Shown here piece by piece: positions 1 to 64,000 of a stretch of 64,000 bases of DNA. The notes under the pieces were generated by a model, which was not told where the DNA came from, did not search any database, and saw nothing but the letters and a program-made list of their open reading frames with translations. The position numbers and the translations under genes are program-made. The stretch covers positions 34,805 to 98,804 of the forward strand of contig DASZEM010000046.1 of NCBI GenBank assembly GCA_035940855.1, in the 5' to 3' direction. This DNA is from Thermoanaerobaculia bacterium (GTDB lineage: Bacteria > Acidobacteriota > Thermoanaerobaculia > Multivoradales > UBA5704). Numbering within the stretch: position 1 is the first letter of the stretch; every line of letters starts with the position of its first letter.

Positions 1-1642
1 GCTTGATGTCGGTCGTGATCCCCAGCATCCACTCCAGGATGGGCAGGGCGAAGCTCCCCGCGGCCGTGACCAGAAGCCCGCCGGCCAGGGCGCAGATCAG
101 ATCGAAGCCCACCTGCATGGGGCCGCGCTCGGCGGGACCGAAGGCCGTGAGCACCAGCACCATCAGCAGGTTGACGGCCCCCACCACGAGCCCCACGCGC
201 GCCATCACCAGCCGGTGGCGGAACTGCGCGCTCTCCAGCGCGTAGAGGGCGGCGAGGGAGCCGGCGAGGCTGTAGAAGACCACCCAGAGCCCATCGCCGT
301 CCACCACCAGACGCGAGGCGAGGACGGAGAAGATCACCGAGAGCACGAGCGCGGCGTTGCGTCCCAGGAGCAGGGCGGCGAGCAGGGCCACGGCCGCGAA
401 GGGCAGCGCGTAGGCCCAGCTCCGGGCCGAGGTCAGGGGCGTGGCCTCGAAAGCGCCCGAGAGGGCGTTCGCCACCAGGAAGCAGAACTTGGTCCCCAGG
501 AGCGACAGCAGGAGCAGCAGCAGGCTCTCCGAGAACAGCCGGCCCCGGCTGTGGTCCGCCACCCGCTCGCCTCGCTGGCCGAGCCACACCACCGCGGCCA
601 CGAGCCCCAGCAGCGCGAAGGTCGCGGCGAGCGGCGGGAGCTGCCGCCGGAGCTGCCGCTCGCCCCGCATCTGGGCGATGATGCGGGCGTGGGCGGCGTC
701 CACGACGTCGCCCTTGCGCACGATCACCTGCCCCTTGCGGACCTGGTTGAACACTTGGCCGACGCCGGCGGCCGCGGCGGCCTGGCGCTGCAGGGTCTCG
801 CTGCGGTTCAGGAGCAGGTTGGGCGTCAGGTTCTCGAGCAGCAGGTCCACCAGGAGACGGCGCTCCTGCGAGGTGTAGCCGCTCCAGCCGCGCACCTCGG
901 ACTCGAAGAAGTCGCGCGCCTCGCCGGGGTAGCCCACGTTCTCGAAGAGGTCGAGATGCAACCGCTCGGCGCCGGTCGCGAGGTTGCGCAGGGTGACGCC
1001 GCGCATGCGGTTTTCGAGCAGCAGGTCCTTGTTGGCCACCACGCCCCGGCGCAGGGCCTGGGAGAGGGCGCCGCGGACGCGGTCCTCGAGATCCGGAGAG
1101 AAGCTCTTGCGGGCCAGGAGCCCGGCCTGGGCCGCGTTGATCCGCAGGCCGTCCGGCACCGGCTGGCCCGCCGCCAGCTCCTGGACGGCGGCCTCCCGGG
1201 CGGCGGCCTCGCCGCCCCTGCCGGCCTCCACCCGGGCCAGCAGGCGCCGGCCGCGGGCGAAGAGACGCGCCACCTGGGCATCGCGGTCGGCGATCACCCC
1301 GGGGTCCAGGTCGTAGACCGGGAGCACCGCCTCGCGGGCTTCCTGCTGCTTGGCCCGGGTGGCCTCGTCGTCGTTGAGCAGCAGGTCGCGCGAAGCGATG
1401 TAGTCGCGGTCGGCGATCGAGCCCGGCTCCGCCCGGCGGGAGAAGAGGAAGGCGCCCGGCATCAGGCACCACGTCCCCACCACGAGGAACAGGCCCAGCC
1501 ACAGGAAGGGCATCTCGACGGCGCGGTCCCAGGTGTCGCGCGCGTGGCGGCGCGTCTTCAGGCGGATCGTCCCCGTCCCGATCGGCACGGGGCGGATCTC
1601 GGTGACGGAGGTCGAGTCCTTTTCGCGATCCATGCGAGCCAT
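1..1642 (-). CDS. 7TM receptor with intracellular HD hydrolase (7TMR-HD family), N-terminal part; 3' end lies beyond window start
   Basis: Absent from ORF track because there is no in-window stop. Reverse-complement translation from ATG (1642) gives MARMDREKDSTSVTEIRPVPIG..., a long extracytoplasmic segment, then a run of hydrophobic helices (...LLLLLSLLGTKFCFLVANALSG...SVIFSVLASRLVV...VGLVVGAVNLLMVLVLTAF...ALPILEWMLGITTDIK). Classic position directly downstream of phoH. Confidence 0.65.
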   Translation of the reverse strand, partial: MARMDREKDSTSVTEIRPVPIGTGTIRLKTRRHARDTWDRAVEMPFLWLGLFLVVGTWCLMPGAFLFSRRAEPGSIADRDYIASRDLLLNDDEATRAKQQEAREAVLPVYDLDPGVIADRDAQVARLFARGRRLLARVEAGRGGEAAAREAAVQELAAGQPVPDGLRINAAQAGLLARKSFSPDLEDRVRGALSQALRRGVVANKDLLLENRMRGVTLRNLATGAERLHLDLFENVGYPGEARDFFESEVRGWSGYTSQERRLLVDLLLENLTPNLLLNRSETLQRQAAAAAGVGQVFNQVRKGQVIVRKGDVVDAAHARIIAQMRGERQLRRQLPPLAATFALLGLVAAVVWLGQRGERVADHSRGRLFSESLLLLLLSLLGTKFCFLVANALSGAFEATPLTSARSWAYALPFAAVALLAALLLGRNAALVLSVIFSVLASRLVVDGDGLWVVFYSLAGSLAALYALESAQFRHRLVMARVGLVVGAVNLLMVLVLTAFGPAERGPMQVGFDLICALAGGLLVTAAGSFALPILEWMLGITTDIK

Positions 1643-1673
1643 GGTGGTCACCCGTTGGAACGGGCTCCGGGGC

Positions 1674-2690
1674 TCATGCGGACGGGCTGCCTCCGCCCGC
1701 CGCGGCGGCCTGGCGCGCGGCGCGCACCTCGGCCTCCCGTTCGCCCTTCCTCTTCTCGAACGCGTCGTAGGCGGTGACGATCTTCTGCACCAGGTTGTGG
1801 CGCACGACGTCCCGCTGGTCGAAGTAGAAGAACTTGATCCCCTCGACACCCGAGAGGACCTCCTGGGCTTCGCGCAGGCCCGACGTCCGCCCATGGGGGA
1901 GGTCCACCTGGGTGACGTCGCCGTTGATCACGGCCTTGGAGTTGAAGCCGAGGCGGGTCAGGAACATCTTCATCTGCTCGGTCGTGGTGTTCTGGGCCTC
2001 GTCGAGGATGATGAAGCTGTCGTTGAGCGTGCGCCCGCGCATGAAGGCGATGGGCGCGATCTCGATGATCCCCCGCTCCATCATCCGCCCGACCTTCTCG
2101 TAGCCGATGATGTCGTGGAGGGCGTCGTGCAGGGGCCTCAAATAGGGATTGACCTTCTCCACCAGATCGCCCGGGAGGAAGCCCAGCTTCTCGCCGGCCT
2201 CGACCGCGGGCCGCGCCAGGATGATGCGCCGCACCCGCTTCTCCAGGAGGGCGGCGGCGGCCATGGCGACGGCGAGGTAGGTCTTGCCCGTGCCGGCCGG
2301 GCCGATCGAGATCACGATGTCGTGGTCGATCATCGCCTGCACGTAGAGCTGCTGCTTGAAGCTCCGGGGCGCGACGAGCCGCCGCACCGAGGCCAGCATG
2401 CCCTCGGGCAGGAAGAAGTCGATGAGCGAGGTCTCGGGCGACTCGGCGGCCACGCGGATGGCCGTCTGCACGTCCCCAGGACGGAAGCGGTAGCCCTTCT
2501 CCGTGACGGTCGACAGGTCCGAGAGCAGGCGCTCGACCACGCCCACCCGCTCGGGGTCGCCGTTGATGTGGATCTCGTTGCCTCGGGCGGTCAGGGTGAC
2601 GTCGAAGGTCCGCTCGATGCGACGCAGGTTTTCGTCCTGGGTCCCGAAGAGGGTGTCGAGCCCCTCCTCGGCGAGGGTGACTTGGGTCAT
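1674..2690 (-). CDS. phoH: PhoH family ATPase (phosphate-starvation-inducible protein PhoH-like)
   Basis: 338 aa; Walker [16 protein letters not shown]; KH-like N-terminal region; conserved DEAQN... PhoH core. Confidence 0.9.
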
Positions 2691-2804
2691 CGCGGTTCGT
2701 TTCTCGAAAGAACCGATGAAGGGAGCGCGAGCATGAAGTGAATGTCCTCCGGTTCGGGTCCCCCGGGCCGGCTCGGCCGTCCCGGGGATGCAAGTGTAGC
2801 AGAC

Positions 2805-3665
2805 CTATTTCTTCCCGTAGTCGTAGAACCCCCGGCCGCTCTTCTTGCCCAGCCGGCCGGCGGTCACCATCTGCTTCAAGAGCGGCGGCGGCGCGAAGCG
2901 CTTCTCCCGGTACTCCTCGAACATGATGTTGGCGATGTAGTAGGTCGTGTCGAGCCCCACGAAGTCGAGCAGGGTGAACGGCCCCATGGGATAGCCGCAG
3001 CCGAGCTGCATGCCCTTGTCGATGTCCTCCACGCTGCCCACCCCCTCTTCCAACGCCCGAATGGCGTCCAGCAGGTAGGGCACCAGCAGGCGGTTGACCA
3101 CGAAGCCCGAGTTGTCGCGGCAGGCGATGGGTTCCTTGCCCAGCGAGCGGGCGAACTCGAAGGCCCGGTCATAGGCCTCGTCCGAGGTCAGGAGGGTGCG
3201 CACCACCTCGACCAGCTTCATCACCGGCACGGGGTTGAAGAAGTGGAGCCCCACGAACCGGTCCGGCCGCTGGGTGAACATGGCCATCTGGGTGATGGTG
3301 AGAGACGAGGTGTTGCTGGCGAAGACCGCGTCCTCCTTGACGGCCTCGTCGAGAGTGCTGAAGGTCTTCCGCTTCTCTTCCAGGTTCTCCACGATGGCCT
3401 CCACGACCACGTCGCAGTCGGCCAGGTCCGCCAGGTCCACCGTGCCCCGCAGGCGCGCGGCCGTCTCGTCGCGGACGGCGGCGTCGAGCTTGCCCTTCTC
3501 CACGGCCTTGTTGAGGGAGCCGTGGATCTTCTGGACGCCCCGGTCCACCAGCTCGCTCGTCACCTCGCGCACCACCGTCTCGTAGCCCGCCCGCGCCGCC
3601 ACCTCGGCGATCCCCGAGCCCATCAGGCCGCAGCCCAGGACGCCCACCTTCTTGATCTTCTTCAT
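2805..3665 (-). CDS. hbd: 3-hydroxybutyryl-CoA dehydrogenase
   Basis: 286 aa; N-terminal NAD Rossmann motif VGVLGCGLMGSGIAEV; 3HCDH core (FFNPVPVMKLVEV, NSGFVVNRLL). Confidence 0.85.
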   Translation of the reverse strand: MKKIKKVGVLGCGLMGSGIAEVAARAGYETVVREVTSELVDRGVQKIHGSLNKAVEKGKLDAAVRDETAARLRGTVDLADLADCDVVVEAIVENLEEKRKTFSTLDEAVKEDAVFASNTSSLTITQMAMFTQRPDRFVGLHFFNPVPVMKLVEVVRTLLTSDEAYDRAFEFARSLGKEPIACRDNSGFVVNRLLVPYLLDAIRALEEGVGSVEDIDKGMQLGCGYPMGPFTLLDFVGLDTTYYIANIMFEEYREKRFAPPPLLKQMVTAGRLGKKSGRGFYDYGKK

Positions 3666-3674
3666 CGGTCCCTC

Positions 3675-4145
3675 CTATCTGGAATCCGTCTGGATGTCTT
3701 CGGTTTCAACGATCTCCCGCCCTTCCGGTGTCTGCGGGGTCTCTATTCTTGCCAAGCGCATGAACCGGGCACCCGGTACCGCGAACGGCAGCCGCTCGGC
3801 CCACTCGACGACCTTGACGCCCGGACCGGCCAGCAGCTCTTCGAGCCCCAGGGCGGCGGTCTGCTCCGGCTCCAGCCGGTACAGGTCCACGTGGACCAAC
3901 CGGCCGCCGCGTCCCTGGTGCTCCCGGATCAGCGTGAAGGTGGGCGACTGAACCTCGCGGGGGTCGATCCCCAGGCCCTCGCCGATCCCCCGGGCCAGCA
4001 CGGTCTTGCCGCTCCCCAACTCGCCCGAGAGCAGCAGGACGCCGTCCGGCGCCAGCTCCCCGGCGAGGCTCCGGCCCAGCTCGCGCGTCTCCTCCTCGCT
4101 CCGGGTGGTCCAGCGCCTCAAGGCCGGCGCCTTCCCACCGGCCAC
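3675..4145 (-). CDS. tsaE: tRNA threonylcarbamoyladenosine biosynthesis protein TsaE
   Basis: 156 aa; P-loop GELGSGKTVLARGI and SPTFTLIREH motif typical of YjeE/TsaE; overlaps downstream end of nnr. Confidence 0.85.
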   Translation of the reverse strand: MAGGKAPALRRWTTRSEEETRELGRSLAGELAPDGVLLLSGELGSGKTVLARGIGEGLGIDPREVQSPTFTLIREHQGRGGRLVHVDLYRLEPEQTAALGLEELLAGPGVKVVEWAERLPFAVPGARFMRLARIETPQTPEGREIVETEDIQTDSR

Positions 4146-5749
4146 AGGCCATGCCCGCGCTCCGGGGCATGATCGTGATCGTGGCCCTCGTCCTCGTCCG
4201 CCCGCTTCAGCGCGGCGAAGGCGGCCGGCAGGACCTCGATCAGGTCGCCCGCGGCGAGCGCGGTCTCTCCCAGCCGGCCGGCCGCGAGATCGCCCGCCAG
4301 GCCGTGGAGATAGACCGCCAGCACCGTGGCGTCCAGGGCGTCGAGACCCTGGGCGAGCAGGCCGGCGATCAGGCCCGTCAGCACGTCGCCGCTGCCGCCC
4401 GTGGCCATGCCCGGGTTGCCCGTGGGATTGACGAACACCGCCGTGCCCAAGGCGATCAGGGAGAGGTGCCCCTTCAGGACCACGATGGCGCCCGTCTCCT
4501 CGGCCGCGCCGCGCGCCGCGGCCACCCGGTCCTCCTGGATCTGGGCGGTCGAGACTCCCAGCAGCCGCCCCAACTCGCCGGGGTGCGGGGTCAGCACGGT
4601 CTCCACCCGGCGGGCCGCCAGGTCCCCGGCATGGCCGGCGAAGGCGTTCAAGCCGTCGGCGTCGAGCACCAGCGGCAGCGGGCAGCCGAGCACGATCCTG
4701 CGGATGGCCGCCACCGTGGCCGGCTCCTGCCCCAGGCCGGGTCCCAGGGCGAGCACGGCCTTGCCCTCGGCCGCGTCGAGCACGGCTTCGGCGGCCTCGT
4801 CGAGCAACTGGCCCGAGGCGCCCGCCGGCAGCCCCAGGGTCATCGACTCGATGGAGCCCAGGTCCACCGTCTGCAGGATCGGCTCCGGCACTCCTACCGT
4901 CACTAGCCCGGCCCCGGCGCGCACGGCGGCGCGGGCGGCCAGGATGGCGGCTCCCGCCTTGCCCGGCGAGCCGGCCACGATCAGGGCGTGGCCGTAATCC
5001 CCCTTGTGGGAGCCGGGCTCGCGCTCGGGCACCAGGTCCGCCAGCTCCTCGCCGATCAGCAGATGGAGGTCCCCATCCTCCTCCTCGACGTCGTCGACGA
5101 GACGCGGCGGGATCCCCAGGTCCGTCACCACCATCTCCCCCACCGCGTCCGCGGCCGGCGGGAAGACGTGGGCCACCTTGGGCGCCGCGAAGGTCACGGT
5201 CAGGTCAGCTTCCACGTGCGGGCCGATGGGTTGCGACTCGCTGCCCGAAAGGCCGCTCGGCAGATCGACGGCCACGCACGGCGCCGGCAGCGCGTTGATG
5301 GCGTCCACCACCAGGGCGAACAGGCCTTCGAGCGGCCGGGCGAGCCCGGTACCGAAGAGGGCGTCCACCAGCACGTCGCACTCCGCCGCCGCGTCGAAGG
5401 CGGCGTCCAGCACGTCCGCCGAGCCGATCTCCAGGACGGGCAGCTCGGCCTTGCGGCAGATCCCGAGCTGCACCCCGGCGTCCGCCGAGAGCTCCCGGCC
5501 GCCCGTGACCAGGAAGACCCGCACCTCCCAGCCGCGCACCGAGAGATGGCGCGCCACGGCCAGGCCGTCGCCGCCGTTGTTGCCCGGACCGCAGAACACC
5601 GCCACGGACTCGGCCTCGCCGAACGCCTTGCCCAGCGCCTCGACCACGCCGATGGCGGCGTTCTCCATCAGCACCAGACTGGGGATCCCCAGCTCTTCGA
5701 TGGCCGCGCGGTCCACCTCGCGCATCGCTTCCGCGGTCAGGATCCTCAT
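4118..5749 (-). CDS. nnr: Bifunctional NAD(P)H-hydrate repair enzyme Nnr (epimerase + ADP-dependent dehydratase)
   Basis: Start taken at M24 (MRILTAEAMREVD..., ATG 5747-5749). YjeF-N domain (VFCGPGNNGGDGLAVARHL) followed by carbohydrate-kinase-like YjeF-C domain (GDYGHALIVAGSPGKAGAAILAARAA...GGSGDVLTG). Confidence 0.85.
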   Translation of the reverse strand: MRILTAEAMREVDRAAIEELGIPSLVLMENAAIGVVEALGKAFGEAESVAVFCGPGNNGGDGLAVARHLSVRGWEVRVFLVTGGRELSADAGVQLGICRKAELPVLEIGSADVLDAAFDAAAECDVLVDALFGTGLARPLEGLFALVVDAINALPAPCVAVDLPSGLSGSESQPIGPHVEADLTVTFAAPKVAHVFPPAADAVGEMVVTDLGIPPRLVDDVEEEDGDLHLLIGEELADLVPEREPGSHKGDYGHALIVAGSPGKAGAAILAARAAVRAGAGLVTVGVPEPILQTVDLGSIESMTLGLPAGASGQLLDEAAEAVLDAAEGKAVLALGPGLGQEPATVAAIRRIVLGCPLPLVLDADGLNAFAGHAGDLAARRVETVLTPHPGELGRLLGVSTAQIQEDRVAAARGAAEETGAIVVLKGHLSLIALGTAVFVNPTGNPGMATGGSGDVLTGLIAGLLAQGLDALDATVLAVYLHGLAGDLAAGRLGETALAAGDLIEVLPAAFAALKRADEDEGHDHDHAPERGHGLWPVGRRRP

Positions 5750-6444
5750 GCCGTGCCCCCCGTTTTGCCTGGAAAAAAGCGTCCCAGTGATTGAAGGAGA
5801 TCCCGGGTGCGCGGGCAACCGAGGTCCGATTCGGTGTCTTCCGCCAGGCGCCCGGCGAGGCGGCGCAGATCCTGCGGCGTGTCCACGTCCGAAGCCTCGG
5901 GCAGCAGCTCGACGGCGAGCCCCAGCTCGCGGCAGCGCTCCAGGGTGGTTGGCAGGACCCGGTCGGTGCTCCAGGCGACATCCTCGAAGAGACGGGGATG
6001 GACGGCGTCCGCGCGCAGGGCGATCAGATAGTAGCCGCCGTCCTCCGCGGGGCCCAGCACCACGTCCGCCCCGGCCTCCGGTGTCTCCAGGGTCTCGAAA
6101 GCGCGATGGATCAGAGAGAGCGGCAGCGTGGGATGGTCGCTCCCCAGAGCCGCCACGGCCCCGGCTCCCGGCTCGGAGAGAGCGCGGTACAGCCGCTCGC
6201 CGAGGTCGCTCCCCTGCTGGCGCACGCCCGGCGCCGGCCCGGCCGGGATCTCCTCGTCCTCCTCGAGCGCCCAGGCGAGGCGCAGCTCGAAGTCTCCCTC
6301 CCGCAGCCGGTCCAGCAGGTCCTCCAGGAACGCCGTGTGCAGCCTCGCCGCCTCGGCGGCGGTAAGATCCCCGATCAGCCGGGTCTTCACCCGGCCTTCC
6401 CGGGCCGGCTTGGTGAACAGCAGGAGGCGGCGGGAGGCGGACAT
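5746..6444 (-). CDS. DUF2064 / TIGR04282-like nucleotidyl-(glycosyl)transferase-like protein
   Basis: Real start judged to be MSASRRLLLFTKPAREGRVKTRL... (ATG 6442-6444), a conserved N-terminal motif of this family. The 131-aa upstream extension in the track is antisense to the divergent DUF62 gene. Confidence 0.55.
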   Translation of the reverse strand: MSASRRLLLFTKPAREGRVKTRLIGDLTAAEAARLHTAFLEDLLDRLREGDFELRLAWALEEDEEIPAGPAPGVRQQGSDLGERLYRALSEPGAGAVAALGSDHPTLPLSLIHRAFETLETPEAGADVVLGPAEDGGYYLIALRADAVHPRLFEDVAWSTDRVLPTTLERCRELGLAVELLPEASDVDTPQDLRRLAGRLAEDTESDLGCPRTRDLLQSLGRFFPGKTGGTA

Positions 6445-6465
6445 GCGGCCGGGATTGTATCCAAA

Positions 6466-7236
6466 ATGATCCTGACTCTTCTGACCGATTTCGGCACCAC
6501 CGATTACTACGCCGCCGCCGTCAAGGGCACGGTCCTGCGATTGGCGCCGGGGACGACCCTCGTGGACGTCTCCCACGAGGTGCCGCCCGGGGACGTGGAG
6601 ACGGCGGCCTTCCTGCTCGCGGCCGCGGCGCCTTCCTTTCCCGAGGGGACGGTCCACCTGGCCGTGGTGGACCCCGGCGTGGGCAGCGAGCGGCGCATCC
6701 TGGCGGTGCGCACGGCCACGGCCTGGTTCGTGGCTCCGGACAACGGCCTGCTCACGCCGGTGCTCGACGGCGCCGTCTCCGTCTGGTCCGTCGAGCGGAG
6801 CGGCCTGTTCCTTCCCAGTCCAGGCCAGACGTTCCACGGCCGCGACCGCTTCGCCCCCGTGGCCGCCTGGCTCCTGCGCGGCGAGCCCGGTGACGCCTTG
6901 GGACCGGAGATCGAGGATCCCAAGCGGCTCGCGCTCTCAAAACCGCAGCGGAAGTCGAGCGGACTGGCCGGACGAATCGTCCACATCGATCAGTACGGCA
7001 ATCTGATCACGGACATCCCCACGGCCTGGCTGCCCCCGGGATCTTGCCGCGTCGAGATCGCGGGACGGTCCGTCACCCGGCGGGCGAGCCACTACGCCGA
7101 AATCCCGGCGGGCGAGGCGGCCCTGATCCCCGGCTCCCTCGGAACGGTCGAGCTGTCGCTCAACGGCGACGACCTCGCCCGCCACTGGGGAGTCCTCCGG
7201 GGGGCCAAAGTGGACATCACATGGAACGAATCTTGA
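6466..7236 (+). CDS. SAM hydroxide adenosyltransferase (DUF62; fluorinase/chlorinase-like fold)
   Basis: 256 aa starting MILTLLTDFGTTDYYAAAVKG...; conserved DFG, VVDPGVG and HIDQYGNLITDI motifs of the DUF62 family. Divergent from the DUF2064 gene with a 21-bp gap. Confidence 0.8.
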   Translation: MILTLLTDFGTTDYYAAAVKGTVLRLAPGTTLVDVSHEVPPGDVETAAFLLAAAAPSFPEGTVHLAVVDPGVGSERRILAVRTATAWFVAPDNGLLTPVLDGAVSVWSVERSGLFLPSPGQTFHGRDRFAPVAAWLLRGEPGDALGPEIEDPKRLALSKPQRKSSGLAGRIVHIDQYGNLITDIPTAWLPPGSCRVEIAGRSVTRRASHYAEIPAGEAALIPGSLGTVELSLNGDDLARHWGVLRGAKVDITWNES

Positions 7237-7358
7237 AGGGGGCTTTTCCGGGTGGCCGCGCGGATGTGACAACGCGGTGACGGAACCGCTACAGAGCGGC
7301 TACAATCAACTGCGTTCGCGGCGTGTGCCCGATCGATCTTCGGAAGGAGCGAGTGGCC

Positions 7359-7550
7359 ATGACCAAGTGGGAGTACAAGATCATCAACATCCGCAGCGAA
7401 AACTACCGTCTCGATCCGAATGCCGCGCCGCAACTGAATCAACTGGGTGAGGACGGGTGGGAGCTCGTCTCCATCACCTCCGTCAACTTCAAGACCGGCG
7501 CGACCGACAACATCGCCATGGTCTTCAAGCGACCGGTCGCCGCCGACTGA
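7359..7550 (+). CDS. DUF4177 domain small protein
   Basis: 63 aa, MTKWEYKIINI...LNQLGEDGWELVSIT; RBS GGAAGGAG 7 nt upstream. Confidence 0.55.
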   Translation: MTKWEYKIINIRSENYRLDPNAAPQLNQLGEDGWELVSITSVNFKTGATDNIAMVFKRPVAAD

Positions 7551-7600
7551 TACCGGCTGATGCCGGCTGATGCCGGCTGATATTGGCTGATATCGGCTGA
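7541..7600. repeat. Six tandem copies of a 10-bp unit (cgccgaCTGA taccggCTGA tgccggCTGA tgccggCTGA tattggCTGA tatcggCTGA)
   Basis: Seen directly in the sequence. Starts inside the last codons/stop of the DUF4177 gene and fills the convergent junction with the DUF883-like gene. Confidence 0.8.
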
Positions 7601-7602
7601 CC

Positions 7603-7830
7603 CTACTTCTTCAGCTTCTTCCTCTTCTTCTTCCGGCCGCGACGGACCGCCACGGCGAAGCCCGCCGCGCCGGCCGCGAGCGCCATCAGCCAGTACTTCT
7701 TCCTGGGGACGATCCCCACCTCGGTCTGCACCGCCGTGCGCACCTCGGCCAGCCGCAGCTCGGCCTCGCGGCGGCTCTCCTCCAGGCGGCGCTCGGCCTC
7801 GCGCCGCGCCTCTTCCAGACGGTCGGTCAT
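7603..7830 (-). CDS. DUF883 (YqjD/ElaB-like) membrane-anchored stress protein
   Basis: 75 aa; charged coiled-coil N-terminus (MTDRLEEARREAERRLEESRREAELRLAE), single C-terminal TM helix, basic tail RRGRKKKRKKLKK. ATGA overlap with the upstream holin-like gene. Confidence 0.5.
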   Translation of the reverse strand: MTDRLEEARREAERRLEESRREAELRLAEVRTAVQTEVGIVPRKKYWLMALAAGAAGFAVAVRRGRKKKRKKLKK

Positions 7831-8288
7831 GGCAGGTCCCTCCCGAGCGGCTCTCCGCTCCCGGCGGTCGCCGCGGTGGGGGCGGACGGCTCCACGTCCA
7901 GCGTCTTCTGCTGGGCGAGGAGGCCGTGCTGCCACCAGTCCAGATGATTGTCCACGCGCCGGCGGACGGTCGTGACGGGGCTCTCCACCTTCTTCAGGCG
8001 CTTGACGCCCAGGTTGACCAGAAGGACCGCCGCCAGCGCGAAGAGCGCCAGCACGATCAGCGAGGCGCCCCACCACGGCAGCCAGATGTGGAGCAGCGCC
8101 ACCAGGGCGAAGAGCAGGAGGCCGACGATCCAGAACGCCAGGACGGCGGCGGCGCCCAGGAACGCCAGGGCCACGCCGAGATAGCGGCCCGAGCGCCCGA
8201 AGTCCTCCTGGAGCGTGTCGAGCTCGGCCCGCCAGACTTCGAGCAGCGCCTCGCCCAGCGAGCGAAACATCTCGATCCATCCTGCCAT
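7827..8288 (-). CDS. Putative holin-X / DUF1469 (YqjE-like) membrane protein
   Basis: Two hydrophobic helices (YLGVALAFLGAAAVLAFWIVGLLLFALVALL...LIVLALFALAAVLLVNLGV). Start uncertain: TTG 8300, ATG 8288 or ATG 8270. Paired with the DUF883 gene as in yqjD-yqjE. Confidence 0.5.
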   Translation of the reverse strand: MAGWIEMFRSLGEALLEVWRAELDTLQEDFGRSGRYLGVALAFLGAAAVLAFWIVGLLLFALVALLHIWLPWWGASLIVLALFALAAVLLVNLGVKRLKKVESPVTTVRRRVDNHLDWWQHGLLAQQKTLDVEPSAPTAATAGSGEPLGRDLP

Positions 8289-8322
8289 CCCACCCCCCAA
8301 TTCCCTGTTGTCTGCTGGCCGT

Positions 8323-10089
8323 TCAGCGGCCGACCCTGACGCCCCGGCTGACGAAGGAAGCCTGGGCGCCCACGTCGTCCCGCACGCCCACGGACACCCT
8401 CTGGTCCCCGCTCCGCATCAGCAGGGTCACCGAGTAGACGAAATACTTGTTCTTCGCCGTCTCGACCTCCGCCTTGGGAATGCTGATCGGCACCGGCGCC
8501 TGCTGCACGTCCGAGGTGCCGCCGTTCGAGTCCAGGGCGGCGATGAACAGCCGCACCTTGGCGTCGTCGCTCTTCTCGCGGGGCACCAGCACCAGCTTGC
8601 CGAGAGGGATGCGCACGTTCACCGGCACCAGGAAGTAGCCGTCCTCCCGGGGCTTCGCCTGGCCGAACTCCACCGAGACGCCGAGCGGGTTCTCCTCGAA
8701 GGGGAAGTTGAGCGCGGCGAGCGTGCCGTCGCTCATCCGCGCGTCGGTGCTCTTGTCGCGGTAGCCCTCGCGGTGGCGCACCAGGAGGTCCTTGCGGTTC
8801 TTCACCTTGACTTCGATCTTGTAGTACCGGCCGTCGCCGTAGTGGGGCGGCGTGTAGCCCAGCGAGTAGTAGGTGTTGAAGTCGCGGCCGATCTTCTCGA
8901 GCTGGGGCAGGACCACGTTGGTGTTGATGATGGCGAAGCCGCCCGTCTTCTCCGCCATGAGCTGGAGCGTGCTCTGGAGGTTCGAGAAACGCACGGAGTC
9001 GACGAGCTGGGTGAGCCCCGGCTGCGTGGGGCCCGGGCCCTGGTTCTCGGCCGTGGTGGACTCGTAGACCCGCAGGCCCGCGGCGTCGATGGTGTAGAAC
9101 GTGATGCGGTTCGCGTTGGCCTGGGCCGTCAGCTCGGTCAGGCGCCGGGAGACGTCGAACTCGAGCGTCTGCGTGAGGCTCGTCGACTGCTCGCCGTACT
9201 TGTTCTGCACGGCGTAGAAGACGTCCTGGCCGGCGATCATCTGCAGGCCGTCGCTCACGTAGAGCACCGCCTTGCGGCCCGGCATGCCGGCGAGCGAGTC
9301 CACGAGCTTCTTCAGCCCGTCCACCGAGAACGACAGATCGTTGTAGGTGGACTCGGCATAGGTGTGGGCGATGCTCTCCGCCTCGGCCGCGCTCTGCGAG
9401 TCCTGGATCCTCTGCAGGGCGTCGCGGCGCTCGGAGTCGGCGTGGACGCCCTGGGCCGAGATCTTCTCCAGGTCGCTCAGGGCCGAGGCGATCAGGGACG
9501 GATCGCTGGTGAACGTGCGGCGCACGTGCAGCTCGCGGTCGTAGGTGACCAGCATGAGCTGGTCGTCCTTGGCCAGGTTGTGGCCGATGAAGGCCCGCAG
9601 CTCGCGCATCACGCGGTTGCGGTTGAACGGCCGGAGGTTGAAGTTGTCGATGTAGATGACCAGGCGCAGCCGCTGGTCCTCGGGCGTCCGCGATGCCTGC
9701 GGGGGCCCGGCCGCCGCCGGCGCGGCGGGAGCCGGAGCCGCGCCGGGAGCCGCGGCGGCCGGGGCCGGTTCCTCGTCCACCACCACCGACTTGCCCGCGT
9801 TGACGGCGTAGAAGTTGGTGATCTCGACCGGCCGGCCGTTCTCCAGGATCTGGAAGTCGTCCTTGCTGAGGCCCGTGACCGGCTGGCCCTTCTTGTCCGT
9901 GACGTAGGCGTCGACGTTGACGACGCTCACGTTCACGATGTCGATGAACGGCTCGGGCTCCTTCTGCTGCTCGGCAGGGTCTTTCGGCAGCGGATCGCCC
10001 GGCTTGCGCATCTGGGCTCCCGTCCTGGCCGCGACTCCGATCGACAGGAGCAGGCCGCACACAATGAGAAAACGCTGGGTTGACCTCAT
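8323..10089 (-). CDS. Secreted VWA domain protein, VWFA-related Acidobacterial domain (TIGR03436-like), paralog 1
   Basis: 588 aa; signal peptide; conserved N-terminal module IDIVNVSVVNVDAYVTDKKGQPVTGLSKDDFQILENGRPVEITNF; VWA core with MIDAS-like motif (YIDNFN). Confidence 0.8.
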   Translation of the reverse strand: MRSTQRFLIVCGLLLSIGVAARTGAQMRKPGDPLPKDPAEQQKEPEPFIDIVNVSVVNVDAYVTDKKGQPVTGLSKDDFQILENGRPVEITNFYAVNAGKSVVVDEEPAPAAAAPGAAPAPAAPAAAGPPQASRTPEDQRLRLVIYIDNFNLRPFNRNRVMRELRAFIGHNLAKDDQLMLVTYDRELHVRRTFTSDPSLIASALSDLEKISAQGVHADSERRDALQRIQDSQSAAEAESIAHTYAESTYNDLSFSVDGLKKLVDSLAGMPGRKAVLYVSDGLQMIAGQDVFYAVQNKYGEQSTSLTQTLEFDVSRRLTELTAQANANRITFYTIDAAGLRVYESTTAENQGPGPTQPGLTQLVDSVRFSNLQSTLQLMAEKTGGFAIINTNVVLPQLEKIGRDFNTYYSLGYTPPHYGDGRYYKIEVKVKNRKDLLVRHREGYRDKSTDARMSDGTLAALNFPFEENPLGVSVEFGQAKPREDGYFLVPVNVRIPLGKLVLVPREKSDDAKVRLFIAALDSNGGTSDVQQAPVPISIPKAEVETAKNKYFVYSVTLLMRSGDQRVSVGVRDDVGAQASFVSRGVRVGR

Positions 10090-10149
10090 AGACCTCGATC
10101 TCTTTCTGGACTCTGTCCGCCGCGATTATACGGGACCCGTCCCTCAACC

Positions 10150-11823
10150 TCACTTCGGGGGCGGCAGGACCTCCACCCGCGTGGTCAGGATCTTGCCGCT
10201 CTGCGGATCGAAGATCGCCAGCGTCAGGTCGTGCGGCAGGCGGCGCAGCTTGATCCGGGTCTCGTACTTCACGGCGGTGCCCGCCTTGGGCTCCGTGTCG
10301 GACCGCAGCGTCACGGGGATCACCGGCACCGGCGCCCGGTTCCCGGCCGTGTCCATGGCCGCCACCCGCAGCTCGACCTCGGCCACGTACTTGCCTTCCA
10401 GGGGGATGAAGGTGACCGCGTCCACGGGGATGGCGAGCGCCACCGGCACCTCCATCTCCTTCCTCCCCACCGCCACGGGGCGGCCGATCTGGACGGCCAG
10501 CGGCGCCGCGTCCGGAGCGCTGCCGAAGAGCATGGCGCTCTCCACCATCATCGACGTCTCGGCCTTGCGGGAGAGGTCGAGGAAGTCCTCCCGCGCCCGC
10601 ACCTTGAGCCCCGGCCGGGCCACTTCGACGGCCACCCGGTGGCGCTTGTCGTTGCCCTGCCAGGACGGGGTGAAGCCGAGCCAGTAGTAGGACCGGGTGT
10701 CCGACTCGACGGCCGGCAGCACGTTCGTGCTCTGCGCGTTGAGGAGCGCCTTGCCGCCCGTCTGGTCCGCCACGAACGCCAGCGAGGCCTGGTGCTCCTG
10801 CTCGCGGATGTTGAGCCCGGCCGGCGCCGGCGAGGCCAGGCCGGCGTCCACCGTCCCGCTCTCGACGCCCGGCACGTCCACCGGATAGACCGTGTAGCCC
10901 AGGCGGTTGGCCGTGTCCACCAGCGGCCGGAAGATCTCTTCACCCCGCGGCACGTCGCGGTCCAGCACGGGCCGGTTCGGGTTGTTCACCACGAAGTCCA
11001 CGGGCGAGAACGGCCAGCCTCCCGAAAGCAGGAGCATCACCTTGCGTCCCGGGGGCGAGGCGAAGCCCCGCAGCGTGCTCGCCGCCGCCGCCACGGCCCG
11101 CTCGGTCTGCGCGGCGAGCCGGTCGGCGTACTCCAGCTCCTCGATGTCGAGGCGCTGGGCGAAGGACTGCCGGGGCGTGGGCTCGAAGCTCACGCCGGGC
11201 AGGCGGCGCGACGACTCGAAGCTGCGCAGCTCGGCGAGACGCGTCACGCCCTGGGCCCGGTCGCCGATCGCCTGCTCGACGGCCTGCCCGAGCTGGCGCT
11301 GCGAGCTCGTCCAGCTCGTCAGCATCCGCACCCCGCCGCCGTCATAGGCCACGATGGCCATGCGGTCCTCGGGCCCGAGCCGCGAGAGCTGGTCCTTCAA
11401 GCTGCGCAGCACCTCGTTGCGCCGCGGGCCGACCGAGAAGAAGTTGTCGACGAACACGAGGTAGCTGGTGCCCACGGGCGTGCCCGGAGCCAGGCTCGGC
11501 AGGCCCTTCACGGACGATTCCCCCCGCGAGCCATCCCCGCCCTCGGCGAGAGCGATCGCCTGGCCGCCGCGCACCTCGTTGAAGTACTCGATGGGGACGG
11601 TCTTGCCGTCCACCTTGAGGCGGAAATCGCCCGGCTTCAGGTCCGCCACGCGGTTGCCCTGCCGGTCCGTGACCACCACCTCGACGTTGACCACCCGCAC
11701 CTCGATCTGCTCGCCGAAGACGCTCGGGGGGGCCTGCGGCTCCTGGGCGCGGGCCGGCGGCACCCCCCCGAGCAGGACGAGCAGGGCCGCGAGGGCGAGC
11801 GGGATTGCATGGAGCTTTTTCAT
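10150..11823 (-). CDS. Secreted VWA domain protein (TIGR03436-like), paralog 2
   Basis: Start at ATG 11823 (MKKLHAIPLALAALLVLLGG..., RBS GGAG 6 nt upstream). Module IEVRVVNVEVVVTDRQGNRVADLKPGDFRLKVDGKTVPIEYF, then VWA domain (YLVFVDNFFS). Confidence 0.8.
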   Translation of the reverse strand: MKKLHAIPLALAALLVLLGGVPPARAQEPQAPPSVFGEQIEVRVVNVEVVVTDRQGNRVADLKPGDFRLKVDGKTVPIEYFNEVRGGQAIALAEGGDGSRGESSVKGLPSLAPGTPVGTSYLVFVDNFFSVGPRRNEVLRSLKDQLSRLGPEDRMAIVAYDGGGVRMLTSWTSSQRQLGQAVEQAIGDRAQGVTRLAELRSFESSRRLPGVSFEPTPRQSFAQRLDIEELEYADRLAAQTERAVAAAASTLRGFASPPGRKVMLLLSGGWPFSPVDFVVNNPNRPVLDRDVPRGEEIFRPLVDTANRLGYTVYPVDVPGVESGTVDAGLASPAPAGLNIREQEHQASLAFVADQTGGKALLNAQSTNVLPAVESDTRSYYWLGFTPSWQGNDKRHRVAVEVARPGLKVRAREDFLDLSRKAETSMMVESAMLFGSAPDAAPLAVQIGRPVAVGRKEMEVPVALAIPVDAVTFIPLEGKYVAEVELRVAAMDTAGNRAPVPVIPVTLRSDTEPKAGTAVKYETRIKLRRLPHDLTLAIFDPQSGKILTTRVEVLPPPK

Positions 11824-11916
11824 GGGGATCTCCAAGATTCAGAAAGGACGGCGCGGGGCCGTCCTGGGGTTCTCTCTAACGAGAACACCCGGAACGGCCC
11901 GTTCATTCTCCGGCCC

Positions 11917-13533
11917 TTAATGGACCTCGAGCTCCGCCCACGACCGCCCGCCGCCCGTCGTGTCCTCCACCGAGAAGACCACCCGCTGCTTGCCGGTGGG
12001 CAGCTTGAGGGTCGTCTCATAGCGGGCGTACGTCCCGGGCTTCGGCGCCTCGGGCAGGGTCAGGCGCAGCGGCAGCGTCTGGAGCCGCGCGCGGCCGTCC
12101 CCGTCGTCCAGCGAGCCCATCGAAAGGAGCGCCTGCGCCTCGTAGCCGCCTTCGACCGGCAGCGGCGTCAGCGAGCCGGCCGGGATCTCCAGGGTCACGG
12201 GCAGCTCTCTCTTCCAGAGCCCGATCCGCCGGGGCTCTCCGGCCGTCACCCGGATCCTGTCCGCGGCCGGATCCCCGCCGAAGAGCAGCAGGCTCTCCGT
12301 CTGGAGCCCCGCCTGGGTCTCGCGCGAGAAGTCCGAGAAGCCGCCCCGGGCCCGCACCCTGGTCCCCGGCCGTCGCACCTCGACGCGGATGTCGTGGCGC
12401 TTGCCGTCGGCCCGCCACTCGGGGGTGAAGCCCAGCCAGTAGTAGGTCCGCGTGTCCGCCTCGACCCGCTCGAAGGCGTTGAGCCGCGCCGAGTTGAGCA
12501 CCGCCTTGCCGCCCGTCTCTCCCGCCAGGTACTCCATGGCCTGGTGGACGCCCCGCTCCCAGTCCGCGGTGATGAACCCATGGGCAACCGACAAGGAGGC
12601 CTCGGCGCTGGCCCAACTCGACTCCGGGTCGAGCCCCTGGACGTCCACGGGGTAGATCGTGTAGCCGAGGAGGTTGGCCGTCTCCGTCACCGGCCGGAAC
12701 AGGTCCTCGGGCTCGTCGATGTCGAGGATGCTCGGAGCGTGGCGCAGGTCGGCGGTCTGGTACTGCGAGGAGATGGCCGGCCAGCCGCCGGAGAGCAGCA
12801 GCAGCACCTTGCGGCCCGGCGGCGGGGTCACGCCCCGCATGGCCGCCGAGGAGGCCGAGATCGCGCTCTCGACCTCCGTGAAGAGGCCGTATTCCACGCC
12901 GGGCTCGACGATCAGGTCGCCCGCGATCCCTTCGGACCGCCGCTCGGCCAGCCGCTGAAGCCCCCCCGTGGGGCGCTTCTGGGCCTCCTCGAAGGTGCGC
13001 CGCAGCGCGTCCCGGTCGCCGGTCCAGTTCGTCAGCAGGTCGATCCGCTTGCCGTCGAAGGCCACCACGGCCATCTGGTCGCCGGCGCCCAGCCGTCCCA
13101 GGTCGGCCAGGAGCCGCCGCAGGACCACGTCCCGCTGCGCCGCGATGGAGAAAGACTCGTCGATGAACACCAGATAGCTCGTCCCCACCTTGCCGCTCGC
13201 GGTCGCGGTCGCGGTCGCGGACACCGCGGGAGCCGGAGCGCCCGGCTCGGCCGGGGCCGCGGCGGCCGTCTCCCCGGCCGACACCTCCGTGAAGTAGTCG
13301 ACCGGCACCTCCTTGCCGTCCACCAGCAGCCGGAAGTCCGAGGCCTTGAGCCCCTGGACGCGATTACCGCGGCGGTCGGTCACCACCGCCTCCACGTTGA
13401 CCACGCGGACGTCGATCGACTCGGCATAGGAATTCTGCGCCGGGCGCGGATCGGCCGAGTCCGCCCGGACCGTCGGTGACAGCGCCAGCGCCGCCAGAGC
13501 TGGGGTGAAACAAACGAGACGGAGAAGCTTCAT
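11917..13533 (-). CDS. Secreted VWA domain protein (TIGR03436-like), paralog 3
   Basis: 538 aa; signal peptide MKLLRLVCFTPALAALALS; IDVRVVNVEAVVTDRRGNRVQGLKASDFRLLVDGKEVPVDYF; MIDAS YLVFIDESFS. Confidence 0.8.
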   Translation of the reverse strand: MKLLRLVCFTPALAALALSPTVRADSADPRPAQNSYAESIDVRVVNVEAVVTDRRGNRVQGLKASDFRLLVDGKEVPVDYFTEVSAGETAAAAPAEPGAPAPAVSATATATASGKVGTSYLVFIDESFSIAAQRDVVLRRLLADLGRLGAGDQMAVVAFDGKRIDLLTNWTGDRDALRRTFEEAQKRPTGGLQRLAERRSEGIAGDLIVEPGVEYGLFTEVESAISASSAAMRGVTPPPGRKVLLLLSGGWPAISSQYQTADLRHAPSILDIDEPEDLFRPVTETANLLGYTIYPVDVQGLDPESSWASAEASLSVAHGFITADWERGVHQAMEYLAGETGGKAVLNSARLNAFERVEADTRTYYWLGFTPEWRADGKRHDIRVEVRRPGTRVRARGGFSDFSRETQAGLQTESLLLFGGDPAADRIRVTAGEPRRIGLWKRELPVTLEIPAGSLTPLPVEGGYEAQALLSMGSLDDGDGRARLQTLPLRLTLPEAPKPGTYARYETTLKLPTGKQRVVFSVEDTTGGGRSWAELEVH

Positions 13534-13688
13534 CGTTTCCTCCTCCTGATGCCTATGGTTTCACATCCTTCAGGCGATTCAGCAAGGAGGATGCCCGGGG
13601 AAAACACCGGAAAGACACGAAAATCGTCCTGGGAAGAGGACGCCCCGGCCCCATCTCGGGAGACAGTCCTCTGGGGACAGTGGACGGC

Positions 13689-15209
13689 TCAGCGCTTGGG
13701 CCGCGGCTTGAAGTCCGCCGCGCCCCAGAGCGAGGTGCCGCTGAGGGGATCGTGGACGGTGAACACCAGCCGCTGCTCGGTGTCGCGGAGCTTGACCACG
13801 GTCTGGAAGCGGGCGTAGGTGCCGGGGCGCGGCGGCGCCTTGATTTCTACCTTGAGGCGCGAGCCCGGCAGGTCCGCCCGGCCGCCCTTGATGTCCATGG
13901 CCGCCACGGCGAGAGGGGTCTCGGCCAGGAAGCCCCTTCCCTTGGGCGTCAGGGCCAGCGACTCCACCGGCACTCCCAGGATGACGGGGATCTCGATCTG
14001 CCCGCGGCCAGCCCGGCGCGGCGCGCCGAGCTCGACGATCAACCGCCGGTCCTGCTCGGCGCCGCCGAAGATCAGCACGCTCTCCGCCTTCATGGCGTTT
14101 TCCGTGCGCCGCGAGAGGTCCGAGAAGCCCGTGCGGGCCCGCACCGTGAGGTCCGCCCGCCGGGGCTCGACCGCCACGCGATGACCCTTGTCGTCAGCCT
14201 TCCACGCCGGGGTGAAGCCGAGCCAGTAGTAGGAGCCCGTGTCCGCCACCACCTCGCGGAAGGCCTCCATTTTGGCTGAGACCGCCACCCGGCCGCCGGT
14301 CGCCCGCGCCAGCTTGTCGAGCGCCGTGACCGAGCGGGCATCCGATTGCGCCAGATCCACGGGGTAGACCGTGTAGCCGAGCCGGTTCGCGGCCTCGACC
14401 AGCGGACCATGGAGGCGCGGCGCCACGTTGAGCGACCAGGCGCCGGAAAGCATCAGCATGACCTTGCGGCCCGGCGGGGCCTCAAAGCCGCGCAGCGCGC
14501 TGGCCGCGGCCAGAGCCGTCTTGCCGAGTTGGGTGCGCGCTTCCGGGCTGATGCGCGTGGACATGGCGTCGAGGACCGCCCCGACGGTGCTCGGACCCGT
14601 GGGATCTCCATCGTCGAGGCTGGCGGCCGAGTCCAGGACCCAGTCCACGTCCGCCTGGAGCTTGCGCTGGTTGGCCAGCATCTCTCCGCCCTTGGCTGGA
14701 CGCCGGCGGGCCGTTGCGAGCGCCGCGGCGAGGACGGCATGGTCGCCCGTCCAGCCGCTCAGGACCTCGAGGTGGGAGCCGTCGAAGGCCAGCACGGCCA
14801 TCTGATCGCCGGACTTGAGCAGCGTCAGGTCACGCTCGAGCTTCTCCAGCAGCACATCGCGGGCATTGGCCAGGGAAAAAGACTCGTCGATGTAGACCAG
14901 ATAGTCCCGGCCGACCTCCTCCCCCGCCGCGACCGGCGAGGTCCCGGCGCCCGCAGTGTTAGCGGCAGTGGTCCCCTCCACCACCTCCGTGAAGTACTCG
15001 ACCGGCACCTCCTTGCCGTCCACCAGGAGACGGAAATCCCCCGCCGTCAGTCCGCGGACCCGCTGCCCCTTGGCATCCGTGACCACGGCCTCGACGTTGA
15101 CCACCCGGACGTCGATGGCTTCCTCGAAGACCTGCGGCGGCTGAGCGGCCAGAGGAGACATCCCGGACACTCCGATCGCTCCCCACAGCGCCAGTGACGA
15201 GAATTTCAT
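13689..15209 (-). CDS. Secreted VWA domain protein (TIGR03436-like), paralog 4
   Basis: 506 aa; signal peptide; IDVRVVNVEAVVTDAKGQRVRGLTAGDFRLLVDGKEVPVEYF; MIDAS YLVYIDESFS. Confidence 0.8.
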   Translation of the reverse strand: MKFSSLALWGAIGVSGMSPLAAQPPQVFEEAIDVRVVNVEAVVTDAKGQRVRGLTAGDFRLLVDGKEVPVEYFTEVVEGTTAANTAGAGTSPVAAGEEVGRDYLVYIDESFSLANARDVLLEKLERDLTLLKSGDQMAVLAFDGSHLEVLSGWTGDHAVLAAALATARRRPAKGGEMLANQRKLQADVDWVLDSAASLDDGDPTGPSTVGAVLDAMSTRISPEARTQLGKTALAAASALRGFEAPPGRKVMLMLSGAWSLNVAPRLHGPLVEAANRLGYTVYPVDLAQSDARSVTALDKLARATGGRVAVSAKMEAFREVVADTGSYYWLGFTPAWKADDKGHRVAVEPRRADLTVRARTGFSDLSRRTENAMKAESVLIFGGAEQDRRLIVELGAPRRAGRGQIEIPVILGVPVESLALTPKGRGFLAETPLAVAAMDIKGGRADLPGSRLKVEIKAPPRPGTYARFQTVVKLRDTEQRLVFTVHDPLSGTSLWGAADFKPRPKR

Positions 15210-15351
15210 ATCCCCCTCCTTGCAGAGCCTCTAAAGCTCAAAGCTTCAAGCAAGAGAGATGCCTTTCAGGAAGAGCGGAGAGTCCCAGGAGAACGCCGGG
15301 ACCGGCGTGCTCCGGAAAGGACGGGGGAAATCCTCCAAAGGAGACGGACGC

Positions 15352-15891
15352 CTACTCGACCGCGAACCGCACCCGGCCGATCGTCACGGCAGGGACGGGC
15401 TGCCGCTCCTCCTCCCCGCCTCCGGATTGGATCAGGCCCAGGGGGACGAACGTCACGGTGGCGCTCCCCGGTTGCCAGAGACCCCGCTCGTTCAAGGCGC
15501 GCGCGGTGTTCGTGACGTTGAAGCTGTGCTTGCCGCCGGTGTCGATGCCGTAGAAGGGCAGGAGGCCCACGTAGTGGAGGCTCCCCTCCCCGCCGGGCTC
15601 CGTCTTCCGGGGAAGATTCAGATAGACCTCGTAGACGATCCCCGGGTTCCGCGCGGCCGAGATGTCCTCGACGTTCAGCACCAGCCGGCGTCCGGGCGCG
15701 GTCCCGGAGAGGACGGCGGCGACCCTCGGCTGGAGGGCAGGCGGGATGCGCACCCCGGCGCGCACGGGCTTTCCCATCAACTCGACCGGAGAGTTTACCG
15801 GTTGCAGGCCGCTGGCACCGCAGCTCGCGGCGAGCAGCAGGGCGGCGAGAGGGGCGAAGAACGACAGGCGGAGGCGGGCGGGGGGGTTCAT
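15352..15891 (-). CDS. Lipoprotein homologous to the C-terminal lid domain of the adjacent tyrosinase
   Basis: Start at ATG 15891 gives lipoprotein signal MNPPARLRLSFFAPLAALLLAAS-C. Body aligns with tyrosinase residues ~395-511: LNVEDISAARNPGIVYEVYLNLP/LNIQGIQLEKQPGVYYEVYVNLP; KHSFNVTNTARAL/SHSFDITALAREL; ATVTFVPLGLI/VAVTFVPRGLV. Confidence 0.6.
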   Translation of the reverse strand: MNPPARLRLSFFAPLAALLLAASCGASGLQPVNSPVELMGKPVRAGVRIPPALQPRVAAVLSGTAPGRRLVLNVEDISAARNPGIVYEVYLNLPRKTEPGGEGSLHYVGLLPFYGIDTGGKHSFNVTNTARALNERGLWQPGSATVTFVPLGLIQSGGGEEERQPVPAVTIGRVRFAVE

Positions 15892-15954
15892 GGCGATGGC
15901 GATGCTCCTCTTCAGCCACAACACCTCCCGCCCGCCCGGGATTTCAATCCTCAC

Positions 15955-17481
15955 TCATTCTTCGCTGGTCAAGGTGATCTTGCCGACCTTGACCGGCGGC
16001 GTGGCCTGCGGCGCCGCCGCCGTCTGGCCCGTGGCTCCCACCAGGCCGCGCGGCACGAAGGTCACGGCGACGTTGCCCTCGTTCCACTGGTTCTGCGCCT
16101 TGAGCTCGCGGGCCAGCGCCGTGATGTCGAAGCTGTGGCTGCCCCCCTCCGGGCCGGCGTGGTCCGCGTGGGCCTCGAACCCGAAGAACGGCAGGTTGCC
16201 CGCGTAGTAGATGCTCTGGAAGTCGGGCGCCGCCCCCGGCGGGAGGTTGACGTAGACCTCGTAGTAGACGCCGGGCTGCTTCTCGAGCTGGATGCCCTGG
16301 ATGTTCAGGATCACCCGCGTGTCCGGTACCTCGGCGAAGGCCGGAGCGAGCCTCGGCCGGGCCTCCTGCTGGACCGGGACCGACACGCTCTCGGTCTTGC
16401 CGGTGAGCGTGACCGGCGAGGACGAGCTGGTGGCCACCAGCTCGGGCGCCCTCGGCTCCTCGGGCGCGGCTCCGGGGATCGGCGCCGGGGTTGGGAGCGG
16501 GATCGGGGTGACCGCCGGCGGATCGTCGTCGTAGCGGTAGCTCAACTGCGTCACCGTGTTGAGGACCTGGCTCCCCTTCATCGTCACCACCTGGCCGTTC
16601 TCGTCGATGAAGGTGAACGTGGTGTTCATCCACACCGAGTCGGTCGTGGGGTTCCTCCGGCCGCCGCCCTGGTCCAGCCAGCGCTTCCACAGGCGGTCGA
16701 TGTTGGCGTGGTGGGCCCAGAAGATGGGATCGCGGGCCGCCAGCGTGACGTAGCTCATGAGGCCCGTCTGGCCGCCCACGAGACCGTGGATCACGTCGTG
16801 CGGCTGCCGCTCCAGGTCCCCGTGCGGCTGCGCGAGGTGCGAGGGCGCCGTCAGCCGCTGGCCGCCGAAGCTCGCGCCGGAGCCCGTGGGCGAGGTGAAG
16901 CCGAGGTCCGTGAAGGCCGCGAAGAACGAGGTGGCCGAGGCGGGCAGCGAGGCCGTGCCCGAGTTCATGCCGGGCGCCCGGGCGGGCTCGTAGAGCGAGT
17001 TGCTCGAGCTGGCCGGCGAGCGGTACGGCGTCGGCAGGCGCCGCTGGGTCGGGTCCGTGTAGTTCCAGTACGGCAGAGCGAGGTTCGGATCACCCGAGGC
17101 CTTCCTCAGGATGCGCTCGAAATAGTAGAGATACATCCGGTGCCAGGCGAGGAAGAAGTAGCTCCCATGCTGGCACGAGTTGATGGCCGGCGGCAGCGGC
17201 GAAGGCACGGGCGAGATGCCGTGCATGTTCGCCTGATAGAGCCAGCCCGTCCGGTCGTTGGGATTCACCCGGGACCGGTCCTTCATCACCTGGACGCCCT
17301 TGCGCAGGGAGGTGATCTGGGCCGGCGTCAGCGTCGCGACGTTGCGGCGGACGAAGACCGTCGTCGTTGTCTGGGCCTCGGCGGGGGCCGCGGGCAGCAG
17401 GAAGCCCGCCATCGCCATCACCATCGTCAACAGAGCGAAGAGGCCCGCGATCCGGCGGTTGCGCGTGGAGATGCATGCCAT
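15955..17481 (-). CDS. Tyrosinase (type-3 copper polyphenol oxidase) with Tat-like signal and C-terminal lid domain
   Basis: CuA site H...HGSYFFLAWHRMY; PYWNYT; CuB site HDVIHGLVGG...FWAHHANIDRLW. Start set to ATG 17481 (RBS AAGGGAG 8 nt upstream) giving MACISTRNRRIAGLFALL. GTG 17490 is an alternative. Confidence 0.85.
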   Translation of the reverse strand: MACISTRNRRIAGLFALLTMVMAMAGFLLPAAPAEAQTTTTVFVRRNVATLTPAQITSLRKGVQVMKDRSRVNPNDRTGWLYQANMHGISPVPSPLPPAINSCQHGSYFFLAWHRMYLYYFERILRKASGDPNLALPYWNYTDPTQRRLPTPYRSPASSSNSLYEPARAPGMNSGTASLPASATSFFAAFTDLGFTSPTGSGASFGGQRLTAPSHLAQPHGDLERQPHDVIHGLVGGQTGLMSYVTLAARDPIFWAHHANIDRLWKRWLDQGGGRRNPTTDSVWMNTTFTFIDENGQVVTMKGSQVLNTVTQLSYRYDDDPPAVTPIPLPTPAPIPGAAPEEPRAPELVATSSSSPVTLTGKTESVSVPVQQEARPRLAPAFAEVPDTRVILNIQGIQLEKQPGVYYEVYVNLPPGAAPDFQSIYYAGNLPFFGFEAHADHAGPEGGSHSFDITALARELKAQNQWNEGNVAVTFVPRGLVGATGQTAAAPQATPPVKVGKITLTSEE

Positions 17482-17514
17482 GAGGGACACTCCCTTGTAA
17501 GGACAGCTTGTTTC

Positions 17515-17537
17515 GGTACTTTTTTAATTTTAGTACC
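17515..17537. promoter_or_regulatory. Perfect inverted repeat GGTACT-N11-AGTACC with A/T-only spacer in the tyrosinase promoter/5' region
   Basis: Seen in sequence ~35-55 bp upstream of the tyrosinase start. No T-run follows on either strand, so an operator is more likely than a terminator. Confidence 0.3.
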
Positions 17538-17817
17538 AGCTGACAAGAGTTGCAAGTCACGGGCGTGGCCCACACCTACAGGGCGGCCGAGGCGCTCAAG
17601 AAGACGTCGTTCCCTGTCTGATGGTGGGCTCGGCGGTGGCGGGAGCCATCTCCCTGGCGGCCAGCGTGAGATGGATGGCGCCGCATGGGGGGGTCTTCGT
17701 CCTGCTGATCCCCCATGCGGTCCAGAGCCTGGGTCTTTACGTCGCGGCCATCGTGGCAGGAACCCTGGTCACGGCGGCCGCGCTCTACCTGGTCAAGCGT
17801 CCGGTCGTTTCGGCAGC

Positions 17818-18207
17818 CTAGTAGCGGCCGCCACCACCGCCGCCGCCGTAACCACCACCGCGGCCGCCACCGCCGCCGCCGCCGTAGCCACCGCCGCGGC
17901 CGCCGCCACCCCCGCCACCGTAGCCGCCCCGGCCCCGTCCGCCGCCGCCGCCGCCCTCTTCCCGGGGACGAGCCTCGTTGACGGTGAGGGTCCGGCCCTC
18001 CATCTCCTTGCCGTTGAGCGCGGCGATGGCCGCGCGCGCGTCCTGATCGCTCTCCATCTCCACGAAGCCGAAGCCCTTGGAGCGCCCGGTGTCACGATCC
18101 ATGATCACCTGGGCGGATTGAACGGTGCCGTGGGCGGCGAACAGATCCTCCAGGTCGCTGTCCCTGACGCTGTAAGACAAGTTCCCTACGTAAAGCTTCT
18201 TGGCCAT
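17818..18207 (-). CDS. Glycine-rich RNA-binding protein (single RRM)
   Basis: Start MAKKLYVGNLSY (RNP2); RNP1 KGFGFVEM; C-terminal (G)nR(G)nY repeats. Long 5' leader (18208-18430) upstream. Confidence 0.85.
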   Translation of the reverse strand: MAKKLYVGNLSYSVRDSDLEDLFAAHGTVQSAQVIMDRDTGRSKGFGFVEMESDQDARAAIAALNGKEMEGRTLTVNEARPREEGGGGGGRGRGGYGGGGGGGRGGGYGGGGGGGRGGGYGGGGGGGRY

Positions 18208-18549
18208 GCGAGACTCCTCCGTTGACCTTCGTCCGATTGCGATTGCCTGACTTCTGTTGTTCTTCTGCGGGAGCGTGCGGGGTATCCGAGATCGATGCTT
18301 TCCGAAGGTCGTCCGATGCCGGAGTCTTTCACGCCCAGTCCACTCGAAGGGAGGGCAGCCGCCCTCCGCATTCCTGATCTTAGCATCCTCGTAGCGGAAG
18401 AGAGCAAACTTGTTCTGGAAAATCTTCAATCCCGGCTTCGCCCCCTCCCCAGGGGGTCAGGACCGCCCGGGCGCTGGTGCCGTCCACCAGCGTCCAAACC
18501 ACCCCAGCCCCGGGGAGCTTGACCGCCTCGCCCAGACCGCGGCGCGGGC

Positions 18550-18699
18550 TCACACCACGCGCCTCCCCTGCACCAGCCGGACCACCAGCACGATCGCGGC
18601 GATCACCAGCAGCAGATGGATCAAGCCGCTGGTCACGTGGAACACCAGGAACCCCAGAGCCCAAAGGACCAGCAGGATCACGAGAATTGCCCAAAGCAT
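18550..18699 (-). CDS. lmo0937-family small membrane protein (49 aa)
   Basis: Not in track (<60 aa). Translation MLWAILVILLVLWALGFLVFHVTSGLIHLLLVIAAIVLVVRLVQGRRVV matches the widespread ~50-aa two-helix peptide family. Confidence 0.55.
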   Translation of the reverse strand: MLWAILVILLVLWALGFLVFHVTSGLIHLLLVIAAIVLVVRLVQGRRVV

Positions 18700-19175
18700 T
18701 GTTCTCTCTCCTCTCCTAGAAGGTGCGTACAGCCCGGGCGATTTGTTTGCAAGGACCGGGCCACAAGAGGCGGCCTCAGGAGGTCCCCGCCCCTCCTCGC
18801 CGGGGATTGAAATCCCTGGCGAGGAGGCAAGCTGACCTCAATCCGGCCGGGCAATGCCGATCAACACGTCGAGCCGAGCGGACGCACGACGCCACCCGGG
18901 CAGCACTGGAAAGAGCCCGTGCTGTAGGGCTGAGTCCCACAGCCGGCGTTGTTCGTGCCCTTCGGCGACAGGGCTCCATATCTGGCATCAGCCAGGAGAT
19001 CACGAGCATTCTCCGAGGCCACACTGATTCCTCGGGCCACCTGGTCCGGCCGCAATGGACCACTATATTGATCAAGTTTAGTTCTTCTTTGGCGACCAGC
19101 TCTTGGACTCAGGCCACGGCCTGTAAAGGCCGTCGCGCGTGCTTGCGGAAGCGGTTGCCGCCGGTCGAAACTGCG

Positions 19176-19592
19176 TTATCGAATAAACCGGATCGGGCAG
19201 GCCCCGGCCTTGGCTATAGCATCGAGTTCGTGGTGGTCGCTGGTAACCAGAATGCCCTCTTCCCGGATCGCCAGGGCAAGCGCAAAGCAGTCGGCCAGCG
19301 AGACCCTCCGCCACTCGGCCTTCAGCTTGCCGGCGACCTTCCAGAGATCCGAGGGCAGCGCGTCGAGAAGCTCAAGACCATACTCAGCAAAGAGCTTCTC
19401 CAGGGTGTCCGCGTCTTCGGTGTTCCCACGGCGACAGAGGTCGTAGTAAACCTCGCAGGCACTGACCGCGTTGATAAGACAGCTGTTTGTGGGGTCTTGC
19501 AGGATCTCCTCCACCACTTCGGCGCCCGGCTCGTCTTCCAGAAGAGCGATCAAGGCACAGGCATCGAAGACGAAGACAGGCTCAGCGGCCAA
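19176..19592 (-). CDS. vapC: PIN-domain ribonuclease toxin (VapC-like)
   Basis: 138 aa; N-terminal VFVFDACALIALLEDEPG (PIN acidic residue D); ...ILVTSDHHELDAI at the C-terminus; 11-nt overlap with the upstream antitoxin ORF. Confidence 0.75.
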   Translation of the reverse strand: MAAEPVFVFDACALIALLEDEPGAEVVEEILQDPTNSCLINAVSACEVYYDLCRRGNTEDADTLEKLFAEYGLELLDALPSDLWKVAGKLKAEWRRVSLADCFALALAIREEGILVTSDHHELDAIAKAGACPIRFIR

Positions 19593-19926
19593 ACTTCCGC
19601 TCCTCGATTTCGATTTCCTCGCGCTTGCGCCGGGCGAACTCCTCGCTCCCGGAAGTCAACCCGCGGCCAGCCCCACGCAAACGCCGTAGACGCGTCCGGC
19701 GCTCTTCCGGTGCCAGCTCCCGGAAGGGTCTGGGATCCTGGGCCAACTCCGAGGCCAGAGCCGCGAGACGGCCACGGCCTTGCGGAGCCTCAGCCTGTCC
19801 CGCAGCCTCTGCTTCCGGCGGCACGAGCACGATCAACTCTACCGGCCCGGATGGAATCGTGGCCGGGAACTCGATGGTCGCACGGTGATCTTCCGGAACT
19901 ACGATATGAATTCTGTGTGCCTGCAT
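19582..19926 (-). CDS. Putative antitoxin partner of VapC (VapB-like)
   Basis: Start chosen at ATG 19926 (MQAHRIHIVVPEDHRATIEFPA..., RBS AAGGGAG 10 nt upstream). GTG 19980 and ATG 19962 are alternatives. Small, acidic-basic C-terminus; translationally coupled to the toxin. Confidence 0.5.
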   Translation of the reverse strand: MQAHRIHIVVPEDHRATIEFPATIPSGPVELIVLVPPEAEAAGQAEAPQGRGRLAALASELAQDPRPFRELAPEERRTRLRRLRGAGRGLTSGSEEFARRKREEIEIEERKFGR

Positions 19927-20258
19927 CGCCGGTGCTCTCCCTTCGTAGGTGAAATCTACCATAGGTGGCAGCTTCGTCACCCGGAGTGGCGAGGTCTTCG
20001 CCGGTGCGAATGGAGCTCTGCCGCCCGCGGTAATCGGCGGGACCGGGAGGTCGCCGGCCCAGAGCGCACCTCCCGGGTCATCGTATCGGTTGTCAAAGAG
20101 CCGGGCTCCGGCCAGCCTGCGCCGGACCGGCGGGTCCGTTCGTTGGATTCCCCGGTGATTTGTCTCATTTCGACCCGCGGGATTAGATTACGGGAGAGCC
20201 GTTGATTCTGTCTAGATCCCAAAGGTTGTCATTTGGCTCTGGCAAGGGTCATCTCCGG

Positions 20259-20427
20259 CATCCAATCCAGTGGCTTACGGATGGGCGGTATCCCTTTCGG
20301 ATCTCAAATCTCGTCGTTGGGGTTCAGAAGCATCGTGATCGCGGCCGGAATCCAGTGGATTCGGACTTCAATCACAATGCTTCTGGCTGGAATCCAGTGG
20401 ATTTCAAGCTCGAATCCACTGGATTTG
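20259..20427. promoter_or_regulatory. Array of four copies of the near-palindromic 13-mer AATCCA(G/C)TGGATT in a lower-GC intergenic region upstream of msrA
   Basis: Copies at 20264-20273 (partial), 20349-20361, 20391-20403 and 20413-20425 (complement orientation). Last two are only 9 bp apart, forming a composite inverted repeat. Confidence 0.4.
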
Positions 20428-20744
20428 AAGGTCAATATGAATGCTTTGAAACTTCAATTGGATCTTTCTGATCCCAATGGGGTGGACCAGGGTTGACAAA
20501 CGGAGGCTCCTTGCTGACAATGGCGCCTCTTTGCCGTAGACAGTCTTGCTTTCAGTTTGTACATCATCGCGGAGTTTCGCGAGATGGGCTCTTTGACAAT
20601 CGAATGACCGGCAGGGACGGGGGGGCGGCCGTTCCTGCCGGCCCTCCTTCTACCTCCTTCTGGCAGTTGACCAGGGGAGTAGAATGGCGGTGTGCTCCGG
20701 GCCGCAGGTCAGCGCCTGGAGGCTTCCCTCTAGGAGAGAACAGG

Positions 20745-21386
20745 ATGGACGGGATGGACGGGATGGACGGGAGTTGTGAGATTCCCCGGGGACGGCGCCT
20801 GGCGCCTCATGAGTTCCCCGATCCGCTGGTCGACACCACGCCAGGCCAGAGCCCCCAGTTGGCCGTGCTGGCCGGCGGCTGCTTCTGGTGCGTCGAGGCC
20901 GTGCTCAAGGAGATCGACGGCGTCCTGGAGGTGGTCTCTGGGTACTCGGGCGGCACGGCCCAGACGGCCGACTACGACGCGGTGTGCTCCGGACGGACCA
21001 ACCACGCGGAGGTCGTCCAGGTGCGCTTCGATCCCTCCCGGGTGAGCTACGGCCAGTTGCTCAAGGTGTTCTTCTCCGTGGCCCACGATCCCACCCAGCT
21101 CAACCGCCAGGGCGCGGACCAGGGGCGGCAGTACCGCTCCGCCATCTTCTACACGGACGAGGAGCAGAAGCGCGTGGCCGAGGCCTACATCCGGCAGCTC
21201 AACGAGGCCGGGGCCTACGACGCGCCCATCGTCACGGAGGTGTCACCCCTGGAGGCGTTTTACGAGGCCGAGGCGTATCACCAGGACTACGCGGCGCGCC
21301 ACCCCATGCAGCCGTACATCCTCTTTACGGCGGCACCCAAGGTGGCCAAGCTGCGCAAGAACTTCGCGGAGCGCCTGAAATCCTAG
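20745..21386 (+). CDS. msrA: Peptide-methionine (S)-S-oxide reductase
   Basis: Start ATG 20745 after RBS AGGAGA; catalytic GCFWC motif; conserved MsrA core (YSGG...[11 protein letters not shown]...YHQDY). Confidence 0.85.
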
Positions 21387-21562
21387 GCGCCCACGATTCG
21401 CAGCTCGAAGTCTTCGAGCTTCAGGATCTGGAGAACGTAGGTGAAAGCGACGGACCGGGCCATCTCATAGGTTTCGACCTGGACGGGAAAGGTGTCTTCC
21501 CGGTCCGTTCCGTCGGTCTCTCGGTAAGTTACGGAAACAACAAAACGGCGGACTTTCTTCAC
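21383..21562 (-). CDS. Hypothetical 59-aa protein (GTG start), convergent with and overlapping the msrA stop
   Basis: Not in track (<60 aa). GAGGAG 6 nt upstream of GTG 21562. Translation [59 protein letters not shown]. Confidence 0.25.
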
Positions 21563-21712
21563 GGAGGCTCCTCACGAGGTGCGCGGAGGATAGGCGAGGC
21601 GGGGGGCGGTGTCAACGCGGCGGCCGGCGGACCCGGGGGCAGGCCGCGCTACCCTGCCCCTTGCCTGGCGGCGCTTGCCTGGCAGACACTGGATCAGCTA
21701 TAAGCAAGAGTC

Positions 21713-22939
21713 ATGCAAACGTTGGCCATCCCGCAGCATCCCGTTGAAACCACAGACCAAAGTTTCGAATCGCTGGGACTCAGCCAACCCATCCTGCGCT
21801 GCATCCGCCTGGTCGGCTTCGAGCACCCGACGCCGATCCAGGCCGCCGTCATCCCGGCGGCGCTCACCGGGCGGGACCTGATCGGCCTCGCCGAGACGGG
21901 CTCGGGGAAGACGGCGGCGTTCACGCTGCCCATCGCCGAGCGGCTGGCCCGCGATCCCAAGGGCCGCGCCCTGATCCTCTCCCCCACCCGCGAGATCGCC
22001 CTCCAGACGCAGGCGTTCCTCGACGCGTTCGGCGGCGATTACGGCTTGAAGTCGGTCTGCCTGATCGGCGGCGTGAAGATGGGACCGCAGCTCCAGGGCC
22101 TGCGCCGCCGGCCCCACGTGATCGTGGCGACGCCGGGGCGCCTGCTGGACCACCTGGAGCAGGGCACGGCCCGCATCGACACCACGGACATGCTGGTGCT
22201 GGACGAGGCGGACCACATGCTGGACATGGGCTTCATGCCGCAGGTCCACCGGATCCTCCAGCAGCTCCCGGCGAAGCGGCAGACGCTGATGTTCTCGGCC
22301 ACCATGCCGCCGCCGATCGAGCGGCTGGCCCAGCAGTTCATGTCGGATCCGATGCGGATCGACATCACGCCGGAGGGCAAGGCGGCCCAGGGCATCAGCC
22401 ACCGGCTCTACTTCGTGGAGCCGGAGAACAAGAAGGCGTGCCTGCTGGCGCTGCTGCACCAGGAGTTGGGGAGCACGCTGGTGTTCATCCGCCGGAAGTC
22501 GGACGCCGAGTGGCTTCAGGGCATTCTGGAGCGCGAGGGGCATCCGGTGGAGCGCATCCACTCGAATCTCTCGCAGGGGCAGCGGGTGCAGGCGCTCCAG
22601 GGCTTCCGCCAGGGCGAGCACCGCATCCTGGTGGCGACGGACATCGCGGCGCGCGGCCTCGACATCCCCCGGGTGGGCCACATCATCAACTTCGACATGC
22701 CGGAGACGGTGGAGGACTACATCCACCGCGCCGGCCGCACGGCCCGCGGCAACGCCACGGGGATCGTCTCGACGATCGGCACCTGGATGGACAAGGCCCT
22801 CATCAAGGAGATCGAGACCACGCTGGGCGAGGACCTCCCCCGCTGCACCGTCCCGGGCGTGCCCCCCTACGTCGAGGTGAAGCCCCGGGTGGCCCTGGGG
22901 AGCCGGCGGGGGTCCGCCATCAAGGTCAAGCGGCGCTGA
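21713..22939 (+). CDS. DEAD-box ATP-dependent RNA helicase
   Basis: 408 aa; Q-motif; Walker A AETGSGKT; DEAD box VLDEADHMLDMGF; SAT; HRAGRTARG. Confidence 0.9.
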   Translation: MQTLAIPQHPVETTDQSFESLGLSQPILRCIRLVGFEHPTPIQAAVIPAALTGRDLIGLAETGSGKTAAFTLPIAERLARDPKGRALILSPTREIALQTQAFLDAFGGDYGLKSVCLIGGVKMGPQLQGLRRRPHVIVATPGRLLDHLEQGTARIDTTDMLVLDEADHMLDMGFMPQVHRILQQLPAKRQTLMFSATMPPPIERLAQQFMSDPMRIDITPEGKAAQGISHRLYFVEPENKKACLLALLHQELGSTLVFIRRKSDAEWLQGILEREGHPVERIHSNLSQGQRVQALQGFRQGEHRILVATDIAARGLDIPRVGHIINFDMPETVEDYIHRAGRTARGNATGIVSTIGTWMDKALIKEIETTLGEDLPRCTVPGVPPYVEVKPRVALGSRRGSAIKVKRR

Positions 22940-23014
22940 GTGAGGGGAAAGGGGCGCGGCGGGCGTTCTTTCAGGAGCCCCCCTGAGGGGGCCATCAACA
23001 AGAAAGGAAACGCC

Positions 23015-23155
23015 ATGAACCGTATCATCAGCAATCACAACCAGACGCTGGTGCCCCCCGTGGCCCCGATCCGCATCCCGAACCACAACCAGACGGTGGT
23101 GCGTCCGCGCATCATCCTGAACCACAACCAGACGCTGACGCGGGTCTCCCGTTGA
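23015..23155 (+). CDS. Hypothetical 46-aa peptide with three 15-residue repeats each containing NHNQT
   Basis: MNRIISNHNQTLVPPVAPIRIPNHNQTVVRPRIILNHNQTLTRVSR; RBS AAAGGAAA; followed by a GC hairpin at 23156-23185. The nucleotide motif AAYCACAACCAGACG recurs with 45-bp period. Confidence 0.35.
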   Translation: MNRIISNHNQTLVPPVAPIRIPNHNQTVVRPRIILNHNQTLTRVSR

Positions 23156-23196
23156 CGTGAGAGGCCGGTCTCACGCCTGGCCGGCCCTCCGCTTCT

Positions 23197-23670
23197 TCAG
23201 GAAGGGGTGTCGGAGCTCAGCTCGCCTTCGAGCTCCAGGTTGCCGTCCATGTACTTCAGATTGAAGCGGAACCGGTGGATCCGCCAGGCGGTGCCGTCCT
23301 TCTCCAGGTGGAGTTCATAGCTGCCCACGAAGAACCGGGTGTACTGGCCGCTGGCGTTGGGGAGGTAGTGGGAGGCGATGCCATAGCAGAAGGCGTCGGC
23401 GCGGTCGCCGTCCAGGGTGACCCGGAAGTTCCCCGCCTGGTGGTGGACGGCCTTCAGGTGGCGCAGCCCCCGGTCCCAGCCCTCCACGATCTCCCGCGCG
23501 TCCACCTCCGCGGGCTCGGAGCCCGTCATCGAGCTCATGTCGAAGAAGACCCGCGGCGCGAAGCACGCCCGGGCCGTCGCCCAGTCCCGCGTGTCCGTGG
23601 CGATGAACAGCCGGGTGACCGTGTCGATGATGGCGTCCTTCTCGACGAGATATCGAAGCGCGTCGTCCAT
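23197..23670 (-). CDS. NTF2-like / SnoaL-like superfamily protein
   Basis: 157 aa; typical cone-fold sequence pattern (DxxxRxxIED..., W...HxxxN..V). Confidence 0.65.
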   Translation of the reverse strand: MDDALRYLVEKDAIIDTVTRLFIATDTRDWATARACFAPRVFFDMSSMTGSEPAEVDAREIVEGWDRGLRHLKAVHHQAGNFRVTLDGDRADAFCYGIASHYLPNASGQYTRFFVGSYELHLEKDGTAWRIHRFRFNLKYMDGNLELEGELSSDTPS

Positions 23671-23713
23671 GACCAGACAATATTGCGACGCCGGGGTGGC
23701 GTCAACGCTCCTG

Positions 23714-24535
23714 TTACCGAGCCAGCAGCTCGCTCAGACGGCGCGCGGTGGGGTGTTCCAGGAGCAGTGAGCAGGCCTGGTCGTCCTCGAGAAGCTTGCG
23801 TGTGAGTAATTCTCCCCAGTCGGCCTTGTGGGTCCTCATGTCACCTCGGATCTGCCGAAGCAAGTCAGATCTAGGCTGGAGCGCCCGTAGTGCCCGAATG
23901 GCGGGTGCAAGAACGTTCAGATCGGGACGCCTCTCCTGCGGATTGCCCCAACCGTGTCGTGGCCAGTCTGGGACATTCCTTCCGGCAATCCCGAGAGCAC
24001 GCCTCACCGCCTGTTCGTCCTGGGTCAACATCCCTTCGAAGACAGGCTCCATACATACAGGCAAGATCATCCCTCGCTCCAGAGGGGGTAGGCGCTGCCG
24101 GGCACCGGGAACCGGTCGCCGGGAGAGTTCCTCAAATCTTTGCCGCGCACGTTCACGCCAGAGATCCGGCAGGCAATCTGACTGGGCGAGGAACCGATAA
24201 AGATCGCAGGTCTCGACCCAGCGACAGTATTCCTCTTGCGGGTTCCACGCCGGGACGAGGTCCCAAGCGATCACCGCCATGTCAAAGGGGTCCCGGGCTA
24301 GCACCCGCGCCATGAGTTGATCGAGCCGCTCTCCCGACCCGCTCATCGGTGGGTTGGCGGGGTCCATTGCGACGAGGTGAGTTTTCGAGATAGGGACTAC
24401 AAGATCGAAACGCCGCAGACCAAGGGTCTTACCCAGGCGATCGTTCCAGAGAACCTCCAGAACCTGACGACCTCGTGCTGTGGGAGGGGACTCGCTACCT
24501 TCGGCGAAAAGAGCGAGACGCAAGTTGGAAATCAC
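23714..24535 (-). CDS. DUF4276-like protein (putative OLD/TOPRIM-like effector) partnered with upstream ATPase
   Basis: 273 aa; N-terminal LRLALFAEGSES resembles the hhhhEGxTE motif of DUF4276; 4-nt overlap with the ATPase gene; lower GC than flanks. Confidence 0.5.
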   Translation of the reverse strand: MISNLRLALFAEGSESPPTARGRQVLEVLWNDRLGKTLGLRRFDLVVPISKTHLVAMDPANPPMSGSGERLDQLMARVLARDPFDMAVIAWDLVPAWNPQEEYCRWVETCDLYRFLAQSDCLPDLWRERARQRFEELSRRPVPGARQRLPPLERGMILPVCMEPVFEGMLTQDEQAVRRALGIAGRNVPDWPRHGWGNPQERRPDLNVLAPAIRALRALQPRSDLLRQIRGDMRTHKADWGELLTRKLLEDDQACSLLLEHPTARRLSELLAR

Positions 24536-25779
24536 TCTTCGTCTTCTTCGAGATGGACGTACCGGGTACCTGCCGGGACCGAGGGATTGAAAGCGGCAAC
24601 CGCAGGCCGGGAGGCGAAGTGCTCGTACCGGGTGTCACCTTGAGTTCGTCGGACCTGCAGTATCGAATCCATGGGGACGTCGTCCAGTACCCAAGGAGAA
24701 TGAGTCGTTAGGATCACCTGAGTCCCGCGATCGGCTGCCGACTGGAGGTGCCGAAGCACGGTCCGGACTGTCCACGGATCAAGGCCATTCTCCACCTCTT
24801 CGATACAGAGGAGCGAGGGAGCAGGATCACGCGCCAAGAGGGCGAGAATGGCTGTAATTCGGCGAGTACCCTCCGAGAGCATCCAAGAGGGTATCGGAAA
24901 CTGACTCCGACCCGAGCGCCCTCGGTAAGGCATCCGTTCAAGGAGACTGTAGTTGACCCGGGTATCCCGTCCGAGTTCAGCGCGGGACACCTCCACGTCG
25001 CGAATTCCAGGGAGGATCTCTTGGAGCGCATCGACGAGGTTTGCCCTCTGGTCCGCTGTAATCTCATTCAGTAATGCAGGCAGCGACTGCCCCTCCTCAT
25101 CGAGTAGTGGCTCGAAAGACTTGCGGGTGGCTAGCGAACCATGGGATAGCCGGTTAGGGCTGAGCCGGAGAAAGACCGCGCGGGACCAGAAGCTATCGAG
25201 AAAAGCGAGTGCCGGATCAAGAAGTTGCCACTGTGAGGAACCCACCAGTCCTAGAGCCAGACGATCAGGCTCACGGATTATTCCCCAACCGTTGGATGCA
25301 CCCGTTTCAAGAGCGCGTTCCCCCGGGGAACCTGTTATGAGGTACCTCTTCAGAGGCCGACCGGACGACCGGAGAGTTGAAAGCGCCTCCTCTGCGATAA
25401 ATGGAGCGCCCTCGCGGTCTTCTACCTTGACGCGATACCGAACGGGTGGAACAGCATTGATGTCGGCAGACCATGTGAGAGTCAGCTCAAAGTAAGATTT
25501 CTCCGCCTGCGAGCGAAGGTTGATCAAGTCCCGAATACCATAGTACCGGTCAGAGGCCTCCCGCGCATCGCGTCGAAGCGTCACGTCAAGCCATTGCAGA
25601 GCTTCGAGGAGCGTGCTCTTGCCGCTGCCATTCCGTCCGATGACGACGTTAAAGGGCTTCAAGGGAATGGGAGCTGGTCTGAACGCTGCCTTAAAGCGCT
25701 GGATCTGTACCTCCGAAATCCAGCGATACACCGCTCCACCGGAGTCTTCGTCCAGATCCCGATCTTCTTTCTTATCCAT
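24532..25779 (-). CDS. ABC-type / AAA_21-like ATPase (abortive-infection-type ATPase)
   Basis: 415 aa; Walker A VIGRNGSGKSTLLEAL; ABC signature-like LSEGTRRITAILALL; Walker B LLCIEEVENGLDP; H-loop ILTTHSPWVL. Confidence 0.8.
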   Translation of the reverse strand: MDKKEDRDLDEDSGGAVYRWISEVQIQRFKAAFRPAPIPLKPFNVVIGRNGSGKSTLLEALQWLDVTLRRDAREASDRYYGIRDLINLRSQAEKSYFELTLTWSADINAVPPVRYRVKVEDREGAPFIAEEALSTLRSSGRPLKRYLITGSPGERALETGASNGWGIIREPDRLALGLVGSSQWQLLDPALAFLDSFWSRAVFLRLSPNRLSHGSLATRKSFEPLLDEEGQSLPALLNEITADQRANLVDALQEILPGIRDVEVSRAELGRDTRVNYSLLERMPYRGRSGRSQFPIPSWMLSEGTRRITAILALLARDPAPSLLCIEEVENGLDPWTVRTVLRHLQSAADRGTQVILTTHSPWVLDDVPMDSILQVRRTQGDTRYEHFASRPAVAAFNPSVPAGTRYVHLEEDEE

Positions 25780-25791
25780 GGGCCGGCGGCA

Positions 25792-26016
25792 TCATAGCAC
25801 TCTATCCGAAGGGTTGCTCTTCACTAGGAACGATTCCAGCCTGCGCTCGACCGGCTCGTAGAATCCCGCCTCGGCCTCGTCGAGGTAGGCCTGCAGGCGC
25901 AACAACTCGGCCTGCTCGGGCTCGGAAGAGGGGAGCGGAACTTCTTGTCTACGAGTTCCGCATACCGATCCCCTCGCTTGACGTTCGATGTCGCTCAAGT
26001 TCTCTGAGAAGCTCAT
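25792..26016 (-). CDS. Hypothetical 74-aa protein, first gene of the ATPase/DUF4276 operon
   Basis: ATG 26016 with RBS GGAGG 7 nt upstream; ends 12 nt before the ATPase start. C-terminal half EQAELLRLQAYLDEAEAGFYEPVERRLESF is vaguely addiction-module-component-like. Confidence 0.4.
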   Translation of the reverse strand: MSFSENLSDIERQARGSVCGTRRQEVPLPSSEPEQAELLRLQAYLDEAEAGFYEPVERRLESFLVKSNPSDRVL

Positions 26017-26032
26017 CCAGTAACCTCCATGT

Positions 26033-29000
26033 CTACACCGGCAGCGTCACTACCACCTCCAGCCCGCCCTCCTGCCGGTTCCGGGCCGTAATCCCGCCGC
26101 CGTGCTCCTCGGCGATCCTGCGGGCGATGGGCAATCCCAGGCCTGTTCCCGTGTCGTGGGTCGAGAAATAAGGGTCGAAGATGCGCGGCAGGAGGTCCGG
26201 GGGGACGCCGGGGCCGGAGTCGAGGACGGCGATCTTCGCGAAACCGTCGTTCTGCTCGACGCGGACGGCCACGCGGCCGCCGCCGGCGCTGGCGCGCAGG
26301 GCGTTCTCGATCAGGTTGCGCACGGCGCGGTGCAGGAGCTTGGCGTCGAAGCGGGTGACGATCGACTCGGGCTCGGCGTCGAAATCGACCGTGACGCCCG
26401 GGGGCGGGGCCGCGCGGTAGCCCTCGACGAGGCCGGCCATGCTCTCCACGAGGTCGGCGGGCTTGGGGTCGATCCGCGGGATGGAGCTGTAGGCCGAGAA
26501 CTCGGAGGCGATCGAGCGCAGCTCGTCCACCTGGGTCAGGATGTTGTTGGTGCAGCGCTCGAAGACGCGGCCGAAGTGGTCGGGGTCGTGGCGGTAGACC
26601 TCCATCATGTGCTCGGCCGAGAGGCGGATGGGGGTGAGCGGGTTCTTGATCTCGTGGGCGATCATGCGGGCCATCTCGGCCCAGGCGAGCAGGCGCTGGC
26701 CCCGGAGCACCTCGGTGGCGTCTTCGACCACCAGGAGCGCCGAGGGCTCGCCCGATCCCGGCACGGGGACCCAGACGAGCGACCACTCGCGCTCGCCCTG
26801 GCCGTCCAGCCCGGCCAGCCGCACGGTGGTGCGGGCCATCTCGCCGCCGGTGGTCTTCAGGAACTCGGCGACCGGGCGCAGCTTGTCGGTCCGGCCGGCG
26901 GCTTCCTCCAGGCTCTGCCCCACCTCGGTCCCCAGGAGCTCGGCCGCCACCCGGTTGTGCATCAGGACCCGGCGTTCGCGGTCAACCGAGACGACGCCCG
27001 AGGTGATGTTCTCCACCATGCGCTCGACGACCTGCTTTTCGCGCACCAGCCGCTCGCGGGCGTCGGCGATGCGGCGGGCCATCTCGTCCACGGCCTCCAC
27101 GAGCGAGGCGAGCTCCAGCTCGGTGGGGGCGAGGTCGAGCGAGGGGGCTCCCGCGGCGATGCGCCGGGTGCCTTCCACGAGCTGCATCAGCGGGCGGGTG
27201 AAGTTGGAGGCCAGGCGCCGGCCCACGGCCACGAGCAGGGCGAAGAGGCCGGCGGTCACCAGCAGCCCCTGGCGCCGGAGCTGGGCGAGCTGGCGGGCGG
27301 CCTCCTCCTGCTGGGCAAGCAGGGGCATGGAGAGGAACAGCCGCTCGCTGCCCGTGCCGCCGGGCACCTTGAGGGGCGCGTACATTTCGAGATAGGTGGT
27401 CTCGCCCACGCGGTTGGTGCGCGAGGCGAGGCCGTAGCCCAGGAGGGCCAGGCGGCGGTAGATCTCGCCCGGGATGCGCTTGGGCAGCAGGCCCGCCGTG
27501 AACAGCTCGTGGCGGCTGGAGGCGTGGAGGGCGCTCCCCCAGTAGAGGTTCACCTCGTGGCGGACGATGCCGGACAGATCGATCAGCAACTGGTCGCCGA
27601 AGATCGTGTCCACGCCGAAGCCCGGCGGGAGCGTCAGCAGGCGCTGCCCCAGGAGCTGCTGGGCCGAGCTGAGGGCCGCCTCGCCCGCCACCTCCTGGTC
27701 GCGGCGCAGCCGCTCTTCCATGGAGCGGACGAGCACGAAATAGAGCAGCACGAGCGGCACGAGGAGGAGCACCGTGTAGACGATCATCAGGCGCTTCGAG
27801 TAGGAGCGCACGGTGCGCCGCAGGAGGTCTCGGAAGGCGGCGCGGGGCAGGGCCAGGAGCAGGAGAGGCGGCGCGGCCAGGGCCAGGAGCGAGAGCACGC
27901 CCAGGCTCCAGTTGCCGGTGCGCTCCAGGGCCTCGATCGGCCGCAGGAAGGGCAGGTAGACCACCTCCCATCCCTGCGCCGAGGCGCGGGCCCAGGCGCG
28001 GGCCCGGCCCGTGGGAGTCCTCTCCACCATCCCCTGCCCTCCGGCCCGGCGCAGGCGCTCCGGCAGGGGCGGCTCCTCTTCCCAGGGCGAGAGGGAGGCC
28101 CGGCCGTCGGGCGTGTAGAGGGCATAGAGCGCCGGCTGGGCGATCTCTTCGGTGGGCCCGGCCACGGGGCCGCCCTTGAGCAGGCCCACGTCCACCTCGG
28201 AGAGCCGCCGCCAGTCGTGCACCTCGAAGCCGGGGCGCGGCTGGAGCCAGTAGCGCACCCTGCCCCACGGCCTGCCGGCGAAGCGCAACGGCACGACGCC
28301 GGAGATCAGGAAGTCCTCCCAGAGCGGCAGGCGCAGGTCTTCCCAGCGGCCGGGATCGGGATCGACCAGTCCTTGATCGGTCAGCGGCATGCCGAAGGAG
28401 AAGGAAGAGGGAGGACCGTCGTCCATCTGCACCACCAGCGCCGAGAGCGAGTGGTGCCGGGCGAGCGGCGAGTCCTTCCACAGGGCGTAGGCGAGGTCCT
28501 GGCGGTCGAGGCCCGCGGGCGAGCGGGGGACGATCCGTTCGAGGTCGATGGCCTCGAAATGGCCGTGGATCTCCTGGGCGACGGAGGCGATCTCCTGCCG
28601 CGTCGGGGGCGCGAGCCGGGCCAGGAGGTCTCTCTCGGCGTAGCCGCGCAGGCGCCACCGGTAGGCGGTCTCCCAGGTGCCGGCGGCGGCGAAGGCCGCC
28701 ATCAGGACCAGGGCCACGAGCGCGAGCCCCTCGCCCAGCCGCCGCTGGTCGGCGTAGGAGGCGGCCGCGGCCCCGCCCACGGCGAGCAGGGGCACGGCCA
28801 GGAGCGGTTGATCGCAGAACGCCGCGCCCGCGAGCAGCAGCGCCACGGCGGCCCAGGCCACGCGGTCGAGCGGCGGCGCCGCGGGGCTCCCCTTGCGGCG
28901 CCCGGCGAGGCAGAGGATGCCGAAGGCCGCGCCGGTGAACCCGAGCCGCAGGGTGAACGCTTCCGCGGAAGCCACGATGCTGCCGGCGAGGTCGAGCGGT

Positions 29001-30211
29001 CCCCAGAGGCGCTGGAGCCCCCAGGCCCCGGCGAGGAGCAGGAGGATGGCGCCCGCTCCCTTGAGCCCGGCGGGGACGCGGTCCCCTTCCTCCGAGCGGG
29101 ACCAGACGCCGACGGCGGCCACGGCGAGCCCGGCGAGCAGCACCCCCAGAGCCCGTGGCGGCACGGCGAGCGCCGCTCCCAGGGCGACCAGCCCGCCCAC
29201 GGCCAGGGGGCTCACGAGGCGGCGCGCGGCGGGGAGGTCCTCGGCCATCAGCGGCCCGCCGCCCGGCAGGGCGAGGCGGAGGAAACGCAGCACGGCGATC
29301 GAGAGCAGAGCCAGGCCCACGACGGCCCAGGCCACGCGGTCCGCGGAAGGCCAGCGGGAGGAAAGCCCCCCGGCGGAGCCCCGCTCGATGACCAGGGACG
29401 GGGCTCCCGCGAGGGTCACGGCGTCCGCCCCGGGCACGCCCTGGGCCGGACCGTCGATCACGGACCAGCGCACGGGCCAGCGGGTCCGGCCTTTGGAGAA
29501 CGGCAGGCTGTCCGCCGGAAAGCTCACGCCCGCCACCACGCGCCAGGGTCGGCGCGATTCATCGAGAGGGTGGACGGCCAGCAGGGTCACGGCGCTGAAG
29601 CTCGCCCGGTAGGCGAGCCCCTCGCGGGGCACTTCCTGGGACAGCTCGTGGAGCAATCCCTCCCCCGCCCAGGCGGCCGGCACGCCGTCGGGATCGAGCA
29701 GCAGCAGGGCCCGGCGGCCCTGGCCTCGGCCGCTCTCGACGTCGTCCAGCCGGCTGAAGGCGGCGAGCTTCTCTTCCTGCGTCTCCGCGGGCCCGCCCAC
29801 GGCCGCGGCCGCCCGGGCGGCCTCCTCCCGCAGGTCCTTCAGGAAGCCGGAGTAGGCGCTCCGCGTCTCGCGGATCCAGTCCGCCCGGGAGCCGCGCTCC
29901 GTCCGGCCGAAGGCCCATCCCGCCGCCAGCACGGCCACGGCCACGGCCAGGATGGGTCCGGCGACGCGCCGCTCGCGGGAGCGGCGGATGGCGAGCCACG
30001 CGATCGAGAGGACCAGGAGGGCGGCGGCGGACCACGGCGCGGGCAGCGCCGGAGCGGCCACCAGGCCCGCCACGAGCAGGACTTCGAGGAGCGCCAGCCA
30101 GGCCGGCTCTCGGGGGGGAATCCGCCAGGCGCCGGCCAGATCCCCCGGCGCTTGTGAAGGGGCTCTCACTTGGGGAGCATCGGCAGATCCACGCCGCGCT
30201 CCCGGGCGCAT
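26033..30211 (-). CDS. Large multi-TM sensor histidine kinase (~1390 aa)
   Basis: Many N-terminal TM helices; HAMP-like linker; PAS-like segment; HisKA H-box [10 protein letters not shown]; HATPase_c (GGGRVAVRV...DSGPGV...GTGLGL). Start uncertain; track start overlaps the hutU 3' end by 46 nt. Confidence 0.8.
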
Positions 30212-31851
30212 TTGATGGCCTCGGGGTAGCCGGCGTCGGCGTGACGCGCCACCCCCATGCCGGGATCGCCGGTGAGGACCCGCTCCAGCCTCCGGGCGGC
30301 CGCTTCGGTGCCGTCGGCCACGATCACCATGCCGGCATGGATCGAGTAGCCGATGCCCACGCCCCCGCCATGATGGACGGAGACCCAGGTGGCGCCGTTG
30401 ACCGCGTTGAGCAGGGCGTTGAGGATGGGCCAGTCGGCAATGGCGTCCGAGCCGTCGCGCATGCCTTCCGTCTCGCGGTTGGGCGAGGCCACGGAGCCGC
30501 AGTCGAGGTGGTCGCGGCCGATCACGATGGGCGCCTTGACCCGGCCCGAGGCCACCAGCTCGTTGAACACCCGCCCGGCCTTGGCCCGCTCGCCGTAGCC
30601 GAGCCAGCAGATGCGCGCCGGCAGCCCCTGGAAGGCCACCCGCTCGCGGGCCATGGGGATCCAGCGCGCGAGCGCCTCATCTTCTGGGAAGGTCTCCAGG
30701 ATGGCCTCATCCGTGACCGCCAGGTCTTCCGGATCGCCCGAGAGCACGGCCCAGCGGAAGGGACCTTTGCCCTCGCAGAACAGCGGCCGGATGAAGAGCG
30801 GCACGAAGCCGCCGATGTCGAACGCCCGCCGCTCGCCCGCTTCGAGCGCCTGGCCGCGCAGGTTGTTGCCGTAGTCGAAGGTGACGGCCCCGCGCTCCTG
30901 GAGCGCGAGCATGGCGCGCACGTGGGCGGCCATGGAGGCCATGGAGCGGTCCACGTACTGCTTCGGGTCCTCCCGCCGCAGCCGGAGCGCTTCCTCATAG
31001 GGGATGCCGTGCGGCACATAGCCCTGGAGGGCGTCGTGGGCCGAGGTCTGGTCGGTCAGCGCGTCGGGCACGAGGCCGGCCGCCACCAGGTGCTCCAGGA
31101 GATCGACGGCGTTGGCCTGGACGGCGATCGAGACCGCCTCGCGCCGGTCGCGCGCCGCGAGCGCCTGCTCGACGGCAGTCTGGAGATCCGGAGCCACGGT
31201 GTCCAGGTACCGGGTGGCGAGCCGGCGCTCGATGCGGGTGCGGTCCACCTCGGCCACGAGGCAGACCCCCTGGTTCATGGTGACGGCGAGCGGCTGGGCC
31301 CCGCCCATGCCGCCCAGGCCGGCGGTGACGGTGAGCCGGCCGGCGAGCGAGCCGCCGAAGTGCTGGCGGGCGCATTCCGCGAGGGTCTCGTAGGTGCCCT
31401 GGAGGATGCCCTGGGTGCCGATGTAGATCCACGAGCCGGCCGTCATCTGGCCGTACATGGTGAGCCCGAGCCCTTCCAGGCGCCGGAACTCGTCCGCCGT
31501 GGCCCAGTGGGGCACCAGCATGGAATTGGCGAGGAGCACCCGGGGAGCGTCCGCGTGGCTGCGGAACACAGCCACCGGCTTGCCGGACTGGACGAGGAGC
31601 GTCTCCTCGTTGCCCAGCCGCTTCAGGGTCTCCACGATCGCCTCGAAGCACTCCCAGTTGCGCGCCGCCTTGCCCGAACCGCCATAGACCACCAGCTCCT
31701 CCGGCCGCTCGGCGACCTCGGGGTCGAGGTTGTTCATCAGCATCCGCAGGGCGGCTTCCTGCTGCCATCCGCGGCAGGAGATCTCCGTGCCGCGGGGGGC
31801 GCGCACGGTGCGGGGACGGGCGGTCGGGGCGGGGGCGGTGGTCGTGGTCAT
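30166..31851 (-). CDS. hutU: Urocanate hydratase
   Basis: Start at MTTTTAPAP... (ATG 31849-31851); conserved HutU core ([32 protein letters not shown]...[10 protein letters not shown]...). Confidence 0.9.
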
Positions 31852-31900
31852 GGGGTCCATTCTAAACGGGCTCCGGGCTGTCCTGTACAATCAGACTGCC

Positions 31901-32233
31901 ATGCGACACCTGCCTCCTTCTCTTCAGGAAGCGGTCCTAAGGCTGGAACAGGACCTGAAATGCCTCTACGGCGAGCGGTTCCGGGGCCTGCTCCTCTACG
32001 GATCGTACGCCCGGGGCGATGCCCGTGAAGGCAGTGACGTGGATCTCCTTCTGTTGCTCGATGGGCTGGTGAGCCCCGTCCGGGAGATCTTGTACATGGA
32101 GCCTGTGGTCTGGCCGCTTTCTCTCGAATACGACACGGTCCTTTCCGTAATGCCGGTGGACGCCGAGTCTTACCAGAAGGCCGAGTCCAGGTTCCTCCGG
32201 AACGTGCGCAAGGAAGTCGTGCCAGCGGCATGA
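31901..32233 (+). CDS. Minimal nucleotidyltransferase (MNT) antitoxin of a HEPN/MNT module
   Basis: 110 aa; GSYARGDAREGSDVDLLLLLD (NTase fold GS...D.D); ATGA overlap with the HEPN gene. Confidence 0.8.
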   Translation: MRHLPPSLQEAVLRLEQDLKCLYGERFRGLLLYGSYARGDAREGSDVDLLLLLDGLVSPVREILYMEPVVWPLSLEYDTVLSVMPVDAESYQKAESRFLRNVRKEVVPAA

Positions 32234-32606
32234 ATGATCCCGACCGCCTCCTGGAAAGGGCGAAGAAATCTCTCCTCGCGGCCGAACGCCTTCTGGCCGA
32301 CGGAGATCCTGAATTCGCGGCATCCAGGGTTTACTATTCCTATTCCACACCGCACAGGCCCTCCTCTCCTCGCGAGGGCTCGATCCCTCCCGGCATGGGC
32401 AGGTGATTGCCCAATACGGCCTTCATTTCGCCAAGACCCGGACCCTGGACCCCGTCTTCCACAACTGGATCGGCACGGCGTTCAAGCTCCGCCAGATCGC
32501 GGACTATCAGGTCGAAGTCGCGATTGAGACCGAAGCCGTCAGCGACCTGATTTCGGGCTGCCGGCAGTTCATCGCCGCCGCGGAGGAGTACCTTGCAGGG
32601 CTTTGA
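32230..32606 (+). pseudogene. HEPN-domain toxin gene disrupted by a -1 frameshift near 32343
   Basis: Frame 1 gives MNDPDRLLERAKKSLLAAERLLADGDPEFAASRVYYSY then nonsense and a stop at 32404-32406. Frame -1 continues FHTAQALLSSRGLDPSRHGQVIAQYGLHFAKTRTLDPVFHNWIGTAFKLRQIADYQ...EYLAGL. Junction TATTCCTATTCCACACC is consistent with loss of one T from TATTTCCAC. Confidence 0.7.
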
Positions 32607-32787
32607 ATCGCTTTCTCTAAATCGTGTATGTGATTGGATCAGATTTTTTTCGTTTTGATTGTCCCGCCCTTCGATCATGGAGACACTCCTAGCATAGACG
32701 CGCGCAGAGATCGGATCGTACACCCGGTCGTCAACACGGATGAGAGCTCGTGTTCGTGGGCTCTCTATCCATCACAAGGAGGAAATC

Positions 32788-32952
32788 ATGAAAAGTGGTA
32801 AATCGTCCAAGTCAGCCAAGAAGCTCAATTTGAGCAGGGAGACGATCAAAAAGCTTTCCGAGTCCGACCTGGAGGGAGTGCAGGGCGCGCAGATGAAGAC
32901 CTCCGAAACCGGCGGCAACTGCTACAGCCTCATGATCGATGGGTGCGGCTGA
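32788..32952 (+). CDS. Small precursor-like peptide (54 aa) with lysine-rich N-terminus and double-glycine-type leader (…LSESDLEGVQGA) followed by a 20-aa Cys/Ser/Thr core
   Basis: Strong RBS AAGGAGGAAATC before ATG. MKSGKSSKSAKKLNLSRETIKKLSESDLEGVQGA|QMKTSETGGNCYSLMIDGCG. AT-rich upstream region; 12-bp-stem hairpin immediately downstream. Confidence 0.45.
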   Translation: MKSGKSSKSAKKLNLSRETIKKLSESDLEGVQGAQMKTSETGGNCYSLMIDGCG

Positions 32953-32972
32953 TCGATCAGCGTTGACCGGAG

Positions 32973-33010
32973 CGGCGAGGAACCGCGGCCGAACACCAGG
33001 TTCCTCGCCG
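32973..33010 (+). terminator. GC-rich hairpin (12-bp stem CGGCGAGGAACC/GGTTCCTCGCCG, 14-nt loop) after the small peptide ORF
   Basis: Seen in sequence; no clear U-tract, so intrinsic-terminator assignment is tentative. Confidence 0.35.
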
Positions 33011-33047
33011 CCATCCACAGGGCCGGACTGAAGCGTAGAATCCGGCC

Positions 33048-35168
33048 ATGAAATCCGCGCCCCTGGCTGCCCTTCTCTTCCTCTGGCCCCTCTCTTCCCT
33101 CCACGCCGCCAGCCTCGACGACGAAGTCAACGCCTTCCTCCAGGTCCCCGCCGTGGCGGGCCGGGAGGATGGGGCGGCGGATTTCATCGCCGGACGCCTC
33201 CGTGGGGCGCGGCGGGACGCGCTGGGGAACGTCGTGCTCACGGTGGGCTCCGGGGAGCCCCGGCGGCTGGTGGCGTGCGGGCTGGGAGAGCCGGGCTTCA
33301 TCGTCAGCGGCATCCGGGAGGACGGCTACCTCCGAGTCGTGCCGGCGGGAGCCGACCTCGTGGGATCGCTCTGGACGCAGTCGTTCGAGGGGCAGACCGT
33401 CATTACCGGTGGCGCCCGGGGATGGCGGGCGGGGGCCGTGGTGCTGCCGTCGGTCCACCTGGGGGGCGCCGGACGCGAGCGCCCCTTCTCCGTGGAAGAC
33501 CTCTACGTCGACGTGGGAGCGGAGAGCGCCGCCGAGGTGGCGGAGATGGGGATCCGCCTCATGGACCCCGTGGCGCTGGTCCGCCGGCCGTCGAAGCTCG
33601 CGGGCGGACTCGTGGCCGCTCCGGCCGCCGCGGTCAAAGGGGCCTGCGTGGCCCTGGCCGACGCGGCCCGGCGATATCTTGCGGGATACCAGGCGGGAAA
33701 TCGGCCCGGAGAAGGCACGGTCGTGTTCGCCTGGGCCACCTCCGACCTGCTCAACCGGTCCGGGCTCCAGCACGTGCTCGACCAGCGGGGGCCGTTCCGG
33801 GAGGCAATCTTGCTCGACGCCGGCTTCGGCTGGGAGGAGGTCAAGGATGGAAATCCCATCCCCAAGCCGCTCCCCGCGCCCGGCTCCGGCCTCATCGGCG
33901 ACGGCAATCTCCCGGCTTCCCTGGCTCGGATCGCGAAGGCTCCCCACATCGAAGGCGGTCTGGAAACCGGGGACACTCGCGTGGGCTATCTCGGCCTCGC
34001 CGCCCGCTATCCCGGAACGCCCGTGGAGACAGTCTCCCTCCGCGACGTGAAGGCGCTTTCGGATGCCATCCTGACCGCGCTGGGGAGCAAGACCGGAACG
34101 GAGGAGGCCGTTCCCTCTCTGCCCGCCCCGCCGGAGATCGCCGAGACGGGCGAAGGGCACGAGGAGGTGGCCCGCCTTCTGGGCTCTCTGATCGCCCGCT
34201 ACGGCGTGAGCGGCGCCGAGGGGCCAGTGCGCGAGGAGGTGCTGCGCAGCCTGCCGGCCTGGGCGAAGCCGGAGACGGACGAGAAAGGGAACGTCACCGT
34301 GACCGTGGGGAGCGGCGGCGAGCCGGTCCTCTTCGTGTCCCACATGGACGAGGTCGGCTTCCGCGTCCAGGAAGTGCTGGCGGACGGACGGCTGCGGCTC
34401 CAGAACCGCGGCGGCGTCCTGCCTCAGGCCTGGGAGGCTCAGGCGGCCCTGGTCCACGGCGACCGGGGAGCCGTGCCGGCCGTGTTCGAGCCGCGCGAGG
34501 ACTGGTGGACCGCCGAAAAGTCGGGCCTCGCCAAGCCCCTGACCGTCTATCTCGGCGTCTCCTCCCCGAAGGAGGCCGAAGCGCTGGGCATCCGCGCCGG
34601 GAGCACGGTCACCATGCCCAAGCGCATGCTGCGCATCGGCCGCCACCGCGTCCTCGCCCGGAGCTTCGACGACCGGATAGGCTCGACGGCCCTGCTGCTG
34701 GCCCTGCGGCGGATCGATCCCGCGAAGCTTCGGCGCCGCGTGACCTTCGCCTGGTCCGTCGAGGAGGAAGTCGGCCTGGACGGCTCCAAGGTCCTCGCCC
34801 AGCGGCTGCGGGACGTGCGGGAGGTCCACCCCGTGGACACCTTCGTCTCCTCGGACTCGCCGATCGAATCGAAACGGTTCGCCGACGCCCGGCTGGGCCA
34901 GGGGCCCGTGATCCGGGCCATGGACAACGGCTATCTGGCGCCCCGCCCCCTGATCGACCGCTTCCGGGCTCTGGCGGAGCGCAACGGCATCCCCATCCAG
35001 ATCGGTTTCACGGGCGGCGCCACGGACGGCATGGCGTTCCTGCCCAACGGCCCCGCCATGCTCCCCTTCTCCTGGCCGGGCCGGTACTCGCACTCCCCCA
35101 TTGAGGTGGCGGACCTGCGGGACGCCGAAGCGCTGGTGAGGCTGGTCGTGGCGGTCGCGACGGAGTAA
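33048..35168 (+). CDS. Secreted tandem M42-family metallopeptidase (two FrvX/glutamyl-aminopeptidase-like domains)
   Basis: 706 aa; signal peptide; two repeats of the M42 architecture (…LFVSHMDEVGF…, …DRIGSTALLLALRR…, …GGATDG…). Confidence 0.75.
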   Translation: MKSAPLAALLFLWPLSSLHAASLDDEVNAFLQVPAVAGREDGAADFIAGRLRGARRDALGNVVLTVGSGEPRRLVACGLGEPGFIVSGIREDGYLRVVPAGADLVGSLWTQSFEGQTVITGGARGWRAGAVVLPSVHLGGAGRERPFSVEDLYVDVGAESAAEVAEMGIRLMDPVALVRRPSKLAGGLVAAPAAAVKGACVALADAARRYLAGYQAGNRPGEGTVVFAWATSDLLNRSGLQHVLDQRGPFREAILLDAGFGWEEVKDGNPIPKPLPAPGSGLIGDGNLPASLARIAKAPHIEGGLETGDTRVGYLGLAARYPGTPVETVSLRDVKALSDAILTALGSKTGTEEAVPSLPAPPEIAETGEGHEEVARLLGSLIARYGVSGAEGPVREEVLRSLPAWAKPETDEKGNVTVTVGSGGEPVLFVSHMDEVGFRVQEVLADGRLRLQNRGGVLPQAWEAQAALVHGDRGAVPAVFEPREDWWTAEKSGLAKPLTVYLGVSSPKEAEALGIRAGSTVTMPKRMLRIGRHRVLARSFDDRIGSTALLLALRRIDPAKLRRRVTFAWSVEEEVGLDGSKVLAQRLRDVREVHPVDTFVSSDSPIESKRFADARLGQGPVIRAMDNGYLAPRPLIDRFRALAERNGIPIQIGFTGGATDGMAFLPNGPAMLPFSWPGRYSHSPIEVADLRDAEALVRLVVAVATE

Positions 35169-35189
35169 GGCCGAGTCGGTGAACTGGAT

Positions 35190-35378
35190 TCAGTCCGCCC
35201 CGCAGATCGCCACGCATCGGCAGCCACCCGTGGTCGTCGGGCAGCAATCCCCCGCGCACTTCTGGCAGAAGGTCACGGTGCAACCCTCGAGCTCAGCTTC
35301 AGCCGGTTGTGGAGCAAAGCCATAAACCAGGATGACGAGAACGGCGCAGGAGCCCAGGAAAGTCCAAACGCGCTTCAT
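35190..35378 (-). CDS. Secreted cysteine-rich mini-protein (62 aa precursor, ~34-aa mature peptide, 8 Cys)
   Basis: RBS AAAGGA 6 nt upstream; signal peptide MKRVWTFLGSCAVLVILVYGFAPQPAEA; mature ELEGCTVTFCQKCAGDCCPTTTGGCRCVAICGAD (C-x4-C-x2-C-x3-CC...). Confidence 0.55.
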   Translation of the reverse strand: MKRVWTFLGSCAVLVILVYGFAPQPAEAELEGCTVTFCQKCAGDCCPTTTGGCRCVAICGAD

Positions 35379-35466
35379 GATCTGTCCTTTCTGGAGTGGC
35401 AGGTTGGGGCGGAGTCATTCTGCACTTGCTGAATATACCACGGGCGGTTCTGGACTGTGCTCCCGG

Positions 35467-36399
35467 CTACGGCGCGTCCGGCAGCGGCCGGATGGCCCCG
35501 CCGTAGTCCTCGTCGTCCGTGCCGATGAAAAGGCGCTCCTTGCCGTCCGCGCCGTCCGCTCCCGGACAGGCGGCGAGGGCTTCCACCTTGAAGCCGTCGA
35601 TCGTGGCGAGGCGGCGCGGCTGGGGGAGCAGCGTCACGGCCGGGCGGCCGGCGCTCTCCTCCACGCGGCCGATCTCCCAGACGATGCTGCGGAACGGCCC
35701 CGTGTCCCCGGGATCGAGGGTGGACGCCGCGAAGATCCGGCCCTGTCCGTCCACCTCCAGGGCGGAGATGTGGCGATGGTGCGGTCCGGAGGGCTCGGGC
35801 AGCCTGAGGTCGGTGCTGCGGGGCTGTCCGAGCGTCAGGGGCTCGAGACCGAGGACGAACCAGCGCAGCCGCGTGTCCGTCTGGTCCTCGCCCCGCTCCG
35901 CATCGAGGAACACCAACCTCTCCCCCACCTTTGCCACGGCCGTGCCTTCGATGTTGGTGACCGGCTCGATCAGAGAGGTGAAGCCGAGCAGTCGGCCATC
36001 TCCCGAGACGCGGAGGATGCGGCCGAAGCGGCTCTCCCGGTAGGAGCTCTCGACCAGCAGGAAGGAGTCCGTGCCGGGCACGGCCGCCACGCTCTCCAGG
36101 TCGTTCGGCGCGCCGTCAGGGTCCGGCCAGGGGACGGCGACCGGCTCCCAGGTGTAGCCCTTCTCGCCCGGATGCACGCGCATCAGCGGCGGCAGGGCGC
36201 CCTTGGCATCGTTCTTGGCGTCGGTGACGGCCAGGAAGTCGCCGCCGGGGAGGCACCCGAGGCCGCTCACGGGGGGCAGGGATGGAGAGGGCGGAACCGG
36301 CGCAGCCGCAGCGGGAGCCGCCGTTTGAGGCGGCTCGGACGTACCAGCGCACCCCAGGACCAGGACAGCCAGGAGACCTGCCGCGAGGATCTTCTTCAT
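35467..36399 (-). CDS. Hypothetical lipoprotein (possible beta-propeller fold)
   Basis: 310 aa; lipobox LLAVLVLG-C; Pro/Ala-rich linker, then globular domain. Confidence 0.55.
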   Translation of the reverse strand: MKKILAAGLLAVLVLGCAGTSEPPQTAAPAAAAPVPPSPSLPPVSGLGCLPGGDFLAVTDAKNDAKGALPPLMRVHPGEKGYTWEPVAVPWPDPDGAPNDLESVAAVPGTDSFLLVESSYRESRFGRILRVSGDGRLLGFTSLIEPVTNIEGTAVAKVGERLVFLDAERGEDQTDTRLRWFVLGLEPLTLGQPRSTDLRLPEPSGPHHRHISALEVDGQGRIFAASTLDPGDTGPFRSIVWEIGRVEESAGRPAVTLLPQPRRLATIDGFKVEALAACPGADGADGKERLFIGTDDEDYGGAIRPLPDAP

Positions 36400-38207
36400 G
36401 CCTTGAGCCCGTAGCGCTCCATCTTGATCGCCAGGCCGTTGCGGGAGAGGCCCAGCAGCCGGGCGGCCTGGGACTTGTTGCCGTTGGTGCGGCGCAGGGC
36501 CTCGCGGATGGCCGCCTGCTCGGCGCCGCTCACCAGCCGGTCGATCTCCAGGTCCGAGGCGGTGTCCACCCGGGTCGTGGCCGAGAGGGAGCCGTTCCTC
36601 ACCCGCTCGGGCAGCAGGTTCACGTCCACGGGCCGGCCCGCCGGGGACATGTAGACCAGATGGCGGGCGATGTTCTCGAGCTCCGCCAGGTTGCCCGGGT
36701 AGTCGTAGCTCAGCAGGGCCGACATGGCCTTGACCGTGATCCCCTGCATGCGCTTGCCCGTCTCGTGGCAGAACCGGTTGATGTAGGACTGGATCAGCAG
36801 CGGCAGGTCCTCGCGCCGGTCCCGGATCGGCGGCACCTCGATCATGAACTGCGAGAGCCGGTAGGCGAGGTCCACCCGGAAGAGGTCGCGCGCCACCACG
36901 GAGTCGAGCGGCGCCCGGCTGCCGGCGATCAGGCGCACATCCACGGGATGGGCCTCGTTGCTCCCCGAGGGCTCCACCTCGCCCGAGCGCAGGAAGCGCA
37001 CCAGCCGCGCCTGGAGCTCCATGGGAAGCTGCTCGATCTCATCGAGGAAGATCGTGCCGCCGTTGGCCAGGACGAGCTTGCCTTCACGGCGCACGGGGCC
37101 GCCCTTGCCCGGGACCTCGGCGCCGAACAGGTCGGCCTCGATCTGCTGGGGCTTGGCGCCGCCGCAGCTCGCGATCACGAAGGGCGCGTGGCGGCGGGGA
37201 CCGGAGAGGTGGAGCGAGCGGGCCAGCAGGTCCTTGCCCACCCCGGGCTCGCCCACGAGCAACACGTGGACGGGCGGATCGACGGCGGCCCGGAGCTGCT
37301 CGACCACCTGCTTCATGGCCAGCGACTCCCCCACCACCAGATTGGGATCGAGCGTCAGATCCTGCTGCCCCGGGTGGCCCGGCAGGATCGGCTCGTACCA
37401 CCCCACGTGGTGGACGAGCCCCAGCACCAGCAGGTGCCCCAGCGTGCTCAACGAGGCGGACGGCGACCAGGAGCCGGGGTCGAACCGCGGAAAGGCCGAG
37501 ACGAGCGTGTAGTCGCGGTCCAGGGCGACGAAGGACTGGTAGAAGATCCAAGCCGGCCCCTCCCCCAGATCGCCGCGGAAGGAGCCGCCCCGCTCGGGGC
37601 TGCGGTTGGTCTCGCGGTACTTGAGGAGCTGCCCCTGGAGCCGCTCGCCGCTCGCGAGCCACGCCGGATCGGTGGTCACCACCAGCTTCAGGGCGGCTCC
37701 CTCGAGCTCGCCCACGAGCAGGAAGAGGGCGCCGCCTCCGAAGTCCTCCAGCACCTCGGTGACCAGGGCCTCGGAGGTCGTGCGGCTCTCGGCGTCGGCC
37801 AGCACCCACTCGCTGATCCGGTTCAGGTGCTCGATCATGCGGTGGGAGGTGATCCGCGGCGGGCCATCGACCGTCTTCTCCTCGGCCGGCACCGGCGGGG
37901 TGGTCTCCTTCTCCGGCGTGGGGACGATGTCTTCCACCAGCAGGGTCACGCCCCCCAGGCGGATCTCGTCCAGCACCTCCAGCGAGGCCTCGCGCACCTT
38001 GCGCCCGCTCACCAGGAGGCCCTTGCGGGTACCCAGATCCTCGATCTTCAGCTCGTTGCCGTCATAGAGCAGCCGGGCGTGGCGCTGGGCCACTCCCGTG
38101 TACGGCAGGCAGATGTCGCACTCGGGCCAGCTCCCGATGATCAGCTCGTTCCGGTGGACAGGGAATCGCCGGACTCCGTCCGGTGCGTAGGCGACCAATC
38201 TCAACAT
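36396..38207 (-). CDS. Sigma-54-dependent transcriptional activator with N-terminal FHA domain
   Basis: Real start MLRLVAYAPDG (ATG 38205-38207); FHA (…HRNELIIGSWPECDICLPYTGVAQRHARLLYDGNELKIEDLGTRKG); AAA+ sigma-54 domain (VLLVGEPGVGKDLLARSLH…GAFTGA-like…ESELFGHE…); C-terminal Fis-type HTH. The 447-aa upstream extension in the track is an artefact. Confidence 0.85.
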   Translation of the reverse strand: MLRLVAYAPDGVRRFPVHRNELIIGSWPECDICLPYTGVAQRHARLLYDGNELKIEDLGTRKGLLVSGRKVREASLEVLDEIRLGGVTLLVEDIVPTPEKETTPPVPAEEKTVDGPPRITSHRMIEHLNRISEWVLADAESRTTSEALVTEVLEDFGGGALFLLVGELEGAALKLVVTTDPAWLASGERLQGQLLKYRETNRSPERGGSFRGDLGEGPAWIFYQSFVALDRDYTLVSAFPRFDPGSWSPSASLSTLGHLLVLGLVHHVGWYEPILPGHPGQQDLTLDPNLVVGESLAMKQVVEQLRAAVDPPVHVLLVGEPGVGKDLLARSLHLSGPRRHAPFVIASCGGAKPQQIEADLFGAEVPGKGGPVRREGKLVLANGGTIFLDEIEQLPMELQARLVRFLRSGEVEPSGSNEAHPVDVRLIAGSRAPLDSVVARDLFRVDLAYRLSQFMIEVPPIRDRREDLPLLIQSYINRFCHETGKRMQGITVKAMSALLSYDYPGNLAELENIARHLVYMSPAGRPVDVNLLPERVRNGSLSATTRVDTASDLEIDRLVSGAEQAAIREALRRTNGNKSQAARLLGLSRNGLAIKMERYGLKA

Positions 38208-38297
38208 CGGACCGCAAGTGTACTCCACCCCGCGGAGAAACCCCGCGCAAGCTTCTTGCAGCAGGCCGCTCCAGAGGGCATACCAAGGAGTGCATCG

Positions 38298-39470
38298 ATG
38301 AAGATCCTTATGAAAAGTAGAATTGCAGGCGCCATCTGTCTCGGCGTCCTGTCTCTGGCCCTGCCCGCGCTCGGGCAGCAGGTGAAGGAAGACCCGGCGC
38401 GCCTGCGCCTCGAATCCGCCTCGGCCGCCAAGGAAGGCAAGACGGCCCGTCTGGAGGAGATCGATCCCAAGACCCACGTCTGCGAGCATTTCGGGGCCAT
38501 CTCCTGCGGCCAGACGGTCACCGGCACCCTCACGACCCAGGACTGCCAGTTGAACGACGGCTCCCGCATCGACTTCTGGGAGTTCCAGGGCACCAACGGG
38601 CAGACGGCCACCGTCACGCTGACGTCCAATCAGGTGGACACCTACATCTTCCTCCTCAACCCGAGCTCCCAGTCCGTGGCGCAGAGCGACAGCGGCGCCG
38701 GGGGCACCAACGCCCGCGTCAGCTATCAACTGACGTCCACGGGGGCCTGGGCGATCGGCGCCAACGCCGCTCCCAACGAGACCGGCAACTACACGCTCAC
38801 CCTGGCCTGCTCCGGCACCGGCGGGGGCGGCGGCGTGCCGGCGGCTCCCTCGAACCTGCGGGCCACGGCGGCCTCCACCACCGAGGTGGACCTCGACTGG
38901 AACGACAACTCGAACAACGAGACCAGCTTCCGCGTCGAGGGCCGGGTGGCCGGCGGCACCTTCCAGGACCTGGGCGGCGTCAGCGCCAACTCGACCGGGG
39001 CCACCATCACCAACCTGCAGCCGGGCACGACCTACAGCTTCCGCGTGCGGGCCCGAAACGCCAGCGGCGACTCGCCCTACTCCAACGAGGCGACGGTGAC
39101 GACCCTTGGAGGGGGCGGTGGAGGCGACGGCTTCCTCACCACGCCGGCCTTCCCGGACTTCCGCTTCCGGGTGCGGATCACCCCGCTGGGCGGCGAGACC
39201 CGGGCCGGCGTCCGGGAGACCGACTGCGTGCCCGAGACGCTGTGCGTGAGCGGCGCCGTGCCGGGGCGGTCGGAGGTGTTCGTGCGCATCATCGGCCCGC
39301 GGCCCAACGGCTTCCTCTGGCCCACGATCGTCCGCTTCACCCCTTCGCGGGTGGAGGTGGACATCCAGCAGATCAGCACGGGGATCCAGAAGACCTACAT
39401 CCTGCCGGCCGTGCCGCCGGAGTCGGACGAGCTGTCCGGGCTGCAGGACCGGACGGGGTTCCGGCCGTAG
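38298..39470 (+). CDS. Secreted protein with pre-peptidase-C-terminal-like and fibronectin type III domains
   Basis: 391 aa; signal peptide MKILMKSRIAGAICLGVLSLALPALG; FN3 (PAAPSNLRATAASTTEVDLDWNDNSNNETSFRVEGR...YSFRVRARN); divergent from the sigma-54 activator with a 90-bp gap. Confidence 0.65.
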   Translation: MKILMKSRIAGAICLGVLSLALPALGQQVKEDPARLRLESASAAKEGKTARLEEIDPKTHVCEHFGAISCGQTVTGTLTTQDCQLNDGSRIDFWEFQGTNGQTATVTLTSNQVDTYIFLLNPSSQSVAQSDSGAGGTNARVSYQLTSTGAWAIGANAAPNETGNYTLTLACSGTGGGGGVPAAPSNLRATAASTTEVDLDWNDNSNNETSFRVEGRVAGGTFQDLGGVSANSTGATITNLQPGTTYSFRVRARNASGDSPYSNEATVTTLGGGGGGDGFLTTPAFPDFRFRVRITPLGGETRAGVRETDCVPETLCVSGAVPGRSEVFVRIIGPRPNGFLWPTIVRFTPSRVEVDIQQISTGIQKTYILPAVPPESDELSGLQDRTGFRP

Positions 39471-39483
39471 TATCCTCCGGTCC

Positions 39484-40503
39484 GTGAACGACCTGTTCCT
39501 GCGTACCTGCCGCGGGGAAGCGACCGAGCGCCGGCCTGTGTGGATCATGCGCCAGGCCGGCCGCTACCTCCCCGAGTACCGGGCGGTCCGCCAGAAGGTG
39601 GACTTCCTCACCCTGTGCAAGACCCCGGAGCTGGCCGCCGAGGTGACGATCCAGCCCGTGGACATCCTCGGCGTGGACGCGGCCATCCTCTTCGCCGACA
39701 TCCTGCTCCCCCTGGAGGCCATGGGGGCCGAGCTGCGGTTCGTCAAGGGCGACGGCCCGTCCTTCCCCGACCCCGTGCGCACCCGCGAGGACGTCGCCCG
39801 CCTGCGCAACCCCGAGGTCGAGGAGACGCTGGGCTACGTCTTCGACGCCATGCGGCTCGTGCGGAAAGAGCTCGACGGCCGCGTGCCCGTGCTCGGCTTC
39901 GGCGGCACGCCGTGGACGCTCGCGGCCTATCTCGTGGAAGGCGGCGGCTCCAAGCACTTCGAGCACCTGCTGGCCTGGAGCTACGGCGATCCGGAAGGGC
40001 TCGCCGTGCTTCTGGATCGGGTCGCCGACACCTCGATCGCCTATCTCCAAGGGCAGATCGCGGCCGGCGCCCAGGCTCTCCAGCTCTTCGACACCTGGGG
40101 CGGCCTGCTCGACCTGGAGCGCTGGCGGTCGATCGCCATGCCGCCCCTGCGGAAGATCGTGGCGGCGATCCAGGGGAAAGTGCCGCTCATCTACTACATC
40201 AACGGCGGCTCCCACCTCCTGCCGGCTCTCCAGGAGCTGGACGTGGACGTGCTGTCCGTCGACTGGCGCGTGCCGCTCTCCCAGGTGCGGCAGGCCGTGG
40301 GTCCCCGCGTGCTCCAGGGGAACCTCGACCCGGCGGCGCTCCTGGGGCCCATTCCCGAGATCGAGCGCCGCACCGCGGCCCTCATCGAGCAGGGCCGCGG
40401 CGGCGGGCACATCGTGAACCTGGGGCACGGCATCCTGCCCATGGTGCCGGTCGAGAACGCCAAGGCGTTCGTGGACGCGGTGAAGCGGCTGCCCGTACCC
40501 TAG
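39484..40503 (+). CDS. hemE: Uroporphyrinogen decarboxylase
   Basis: 339 aa; N-terminal RPVWIMRQAGRYLPEY motif and conserved HemE core. Confidence 0.9.
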   Translation: MNDLFLRTCRGEATERRPVWIMRQAGRYLPEYRAVRQKVDFLTLCKTPELAAEVTIQPVDILGVDAAILFADILLPLEAMGAELRFVKGDGPSFPDPVRTREDVARLRNPEVEETLGYVFDAMRLVRKELDGRVPVLGFGGTPWTLAAYLVEGGGSKHFEHLLAWSYGDPEGLAVLLDRVADTSIAYLQGQIAAGAQALQLFDTWGGLLDLERWRSIAMPPLRKIVAAIQGKVPLIYYINGGSHLLPALQELDVDVLSVDWRVPLSQVRQAVGPRVLQGNLDPAALLGPIPEIERRTAALIEQGRGGGHIVNLGHGILPMVPVENAKAFVDAVKRLPVP

Positions 40504-41423
40504 TGGTGCGTGGAGCCGGCCGGGTTCTTCTTCGACGCCTCCAGGCTGCCGTAGACCGTGGCGATCCACGTCTTGGTGTCGATGAAGCCCGAGCCCCAGT
40601 CCTTCCACTCGTCGGGCAGGCCCTGGGCCTGGATCTGCTCCAGGGTCTTGCCCGCCGCCACCTGCTTGCGGACGATCTCCGTCGTGGCCACCAGCATGCC
40701 GTGGTACTTCCTAAGGTCCGCCACCGTAGCGAGGTTGCCGTGGCCGGGAATGATCTTGGCGTCGGCGGGGATCTTGCCGAGCACCTTGCCCACGTTGTCG
40801 GTCATCCCCTGGACGCTGCCGCCGTTCTCCAGGTCCACGAAGGGGAAGCGGCCGAGGAAGAAGTCGTCGCCCATGTGGACCACGTTGGACTTGGTGAAGA
40901 AGATGACGCTGTCGCCGTCCGTGTGGCCGTGGGGGTAGTGGATGGCCTTGATCTCCTCGCCGTTGAAGTGGACGGAGACCGCGTCCTCGAAGGTGATCAC
41001 GGGCAGGCCGGCGGCCGTCATGGGCTCGACCTTCTCGCCGCGGACCGACGTGCCTGACGCCAGGCGCTTGCGCACGTTCTCCTGGGCGATGATGGGCGCC
41101 TCGGGGCCGAACTGCGGATTGCTGCCCGTGTGGTCGCCGTGGTAGTGGGTATTGAGGACGAACTTGAGCTTGCCGGGGTTGATCCCCTTGAGGGCCGCCC
41201 GGATCTTGTCGGCCAGGGGCGCGTACTGGTCGTCGACGATGAGGATGCCGTCCGGACCGGCCGATACGCCGATGTTCCCGCCCGCGCCCTGCAACATGTA
41301 GATGTTGCCGGCGACGGGCACCACCTTCATCTCCACCTTCGAGAAGTCCTGCTGCTGGGCCACCACGGGAACCGCCGTCAGGGCCAGTCCGGCGGCGAGC
41401 CCCAACCAACTCGCTCTGCTCAT
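40500..41423 (-). CDS. Secreted MBL-fold metallo-hydrolase
   Basis: 307 aa; signal peptide; HxHxDH motif NTHYHGDHTGSN; downstream H and D ligands. Confidence 0.8.
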   Translation of the reverse strand: MSRASWLGLAAGLALTAVPVVAQQQDFSKVEMKVVPVAGNIYMLQGAGGNIGVSAGPDGILIVDDQYAPLADKIRAALKGINPGKLKFVLNTHYHGDHTGSNPQFGPEAPIIAQENVRKRLASGTSVRGEKVEPMTAAGLPVITFEDAVSVHFNGEEIKAIHYPHGHTDGDSVIFFTKSNVVHMGDDFFLGRFPFVDLENGGSVQGMTDNVGKVLGKIPADAKIIPGHGNLATVADLRKYHGMLVATTEIVRKQVAAGKTLEQIQAQGLPDEWKDWGSGFIDTKTWIATVYGSLEASKKNPAGSTHH

Positions 41424-41471
41424 GAATGCCTCCTCAGAGAATCAGCAAAACCGGCAGGACTCTAGCACGCC

Positions 41472-44400
41472 CTACCCGCCCCCCGTCACCCGCAGCACGG
41501 CGTTGGCGAGGCGGCCCAGAAGCGCCCCGACCTCCGGGAATTGGGTGGCGACGAGGCCCAGGGCGGGGATGCCCACGTAGGTGAAGATCTTCGTCCAGAA
41601 GGTGCGGTCGAAGCTCACCTTGCCGGGCGTGGTCTCGCCGATGCGGCTCAGCGTGGCGTTACGGTCCATCTGGAGGAAGACGAGGAGCGTCAGCCCCACG
41701 GCCGCGGCCAGGGCGAGCACGACGGCCAGGCTCACGAACTGCTTGGGCTGGAACACGTAGGCCGTCACCCCCACCAGGGCGAAGAGGCCGCAGATCAGGG
41801 CGCCGATCAGGCAGCACCGCATGTGGGCGAAGACGTAGCGCAGCCAGGCCGACACCCGCAGGGCGAAGAACTGCAGCACGTCGGGCTCGCCGCCGTGCCG
41901 GCGCAGGTCGATGCAGGCCTGGCGGAAGATCTCTTCCAGGTGGTTGCGGGCCGCGATCTCCTGGGGCGAGCCGTCGTCCCGCTCGTTGGCGAAGACCTCC
42001 TTCAGCCGCTCGTCCAGGGCTTCGGGACCGCCAGGGATGGCGACCTTGCCTGCCGCGGCCAGGGCTTTGAGCCGGCGCACGGAGACGGTGGGCGTCTTGA
42101 ACGGCGGGAGCTGCCAGCTGAAGGACTGGATGGGCCGCCATTCGAGGTCCTTGGCGATCGCCTTGAACGCATCCGCCACCTCGGCCGAGGCGTTGTCCAG
42201 CCGGCGCAGGAGACGCGACGTCCACCGCCAGAGCAGGAAGAAGCGGAAGTAGGAGAGGGCCCCCAGAGAGAGCGCCAGGGTGACGAAGAGGATGAACAGG
42301 CGGCCGTACCCCCGGGCCTCCCCCACCGGCAGCACCGTGGCCCACAGCAGGAAGACGGGCGGCAGGAAGGCCACGGCGGGCAGGAACCAGAACCGCCGGT
42401 CCTCCGGGAAGGTACGGATGAGCAGGGCACGGACGGCCTTGAGGATGGGATCGACCCCCGCGACCGCCGGGTCGCCCAGGTTCTCCACCGGGCAGTCCGT
42501 GGACTGGCGGGCGATCAGCCGGCGGCGCTTGAGCTCCCACAGGATCCAGGCGTAGACGGCGCCGCCCACGGCCGCGAGCGAGACCAGGGGCGAGAGCCCC
42601 GAGGAGAATGCCCGCGCCCGCAGATGGAAGAACTCGACCTGCCGGCCCGGCACGCAGAGCCCCCAGACGATGGCGCCCAGGACCACCAGGGCCGCCACGC
42701 CGGCCAGGGCCCAGGCGAGCCCCTGGACCCGCGTGACCCGGCCGTGGGCCGACCGGGCGGTGTTCGCGACCAGCAGGGCGTAGACGGCGGCCAGCCCCGC
42801 GAGATAGAGGATCTGCGCCGTCTCCCAGCGCACCCCCAGCCGGCCGAGCGAAAGGTAGCGGGCCCACAGCGGCATGCTGCCCACGGCCAGGAGCATCCCC
42901 GCCGCCAGGGCAAGGAGGATCAAGCCCAGCACCAGCAGGCGGCGGCTGCCGGGGGTCGGATCCAGGGGCAAGCCCGGCACGGGTGTCACCAGTGCGGCCC
43001 GGCGCAGCAGGTAGCCGAGCGCCACGAGCCCCAGGGCCACGAGCAGCATCTGGAGGTCGTCCTTGCCGGCGAAGCCGTTGCCTTCCATTTCGGCCCGGCT
43101 GTCCGGGTCCACCGGGTTGCCGCAGAGCCGGGCCGCCAGGTGGCCTCCCGGCACCGGCAGGCGCGCCACCGGCCAGAGCGAGCCATTGCCCACGGCCGTG
43201 ATCCAGGCACGGGGCCGGGACACGTTGGTCTCCCCCAGGAGGTAGCGCACCGCCTCGTAATCCCCCTGCTGGAGCTCGCTCGTGGACTGCCGCCTCTCCC
43301 GCCCCCCCTCGCTCCGCAGCGAGCCCGCGAGCCAGGGCGCTCCCTCGGTGAACAGGGGCGCGCTGGTGAAGACCAGCATGCCGTCCAGCGTCTCCGCGTA
43401 TTGGGGATGGGCGAAGAGCAGGTCGTTGTCGAAGGTGAAGAGAACGGTGTCGGGAGCGGCCTCCCGCACCTTCTCGGCCAGGAAGAGCTTGTCCTTGGGA
43501 TCGGTGGCCACGATGCCCACGGCCTGGACGCCCTCCCGGGCGAGCGTCTCGAGCAGGTTCTGGAGCATCAGCTCGTTGCTGCGCAGCGTCAGCTCGTTGA
43601 AGGTGGGGACGAGGTCCGGCGGCCGGTCGGGGTCGGTGAGATCGATGTCGAGCAGCCGGCGGCCCGCGGGGAGCGGAGCACTGGCGGCGTTCTTCTCCTC
43701 TTTGCCCTTCTCCGCCTGGGCGGCGTTGCGCAGCTCCGAGATGTGGCTGGGGAACGGCACCATGATGAGCCGGGGATGCTTGTGCTCCTCCTCGTCGCCG
43801 GAGGTCTCGGCCTTGAGCACGCTGCTGCCGTAGGCCGTGTCGGACTCGGTGAGCAGGGCCACGCGGGAGAGGTCCCAGCCCATCTCGTCTCTCAGGAAGG
43901 GCAGGGCCAGCTCTTGAAGCACGCCGTCCGGCACCACGGTGCGGCAGAACTCGACCCCCATCTCTTCGAAGACCGGTTCGAGCGCCTGCGCCGTGGCCGA
44001 GCCCGAGGCCGCCCGGAAGTGCAGGAGCGGGCGCGGGGGCACGCCCCGGTGCTCCTGCTCCCAGGTCTTCCAGCCGCCCATGGCCACCCGCAGCGACTCG
44101 ACGGATCCCGAAAAAGACGGCCCCAGGATGCTCACCTGGGCGCCTTCCGGCTCCGCGGCGTCCTCGTTGCCCTCAGTGCTCTCAGGCAGGGGTTGAAGGT
44201 CGGCGATCAGGTCCAGGGCCTCGCGGAAGGCGTCCTTCTGGAGCCCGGCCTTGGGCGTCTCCCCGACCAGGAAGACCAGGGCCAGCGTGCGGGTGCCATC
44301 CGCCCACTGCTTGCGGAAGAGGAGGAGGCCTGGAGACCCCTGCGCCGCGGCCTCGCGCTTCGCGCCCTCTCCCGTCCAGGGCAGCCAGACGCGGTCCACG

Positions 44401-44759
44401 AGCCAGCCCGACTGGGCGAAGCCCCTCTGGAGGGCGTCGAGGGCCTGGTCGAGCCGGGGGTCCGGCGGCACGGGCACCAGGGCCATCAGGAAGCGCATCT
44501 CGTAGCCCGCCCGCGCCGCCGCCTCCCCCACTCCGGCGGGCTCCGCCGTGCCGGGCGGCAGGCCGAAGAACTCTCCCAGCACGCGGAGGATCTCGCACCG
44601 TGGTCCCGGGCAAGGCGAGGACGCCTCCGTCCGCGGGGACGGCTTGGATTGGGACGCCGTGGTGGGCGCCTTGTCCGGCACGGCGATCCGCGCCGCCGGG
44701 TAGCCCACCATCAGCCCCGCGATCAGGAGCAGCCAGGGCGGAGCCTTCCTCATGGCCAT
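41472..44759 (-). CDS. Large (1095 aa) hypothetical membrane protein: signal peptide, periplasmic-binding-protein-like N-terminal domain, then ~10 TM helices
   Basis: Coherent long ORF with the hydrophobicity pattern of a real membrane protein; no recognisable catalytic motif. Confidence 0.55.
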   Translation of the reverse strand: MAMRKAPPWLLLIAGLMVGYPAARIAVPDKAPTTASQSKPSPRTEASSPCPGPRCEILRVLGEFFGLPPGTAEPAGVGEAAARAGYEMRFLMALVPVPPDPRLDQALDALQRGFAQSGWLVDRVWLPWTGEGAKREAAAQGSPGLLLFRKQWADGTRTLALVFLVGETPKAGLQKDAFREALDLIADLQPLPESTEGNEDAAEPEGAQVSILGPSFSGSVESLRVAMGGWKTWEQEHRGVPPRPLLHFRAASGSATAQALEPVFEEMGVEFCRTVVPDGVLQELALPFLRDEMGWDLSRVALLTESDTAYGSSVLKAETSGDEEEHKHPRLIMVPFPSHISELRNAAQAEKGKEEKNAASAPLPAGRRLLDIDLTDPDRPPDLVPTFNELTLRSNELMLQNLLETLAREGVQAVGIVATDPKDKLFLAEKVREAAPDTVLFTFDNDLLFAHPQYAETLDGMLVFTSAPLFTEGAPWLAGSLRSEGGRERRQSTSELQQGDYEAVRYLLGETNVSRPRAWITAVGNGSLWPVARLPVPGGHLAARLCGNPVDPDSRAEMEGNGFAGKDDLQMLLVALGLVALGYLLRRAALVTPVPGLPLDPTPGSRRLLVLGLILLALAAGMLLAVGSMPLWARYLSLGRLGVRWETAQILYLAGLAAVYALLVANTARSAHGRVTRVQGLAWALAGVAALVVLGAIVWGLCVPGRQVEFFHLRARAFSSGLSPLVSLAAVGGAVYAWILWELKRRRLIARQSTDCPVENLGDPAVAGVDPILKAVRALLIRTFPEDRRFWFLPAVAFLPPVFLLWATVLPVGEARGYGRLFILFVTLALSLGALSYFRFFLLWRWTSRLLRRLDNASAEVADAFKAIAKDLEWRPIQSFSWQLPPFKTPTVSVRRLKALAAAGKVAIPGGPEALDERLKEVFANERDDGSPQEIAARNHLEEIFRQACIDLRRHGGEPDVLQFFALRVSAWLRYVFAHMRCCLIGALICGLFALVGVTAYVFQPKQFVSLAVVLALAAAVGLTLLVFLQMDRNATLSRIGETTPGKVSFDRTFWTKIFTYVGIPALGLVATQFPEVGALLGRLANAVLRVTGGG

Positions 44760-44801
44760 AGCCTTTAGGGCGTGGCGATTGGGAAGAATGTTACCAGACG
44801 C

Positions 44802-45785
44802 TCAACGATTCCAGAGGCTCAATAGGTCGGCTTCGCGCCCGGGCGGGAAATCGTAGGGGTCGCGGCCCTGGGGATCCTCGGCAACCCAGCCGTGGACGTC
44901 CCGGACGGTGTCGGCCAGGGGACGGTAGATCAGCCCCTTCTCGATGGCGCGGGTGTGGTCCGTGAGGTTGTAGCCGTGCTTTCCCTCGTGGAGCCAGAAG
45001 GGCAGCCGGACGCCCCGGTCCTCCAGGAAATCGTCGGGGACCCAGGTGAAGCGGGCATCCGATCCCAAAGTATCGCGGCAGGCGTGGAGCATCCCTTCCA
45101 TCGTCAGGAGGTCCCGGGGGCCCGTCGCGTTGTAGATGCCGGTCTCGCGGCGCTCCGTTATCACCACGACCCAGACGGCGAGGTCGCGGGCGTCGATCAG
45201 CTCCACCGGACGATCGGGCCGGCCGGGTGCCAGCACCTCGCCGCCCCGGGCCGCGCGCTCCACCCAGTAGGTGAAGCGGCCGGTGGGATCCCACGGGCCC
45301 ACGATGATGCAGGGCCGCACGAGGAGCGCCCGGTCCGGCACGGCCTCCTGAACGAAGCGCTCACAGAGAGCTTTGAGCCTGCCGTAACCGCGAGGAGGGA
45401 CGTTGCTCAGGTCCTCGTCCCCCGGCGCCGGCTGCTCGAGAGGGGCGTCCTCATCCATTCCGGGGATCCAGTCGGCGTAGACCGAGAGGGTGGAGACGTA
45501 GACGTACCGCTCGACGGCCCCGGCCAGCCGCTCCGCCGAGGCCCGGACCTCCTTCGGCAGGTAGCCGTTGACGTCGATCACGGCGTCCCAACGCCGGCCG
45601 TCGAGCCGGGAGAGGTCGCGACCGCGGTCCCCCTGGACATGCTCGGCCTGCGGGAACAGGTCCGGATTCGTCCGGCCGCGGTTGAAGAGGGTGACCCGGT
45701 GCCCCGCCGCGAGGGCGGCCTCGGTCAGGTGGCGGCCCACGAAGCGGGTGCCGCCCAGGATCAGCAACGAGAGGCGCTCTCCCAT
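44802..45785 (-). CDS. NAD(P)-dependent epimerase/dehydratase family protein (SDR)
   Basis: Start MGERLSLLILGGTRFVGRHL (Rossmann GxxGxxG); track N-terminal extension rejected. Confidence 0.7.
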   Translation of the reverse strand: MGERLSLLILGGTRFVGRHLTEAALAAGHRVTLFNRGRTNPDLFPQAEHVQGDRGRDLSRLDGRRWDAVIDVNGYLPKEVRASAERLAGAVERYVYVSTLSVYADWIPGMDEDAPLEQPAPGDEDLSNVPPRGYGRLKALCERFVQEAVPDRALLVRPCIIVGPWDPTGRFTYWVERAARGGEVLAPGRPDRPVELIDARDLAVWVVVITERRETGIYNATGPRDLLTMEGMLHACRDTLGSDARFTWVPDDFLEDRGVRLPFWLHEGKHGYNLTDHTRAIEKGLIYRPLADTVRDVHGWVAEDPQGRDPYDFPPGREADLLSLWNR

Positions 45786-45850
45786 TTGTCCCTCCGGGAG
45801 GGATTCATAGCACGTTCTTGAATAGGACCTGAACCACGAAAGGAGACGCA

Positions 45851-46129
45851 ATGTCCAAGCTGATCAGGAATGGAGCCGCTCCCCGAAGCCTGCGCCTCGT
45901 CTTCGCCCTCGCCCTGCTGGCGGCCAGCCTGGGGCTGACCTTCTTCCCCGGCAAAGCGTGCGCCCTCTGGGCGGAAAAGACGACCGAACGCTATTTCTCG
46001 GACGGCACCTACACCACGGAAGTGGGGCGTTGCGTCGACAACGGCTGCACGGGGACCTATACCTGTACGGGCACACAAACGCAGTGGGTGACGACCACCA
46101 CCCAGATCATCACTTGCCGGGGAGTGTAG
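45851..46129 (+). CDS. Small secreted Cys/Thr-rich protein (92 aa)
   Basis: Excellent RBS AAAGGAG 5 nt upstream; signal peptide; mature part GRCVDNGCTGTYTCTGTQTQWVTTTTQIITCRG. Confidence 0.55.
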   Translation: MSKLIRNGAAPRSLRLVFALALLAASLGLTFFPGKACALWAEKTTERYFSDGTYTTEVGRCVDNGCTGTYTCTGTQTQWVTTTTQIITCRGV

Positions 46130-46136
46130 GCAGGTT

Positions 46137-46162
46137 GCGCCCGGGCAGCCATGCCCGGGCGC
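46137..46162. terminator. Perfect 11-bp-stem hairpin (GCGCCCGGGCA-GCCA-TGCCCGGGCGC) between convergent genes
   Basis: Seen in sequence; bidirectional terminator candidate. Confidence 0.5.
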
Positions 46163-46163
46163 C

Positions 46164-47447
46164 CTATTCGTACCGAAGCGCCTCGATGGGATCGAGCGCC
46201 GCGGCCCGCGAGGCGGGATAGATCCCGGAAGCGAGCCCCACGGTCATGGCCACCCCGGTCGAGAGGAGGATGGAGGCGCCCGTGACGATCGTCTCCCAGC
46301 CCGCGTAGGCCGCCACGCCCCGGGCCAGGCCGAGCCCGGCCACGATGCCGGCCACGCCGCCAATCACGCTGATGGCGAACGACTCCACGATGAACTGGAA
46401 GCGGATGTCGCGGCTCCGGGCGCCCACGGCCCGGCGGACGCCGATCTCCCGCGTGCGCTCGAGCACCGTGGCCAGCATGATGTTCATGATGCCGATGCCG
46501 CCCACGAGGAGGGAGATGCCGGCGATGGCCCCCATGACCACGTTGAACAGCCGCTGCGTGCGCCGGCTCTCGGCCAGCAGGGCCTCGGGCACCACCAGCT
46601 CGTAGTCCTGCGCCCCGCCGTGCAGCCGGTCGAGCAGGTCGCGCATCACCGAGGAGGACTCCTGGCCGCTCACGCCGTCCTTCAGCCGGACGACGATTTC
46701 ATCCAGGGGCGAGGCCAGGTCCGGGTGCTCGAACTTGCGGTCGGCCGTGGAGAGCGGCAGGTAGATCTCGCGGCTCGCGGCGACGCCCACACCCGCGGTT
46801 GCCGCGGCGGCATCCCCCTCCCCTCCGCCGGCCTTGCCCGTGGCGCTCTTCGCCGGGGCGGCGTCCGCGCCGGCGAGCACACCGACCACCTCCAGCCAGA
46901 CGTCGTTGATCTTGACCAGCTTGCCCAGGGCCGGGCCGTAGCCGAAGAGGTCGCGTCGCACGGCCGGGCCGATGACGCAGACCTGCGCGTGCGTGGCCTC
47001 GTCCATGGGATCGAGGAAGCGCCCCTCGGCCAGGGCCAGGTGGGCGAGCCCGGCGTAGACGGGCGTGACGCCGTAGACGGCCGTGCCGTCGGCCTTGCCC
47101 GTGGGCGAGAGCACCTTGTAGGGATCGACGCGGATGCGCGGGGCCACCAGATCGACGCCGGGCACGGCCTCGGTGAGGGCCGCGGCGTCGCGCTGGGAGA
47201 CGCCCAGCGAGGTCTGACGGATCTCCTGGAGCTCGTCGTCCTTGAACGTCTTGGCCCGCACGAGGACGTTGCGCAGGCCGAGCCGCTCGATGGACGCCAG
47301 CGCCTGGCGCTCGGCCCCGGCGCCGATCGACATCATGGCGATCACGGCGCCCACGCCGAAGATCATGCCGAGCATGGTGAGCGCCGAGCGCAGCTTGTGG
47401 GCCGCGAGGTTGTCGAGGGCCGAGCGGAAGGCTTCCCGGGGAGTCAT
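46164..47447 (-). CDS. ABC-transporter permease, FtsX/MacB/DevC type
   Basis: 427 aa; MacB_PCD-like periplasmic domain; C-terminal FtsX 4-TM domain. Confidence 0.85.
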   Translation of the reverse strand: MTPREAFRSALDNLAAHKLRSALTMLGMIFGVGAVIAMMSIGAGAERQALASIERLGLRNVLVRAKTFKDDELQEIRQTSLGVSQRDAAALTEAVPGVDLVAPRIRVDPYKVLSPTGKADGTAVYGVTPVYAGLAHLALAEGRFLDPMDEATHAQVCVIGPAVRRDLFGYGPALGKLVKINDVWLEVVGVLAGADAAPAKSATGKAGGGEGDAAAATAGVGVAASREIYLPLSTADRKFEHPDLASPLDEIVVRLKDGVSGQESSSVMRDLLDRLHGGAQDYELVVPEALLAESRRTQRLFNVVMGAIAGISLLVGGIGIMNIMLATVLERTREIGVRRAVGARSRDIRFQFIVESFAISVIGGVAGIVAGLGLARGVAAYAGWETIVTGASILLSTGVAMTVGLASGIYPASRAAALDPIEALRYE

Positions 47448-48730
47448 CGGATGGTGATCATCACCCGCTGGCCGGAGCGCCGGGCGGGAGAGGCCGGCGG
47501 CGGCTTCGGAGGCTTGACCTCGGGTGTGCCCGCCGGCCGCGTGGGGTCGCGCATGGCCAGCACGTCCCCCTTCTGGATCCCCGATTCCACGACCACCCGG
47601 CCCATGGTGGAGGGCCCGAGCTTCACCGCGACGGGCTCGAAGCCGCCCCCCGCCTTGCGGCGGAAGACGACCGTGCGGCCCTCGCGGTCGAACACGGCCT
47701 GGCGCGGCGCGAGGAGGGCGTCCTTCTTCTCGTCGAGGCGGAGCACGGCCTGCACGCGCTGGCCTGGCTTCATCACCCGGGGGTCCGTCTTGTCGAGGGC
47801 CAGGGTGACGGCGAAGTACTGCACGGGCGAGCCGGGCACGCGCGGCTTGGCGAGCGCGTCCACGCGGGCGATGCGCGCCGGGTAGGAGACCCCGGGCGCG
47901 GACTCGACCGTGAGCGTGGCCGGCCGGCCCGGCTTCAGGCCTCCGGCGTCGGCCTCCAGCACGTAGACTTCAGCCTCCATGGTGGAGAGGTCCGGGATCT
48001 CGGCCAGCGGCTGGCCGTTCCACACGTTGTCGCCCACGCGGGTCGTCTCGCCCCGCCAATTGCGCTTGAGGATGAGCACGCCGTCGTGGGGCGCCGTCAC
48101 CGACAGGGCCTGGAGCCCCTGGCGGGCCTGCTGGATCTTGGCGTCCGCCTGGCGAACCTTGATTTGCAGCAGGGCGACCTCCGTGCCCGAGAGCCGCTGG
48201 CGCGTGCGTTGCGCGGCCTCGGCGTGGACCTCCCGCTCCCGGGCGAGCTCCTGGTCGATGTCGGACTCGATGATCTCGCTCTTCGAGAAGATGAGCGCGT
48301 CCTTCTTCTGGAACTGCCGGGCGTTCTCGACCTCGATCCGCGCCATGGCCGCGTCGCGCTCCAGCTTGCGCACCTCGGAGAGGCCATCGATCTGCTCCTT
48401 CTCCATCTTCAGCCGGGCTTCCCGGAGGTCGTCCCCGGCGTCGATGAGCCGCTTCTCGATGGCGCTCGGATCGAAGCGGATGACGACGTCTCCCTGCTTC
48501 ACCCGCGAGCCGTCCGGGGCCACCCAGCCGATGCGGAACGGCCCCGGCACGCCGGGCGGGACGGCGATGGGGGTCGCGCGCACGGCCTGCAGGTTCCCCT
48601 GGGCCGGCACCTGCCGCACGAAGTCCTGGGGCTCGACCTTCACCACCGGCACGTCGCCTTCGCTGGAGCGGGCCGCGGGCAGGAACGCCCCGAGAGCCAC
48701 GAGCAGCACGGCCACCGCGGCCAGGGCCAT
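47444..48730 (-). CDS. HlyD-family periplasmic adaptor, paralog 1
   Basis: Start MALAAVAVLLVALGAF (ATG 48730); TM anchor, coiled-coil, beta-barrel/lipoyl segments; ATGA overlap with the permease. Confidence 0.75.
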   Translation of the reverse strand: MALAAVAVLLVALGAFLPAARSSEGDVPVVKVEPQDFVRQVPAQGNLQAVRATPIAVPPGVPGPFRIGWVAPDGSRVKQGDVVIRFDPSAIEKRLIDAGDDLREARLKMEKEQIDGLSEVRKLERDAAMARIEVENARQFQKKDALIFSKSEIIESDIDQELAREREVHAEAAQRTRQRLSGTEVALLQIKVRQADAKIQQARQGLQALSVTAPHDGVLILKRNWRGETTRVGDNVWNGQPLAEIPDLSTMEAEVYVLEADAGGLKPGRPATLTVESAPGVSYPARIARVDALAKPRVPGSPVQYFAVTLALDKTDPRVMKPGQRVQAVLRLDEKKDALLAPRQAVFDREGRTVVFRRKAGGGFEPVAVKLGPSTMGRVVVESGIQKGDVLAMRDPTRPAGTPEVKPPKPPPASPARRSGQRVMITIR

Positions 48731-48747
48731 CAGCACGCGGGAGAGCC

Positions 48748-49989
48748 TCACCGGTCCTCCTCCGCCAAGTCGCGTTGGGAGATCTTGTCCCCCGGGGAAA
48801 GACCCTTCCGGATCTCGACCAGCCGCTCGTTGCGCCGCCCGAGCACGGGCCGCACCTCTTCCGTGCCCCAACCCTCGCGCCGGTAGACCACCGGCCCGTC
48901 CAGCCGGTTGAACACGGCGTCGGCCGGGGCCACCAGGGCCTTGGCGACCCGCTCGATCTCCACCGTGCCCGTGAAGCGCATGCCGGGACGCATGCGCTGG
49001 GAATCGGTGCGGTCGAGATCGATCTCCAGCTTGACGACCTTCAAGGGGTTGATCTCCGACTTGTTCCGGACGGCGCCGCCGATCGAGCGCACCCGGCCCG
49101 TGAACATGTCGTCCGGATGGGCGTCGAGCCGCAGCGTCACGCGCTGGCCCACGGCCACGCGCCCGGCGTCGGCCTCGTCGATCTCACCTTCAGCTTTCAT
49201 CGTGCGCAGATCCGGGATCTCGAGGATCGACTGCCCGCGCCACGCCGAGTCGCCCACCTTCTTCTTCTCGCCCTGGCCGGTGTCCACGTAGACCACCGTG
49301 CCGTCCCGAGGGGCGGTCACGGTCATGCGGCGGATGGCTTCCTCCATCTCCCGCACGCGGGCGGCGGCGCGGTCGCGCCGGTTCGTCAGGGCCCCGAGCT
49401 CGGAAGCCGCCTGGAGCTTCTGGAGGCGCGATTTTTCCTTGAGGTACTTGATCTCGCGGACGGCCAGCGCCAGCTCCTCGCGCGACTTGGCGAGCTCCTT
49501 GGAGGCCACGAGGTCGGCCGGCACGTCCACCTTGAGCCGGGCCTTGCGTTCCCGGGCCTCGGCCTCGGCCAGCTCCAACTCGGCGTCGCGGCGGGAGATC
49601 TCCAGGTTCGTCTGGCGCTTCTCGAGCTCCTTCTGGGCCGAGTCGCGCTCGGCCTGCTTGTCGAGCAGCTCGCGCTCCAGCTCCGAGGTGTCGAACCCCA
49701 GAACGGGCTCGCCGGCCCGCACCTGCGCTCCCTCGGGCGCCATGAAGGCGATCTTGTAGTCCCAGACCTCCTGGATCTGGGGCGGGCCGATGCGCACCGA
49801 CTGCACCGAGGCGAGCGTGCCCGAGACGGGCGCGCCGATCACCAGGTCCTCCCGCCGCACCTCGGTCCAGCCCCCGGCGGCCGTGGCCGAGGCCCGGCCC
49901 GCCACCAACCAGAGGACGAGGCCGACGAGGATCAGGAGCGCCCCGCCGCTCGCGGCCATGCGGGCCATCCTCCGGCGCCGGGGACTCAT
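48748..49989 (-). CDS. HlyD-family periplasmic adaptor, paralog 2
   Basis: Start MSPRRRRMARMAASGGALLILVGLVLWLV (ATG 49989); same architecture. Confidence 0.75.
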   Translation of the reverse strand: MSPRRRRMARMAASGGALLILVGLVLWLVAGRASATAAGGWTEVRREDLVIGAPVSGTLASVQSVRIGPPQIQEVWDYKIAFMAPEGAQVRAGEPVLGFDTSELERELLDKQAERDSAQKELEKRQTNLEISRRDAELELAEAEARERKARLKVDVPADLVASKELAKSREELALAVREIKYLKEKSRLQKLQAASELGALTNRRDRAAARVREMEEAIRRMTVTAPRDGTVVYVDTGQGEKKKVGDSAWRGQSILEIPDLRTMKAEGEIDEADAGRVAVGQRVTLRLDAHPDDMFTGRVRSIGGAVRNKSEINPLKVVKLEIDLDRTDSQRMRPGMRFTGTVEIERVAKALVAPADAVFNRLDGPVVYRREGWGTEEVRPVLGRRNERLVEIRKGLSPGDKISQRDLAEEDR

Positions 49990-51212
49990 CCTGTCCTCCC
50001 GTCTCGAGTCCGGAGGCGCGTCCCGTCCTTCAGGCCGCTCTCGACCAGGCACTCCTCGGCCGCGCACGGGCCGAGCCGCACGTCCGCGGCGCCGCCGCCG
50101 GCCAGGAGCGCCCGCGTGCGGCCGCCCGAGAAGTCCAGGGCCGCCCGCGGCACGAGCAGAGCGTTCTTCATCTCCGGCCCCAGCACCTCGACCCGCACCG
50201 ACATGCCTGGGCGCATGCGCCGCGAGTCGGATTTGTCGAGGGCGATCCGCACGGGGAAGTAGCGCAGCAGGGGGCTCCGCTTCGACTCGCGGGCCACGGG
50301 CGAGATCTCCGCCACCCGGCCGCGGTAGGCCGCCGTGGGATAGGCGTCGAGGGTGCAGAGCACCTCCATACCCGGGGCGATGCGGCCGTCGTCCACGTCG
50401 GAAAGGCTGGCCTGGACGATCATGGAGGAGAGGTCCGGCAGCGTCGCGACCGTCATCCCCACCCACACGGAATCACCCAACTGGAGCTTGCGGCCCTCCC
50501 ACGGATGGTCGGCCACGAGCACCATGCCGTCCCGGGGGGCCTTGAGGGTGAGGGCTGTGATCGCCTCCTCGGCATCGCGGATCTCGCGGTGCGACTTGTC
50601 GAGGGAGATCCCCTGGATCTGGAGGTCCGTGGCGCCCCCCTTCTTCTGGGCCGCGAGGTCCTCCTGGGCCTTGGCGAGCTCGGACTCGGCGCGCTTCAGG
50701 GCGAGCTGGCGCTCCTGGTACTCACGCAGCGAGAGGAGGTCCTTGGGGATGGCTGCCGCGAGCCGGGCCTTCTCGAGCTCCGACTTCGCCTTCTCCACCG
50801 CGAACTGCTTGTCGGCCAGCGTGGTCTTCGACTCGGCCTGGGCGCGCTCCAGGTCGCTCCCCGCGTTCGAGGCGGTGAGGCGCTTCTCTTCGAGATCGGA
50901 GGCGAACTGCGAGTTGTCGAACGCCACCACGGGATCGCCCGCCCGGACCAGCGTGCCGTCCTCGGCCATCCAGCGGATCTGGAGCTGAAACTGGTTCGTG
51001 CGCGGCACCGTCAGTGCCTCGCCCTTCTCCGCCGCCAGCTCGCCCGTGAGCAGCACCCGCTGGCGGAACGTGCCGCGGTGGACGGCGAGCTCATCCTCCC
51101 CCTGCCCGGCGTCGGCGCGCGCGCCCGTCCCGGAGCACCCCGCGAGGGGCGCCAGGCAGGCCAGGCCCGCGACGAGGACAACAAGAGCGAGGATCGGTCT
51201 CAATCCAGTCAT
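49986..51212 (-). CDS. HlyD-family periplasmic adaptor, paralog 3
   Basis: Start MTGLRPILALVVLVAGLACLAPLAGC (ATG 51212, RBS GAAGGA); ATGA overlap with paralog 2. Confidence 0.75.
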   Translation of the reverse strand: MTGLRPILALVVLVAGLACLAPLAGCSGTGARADAGQGEDELAVHRGTFRQRVLLTGELAAEKGEALTVPRTNQFQLQIRWMAEDGTLVRAGDPVVAFDNSQFASDLEEKRLTASNAGSDLERAQAESKTTLADKQFAVEKAKSELEKARLAAAIPKDLLSLREYQERQLALKRAESELAKAQEDLAAQKKGGATDLQIQGISLDKSHREIRDAEEAITALTLKAPRDGMVLVADHPWEGRKLQLGDSVWVGMTVATLPDLSSMIVQASLSDVDDGRIAPGMEVLCTLDAYPTAAYRGRVAEISPVARESKRSPLLRYFPVRIALDKSDSRRMRPGMSVRVEVLGPEMKNALLVPRAALDFSGGRTRALLAGGGAADVRLGPCAAEECLVESGLKDGTRLRTRDGRTG

Positions 51213-51332
51213 TCCTTCAATAGGAACGTATACGGCAGGAGCGTATTCCTGTCCAGAGGGCGAACCCGCCCCCCTCACGTCCCCATCCCTATAGATACGG
51301 ATGAGGGCCGAAAGGTTCCTCAGTCCCCGGCC

Positions 51333-51941
51333 CTACCGCGTCCCGAAATCCACCTGCGGAGCCCTCTCCGAGCCGGGCTGGGCCTCGAAGTACGGCCGCG
51401 GCTGGAAGCCCATCATCCCCGCGAACAGGGCCGCCGGGAAGCGCCGGATGCGAGTGTTGTAGTCCTGGGCCACCTGGTTGAAGTTGCGGCGCTCGACGGC
51501 GATGCGGTTTTCCGTGCCCTCGAGCTGCACCTGGAGGTCGCGGAAGGCCTGGACGGCCTGGAGCTGCGGATACTGCTCGACCACCACCATCAGGCGGCTC
51601 AAGGCCGAGGAGAGCTGGTCCTGGGCCTGCTGGAACTGCTGGAACTTCTGGGGATCGTTGAGGATCTCGTTCGTGGCCTGCGGCGTGAGCTGTCCCACGC
51701 GGCTGCGGGCCTCGATCACCTCCCGCAGGGTGGTCTGCTCGAAGTTGGCCGCGCCCTTGACGGTCGCCACCAGGTTGGGGATCAGGTCGGCCCGGCGCTG
51801 GTAGACGTTCTGCACGTTCGCCCACTGGGTCTCCACGGCCTGCTGGGAGCCCACGAGGCCGTTGTAGACGCCCACGAGATACATCCCGAAGATCACGACC
51901 GCCACCACCAGGGCGATCAGGCAACCCATTCCCTTTTTCAT
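51333..51941 (-). CDS. lemA: LemA family protein
   Basis: 202 aa; N-terminal TM helix, then conserved LemA core (YNGLV...[14 protein letters not shown]...). Confidence 0.85.
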
Positions 51942-52162
51942 CGCTTCCTCCAGAGAGGCGCCTCAGAGGGCGCGGGGAGATCATATCGCGAGCCCTCACC
52001 TCCCCGGCCCTCCTCTCCCGGCCCGCCGTCCACCCTTCCTGGGAGAGGAGGGAGAAAGGCAAGAACCTTTCTCTCCATCTCCCCTCTCTCCCTGGTGGGC
52101 GGTTGGAGGGCCGGGAGAGAGGGGCCGGGGGAGTGAGGGGTTCATGCTACATTTCCCGCCGC

Positions 52163-52957
52163 ATGAGGGCCTACCTGGACCTGCTCCAGCACATCCTGGA
52201 CCACGGGGTGCGGAAGTCCGACCGCACGGGCACCGGCACCCTCTCGGTGTTCGGCTACCAGATGCGGTTCGACCTTTCCCAGGGATTCCCCCTGCTGACC
52301 ACCAAGAGGCTCCACCTGCGCTCGATCATCCACGAGCTCCTCTGGTTCCTGGCCGGCGACACCAACGTCCGCTATCTGCGCGAAAACGGCGTGACCATCT
52401 GGGACGAGTGGGCGGACGCGGACGGCGAGCTCGGCCCCATCTACGGCGCGCAGTGGCGCTCCTGGCCCACGCCGGACGGCGGCCACGTCGACCAGATCTC
52501 CCGCGTGATCGAGCAGATCCGCGTGAACCCGGACTCCCGCCGCCACATCGTGAGCGCCTGGAACGTGGCCGACCTGGACGACATGGCCCTCCCCCCCTGC
52601 CACGCCCTGTTCCAGTTCTGGGTGGCCGAAGGACGCCTCTCCTGCCAGCTCTACCAGCGCAGCGCCGACGTCTTCCTGGGCGTGCCGTTTAACATCGCCT
52701 CCTACGCCCTGCTGACGATGATGGTGGCCCAGGCCTGCGATCTTGAGCCCGCCGACTTCGTCCACACCCTGGGGGACGCCCATCTCTATCTCAACCACCT
52801 GGACCAGGCCCGGCTCCAGCTCACCCGCGAGCCCCGGCCGCTGCCCACGATGACGATCAACCCCGAGCGGAAGAGCCTCTTCGACTTCCGGTACGAGGAC
52901 TTCACGCTCGGCGGCTACGATCCCCACCCGGCCATCAAGGCGCCCATCGCAGTATGA
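52163..52957 (+). CDS. thyA: Thymidylate synthase
   Basis: Start [12 protein letters not shown]...; catalytic Cys motif [11 protein letters not shown]; DRTGTGT. Confidence 0.9.
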
Positions 52958-53463
52958 GGAAGTCACCGAGGGTGTCCCTGATCGCGGCCATGGCGGAGAA
53001 CCGGGCCATCGGGATCGACAACCGCCTCCCCTGGCGCCTGCCGGCGGACCTCAAACGCTTCAAGGCCCTCACGATGGGCCACACGCTCATCGTGGGCCGG
53101 AAGACCTTCGAGTCGATCGGCCGTCCGTTGCCGGGGCGGAAGATGATCGTGGTCACCCGGCGGCCGGACTACGCCCCGCCCGGCGTCGAGGTGGCCCATT
53201 CCGTCGAAGAGGCGCTCGCGGAGGCTCAGGGTGAGGTCTTCATCGGCGGCGGCGAGGAGATCTTCCGCCAGACCCTGGACCGCGCCGGCCGGGTCTACCT
53301 GACCTGCATCCAGAAGGAGTTCCCCGGGGACGCCTTCTTCCCCGAGCTCGACCGATCCTCCTGGTGCCTCGTCGAAAAAGAGGACCACGCGCCCACGGTC
53401 GAGACTCCCTTCGCCTACAGCTTCCGCGTGTACGACCGGATCCGGGAGGAGAGCGAAGCTTGA
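52954..53463 (+). CDS. folA: Dihydrofolate reductase
   Basis: 169 aa; [12 protein letters not shown]...LPW; 4-nt overlap with thyA. Confidence 0.9.
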
Positions 53464-53969
53464 GGATTCCCTGCCGCTGCTGGCTGCCGTCGATCGTACT
53501 TCTCAGCGTCCTTGCCGGCTGCCGGCGCAACGAGGCGCCCCAGGACGTCAACGCCACGGCCAAGGTCCGCAAGGCGCGGATCTTCCTGATCGCCATCGAG
53601 GACCACGGCTCCGCCGGCCCGGCCGTCGGCTGCGGCGACAGCGCCGTGCCCGTCGAAGCCGATCTGCCGGCCCCGTCGCCCGCCCTGTGGGGATCGCTGG
53701 AGACCCTCCTCTCCGCCGGCAAGCGCTATGAGAGCGCCGGCTTCTACAACGCCTTGGCCAACTCCCCCCTGCGCGTCGAGCGGATCGACCGCTCCGGATC
53801 GACGGTGCGCATCTACCTCAACGGCTACCTGGAGATCGGCGGCGAGTGCGACAGCCCCCGGGTGCTCTCCCAGCTCACCGAGACGGCCACCCAGTTCCCG
53901 GACGTGGAAAAGGCCGAGATCTTCCTCGACGGCAAGCCGCTGGAACGACTGTTGTCAGGAAAGGGATAG
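53460..53969 (+). CDS. GerMN-domain lipoprotein
   Basis: TTG 53460 overlapping the folA stop gives signal + lipobox (…SIVLLSVLAG-C); C-terminal GerMN-like region (VRIYLNGYLEIGGECDSPRVLSQLTETATQFPDVEKAEIFLDGKPL). Confidence 0.55.
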   Translation: MRIPCRCWLPSIVLLSVLAGCRRNEAPQDVNATAKVRKARIFLIAIEDHGSAGPAVGCGDSAVPVEADLPAPSPALWGSLETLLSAGKRYESAGFYNALANSPLRVERIDRSGSTVRIYLNGYLEIGGECDSPRVLSQLTETATQFPDVEKAEIFLDGKPLERLLSGKG

Positions 53970-54078
53970 GGCCGCCCGGGATTCTAATAAAATTTCAGGA
54001 CAAGGAGAACGGCGTAGCGGCAGGCGAGGCCAGGAGAGGGACGGGGACGAGCCCCGCCCCTGAGAGCGGAAGACCCGC

Positions 54079-54255
54079 TCAGTCCTTGACGCACTTGCAG
54101 CAGTCCGGGGGCGTCAGCTTCGGGTGCTGGCCCGTCGGGCAGGCCTCGCAACGGACGAGCGAGCAGTCCACCTGCTGCGCCGTGGCAGGAACCGAAAGCT
54201 GAGTGACGCCCAGGGCGCCGGCGAAGGCGAGACCCGCGAGAAGCATTCTCTTCAC
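54079..54255 (-). CDS. Secreted cysteine-rich mini-protein (58 aa precursor; ~32-aa mature peptide with 6 Cys)
   Basis: GTG 54255 with RBS AGGAG 6 nt upstream; signal MKRMLLAGLAFAGALGVTQLSVPATA; mature QQVDCSLVRCEACPTGQHPKLTPPDCCKCVKD (C-x4-C-x2-C...CC-x-C). Confidence 0.5.
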   Translation of the reverse strand: MKRMLLAGLAFAGALGVTQLSVPATAQQVDCSLVRCEACPTGQHPKLTPPDCCKCVKD

Positions 54256-54348
54256 AATGTGCTCCTTCTGTTGAAACCCGGCAGGAGCCTCCATGGTCCC
54301 CTGCCGCGGAAAGAAACGGCGGCACAGCCGCCATCCCCTCACGAACTT

Positions 54349-54390
54349 GAAAAAAGACCGCCGGCCGCACCGTTCGGCGGTGCGGCCGGC
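54349..54390 (-). terminator. Rho-independent terminator (13-bp GC stem, TTCGG loop, T-run TCTTTTTT on the minus strand) downstream of the galE-like gene
   Basis: Stem 54360-54372 / 54378-54390; A-run 54349-54355 on the plus strand. Confidence 0.6.
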
Positions 54391-54552
54391 CGGTTGAATA
54401 GGAGAGAGAGGGAGTGATGAACCCTCGCTCTCGGGGGAGCTGTGTTGGGGGATGCTGCGCTGGTGCTGCTACAACCCCGTGGCCGGGAGCGAACGGTCCC
54501 CGGCGCACGACTCAAGAAGTGCGGCAAGGATTGAAAAGCGGGACACTCCCCA

Positions 54553-55512
54553 TCACTTCCCGACCGCCACCTCCGCCCGCTCGCGGAACCACGCCGTTGT
54601 GCGGCCGATGCCCTCCCGCAAAGGCAGGGGCTCGGGAAGCCCCAGCTCCCGCCGGCCGAGGCTTCCATCCACCACGGAACGCTGCTGCTCGCCGGGCTTC
54701 GCCGGGCCGTGCGTGGCTTGGGCGTCCGTGTCCACGGCGCGGGCGATCTCCTGGTAGAGATCGACCACGGAGGTCTCGATGCCCGTGCCCACGTTGTAGA
54801 TGTGGAAGCCGGGCCGCCCCGCCGCCGCCAGGTTGGCGCGCACCACGTCGGAGACGTGGACGTAGTCGCGGGTCTGGAGGCCGGGACCGTTGATCGTGGG
54901 CACCTGCCCCGCCAGCAGGCGGTTGAGGAAGATGGCCACCACCCCGGCCTCGCCATGGGGGTTCTGCCGCTCGCCGTAGACGTTGGCGTAGCGCAGGCAG
55001 GTGGCGTTCAGGCCGTAGGTGACGTGGTAGTAGAACAGGTAGTGCTCGAACGCCAGCTTGGAGATGCCATACGGTGAGATCGGCCGGGCCGGGTGCTTCT
55101 CGTCGGCCGGAAAGTAGTCCTGCTCGCCGTAGATCGCCCCGCCCGTGGAGGCGAACAGGATCTGCCGGACACCGCCCCGGCGGGCCGCCTCGGCCAGGTT
55201 CAGGCTCCCCAGGATGTTCACGTCGGCGTCGAAGACGGGGTCTTCCACCGAGCGGCGCACGTCCATCTGCGCGGCGTGGTGGACGAGGATCTCGATCCCG
55301 CCCTCGCGTACCAGTTCCGCCGCCTCCTTGGAGCGGACGTCCAGGACGTGCAGCTCCGCGCCCGCGGGCACGTTCTCCCGCCGTCCTCCGGAAAGATTGT
55401 CGATGATCAGCACCCGGCGCCCCTCGGCGAGAAAGGCGTCGGCCAAATGGGAGCCGATGAACCCGGCCCCTCCCGTGATGCAGACGGTTCCCTTGGTTGG
55501 CTCGTTCTTCAT
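54553..55512 (-). CDS. NAD-dependent sugar epimerase (UDP-glucose 4-epimerase-like)
   Basis: 319 aa; ITGGAGFIGSHL; catalytic YxxxK (PYGISKLAFEHY). Confidence 0.8.
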   Translation of the reverse strand: MKNEPTKGTVCITGGAGFIGSHLADAFLAEGRRVLIIDNLSGGRRENVPAGAELHVLDVRSKEAAELVREGGIEILVHHAAQMDVRRSVEDPVFDADVNILGSLNLAEAARRGGVRQILFASTGGAIYGEQDYFPADEKHPARPISPYGISKLAFEHYLFYYHVTYGLNATCLRYANVYGERQNPHGEAGVVAIFLNRLLAGQVPTINGPGLQTRDYVHVSDVVRANLAAAGRPGFHIYNVGTGIETSVVDLYQEIARAVDTDAQATHGPAKPGEQQRSVVDGSLGRRELGLPEPLPLREGIGRTTAWFRERAEVAVGK

Positions 55513-55562
55513 GGCGACCGGAGCTTATAGCAAGCGGCGCGCCAGGACGCCTGAAGGAAGGC

Positions 55563-57014
55563 TCAGTCCCGCCGGGCCACCGCGATGATCCCCAGGCCCT
55601 TCCACGGCAGCATCCGGTCCAGCCGCCGGATGACCGGCACGCCCATGTTGAAGACCTTGAGCTGCGTGCGGCTGAAGTGGCGGCGCTTCATCACCTTGCC
55701 GTTGAGCCACCAGCCGGGCACCGAGATGCGGTTGAAGTCCTTCATCACCTCGACGGTGAAGCCGGTCTTCTGGAACTCCTCGCGCAGCATCTCCTGGGAG
55801 TAGCGGGTGCGGTGGCCGAGCACCTCGTCGAGGCTCGAATAGAGCTTCTGCCCCGCGGGCACGTAGAGCACCAGCCGGCCGCCCGGGGCCAGCACGTCGT
55901 GGACGTTGCGCAGCGACTGGAGGGGATCGCGGACGTGCTCCAGCACGTTCAGGCAGACCACCGTGTCGAACTGCCCCTTCCAGGGCTCGAAGCAGGCCGG
56001 ATCCTCGAGGTCGATCCTGGCCACCTTGAGGTAGGGCTTGCCCAGGGCGAGGTTCTTCAGATAGTCGAGGTAGTGCGGGTTGATGTCGCTCGCGAGGTAC
56101 AGGTCGCGGGGCAGGAGCCAGGTCGTGATGTTGCCGATGCCGGCGCCGATCTCCAGCACCCGGGCGCCCACGTAGGGCGCGATCGCCTCGGCCATCCAGC
56201 GGTTGAACTGCTGGGCCTTCTCCAGGCTGTGGAGGATGTGGGAGCCGTACTCGTCCTCGGCGTAGACGTCGTCGATGAAGCGGTACTTCACCATCGTCCG
56301 GAACGCCTTGAAGGCGTCCTTCCAGCCGATCTTCTTGCCCTCGCGGTAGGTGCGGCCCATGTAGCTGATGGGCACCTCGAAGATCCGGCTCTCGCGCTTG
56401 GCCACTTTTGCCGTAATTTCAGGCTCCATGGCGAAGTCGTTGGAGCGGATGGGGATCGACTTGATGAGCGGCGCCCGGAAGACCTTGTAGCAGGTCTCCA
56501 TGTCCGTCAGGTTCAGGTCCGTGAACCAGTTGCTGACCGTGGTCAGGAACCGGTTGCCCAGGCTGTGCCGGTAGTAGAGGACCCGCCGCCGGTCGCTGGG
56601 CAGGAAGCGGGAGCCGTAGACCACGTCGGCGCCGTCTTCGAGGAAGGGCCGGATCAGGCGCGGGTAGTCCCGCGGGTCGTACTCCAGGTCGGCGTCCTGA
56701 AACAGGATGAGATCGCCCGTGGCCTCCGCGATGCCCCGGCGGATGGCCGCGCCCTTGCCCTGGTTCTTCCCCTGCTCCAGCAGGCGGACGCGGTCCGGGT
56801 GCTGGGCGGCCATCTGGCGCAGGATCTCCAGGCTGCCGTCCCTCGAGCCGTCGTCGACCACGAGCACCTCCATCTCGCGGATCTCGGGCGCGGAGACGGA
56901 GAGCACCCGCTGGATCAGCTCGGCGACCAGGAAGCGCTCGTTGTAGACCGGGATGACGACGCTCAGCTTGACCCCGGCCGGGGTGGTTTCTTCTCTCAAG
57001 GCCCTCTCGCTCAT
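55563..57014 (-). CDS. Bifunctional family-2 glycosyltransferase / class-I SAM methyltransferase fusion
   Basis: Start MSERALREETTPAG (ATG 57014). GT2 domain (LSVVIPVYNE...VVDDGSRDGS...DADLEYDP), then Methyltransf_11-like domain (VLEIGAGIGNIT...VVCLNVLEHVRDP). The track's longer ORF is an antisense-extension artefact. Confidence 0.75.
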   Translation of the reverse strand: MSERALREETTPAGVKLSVVIPVYNERFLVAELIQRVLSVSAPEIREMEVLVVDDGSRDGSLEILRQMAAQHPDRVRLLEQGKNQGKGAAIRRGIAEATGDLILFQDADLEYDPRDYPRLIRPFLEDGADVVYGSRFLPSDRRRVLYYRHSLGNRFLTTVSNWFTDLNLTDMETCYKVFRAPLIKSIPIRSNDFAMEPEITAKVAKRESRIFEVPISYMGRTYREGKKIGWKDAFKAFRTMVKYRFIDDVYAEDEYGSHILHSLEKAQQFNRWMAEAIAPYVGARVLEIGAGIGNITTWLLPRDLYLASDINPHYLDYLKNLALGKPYLKVARIDLEDPACFEPWKGQFDTVVCLNVLEHVRDPLQSLRNVHDVLAPGGRLVLYVPAGQKLYSSLDEVLGHRTRYSQEMLREEFQKTGFTVEVMKDFNRISVPGWWLNGKVMKRRHFSRTQLKVFNMGVPVIRRLDRMLPWKGLGIIAVARRD

Positions 57015-57074
57015 CAAAGGCGGTGCATGATAGCACTCGCTCCACGATTCCGGATCGAAGAAGATTCTCCCGGC

Positions 57075-58793
57075 ATGAAATTTCGCCTCCACCGACGGAC
57101 CGCCCTGGACGCGGCGCTGATCTCCCTCGCCGCCCTGGCCGTCTACGGCGGAACGGTCCTCTTCGACTTCGTCTTCGACGACCACGTCCAGATCGAGCGC
57201 AACCCCTGGCTGCGCGCGCCCGAAGGGCTCCGCCTGTTCCTCACCCGTCCCTTCTGGGGCTTCTACCCCGACCGGGGGATCGGACCTTCCAACTACTACC
57301 GCCCGGCCTTCGGAGCCGCCTACTCCCTCGTGGCGCGTCTCTTCGGCCTTCAGCCCGCGGCCTTCCACGCCGCCTCCGTGCTCCTCCACGGGGCCGTCTC
57401 CCTCCTGGTGGCCCTTGTCGCGAGGCGTTTCCTCCGCGGCGAAGGACGGGACATCGCCGCCCTCGCCGCCGGCCTTTTCTTCGCCGTCTACCCCGCCCAC
57501 GCCGAAGCCGTGGCCTGGGTCGGCGGCCAGGCCGACGTGCTGGCGGCTTTCTTCGCCTTGCTGGCAACCCTCGCCTACCTGGGCCGAGCTCAGAATGCCC
57601 TCGGCGCCCTCGCCTATCTCCTCGCCTGTCTCTCCAAGGAGACCGGCGCCGCCCTGATTCTGGTCCTGGGGATGATCGAAGTCTCCGAGTGGCGCCGCGA
57701 AGGATCCCTCGGGACCGCCCTCCGCCGGGGTGTCGCGCGCCTCGCGCCCTACGTCCTCGTCCTCGGCGTCTATCTCGCCCTGCGCATCCATGCCCTGGGT
57801 GGATTCGCGCCGCGCCACTACGGCGTCACCTCCTCCGTGACCGGCGCCGTGTCCTACGCGGGCGCCCTGCTCGCCCGGTATCTCGGTTTCCTGCTCGTCC
57901 CCTTCCCCCCGCGGGTGCTCACCTCGGTGCCGGCGCCCTCGTTCCTCTCCCTCCTGGCGCTGGCCGGGCTTGCCGTGGCCGGGCTCGCGGCGGCGGGGAT
58001 GGCGGCCGCGGCCTGGAGCGGACGGGCGAGGCGGGAGATCGTGCTGCCCCTGGCCTTCCTGGCCGCCTTCCTCCTCCCCGCCCTGTCCGCCAACTCCATC
58101 GGCGGGGCCAACTTCGCCGAGCGCTATCTTTATCTGCCCTCGGTCGGCCTCGCGTGGCTGGCCGGGCTCGCCTGGAGCCGGATCGTCCGGGCCGTGCCCG
58201 CGGGAACCGCCCGGAAGGCCGCGACGGCCGTGGCCCTCGCGATACTGGCCGCCTCGGGAGCCGCCGCCTGGGACCGCTCGACGATCTACCGGGACGACCT
58301 CGCGCTCTTCGGGGAGATCGTGCGCCGCAATCCAAGGAACGAGATCGCCCGCAACAACCTGGGGATGGCGCTCTACAGAGCAGACCGGTTCGGCGAGGCC
58401 GAGCGCGAGTACCAGGAAGCCCTGCGCCTCCGTCCAGGCAACGTCGCCCCGCTCTCGAACCTGGCCCTCCTCCGCGAGCACCAGGGGGACGTGGCCGGGG
58501 CCGAAGAGCTCTTCGAGGAAGTGCTCCGCCGCTCCCCCACCCACGCCGTGTCCGCCGTCCACCTTGCCCGCATGCAGATCGCCCGCGGGGACCACGCCGG
58601 GGCCGCCCGGAGACTGGACGCCCTGTTCGCGGCCCGCGGCGAGAGCTACGACGCCCTGGTGGAGCGGGCCGGCCTGTGGCTCCGGGAAGGGCGGCCCGAG
58701 AAGGCGATTCCCCTGCTGGAACGGGCCGTGGCGACGTTTCCGGAACGGAGACGGGGACGGGAGATGCTGGAGCGGGCGCGGAGGGGGTCTTAA
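57075..58793 (+). CDS. TPR-repeat integral membrane protein, TMTC/PMT_2-like (putative protein O-mannosyltransferase-like)
   Basis: Start MKFRLHRR (ATG 57075); FDFVFDDHVQIERNPWL motif; ~10 TM helices; C-terminal TPR repeats (…ARNNLGMALYRADRFGEAEREYQEALRLRPGNV…). Confidence 0.65.
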   Translation: MKFRLHRRTALDAALISLAALAVYGGTVLFDFVFDDHVQIERNPWLRAPEGLRLFLTRPFWGFYPDRGIGPSNYYRPAFGAAYSLVARLFGLQPAAFHAASVLLHGAVSLLVALVARRFLRGEGRDIAALAAGLFFAVYPAHAEAVAWVGGQADVLAAFFALLATLAYLGRAQNALGALAYLLACLSKETGAALILVLGMIEVSEWRREGSLGTALRRGVARLAPYVLVLGVYLALRIHALGGFAPRHYGVTSSVTGAVSYAGALLARYLGFLLVPFPPRVLTSVPAPSFLSLLALAGLAVAGLAAAGMAAAAWSGRARREIVLPLAFLAAFLLPALSANSIGGANFAERYLYLPSVGLAWLAGLAWSRIVRAVPAGTARKAATAVALAILAASGAAAWDRSTIYRDDLALFGEIVRRNPRNEIARNNLGMALYRADRFGEAEREYQEALRLRPGNVAPLSNLALLREHQGDVAGAEELFEEVLRRSPTHAVSAVHLARMQIARGDHAGAARRLDALFAARGESYDALVERAGLWLREGRPEKAIPLLERAVATFPERRRGREMLERARRGS

Positions 58794-58798
58794 GCCCG

Positions 58799-59650
58799 AT
58801 GAGGCCCACCCTGATCTGCCCCGTCCGCCGCTGCGCCGCCCCTCTGGAGCGCCAAGGCCAATCCCTGGTCTGCCCGCGGGGGCACACTTTCGACCTCGCC
58901 CGCAGCGGCTACTGCAACCTCCTCCAGCCGCAGGACCGGCGTTCGAAGAACCCCGGCGATCCCAAGGAGACGGTGGAGGCCCGGCGGCGGTTCCAGGACG
59001 CGGGCCACGGCGCGGCGCTCCTCAAGGCTCTGATCGCGGAGATCGACGCCCTCGACCTGCCGCCCGGCGCCGCCGTCCTCGACGTGGGGTGCGGCGAGGG
59101 GACCTACCTCGGCCGTATTACCAGGGATATTGCCCGGGAACGGCCCGTCGAGGCCCATGGGATCGACCTCTCGGCACCCGCCGTCGACCTCGCGGCCCGG
59201 CGGTTCCCGGAGGCGACGTGGATCGTGGGCAACGCGGACCGGTTCCTGCCCTGGGCTCCGGAATCCTTCGATCTCGTCCTGTCGATCGACGCCCGGTTGA
59301 ACCCCGGGGAGATGCGGCGGGTCCTGAAACCCGAGGGATGGCTGCTGGTGGCCGTGCCGGGGCCGGACGACCTCGTCGAGTTGCGGACGGCGGTGCTGGG
59401 CGAAGGCCTGACGCGGGACCGGATGGAGCGCGTCGAGGCGATGCTGGCCGGCGATTTCGAGCTGGATGGAAGGCGGACCGTGCGCGAGACCGTCCGCCTC
59501 TCCCCCGAGGCCGCCCGGGACGCCCTGGCCGCCACCTACCGCGGCGCCCGCGAGAGCCGGCGGGAGCGGATCGAGGCGATCTCAGCGATGGACGTGACGC
59601 TCAGCCACGAGCTGGCGCGGTTCCGGGCGCCTCGAAGATCGGACTCTTGA
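58799..59650 (+). CDS. rlmA: 23S rRNA (guanine745-N1)-methyltransferase RlmA-like
   Basis: N-terminal zinc ribbon LICPVRRC…LVCPRGHTFDLARSGYCNLL matches E. coli RlmA (CPLC…ICPQRHQFDMAKEGYVNLL); SAM motif VLDVGCGEG. Confidence 0.8.
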   Translation: MRPTLICPVRRCAAPLERQGQSLVCPRGHTFDLARSGYCNLLQPQDRRSKNPGDPKETVEARRRFQDAGHGAALLKALIAEIDALDLPPGAAVLDVGCGEGTYLGRITRDIARERPVEAHGIDLSAPAVDLAARRFPEATWIVGNADRFLPWAPESFDLVLSIDARLNPGEMRRVLKPEGWLLVAVPGPDDLVELRTAVLGEGLTRDRMERVEAMLAGDFELDGRRTVRETVRLSPEAARDALAATYRGARESRRERIEAISAMDVTLSHELARFRAPRRSDS

Positions 59651-60392
59651 GCAGTCCCTTCTTCTGCATCTTGTAGCGCGTCAGCACGCTCAGGACCGCG
59701 AAGCCGTACCGGACGCTGCGCCGGAAGCCGATCTGCGAAGCCTCCGGGAAGTAGCGGGTCTGGATGGGGATCTCCTGGATGCGCAGCCCCTGCCAGACGC
59801 CCTGGGCGATGATCTCGGTGTCGAACACGAAGTCGTCCGAGTTGGCCTCCAGGTTCACCGATTCGAGGAACCGGCGGCTGTAGGCCCGCAACCCCGAGTG
59901 GTACTCCGAGAGGAACACGTAGAACGTGGCGTTGGCCACGGCCGTCAGCCCGATGTTCGCCAGATACTTCCACTTCGGCATGCCGCCCTCGAGCGGCCGG
60001 CCGCCCAGCATGCGGCTGCCGAACACGGCGTCGCACTCGCCGCGCAGCAGAGGCGTCACCAGCGCCGGGATGCTCTTGGGATCGTACTGGTGATCGGGAT
60101 GGACCATCACCGCGATGTCGGCGCCGCGGGCGAGAGCCTCGCGGTAGCACGTCTTCTGGTTCCCGCCGTAGCCCCGGTTCTTCGGATGGACGACCACGTG
60201 GAGCCCCAGCCCGCGGGCGATCTCCACCGTCCGGTCGCGGCTCGCGTCGTCCACCACCACGATGTCGTCCACCCAGTCCATGGGCAGGTCCGCCAGGGTA
60301 CGCTCCAGCGTCTTCTCGGCGTTGTACGCCGGCATGACCACGCAGACCTTCCGCGTCCTCTGCCGCGGGTCGAGATCGGACGAAGACCGCAT
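59601..60392 (-). CDS. Family-2 glycosyltransferase (polyprenyl-phosphate sugar transferase-like)
   Basis: 263 aa; VCVVMPAYNAEKTL…VVVDDASRD…; 50-nt convergent overlap with the rlmA 3' end. Confidence 0.75.
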   Translation of the reverse strand: MRSSSDLDPRQRTRKVCVVMPAYNAEKTLERTLADLPMDWVDDIVVVDDASRDRTVEIARGLGLHVVVHPKNRGYGGNQKTCYREALARGADIAVMVHPDHQYDPKSIPALVTPLLRGECDAVFGSRMLGGRPLEGGMPKWKYLANIGLTAVANATFYVFLSEYHSGLRAYSRRFLESVNLEANSDDFVFDTEIIAQGVWQGLRIQEIPIQTRYFPEASQIGFRRSVRYGFAVLSVLTRYKMQKKGLLKSPIFEAPGTAPARG

Positions 60393-60427
60393 TTCGGGAT
60401 TCTATCTGAGAGTATCCTGAACCCCGC

Positions 60428-61711
60428 ATGACCGGCCCTTTCTCCTATCCGGAGCGGCCCTACGACCGCGCCCTCGCCGCCGCCGGCCAGCTCGAACGGC
60501 TGGCCCGGGCCGCCGCGCGGTCCCTGCGAACGCTCCGGGTGCCGAAGGTACAGCGGTCCAGCCGGCCGCTGTCCGCCACGTCCGCCGTCGCCGAGACTCC
60601 CGCCGTCTGGAAGGCGCCCATCCTGTATCTGCCCGCGGTCTCCTGGACCTACCGCTTCCAGCGTCCCCAGCACCTGGCCCTGGCCCTGGCGCGCGCGGGC
60701 CATCCGGTGCTCTACGTGGACGGCTTCCTGCGCAGCCGGATCCTCCCCTCCCGTCACCTGCTGCACGCCCAGGGCGGCCTTCACGTCCTGCGCATGCGCG
60801 TGCCGGGCCGGCCGGACCCCTACCGCGAGCCCCTCGACCGCCGGGCCGCCGGGCGCATGGCCGGCACCCTCCTGGCCGGCCTGCGCGGCAAGCGCCCGTT
60901 GATGGTCCTCGTCCAGCTCCCCTTCTGGGCCGAGCTCGGCCGGGAGCTCGCCCGCCGCCTGGGCGCCCCCCTGGTCTACGACCGCATCGACCTCCACGCC
61001 GGCTTCCCCGGAGTGCCTGGAAGCATTGAAGAGGCCGAGGATCGGCTGATCCGCGAGGCCGATCTCGTTTGCGCCACGGCCTCCCTGCTCGCCGAGCGCC
61101 CCCGCGAGCTGAACGCCCGCGTCCAGCTCCTGCCGAACGGCGTGGACCTCGGAGCCTTCCCGGAGCCGGCTCCACGGCGGCAGGATGCGGGAATCCGTAT
61201 CGGCTATGTGGGAGCCCTGGGCCCCTGGTTCGACGTCGAAGCCGTTGGCCAGGCCGCCCGGACCCTCCCGGACTGGCGCTTCCGCCTCGCCGGACGCGTG
61301 GAAGATCCGGAAGTTACCGCCCTCTCCGGTCTTCCCAACCTCGAGACCGTCGGCGAGATCCCTTTCGCGGAAGTCCCCGGCTTCCTCTCGGACCTCGACG
61401 TGGCGCTGGTCCCCTTCCGGGACCTGCCCCTGACCCGCGCCGTCGATCCCGTGAAGCTCTACGAAGCCCTCGCCCTGGGCCTCCCCGTGGTGGCCCGCCG
61501 CCTTCCTGAAACCGAGCGCTGGCCCGAGCCCCTCGTCTACCTCTACGACGATCCCGAGAGCTTCCTCCGCCAGCTCCGCCGCGCCGTCCAGGAAAGGACC
61601 CCCGAGCTGGCCCAGGAGCGCCGCCGCGCCGCTGAAGGCGAGAGCTGGGACCTCCGGGCCGCCGAGCTGCTCCAGGCCGTGGCGCCCTTGAAGCAAGGGT
61701 GGGAAGAGTAA
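60428..61711 (+). CDS. Family-1 (GT4-like) glycosyltransferase
   Basis: 427 aa; C-terminal GT-B motif (…IGYVGALGPWFD…E…VKLYEALALGLPVVA). Confidence 0.7.
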   Translation: MTGPFSYPERPYDRALAAAGQLERLARAAARSLRTLRVPKVQRSSRPLSATSAVAETPAVWKAPILYLPAVSWTYRFQRPQHLALALARAGHPVLYVDGFLRSRILPSRHLLHAQGGLHVLRMRVPGRPDPYREPLDRRAAGRMAGTLLAGLRGKRPLMVLVQLPFWAELGRELARRLGAPLVYDRIDLHAGFPGVPGSIEEAEDRLIREADLVCATASLLAERPRELNARVQLLPNGVDLGAFPEPAPRRQDAGIRIGYVGALGPWFDVEAVGQAARTLPDWRFRLAGRVEDPEVTALSGLPNLETVGEIPFAEVPGFLSDLDVALVPFRDLPLTRAVDPVKLYEALALGLPVVARRLPETERWPEPLVYLYDDPESFLRQLRRAVQERTPELAQERRRAAEGESWDLRAAELLQAVAPLKQGWEE

Positions 61712-61733
61712 GGGGGAAGAGAGATGCATAAAG

Positions 61734-62090
61734 ATGCAATATGAAAGGGAAGAGCACCGCAGCCCGGACGGGACCCTCACTCTCGTGGTGATGTGTGACG
61801 GGGAAGACGTCACGGTCGGCTTCGGGGGGTTCGAATGGCACACGCACGGCGATCTGCTGGCCGCTGACTATCCTTTCGCCGACATCACCGGGCTTACCCC
61901 GGACGAGGCCGCGCAGCGCCTGGTACAGGACATTCTCTCGAACCGGGTGACGCTCGCGGTGTTGCGCGTTGGGGGACAGGTCCGCGAGGTGTGGCCGACC
62001 CTTGACCCGGAAGAGGAGCTCCGGTATCTCCAGCCCGGGGAAGACATCGAGTTTCGGCTCTGGTCGGTGCCCCACATCCCGGGTTCGTGA
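61734..62090 (+). CDS. Hypothetical protein (118 aa)
   Basis: Clean ORF with an AT-rich 5' end; no recognisable domain. Confidence 0.4.
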
Positions 62091-62239
62091 CATTCGAATA
62101 TTTTGAAGCGGCGCCCGGGTGTGGCAGCATATCCTCTGGTCTCTTGATCCGTTGCGGCTGTCGCGGCCCCTCAGATCGGCGCGCAGGAGGGGCTCGTCCC
62201 TCCTGGACGCTTCCAACTCGTGTCTACGGAGAATGCTCC

Positions 62240-64000
<1,761 letters not shown>

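Follow-up and report, generated by a model that had tools for sequence, protein, structure and literature searches.

A lipoprotein homolog of the tyrosinase lid, encoded beside a latent tyrosinase in Thermoanaerobaculia, points to membrane-anchored capping or tethering of the enzyme

Results

A lid-bearing tyrosinase gene and a lipoprotein gene are adjacent on the same strand

The locus lies within a window of 64,000 nt (the whole stretch of DNA analyzed) on contig DASZEM010000046.1 of a Thermoanaerobaculia bacterium. It comprises a tyrosinase gene and, downstream of it, the gene of a small lipoprotein. The features are given below in the direction of reading.

17527..17555, minus strand: sigma-70-like promoter match upstream of the tyrosinase gene, TTGCAA-17-TAAAAT (weak; consensus match only)
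15955..17481, minus strand: pro-tyrosinase coding sequence, 508 aa from ATG, TGA stop at 15955-15957 (open reading frame list)
17371..17481, minus strand: tyrosinase signal peptide, residues 1-37 (MACISTRNRRIAGLF...PAEA/Q), read from the sequence; twin arginine present
16663..17238, minus strand: type-3 copper core (Pfam Tyrosinase, residues 82-273); CuA His87/105/114, Cys103, CuB His228/232/257
16513..16635, minus strand: PPO1_DWL middle domain, residues 283-323 (Pfam E 3.5e-10)
16435..16512, minus strand: flexible, Pro-rich linker joining the core to the lid, residues 324-349, sequence PPAVTPIPLPTPAPIPGAAPEEPRAPE
15958..16434, minus strand: fused (cis) lid, DUF7868, residues 350-508 (Pfam E 3.8e-20), aligning with the HcTyr1 LID
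16183..16185, minus strand: Phe433 codon, predicted plug of the fused lid (NLPF-F-GFE), aligned with HcTyr1 Phe397 (PMC11609597)
15892..15954, minus strand: spacer between the two genes, 63 nt
15352..15891, minus strand: coding sequence of the stand-alone lid lipoprotein, 179 aa from ATG plus stop (open reading frame list)
15820..15891, minus strand: lipoprotein signal peptide with lipobox L-A-A-S-C, Cys24 codon at 15820-15822
15355..15795, minus strand: domain of the stand-alone (trans) lid, residues 33-179, as aligned with the fused lid by BLASTP
15550..15552, minus strand: codon of Tyr114, which takes the plug position in the stand-alone lid (LLPF-Y-GID) and aligns with both HcTyr1 Phe397 and Phe433

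Both reading frames can be extended upstream, that of the tyrosinase to a GTG at 17490 (hence the 511-aa numbering used in BLASTP) and that of the lipoprotein to a GTG at 15954, which corresponds to the JGI call of 200 aa. The sequence GAGGAG is located 13 nt before the lipoprotein ATG. In a scan of positions 15100-17900, the only promoter-like site was the one upstream of the tyrosinase gene (0.1 expected in shuffled sequences), and no promoter-like or terminator-like site was found between the two genes. The two same-strand genes with their candidate upstream promoter may form a small operon.

The tyrosinase has both a signal peptide and a fused lid

Pfam domains detected in the larger protein were Tyrosinase (E 1e-34), PPO1_DWL, DUF7868 (E 4e-20; 72.9 bits) and, weakly, PPO1_KFDV. 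The earlier note, made from the letters of the DNA, had described a 508-aa tyrosinase with CuA and CuB sites; in the alignment, H87, H105, H114, H228, H232, H257 and the Cys103-x-His105 pair were invariant across 36 relatives. All traits of the lid-bearing tyrosinase type (PF00264) are present, i.e., the six His, Cys-x-His, the DWL domain and a C-terminal lid. The AlphaFold2 model (pLDDT 85.2) had HcTyr1 (8B74) as its best PDB match (TM 0.79, full-length), followed by latent plant PPOs. Judged by sequence and model, the protein is a bacterial tyrosinase of the latent, plant-PPO-like kind whose lid is covalently attached.

This lid spans about 160 aa (residues 350-508) rather than the 115 aa or so first assigned to the C-terminal extension, and its secondary-structure elements follow the order E-E-H-E-E-E-E-H-E-E in the AlphaFold2 model. 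In HcTyr1, Phe397 has been observed experimentally as the active-site placeholder, and removal of the lid increased the activity about 10-fold (PMC11609597). By analogy with HcTyr1 and vsTyr, the Pro-rich linker is the likely site of cis-lid release; its residues 327-339 showed a pLDDT below 50 in the AlphaFold2 model.

The signal peptide had been called Tat-like. A twin arginine is indeed present, but the stretch TRNRRIAGLF contains RR without F-L and does not match the canonical motif S/T-R-R-x-F-L-K of many relatives, in which TRREFL, NRRDFL or SRRQFL occurs at the same position of the tyrosinase. The NCBIfam Tat-signal profile returned no match for the tyrosinase. Since the signal departs from the canonical motif, Tat-like export of the tyrosinase is only plausible.

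The lipoprotein is a stand-alone paralog of the fused lid

The next gene, expected to encode a protein of about 180 aa with a lipobox, encodes 179 aa with LLAAS-C24. The N-terminus consists of MNPPARLRLSFFAPLAALLLAAS-C24, with the lipobox assigned by pattern and conservation. Position -3 of the lipobox is Ala, whereas Leu is the commonest residue there. The Cys in lipobox context is kept in nearly all partners of lid-bearing tyrosinases at related paired loci (including L094). The signal does not contain a twin arginine. Due to the different export signals of tyrosinase and lipoprotein, the two could meet only outside the cytoplasm.

DUF7868 was the only Pfam match of the lipoprotein at E <= 0.1 (41.8 bits versus a cut-off of 25), with residues 33-174 corresponding to profile positions 9-153 of 158. 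The tyrosinase matches the same family (PF25271), and BLASTP aligned its residues 357-510 (511-aa numbering) with residues 33-179 of the lipoprotein (36% identity and 53% positives over 156 aa, E 9e-28). Loss of significance in this alignment had been named beforehand as a possible refutation; the significance holds. The AlphaFold2 model of the lipoprotein (pLDDT 84.3) showed secondary-structure elements in the same order as the fused lid, and its best 24 PDB matches in Foldseek were all C-terminal lids of tyrosinases or PPOs (E 3e-6 to 2e-4), in agreement with the beta-sandwich fold of such lids; among them were the apple MdPPO1 lid crystallized by itself (6ELT/6ELV), Ralstonia 7XIO and HcTyr1 8B74. 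Thus, the earlier observation that the body of the lipoprotein aligns with the C-terminal extension of the tyrosinase was confirmed as paralogy by sequence, Pfam and fold: by BLASTP and Pfam, with a modeled fold that agrees, the whole mature lipoprotein is a paralog of the fused lid.

The plug column of the lid alignment held Phe in all 78 fused lids and an aromatic residue (Phe or Tyr) in all 17 stand-alone lids. Tyr was seen in stand-alone copies only and occupied the plug position in 8 of 12 lipoprotein partners. In the window, the plug residue of the stand-alone copy likewise stays aromatic, with Tyr114 aligned to Phe433, a position that the earlier note had singled out for inspection. The surroundings of the plug differ between the two kinds of lid. 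A His within 14 residues after the plug was found in 2 of 13 lipoprotein partners versus 13 of 13 of their fused partners; a His-bearing loop comes after the plug in most fused lids but is missing from the stand-alone lids, which mostly have no His, Met or Cys near the plug.

The gene pair recurs in related bacteria

Relatives were found by a full HMMER scan with a two-copy profile; genomes were scanned with the tyrosinase alignment, and the flanks were searched with custom HMMs. Short matches representing truncated tyrosinases were left out, and a signal peptide or a complete locus was required for stand-alone lids. The survey of tyrosinase loci proposed in the earlier note yielded the same-strand adjacent pair in at least 14 further loci, mostly from Thermoanaerobaculia/Acidobacteriota, in either gene order and with differing neighbors (L002, L004, L006, L017/L019, L047, L049, L050, L053, L054, L056, L058, L077, L094 and L095). 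A conserved wider gene cluster was rejected because the neighbors differ between loci. When the look-up started from the lid, the stand-alone lid was located beside a tyrosinase in eight of eight cases. A second arrangement was found in the split loci L008-L012, L093 and L096, where a lid-less tyrosinase is followed by a separate lid protein with plug Phe and an ordinary signal peptide without a lipobox Cys.

A close ortholog of the window lipoprotein was not found, and a word-indexed search with the lipoprotein alone returned only itself. Stand-alone lids grouped with fused lids of their own lineage at L054 (100% bootstrap) and L058 (74%), the split lids grouped with L020 (99%), and the window lipoprotein grouped with its own fused lid at 50% only. 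As stand-alone lids group with own-lineage fused lids, the arrangement arose and was kept several times. A single ancient orthologous family of stand-alone lids was considered but is not supported: the window copy joined the L002, L004 and L006 partners in 1 of 100 bootstraps.

It was also considered whether the small reading frame is an independent gene at all. It shares the frame of the tyrosinase, with a single TGA between the two, as is likewise the case in L006 and L054, so that it might be what is left of a tandem duplication in decay, or might add another lid to the tyrosinase through TGA read-through. However, a separate start codon, a signal peptide and a lipobox are present in the small gene, and its reading frame is intact at every locus. 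The dN/dS of the stand-alone lid, only moderately low at 0.19-0.46, is in the same range as that of the fused lid and the core. The remnant or pseudogene was rejected because of the signal peptide, the conservation and these dN/dS values. Read-through fusion was rejected because the lid gene is often upstream of the tyrosinase or out of frame with it (L004, L017 and L019); the in-frame share of three out of six downstream cases is near the chance expectation of one in three. Together, these non-gene explanations are regarded as extremely improbable. Thus, the downstream frame is kept among relatives, evolves under purifying selection and is repeatedly linked to tyrosinases; the lack of conservation that the earlier note had named as a possible refutation does not apply.

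A duplicated lid might also have acquired a job unrelated to the tyrosinase active site, e.g., as a surface scaffold or by binding phenolic material, the released cis lid or the enzyme at a different face, with the linkage reflecting co-regulation only. Beta-sandwich domains are easily re-used, and the remoter Foldseek matches of the lipoprotein are generic beta-sandwiches; moreover, stand-alone lids lack the His-bearing loop and evolve fairly fast. On the other hand, the plug loop has no obvious structural role and is nevertheless aromatic in every stand-alone lid, the linkage to tyrosinase was found in every look-up starting from the lid, and in split loci the separate lid is the only lid that the tyrosinase has. 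An unrelated job is therefore considered rather unlikely.

Discussion

Two unrelated devices are currently invoked to explain tyrosinase latency, namely covalent C-terminal lids in plants, fungi and some bacteria, and the MelC1 caddie of Streptomyces. The lipoprotein described here resembles the former in family and fold and the latter in its proposed role. It belongs to the same family and fold as the covalent lids (HcTyr1 LID 8B74, the V. spinosum vsTyr extension, and plant PPO1_KFDV domains, e.g., MdPPO1 6ELS), which carry an aromatic plug in the same loop (HcTyr1 Phe397, vsTyr Phe453); the YEVY(L/V)NLP strand is the equivalent of the plant KFDV motif. Whereas a covalent lid belongs to the tyrosinase chain and is detached by proteolysis or self-cleavage, the lid lipoprotein has a gene and a lipoprotein signal of its own and occurs alongside a fused lid. 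The recombinant C-terminal domain of apple MdPPO1 (6ELV 'Csole' and 6ELT 'Ccleaved'), whose two structures were the top matches of the lipoprotein model, documents that a PPO lid can fold and be stable by itself; it is, however, an artificial construct or a fragment cleaved from a plant enzyme, has no lipid anchor and is not encoded by a separate gene in nature. The split loci resemble the window in having a separate DUF7868 protein immediately downstream of the tyrosinase on the same strand, but their tyrosinase has no fused lid, whereas the window encodes its separate, lipid-anchored lid on top of a fused one.

In Streptomyces, the active site of the tyrosinase MelC2 is capped by a second polypeptide, the small MelC1 caddie (PF06236) from the same operon, which inserts a Tyr into it (Tyr98/Tyr92; PMC10526336). 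This is the role proposed here for the lid lipoprotein, with Tyr114 at the aligned plug position (by alignment only). MelC1 is unrelated to the lipoprotein in sequence and fold: as stated earlier for the sequence, the lipoprotein has no MelC1 Pfam match, and no MelC1 chain was among the Foldseek matches listed for it. The earlier note had also excluded a caddie or MelC1-like gene; this stands for the part of the window scanned, as no MelC1 Pfam match was found within +/-10 kb of the pair. MelC1 carries the export (Tat) signal and loads copper, and its tyrosinase has neither a signal peptide nor a lid. Here, the tyrosinase has both, and its partner is membrane-anchored with few metal-binding residues near the plug.

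These differences bear on whether the lipoprotein could be a maturation factor like MelC1, i.e., a copper-delivering chaperone for folding or secretion of the apo-tyrosinase. A probably co-operonic small partner with Tyr at the plug is reminiscent of the Streptomyces caddie, and the lid mutant F453A of vsTyr is under-loaded with copper, so that lids can influence metallation. Nevertheless, the absence of MelC1 homology, the tyrosinase's own signal peptide and lid, and the general lack of metal-binding residues (His, Met, Cys) near the plug of stand-alone lids make a maturation factor very doubtful. Among the roles raised in the earlier note (cap, chaperone or inhibitor), that of a chaperone is the least supported because the partners would meet only after export and because the stand-alone copy lacks the His-bearing loop.

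The lipoprotein is most likely a trans-acting, membrane-anchored lid that is caddie-like in role and homologous to the cis lid, as suggested by sequence and models. The pro-tyrosinase would be exported by its own RR-containing signal peptide, with Phe433 of the covalent lid plugging the active site in cis, as proposed from the homology to HcTyr1. The lipoprotein would be exported separately and anchored in the membrane via Cys24, keeping the plug loop with Tyr114 in place of Phe. A covalent lid has a large effective-concentration advantage over a separate lid; therefore, docking in trans would need prior removal of the cis lid. Such removal is known for relatives and, by analogy, may occur in this tyrosinase. 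Outside the cytoplasm, the cis lid would be cut off or swung away, and the anchored lid would then dock on that face of the copper core which the cis lid had covered. Such binding would affect both activity and localization, since the docked lid would hold the enzyme at the cell envelope and re-cap it, limiting uncontrolled quinone production. Trans-acting capping by an anchored lid, with a cis and a trans lid serving one tyrosinase, is put forward with middling confidence; it is consistent with all findings and appears strengthened by the loci in which the sole lid is a separate secreted protein.

A more speculative possibility, to which a low probability is given, is that the lipoprotein is a lid that escaped from the tyrosinase, as may have happened repeatedly, and now acts as a membrane-anchored, self-releasing cap with Tyr114 as pseudo-substrate and oxygen as trigger. 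Once O2 reached the copper site, the enzyme would oxidize Tyr114 to DOPA or quinone, a reaction that Tyr98 of the Streptomyces caddie undergoes; this would free active enzyme or cross-link it to the envelope. If true, this would be an oxygen-triggered phenol-oxidation switch in bacteria of low-oxygen soils and sediments, and the pair would represent a surviving transitional stage between cis lids and trans caddies.

For the trans-acting, membrane-anchored lid as such, a description of a lipoprotein-lid partner of tyrosinase was not found in the literature on DUF7868, PF12143/DUF_B2219 and tyrosinase lid domains. A separate, lipid-anchored lid homolog would be a third arrangement linking covalent lids and the caddie. 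It would mean that lids can function, or at any rate be maintained, as proteins in their own right, and would offer a route by which caddie-like partners could evolve. Separable lids may also be a handy switch for biocatalytic tyrosinases. Bacterial tyrosinases of wetlands and peat have been discussed as regulators of carbon release in connection with the 'latch' idea (PMC11609597, PMC9454253), and a built-in gate in Acidobacteriota that depends on oxygen or a protease would be relevant to this question. The recurrence of the pair in related bacteria points to a membrane-anchored second lid as an undescribed way of capping or tethering a tyrosinase, and suggests how an extracellular phenol oxidase may be tethered and gated.

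The tyrosinase and its fused lid

The tyrosinase gene and its small neighbour lie in a window with a G+C content of about 70%:

15955-17481, minus strand: tyrosinase, ATG start, 508 aa (ORF listing)
15352-15891, minus strand: adjoining small lid gene, ATG start, 179 aa

By Pfam, the tyrosinase comprises the Tyrosinase core (residues 82-273; E 1e-34), the PPO1_DWL middle domain (residues 283-323) and a fused DUF7868 lid (residues 350-508; E 4e-20, with a weak match also to the plant PPO1_KFDV lid). The lid is about 160 residues long, and not about 115 as estimated in an earlier note. Searching with this architecture returned 2385 matches at E <= 1e-5, with a Thermoanaerobaculia protein among the best. 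The family is large, and the window tyrosinase is typical of it. Across 36 aligned relatives, the six copper His and the Cys103-x-His105 pair did not vary. The AlphaFold2 model (pLDDT 85.2) best matched HcTyr1 of Hahella (PDB 8B74; TM 0.79) over its full length including the lid, with latent plant PPOs and the Ralstonia tyrosinase next. Core and lid are joined by a Pro-rich linker, which was modelled with low confidence at residues 327-339, as would be expected of a cleavable tether. Signal types were assigned from motif and conservation only; on this basis, the signal peptide (TRNRRIAGLF...AEA|Q), previously described as Tat-like, does carry the twin arginine, but lacks the full Tat consensus of many relatives.

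Transcription and neighbouring genes

The only sigma-70-like match in 15100-17900 was located upstream of the tyrosinase gene, at 17555-17527. No terminator-like hairpin was found between the tyrosinase and lipoprotein genes, and GAGGAG occurs 13 nt ahead of the lipoprotein ATG. This fits a two-gene operon, albeit weakly. The tyrosinase gene and the ORF downstream share a frame, one TGA apart (15955-15957 / 15954), as in loci L006 and L054 from other genomes. With three of the six downstream cases affected, the shared frame is probably due to chance; a read-through tandem-lid product across the TGA is formally possible. The surrounding minus-strand genes were as follows:

11917-13533, minus strand: TIGR03436 protein, 538 aa; 557-aa and 588-aa members follow
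13689-15209, minus strand: TIGR03436 protein, 506 aa
17818-18429, minus strand: RRM-type RNA-binding ORF, its extended tail rich in Gly and Arg (MAKKLYVGNLSYS...GGGRGGGYGGG)
19176-19592, minus strand: PIN-domain (VapC-like) ORF (JGI/Pfam call)

The tandem paralogous TIGR03436 'acidobact_VWFA' proteins lie directly downstream of the pair (11917-15209, the run continuing further by JGI gene calls); they have signal peptides and no Pfam match on record, and were not kept beside the pair in other loci. The RRM-type ORF lies just upstream of the tyrosinase promoter region. The PIN ORF overlaps a small upstream ORF (19582-19980) by a few bases, and the ORFs at 19176-19980 probably form a toxin-antitoxin pair.

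The small lipoprotein is a stand-alone lid

The small protein begins with MNPPARLRLSFFAPLAALLLAAS-C24, a lipoprotein signal with lipobox cysteine, and matched DUF7868 alone (Pfam, 41.8 bits, cut-off 25). BLASTP aligned the whole mature protein with the tyrosinase (36% identity over 156 residues, E 9e-28), far beyond chance, which bears out the proposal that it is a paralog of the fused lid. In its AlphaFold2 model (pLDDT 84.3), strands and helices follow the order of the fused lid. The 24 best PDB matches of this model (Foldseek) were all tyrosinase/PPO C-terminal lids, with the separately crystallised apple MdPPO1 lid (6ELT, 6ELV) at the top and 7XIO and 8B74 also included.

In HcTyr1, Phe397 of the lid plugs the active site; the lid is lost by slow self-cleavage, which raises activity about ten-fold (PMC11609597). 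The V. spinosum tyrosinase has an equivalent Phe453 in its C-terminal extension and a Tat signal in the same protein (PMC10526336). Using a profile built from the window's two lid copies, Phe397 (GL-F-GL) aligned with Phe433 of the tyrosinase (PF-F-GF) and Tyr114 of the lipoprotein (PF-Y-GI); an aromatic plug, the point raised in the earlier note, is thus kept in the second copy. Its profile match, its fold and the position of its plug all place the small protein in the DUF7868/PPO shielding-domain superfamily, as a stand-alone lid.

The plug was Phe in 78 of 78 fused lids and in the split-type lids described below, and Tyr in eight and Phe in four of 12 lipoprotein partners (Fisher p 6e-9, shared ancestry ignored). 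In the tyrosinase, a His-rich low-confidence loop (EAHADHAG; residues 438-442, about 16156-16170, minus strand) directly follows Phe433 and may take part in handling copper. One to three His within 14 residues after the plug were found in 64 of 78 fused lids, including all 13 that have a partner, and in only 5 of 17 stand-alone lids. Most fused lids keep a His-bearing loop here, which the window's stand-alone copy lacks.

Recurrence of the pair in other genomes

The gene pair recurs in the kind of locus survey that the earlier note had proposed. Three of the tyrosinase's closest relatives have a lid partner, upstream in L002 and downstream in L004 and L006, all with a lipobox and amid unrelated neighbouring genes. 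In a wider survey, one genome per species was scanned with the tyrosinase alignment and flanks were searched with purpose-built HMMs. Further adjacent same-strand partners were found in L017/L019, L047, L049, L050, L053, L054, L056 and L058, all from Thermoanaerobaculia or other Acidobacteriota, and L077 (a Bacteroidota genome) was a weak case. Nearly all partners from the flank survey have a Cys in lipobox context. The window, too, probably derives from Thermoanaerobaculia or other Acidobacteriota, given its TIGR03436 genes downstream of the pair and the Thermoanaerobaculia protein that ranked high in the architecture search. Conversely, a tyrosinase adjoined all eight stand-alone lids looked up from a profile search.

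The tyrosinases of L017, L049, L050, L053, L054 and L056, one Thermoanaerobaculia clade, combine an RR motif, a lipobox after it (e.g., MRKRRARRSWLWAAVPFAVLLLAG-C) and a tether rich in Gly, Pro and Thr. Judged by these motifs, they are candidate Tat-exported lipoproteins, each with a lipoprotein lid.

Separate lids were also found in another arrangement. In L008-L012, L093 and L096, the tyrosinase stops after the DWL domain, and the next gene encodes a DUF7868 protein with an ordinary signal peptide; the profile search added about 20 secreted separate lids of about 190 aa on short contigs. Since the tyrosinase of these split loci has no lid, the lid function, if kept, must come from a second polypeptide, which supports lid action in trans. 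Seven DUF7868 proteins of about 180 aa (P0138, P0152, P0165, P0167, P0177, P0221, P0222) have no signal peptide and begin about 10 residues ahead of the sequence 'PELVGA(T/S)E'; either they are stand-alone lids of the cytoplasm or they are tyrosinase pieces that were mis-called. In L085 (4870-5568; Dongiaceae MAG), a signal-less lid ORF begins 9 nt after a tyrosinase core ORF, which ends at 4861; the locus is either a fused gene broken by a frameshift or a further type of split.

Proposed role as an anchored lid in trans

In reviews and recent structural work, covalent lids and the Streptomyces MelC1 caddie are the only such devices described. No mention of DUF7868, and no paper combining tyrosinase, lid domain and lipoprotein, was found in the incompletely covered literature. 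The stand-alone lid differs from MelC1 in signal arrangement and in lacking homology to it, but could still work as a caddie does. The best-supported reading, to which we assign about an even chance, is that the lipoprotein acts in trans as a lid anchored in the membrane. First, tyrosinase and lipoprotein carry different export signals and so can meet only once past the cytoplasmic membrane. Second, the cis lid would be released. Third, the lipoprotein would dock, via its conserved plug loop, on the core face that the cis lid had covered, tethering and re-capping the enzyme at the envelope. The putative RR and lipobox tyrosinases would fit this, both partners being anchored side by side as an envelope-located complex predicts. 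A MelC1-style role, with copper loading in the cytoplasm and hitch-hiking export, is argued against by the late meeting of the partners, by the missing homology to MelC1 and by the lost His-bearing loop. Caddie Tyr98 is oxidised by the enzyme before the caddie departs (PMC11608171; PMC10526336); the recurrent Phe-to-Tyr change recalls this residue. In the most novel, speculative reading, the lipoprotein would be an oxygen-triggered, self-removing cap.

Selection and origin

For three related-genome pairs, dN/dS was 0.19-0.46 for the stand-alone lid, 0.14-0.55 for the fused lid and 0.13-0.59 for the core. Together with the plug and His-loop pattern, these values are signs of a functional, specialised stand-alone lid gene. 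In neighbour-joining trees built on about 150 columns, stand-alone lids did not form one clade. They clustered with their own fused lid in L054 (100% of bootstraps), L058 (74%) and the window (50%), the split lids clustered with the L020 fused lid (99%), and the window's stand-alone lid joined the L002/L004/L006 partners in only 1%. Since stand-alone lids are scattered among fused lids, separate lids arose from fused lids several times and were retained.

Follow-up and report, generated by a model that had tools for sequence, protein, structure and literature searches.

Animals, plants and fungi use small secreted peptides rich in cysteine as toxins, defence peptides and hormones, and these have been studied in detail. 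Few are known from bacteria, chiefly the ST enterotoxins and, more recently, the bacterial defensins. The Escherichia coli enterotoxins STa and STb are Sec-exported pre-pro-peptides that are oxidised by DsbA in the periplasm and released via TolC-type pumps. The bacterial cis-defensins fall into five CS-alpha/beta classes, with one member reported from Acidobacteria; they are secreted, signal-bearing, Cys-rich proteins of Gram-negative soil bacteria, similar in size to the peptide described here (PMC11561630).

Two genes in the 64,000-nucleotide stretch of DNA analysed in this work (the window), designated pep1 and pep2 (Table 1), encode products of this general kind. They were the only ones, among 1813 candidate small ORFs in the window, to pass a crude signal and Cys-rich filter, defined as a basic N-terminus, a hydrophobic core, an AxA-like site and a remainder containing no fewer than 4 Cys and no less than 10% Cys. 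The start of pep1 is the first start codon past an in-frame stop in the ORF list, and an Rfam scan of the locus returned no RNA family. The N-terminus of the product runs from MKR through an uncharged hydrophobic stretch to PQPAEA, with Ala at positions -3 and -1, and the -3/-1 Ala rule predicts a signal peptidase cut after Ala28. The resulting mature part would be ELEGCTVTFCQKCAGDCCPTTTGGCRCVAICGAD, with 8 Cys in 34 residues (24%), CxxC, CC and CxC motifs, a single aromatic residue and a net charge of -2. The original prediction, which had described a 62-aa ORF with a good ribosome-binding site (RBS) and a signal peptide, followed by a mature peptide of about 34 aa with eight Cys, was accurate on these points: the ORF, the RBS and the signal-like N-terminus are all as claimed, and the length and Cys count of the mature part were confirmed from the sequence. 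The hydrophobic core of the signal is long in the window copy (19 residues), so a membrane-anchored form of the peptide is possible. A lipoprotein reading based on the 'LGSC' within the signal was dropped, as that Cys is missing in the homolog P0002 and cleavage there would give a hydrophobic N-terminus.

Table 1. Features of the pep1 and pep2 loci, numbered by position in the window.
Feature	Position	Strand	Basis or remark
pep1 CDS, 62-aa precursor	35190..35378	minus	ORF list; homologs P0002, P0019, P0017, P0020, L036, L037
pep1 stop codon	35190-35192	minus	
pep1 Sec-type signal peptide (putative), residues 1-28	35295..35378	minus	read from sequence
pep1 mature peptide (predicted), 34 aa, 8 Cys	35193..35294	minus	C-x4-C-x2-C-x3-CC-x6-C-x-C-x3-C
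pep1 ribosome-binding site GAAAGGA, 6 nt 5' of ATG	35385..35391	minus	read from sequence
Promoter-like motif GTGGTATATTCAGCAAGTG, extended -10-like TGGTATATT inside	35423..35441	minus	conservation upstream of pep1
pep2 CDS, 58-aa precursor, GTG start, 32-aa mature part with 6 Cys	54079..54255	minus	
pep2 ribosome-binding site AAGGAG, 6 nt 5' of GTG	54262..54267	minus	conserved in orthologous loci
GC-rich hairpin then T-run, in the gap between the epimerase gene and pep2	54350..54393	minus	read from sequence

Protein searches, a HMMER pass covering 1.84 billion representative proteins and a DNA-level metagenome scan placed pep1 in a family of seven independent loci, which span 46-81% identity and form two subfamilies. 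Subfamily A (62-64 aa) comprises the copies in the window, L002 and L034, and subfamily B comprises those of 54 aa in L033, L036 and L037, together with a long form of 106 aa in L035 (P0020), in which a long Ala/Pro/Gln spacer follows the signal. All members keep C-[ST]x-TF-C-xK-C-Axx-CC-PTxTGG-C-x-C, and the framework C-x4-C-x2-C-x3-CC-x6-C-x-C plus an eighth Cys is present at 7/7 loci, so that homologs with a conserved Cys pattern, as expected under the original prediction, do exist. Subfamily A has its eighth Cys at +4 (C-x-C-x3-C) and subfamily B at +1 (C-x-CC), and the total is always eight; a count that stays constant while the last Cys moves fits obligatory Cys pairing. A scan of GTDB genomes for subfamily-A patterns and a scan of viral contigs for pep1 found none, and literature searches returned no published description of the pep1 or pep2 peptides. 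The pep1 family is rare and unannotated.

The closest homolog, that of L002, is identical to pep1 at 33 of the 34 mature residues at a dS of about 0.8, with 12 synonymous and 2 non-synonymous changes in this part (dN/dS 0.03), and the signal peptide diverges faster (dN/dS 0.61). This pattern of substitutions in the coding sequence shows pep1 to be under purifying selection. In L034, from a farmland metagenome, pep1 is flanked by the same lipoprotein (87% at the amino acid level) and M42 peptidase (88%) genes as in the window. This amounts to conservation of the ORF in a syntenic region, the lack of which the original prediction had listed among its refuting conditions. The mature part of the L034 copy differs at 9/34 residues (dN/dS 0.78), and all nine differences fall outside the Cys and the central core, indicating uneven constraint outside the Cys core. 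An unexpressed chance frame in GC-rich DNA could explain why pep1 has a GC3 of only 0.73 (G+C 63%, in a window of 69%) next to neighbours with 0.89-0.93, and why the Logan gene caller did not call it. However, the substitutions relative to L002 are mostly synonymous, the RBS and the upstream motif described below are conserved, and the 8-Cys framework is kept at seven loci despite identities as low as 46%, which makes a chance frame extremely improbable. Judged by these features of its sequence, pep1 is a genuine small gene encoding a Sec-type signal and a Cys-rich mini-protein.

The sequence upstream of the gene provides further information on its organization. A 19-nt motif, GTGGTAYRTTCAGYAWRTG, with the extended -10-like element TGGTATATT, is kept ahead of all three subfamily-A genes (window, L034 and L002), and the GAAAGGA RBS is invariant in the same three copies. 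The flanks in L002 are unrelated to those in the window apart from this motif and the RBS, which accompany pep1, so the gene appears to be self-contained, with a size of about 300 bp. The motif occurs once in the window according to a window-wide search, and a generic sigma-70 promoter and terminator scan at pep1 yielded no full promoter and no terminator; by virtue of its conservation, the motif may act as the promoter. The subfamily-B genes have a toxin-antitoxin pair (PhdYeFM/PIN) on one side and a DNA ligase gene on the other, the L002 copy represents a third genomic context, and no single neighbour is common to all of them. The rarity of the family, its patchy context and the lower G+C of the gene suggest that pep1 is a mobile accessory gene.

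The genes within 10 kb of pep1 in the window encode a sigma-54 activator with an FHA domain, a 310-aa lipoprotein, a urocanase, a large histidine kinase, a tandem-domain M42 aminopeptidase, small ORFs and a nucleotidyltransferase. Radical-SAM, lanthipeptide (LanB/C/M/KC) and YcaO genes were absent within 10 kb of pep1 in the window and of P0017 in L033, and neither an ABC exporter nor an immunity-like gene was found over the same distance in the window or in L033. The statement of the original prediction that no dedicated transporter or maturase is adjacent thus agrees with the gene list for 10 kb on either side of pep1. These absences bear on the possibility that pep1 is a RiPP precursor of lanthipeptide- or ranthipeptide-like type, with a maturase from another place in the genome cross-linking its C-terminal core. 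Such an origin would suit a core rich in Cys and in Ser and Thr (8 Cys, 5-10 Ser+Thr) and the long N-terminal extension ahead of the core in P0020, and in L033 a gene for a Lant_leader_dom peptide is found 4.4 kb away from the subfamily-B gene. However, in place of a hydrophilic leader the N-terminus shows the classical features of a Sec signal (basic n-region, hydrophobic core, AxA). It also diverges more rapidly than the core, which is the opposite of the behaviour of a recognition leader, and the genomic context differs between pep1 loci. Together with the missing maturase genes, these observations make a RiPP precursor highly improbable.

The M42 aminopeptidase gene converges on pep1 at a distance of 21 nt, and its product combines a signal-like N-terminus with two M42 domains. 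Many small disulfide-rich peptides are protease inhibitors, and pep1 could be considered a small disulfide-rich inhibitor or partner of this secreted enzyme, an idea favoured by the adjacency being kept in both the window and L034. However, the L002 copy and all subfamily-B genes are located in unrelated contexts without an M42 gene, and the two genes are convergent and not co-transcribed, so that a functional link of this type appears very improbable.

Comparisons with described families did not assign pep1 to any of them. Scans of the precursors, the mature parts and the two-domain lipoprotein described below against Pfam (E<=1 and E<=10) and NCBIfam gave no matches, and a PDB sequence search with the family profiles returned nothing for pep1 and TNFR10B at an E of about 1 for pep2. 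The best AF2 model of pep1, built from the mature alignment (pLDDT 75), comprises a helix at residues 7-11 and strands at 16-19 and 25-28; the four other models were poor (pLDDT 45-63). Foldseek found no match for the pep1 model in the PDB. The AF2 model of pep2 (pLDDT 68) has a C-terminal hairpin, and its best Foldseek matches in the PDB, given by the 'CxxCPxG...C-x-C' hairpin, were non-significant ones (E = 6-10) to disulfide-stapled beta-hairpin modules of eukaryotes, namely follistatin-like (FS), furin-like/TNFR Cys-rich and granulin modules.

In its architecture pep1 resembles an ST precursor, as a Sec signal precedes a Cys-rich core at the C-terminus and no maturase gene lies within 10 kb, a resemblance that does not amount to membership. 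As in STa and STb, a small Sec-signal precursor is encoded by a stand-alone accessory gene, and P0020 carries a long spacer ahead of a short C-terminal Cys-rich core. A MacB/HlyD-type pump that would recall their export is encoded in the window (46164-51278), although not adjacent to pep1. Unlike STa, pep1 has eight Cys instead of six; the STa pattern CC-x2-CC-x3-C-x2-C was false as a regular expression, and there was no Pfam Enterotoxin_ST match at E<=10. Its host, unlike the hosts of STa and STb, is a soil acidobacterium, and no animal target is implied. With the cis-defensins, pep1 shares CxxxC and CxC elements, and its AF2 model with pLDDT 75 shows a helix followed by a hairpin. However, the defining Cys expression of CS-alpha/beta defensins, CX(2,18)CX(3)CX(2,12)CX(4,17)CXC (PMC11561630), was false for all pep1 members and for pep2, and no PDB defensin was matched in Foldseek. 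The knottin spacing CX3-7CX3-8CX0-7CX1-4CX4-13C was false as well.

Resemblances to metal-binding peptides deserve closer consideration. The high Cys content and the combination of CxxC, CC and CxC in pep1 are reminiscent of metallothioneins and zinc-ribbon knuckles, and the peptide could be a periplasmic metal-binding peptide whose Cys thiolates hold Zn, Cu, Cd or similar metals and do not form disulfides. The single aromatic residue and the acidic character of pep1 are in line with this composition. A zinc-ribbon-like CxxC-x(8-25)-CxxC pattern is matched by pep2 and by subfamily B, pep2 carries a knuckle-like 'CxxCPxG', and the type strains of the class are anaerobes. Among the exported proteins of these genomes, as identified by a crude signal-peptide heuristic, no clear even-Cys bias was observed (Fisher p = 0.2), and metal coordination therefore remains the main rival explanation for pep1. 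However, subfamily A, including the window copy, lacks the second CxxC and fails the zinc-ribbon-like pattern, the Cys count stays even despite the positional shift, and the non-Cys residues are nearly all conserved relative to L002, unlike in metallothioneins. Metal-resistance and metal-transport genes are absent from the three genomic contexts of pep1. A bacterial metallothionein of the SmtA/BmtA type was rejected, as no Pfam or NCBIfam match was obtained and a Sec signal is present; to our knowledge, the bacterial metallothioneins described so far are cytoplasmic. On balance, a metal-binding role is unlikely.

The explanation that we favour, with moderate confidence, is that pep1 is a Sec-exported, probably disulfide-folded, stand-alone accessory mini-protein acting on an extracytoplasmic target. 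Under this explanation, transcription would begin at the conserved extended -10-like element of the gene itself and translation at the ATG downstream of GAAAGGA. The 62-aa precursor would then be exported via Sec and cleaved by signal peptidase I past Ala-Glu-Ala, and periplasmic folding would turn the 34-aa product into a compact mini-protein, most probably stabilised by four disulfide bonds. Export, cleavage at AEA and the four disulfides are proposed from the even Cys count, from the conservation of non-Cys residues relative to L002 and from the VKOR-type disulfide machinery reported in some Acidobacteria (PMC4555120). The folded peptide would most likely act by binding to a target outside the cytoplasm, in the manner of a toxin, an inhibitor or a signalling ligand. 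We infer the cleavage site, disulfide over metal chemistry and this mode of action from the features listed above. The acidic character of the peptide argues against a membrane-active antimicrobial peptide, and the lack of an immunity gene in the vicinity argues against a classical bacteriocin. Of the roles put forward in the original prediction (bacteriocin-like toxin, signalling peptide, metal-binding peptide), none is favoured by the genes around pep1. More generally, a gene that is rare, patchy and without partner genes corresponds neither to a RiPP nor to a classical bacteriocin cassette. No route for crossing the outer membrane is evident for pep1, an observation that counts against the favoured explanation.

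The second gene, pep2, encodes the mature part QQVDCSLVRCEACPTGQHPKLTPPDCCKCVKD, with the Cys spacing C-x4-C-x2-C-x12-CC-x-C. An identical 58-aa protein is deposited at NCBI (HEV2856747.1, from a Thermoanaerobaculia MAG), and the genes around pep2 show 77-92% protein identity to Thermoanaerobaculia MAG genes, so the Acidobacteriota origin assumed in the original prediction is right. The family comprises 14 protein clusters and 30 genome loci in Thermoanaerobaculia, Holophagales and other Acidobacteriota MAGs, and 62 copies of its framework C-x4-C-x2-C-P-x-G-x10-CC-x-C were counted in the loci examined. The gene order is kept: the epimerase gene and pep2 come first, and GerMN, folA and thyA follow in the opposite orientation. 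The single-domain gene occupies the same position in at least 13 genomes, 3' of the NAD-dependent epimerase gene and converging on the GerMN-domain gene, folA and thyA. The hairpin and T-run in the gap between the epimerase gene and pep2 look like an intrinsic terminator, and similar ones are present in L004, L009 and L011, so pep2 is probably a separate transcription unit. Among the positional orthologs, 'DCSLVRC' is invariant and the stretch from CPxG to CC is variable. Domains of this type are also encoded by small genes arrayed in tandem, as many as six in a row (L021 1202-2998), and are found in lipoproteins, which carry one or two copies behind Gly/Thr-rich linkers. The lipoprotein genes are flanked by NUDIX and flavin amine-oxidase genes, neighbours that offer no functional hint. 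The name given to pep2 by JGI, 'CxxC motif-containing protein (DUF1111 family)', found no support in the Pfam scan, which was empty at both E<=1 and E<=10. By its sequence and its conserved position, pep2 is a real gene belonging to a much larger, Thermoanaerobaculia-specific family of 6-Cys domains.

The two peptides are clearly alike in architecture and host clade. Each precursor carries an MKR-type signal ahead of a mature part of roughly 30 aa (approximately 32-34 aa in pep1 and pep2), which begins with C-x4-C-x2-C (several members have 'CS') and closes with a Cys cluster that includes C-x-C-V; both AF2 models terminate in a beta-hairpin bearing the C-x-C, and both peptides occur in Thermoanaerobaculia-like genomes. 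The original prediction had proposed that they share a Cys framework and form one small family. The first part of this proposal is weakly supported: C-x4-C-x2-C and a later C-x-C are common to both, and the CC pair is placed at x3 in pep1 and at x12 in pep2. The best alignment pairs the first three Cys and the final C-x-C and leaves the CC pairs, on which the original prediction had laid weight, unaligned. In addition, the pep2 framework C-x4-C-x2-C-P-x-G-x(about 10)-CC-x-C was false for 6/6 pep1-family sequences. Equal spacing of the first three Cys had a permutation P of 0.015, whereas any shared three-Cys spacing, at any position in the two peptides, is expected by chance far more often (P = 0.27).

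Profile comparisons were similarly divided. With full precursors, hhalign gave P = 8e-4 at a probability of 25%, a value that owes part to the signal-peptide end; with the mature parts alone, it gave P = 0.06 at a probability of 0.9%, and with larger alignments P = 0.053. When the columns of the pep1 alignment were permuted, the observed score was reached in 2.7% of trials (P = 0.027). An HMM of 58 unique pep2 domains, run over all ORFs with hmmsearch --max, missed the pep1 ORFs up to E = 1000, except for that of L035 at E = 420. The grouping of both peptides in one small family was therefore not upheld. Their being diverged members of a single secreted Cys-rich family or superfamily with a common fold would be in line with the shared architecture, the full-precursor alignment, the column permutation and the spacing of the first three Cys. 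However, in addition to the HMM result, the mature-only alignments and the unaligned CC pairs, a change from six to eight Cys through an adjacent CC cannot simply gain one disulfide, and no intermediates were encountered, the search of 1.84 billion representatives having given pep1-type matches alone. The upstream motif of pep1 is absent elsewhere in the window and 5' of pep2, so there is no sign of co-regulation of the two genes or of a common promoter motif. The evidence for kinship from these sequence comparisons is marginal, and common descent is rather unlikely. Unlike pep1, which is rare and apparently mobile, the pep2-type domain is common and has a fixed syntenic position, six Cys instead of eight and a different loop; pep2 is best regarded as an analogous, separately evolving 6-Cys domain family and not as a demonstrable relative of pep1. 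A broader view would take the two peptides as branches of an Acidobacteriota-specific repertoire of Sec-exported, disulfide-knotted mini-proteins for extracellular antagonism or signalling in soil, which we consider doubtful. The extension of this view, in which such peptides would be bacterial counterparts of toxin- or hormone-like peptides of animals and plants, with loop variation in the arrays providing target diversity, is equally doubtful.

The detection of these genes depended on the annotation pipeline. Over 5121 bp, a Logan contig matches the window at 100% identity and includes the same pep1 ORF, and the Logan gene table lists no gene at this position, so the pep1 family is probably under-counted in protein databases. 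However, the exact pep1 protein was called by JGI as 'hypothetical protein' (374-kb metagenome contig Ga0334906_000011, sample 3300037503), JGI/IMG called pep2 as well, and pep2 is present in NCBI. The expectation that standard gene callers would miss both peptides thus applies to pep1 in Logan and does not extend to JGI/IMG or to pep2 in NCBI. Taken at the level of its sequence, pep1 is at present well supported as a hypothetical gene family and not as a new mechanism. Because it also occurs in arrays and lipoproteins, the family of pep2 domains is arguably a richer lead than pep1, and if an activity were found, these peptides of 30-35 residues would offer compact, genetically encodable scaffolds. 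The occurrence of two unannotated Cys-rich families in one poorly studied, uncultured soil lineage suggests that this class of peptides is under-sampled in bacteria, to which the omission of genes such as pep1 by one of two annotation pipelines may contribute.

Across 5.1 kb, the Logan assembly contig L039 is 100% identical to the window and carries the same open reading frame for pep1, the 62-aa precursor of a secreted 8-Cys mini-protein. No gene stands at this position in the Logan gene table, and one is called there by JGI. JGI also calls pep2, the 58-aa secreted 6-Cys precursor, under the name 'CxxC motif-containing protein (DUF1111 family)'. Because a Pfam scan of pep2 matched neither DUF1111 nor any other family, this name looks like an annotation artefact.

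Coordinates of the features described in the window and in homologous loci
Feature	Location	Strand	Product
pep1 ORF in L039	L039 3470-3658 (corresponds to 35190-35378 in the window)		
JGI gene call for pep2	window 54079-54291		71 aa
M42 aminopeptidase gene, convergent with pep1	window 33048-35168	plus	706 aa
Lanthipeptide-leader-domain gene (PF28317)	L033 5476-5634		52 aa
pep2-type lipoprotein	L020 6825-7124		
pep2-type lipoprotein	L018 9644-10225		
pep2-type tandem array	L021 1202-2998		
Four consecutive paralogous genes	window 8323-15209	minus	506-588 aa
Tyrosinase/polyphenol-oxidase-like protein with C-terminal DUF7868	window 15352-17490	minus	
Protein with signal-like N-terminus and 10 Cys	window 41472-44759	minus	1095 aa
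MacB-type permease gene, then three HlyD-like adaptor ORFs	window 46164-51278	minus	

Genes of the pep2 type form tandem arrays. At locus L021, six successive small secreted-peptide genes are flanked by epimerase and GerMN genes, while loci L008 and L007 hold six and four pep2-type domains, respectively; conservation is seen in the signal peptides of the arrays, and variation in the loop that runs from CPxG to CC. The same 6-Cys domain is also carried by lipoproteins with a LALCAC lipobox (L015-L030), in one or two copies preceded by long Gly/Thr-rich linkers. The genes for these lipoproteins occupy a conserved position, with a NUDIX hydrolase gene on one side and a flavin amine oxidase gene on the other.

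The M42 aminopeptidase neighbouring pep1 is unusual: it is 706 aa long, with two M42 stretches and a signal-like N-terminus. Directly upstream of its gene lies a stretch of lower G+C (32000-33000), where a gene for a nucleotidyltransferase (NTP_transf_2) is found together with small ORFs. This stretch and two others (18000-20500 and 23500-25500) have a G+C content of 58-63%, against 69% for the whole, and may be accessory insertions. At L033, a subfamily-B pep1 locus, 4.4 kb separates the lanthipeptide-leader-domain gene from the pep1 gene, and no synthetase is encoded inside 10 kb.

Elsewhere in the window, the four consecutive paralogues share 27-41% pairwise identity, signal-like N-termini and an N-terminal 'IDVRVVNVE' motif, and none was matched by Pfam at 1e-5. 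A separate DUF7868 protein adjoins the tyrosinase/polyphenol-oxidase-like protein, and the 10-Cys protein had no Pfam match. The MacB-type permease and the HlyD-like ORFs, two of which overlap as listed, look like a tripartite exporter; pep2 is 3 kb away from it and pep1 11 kb.
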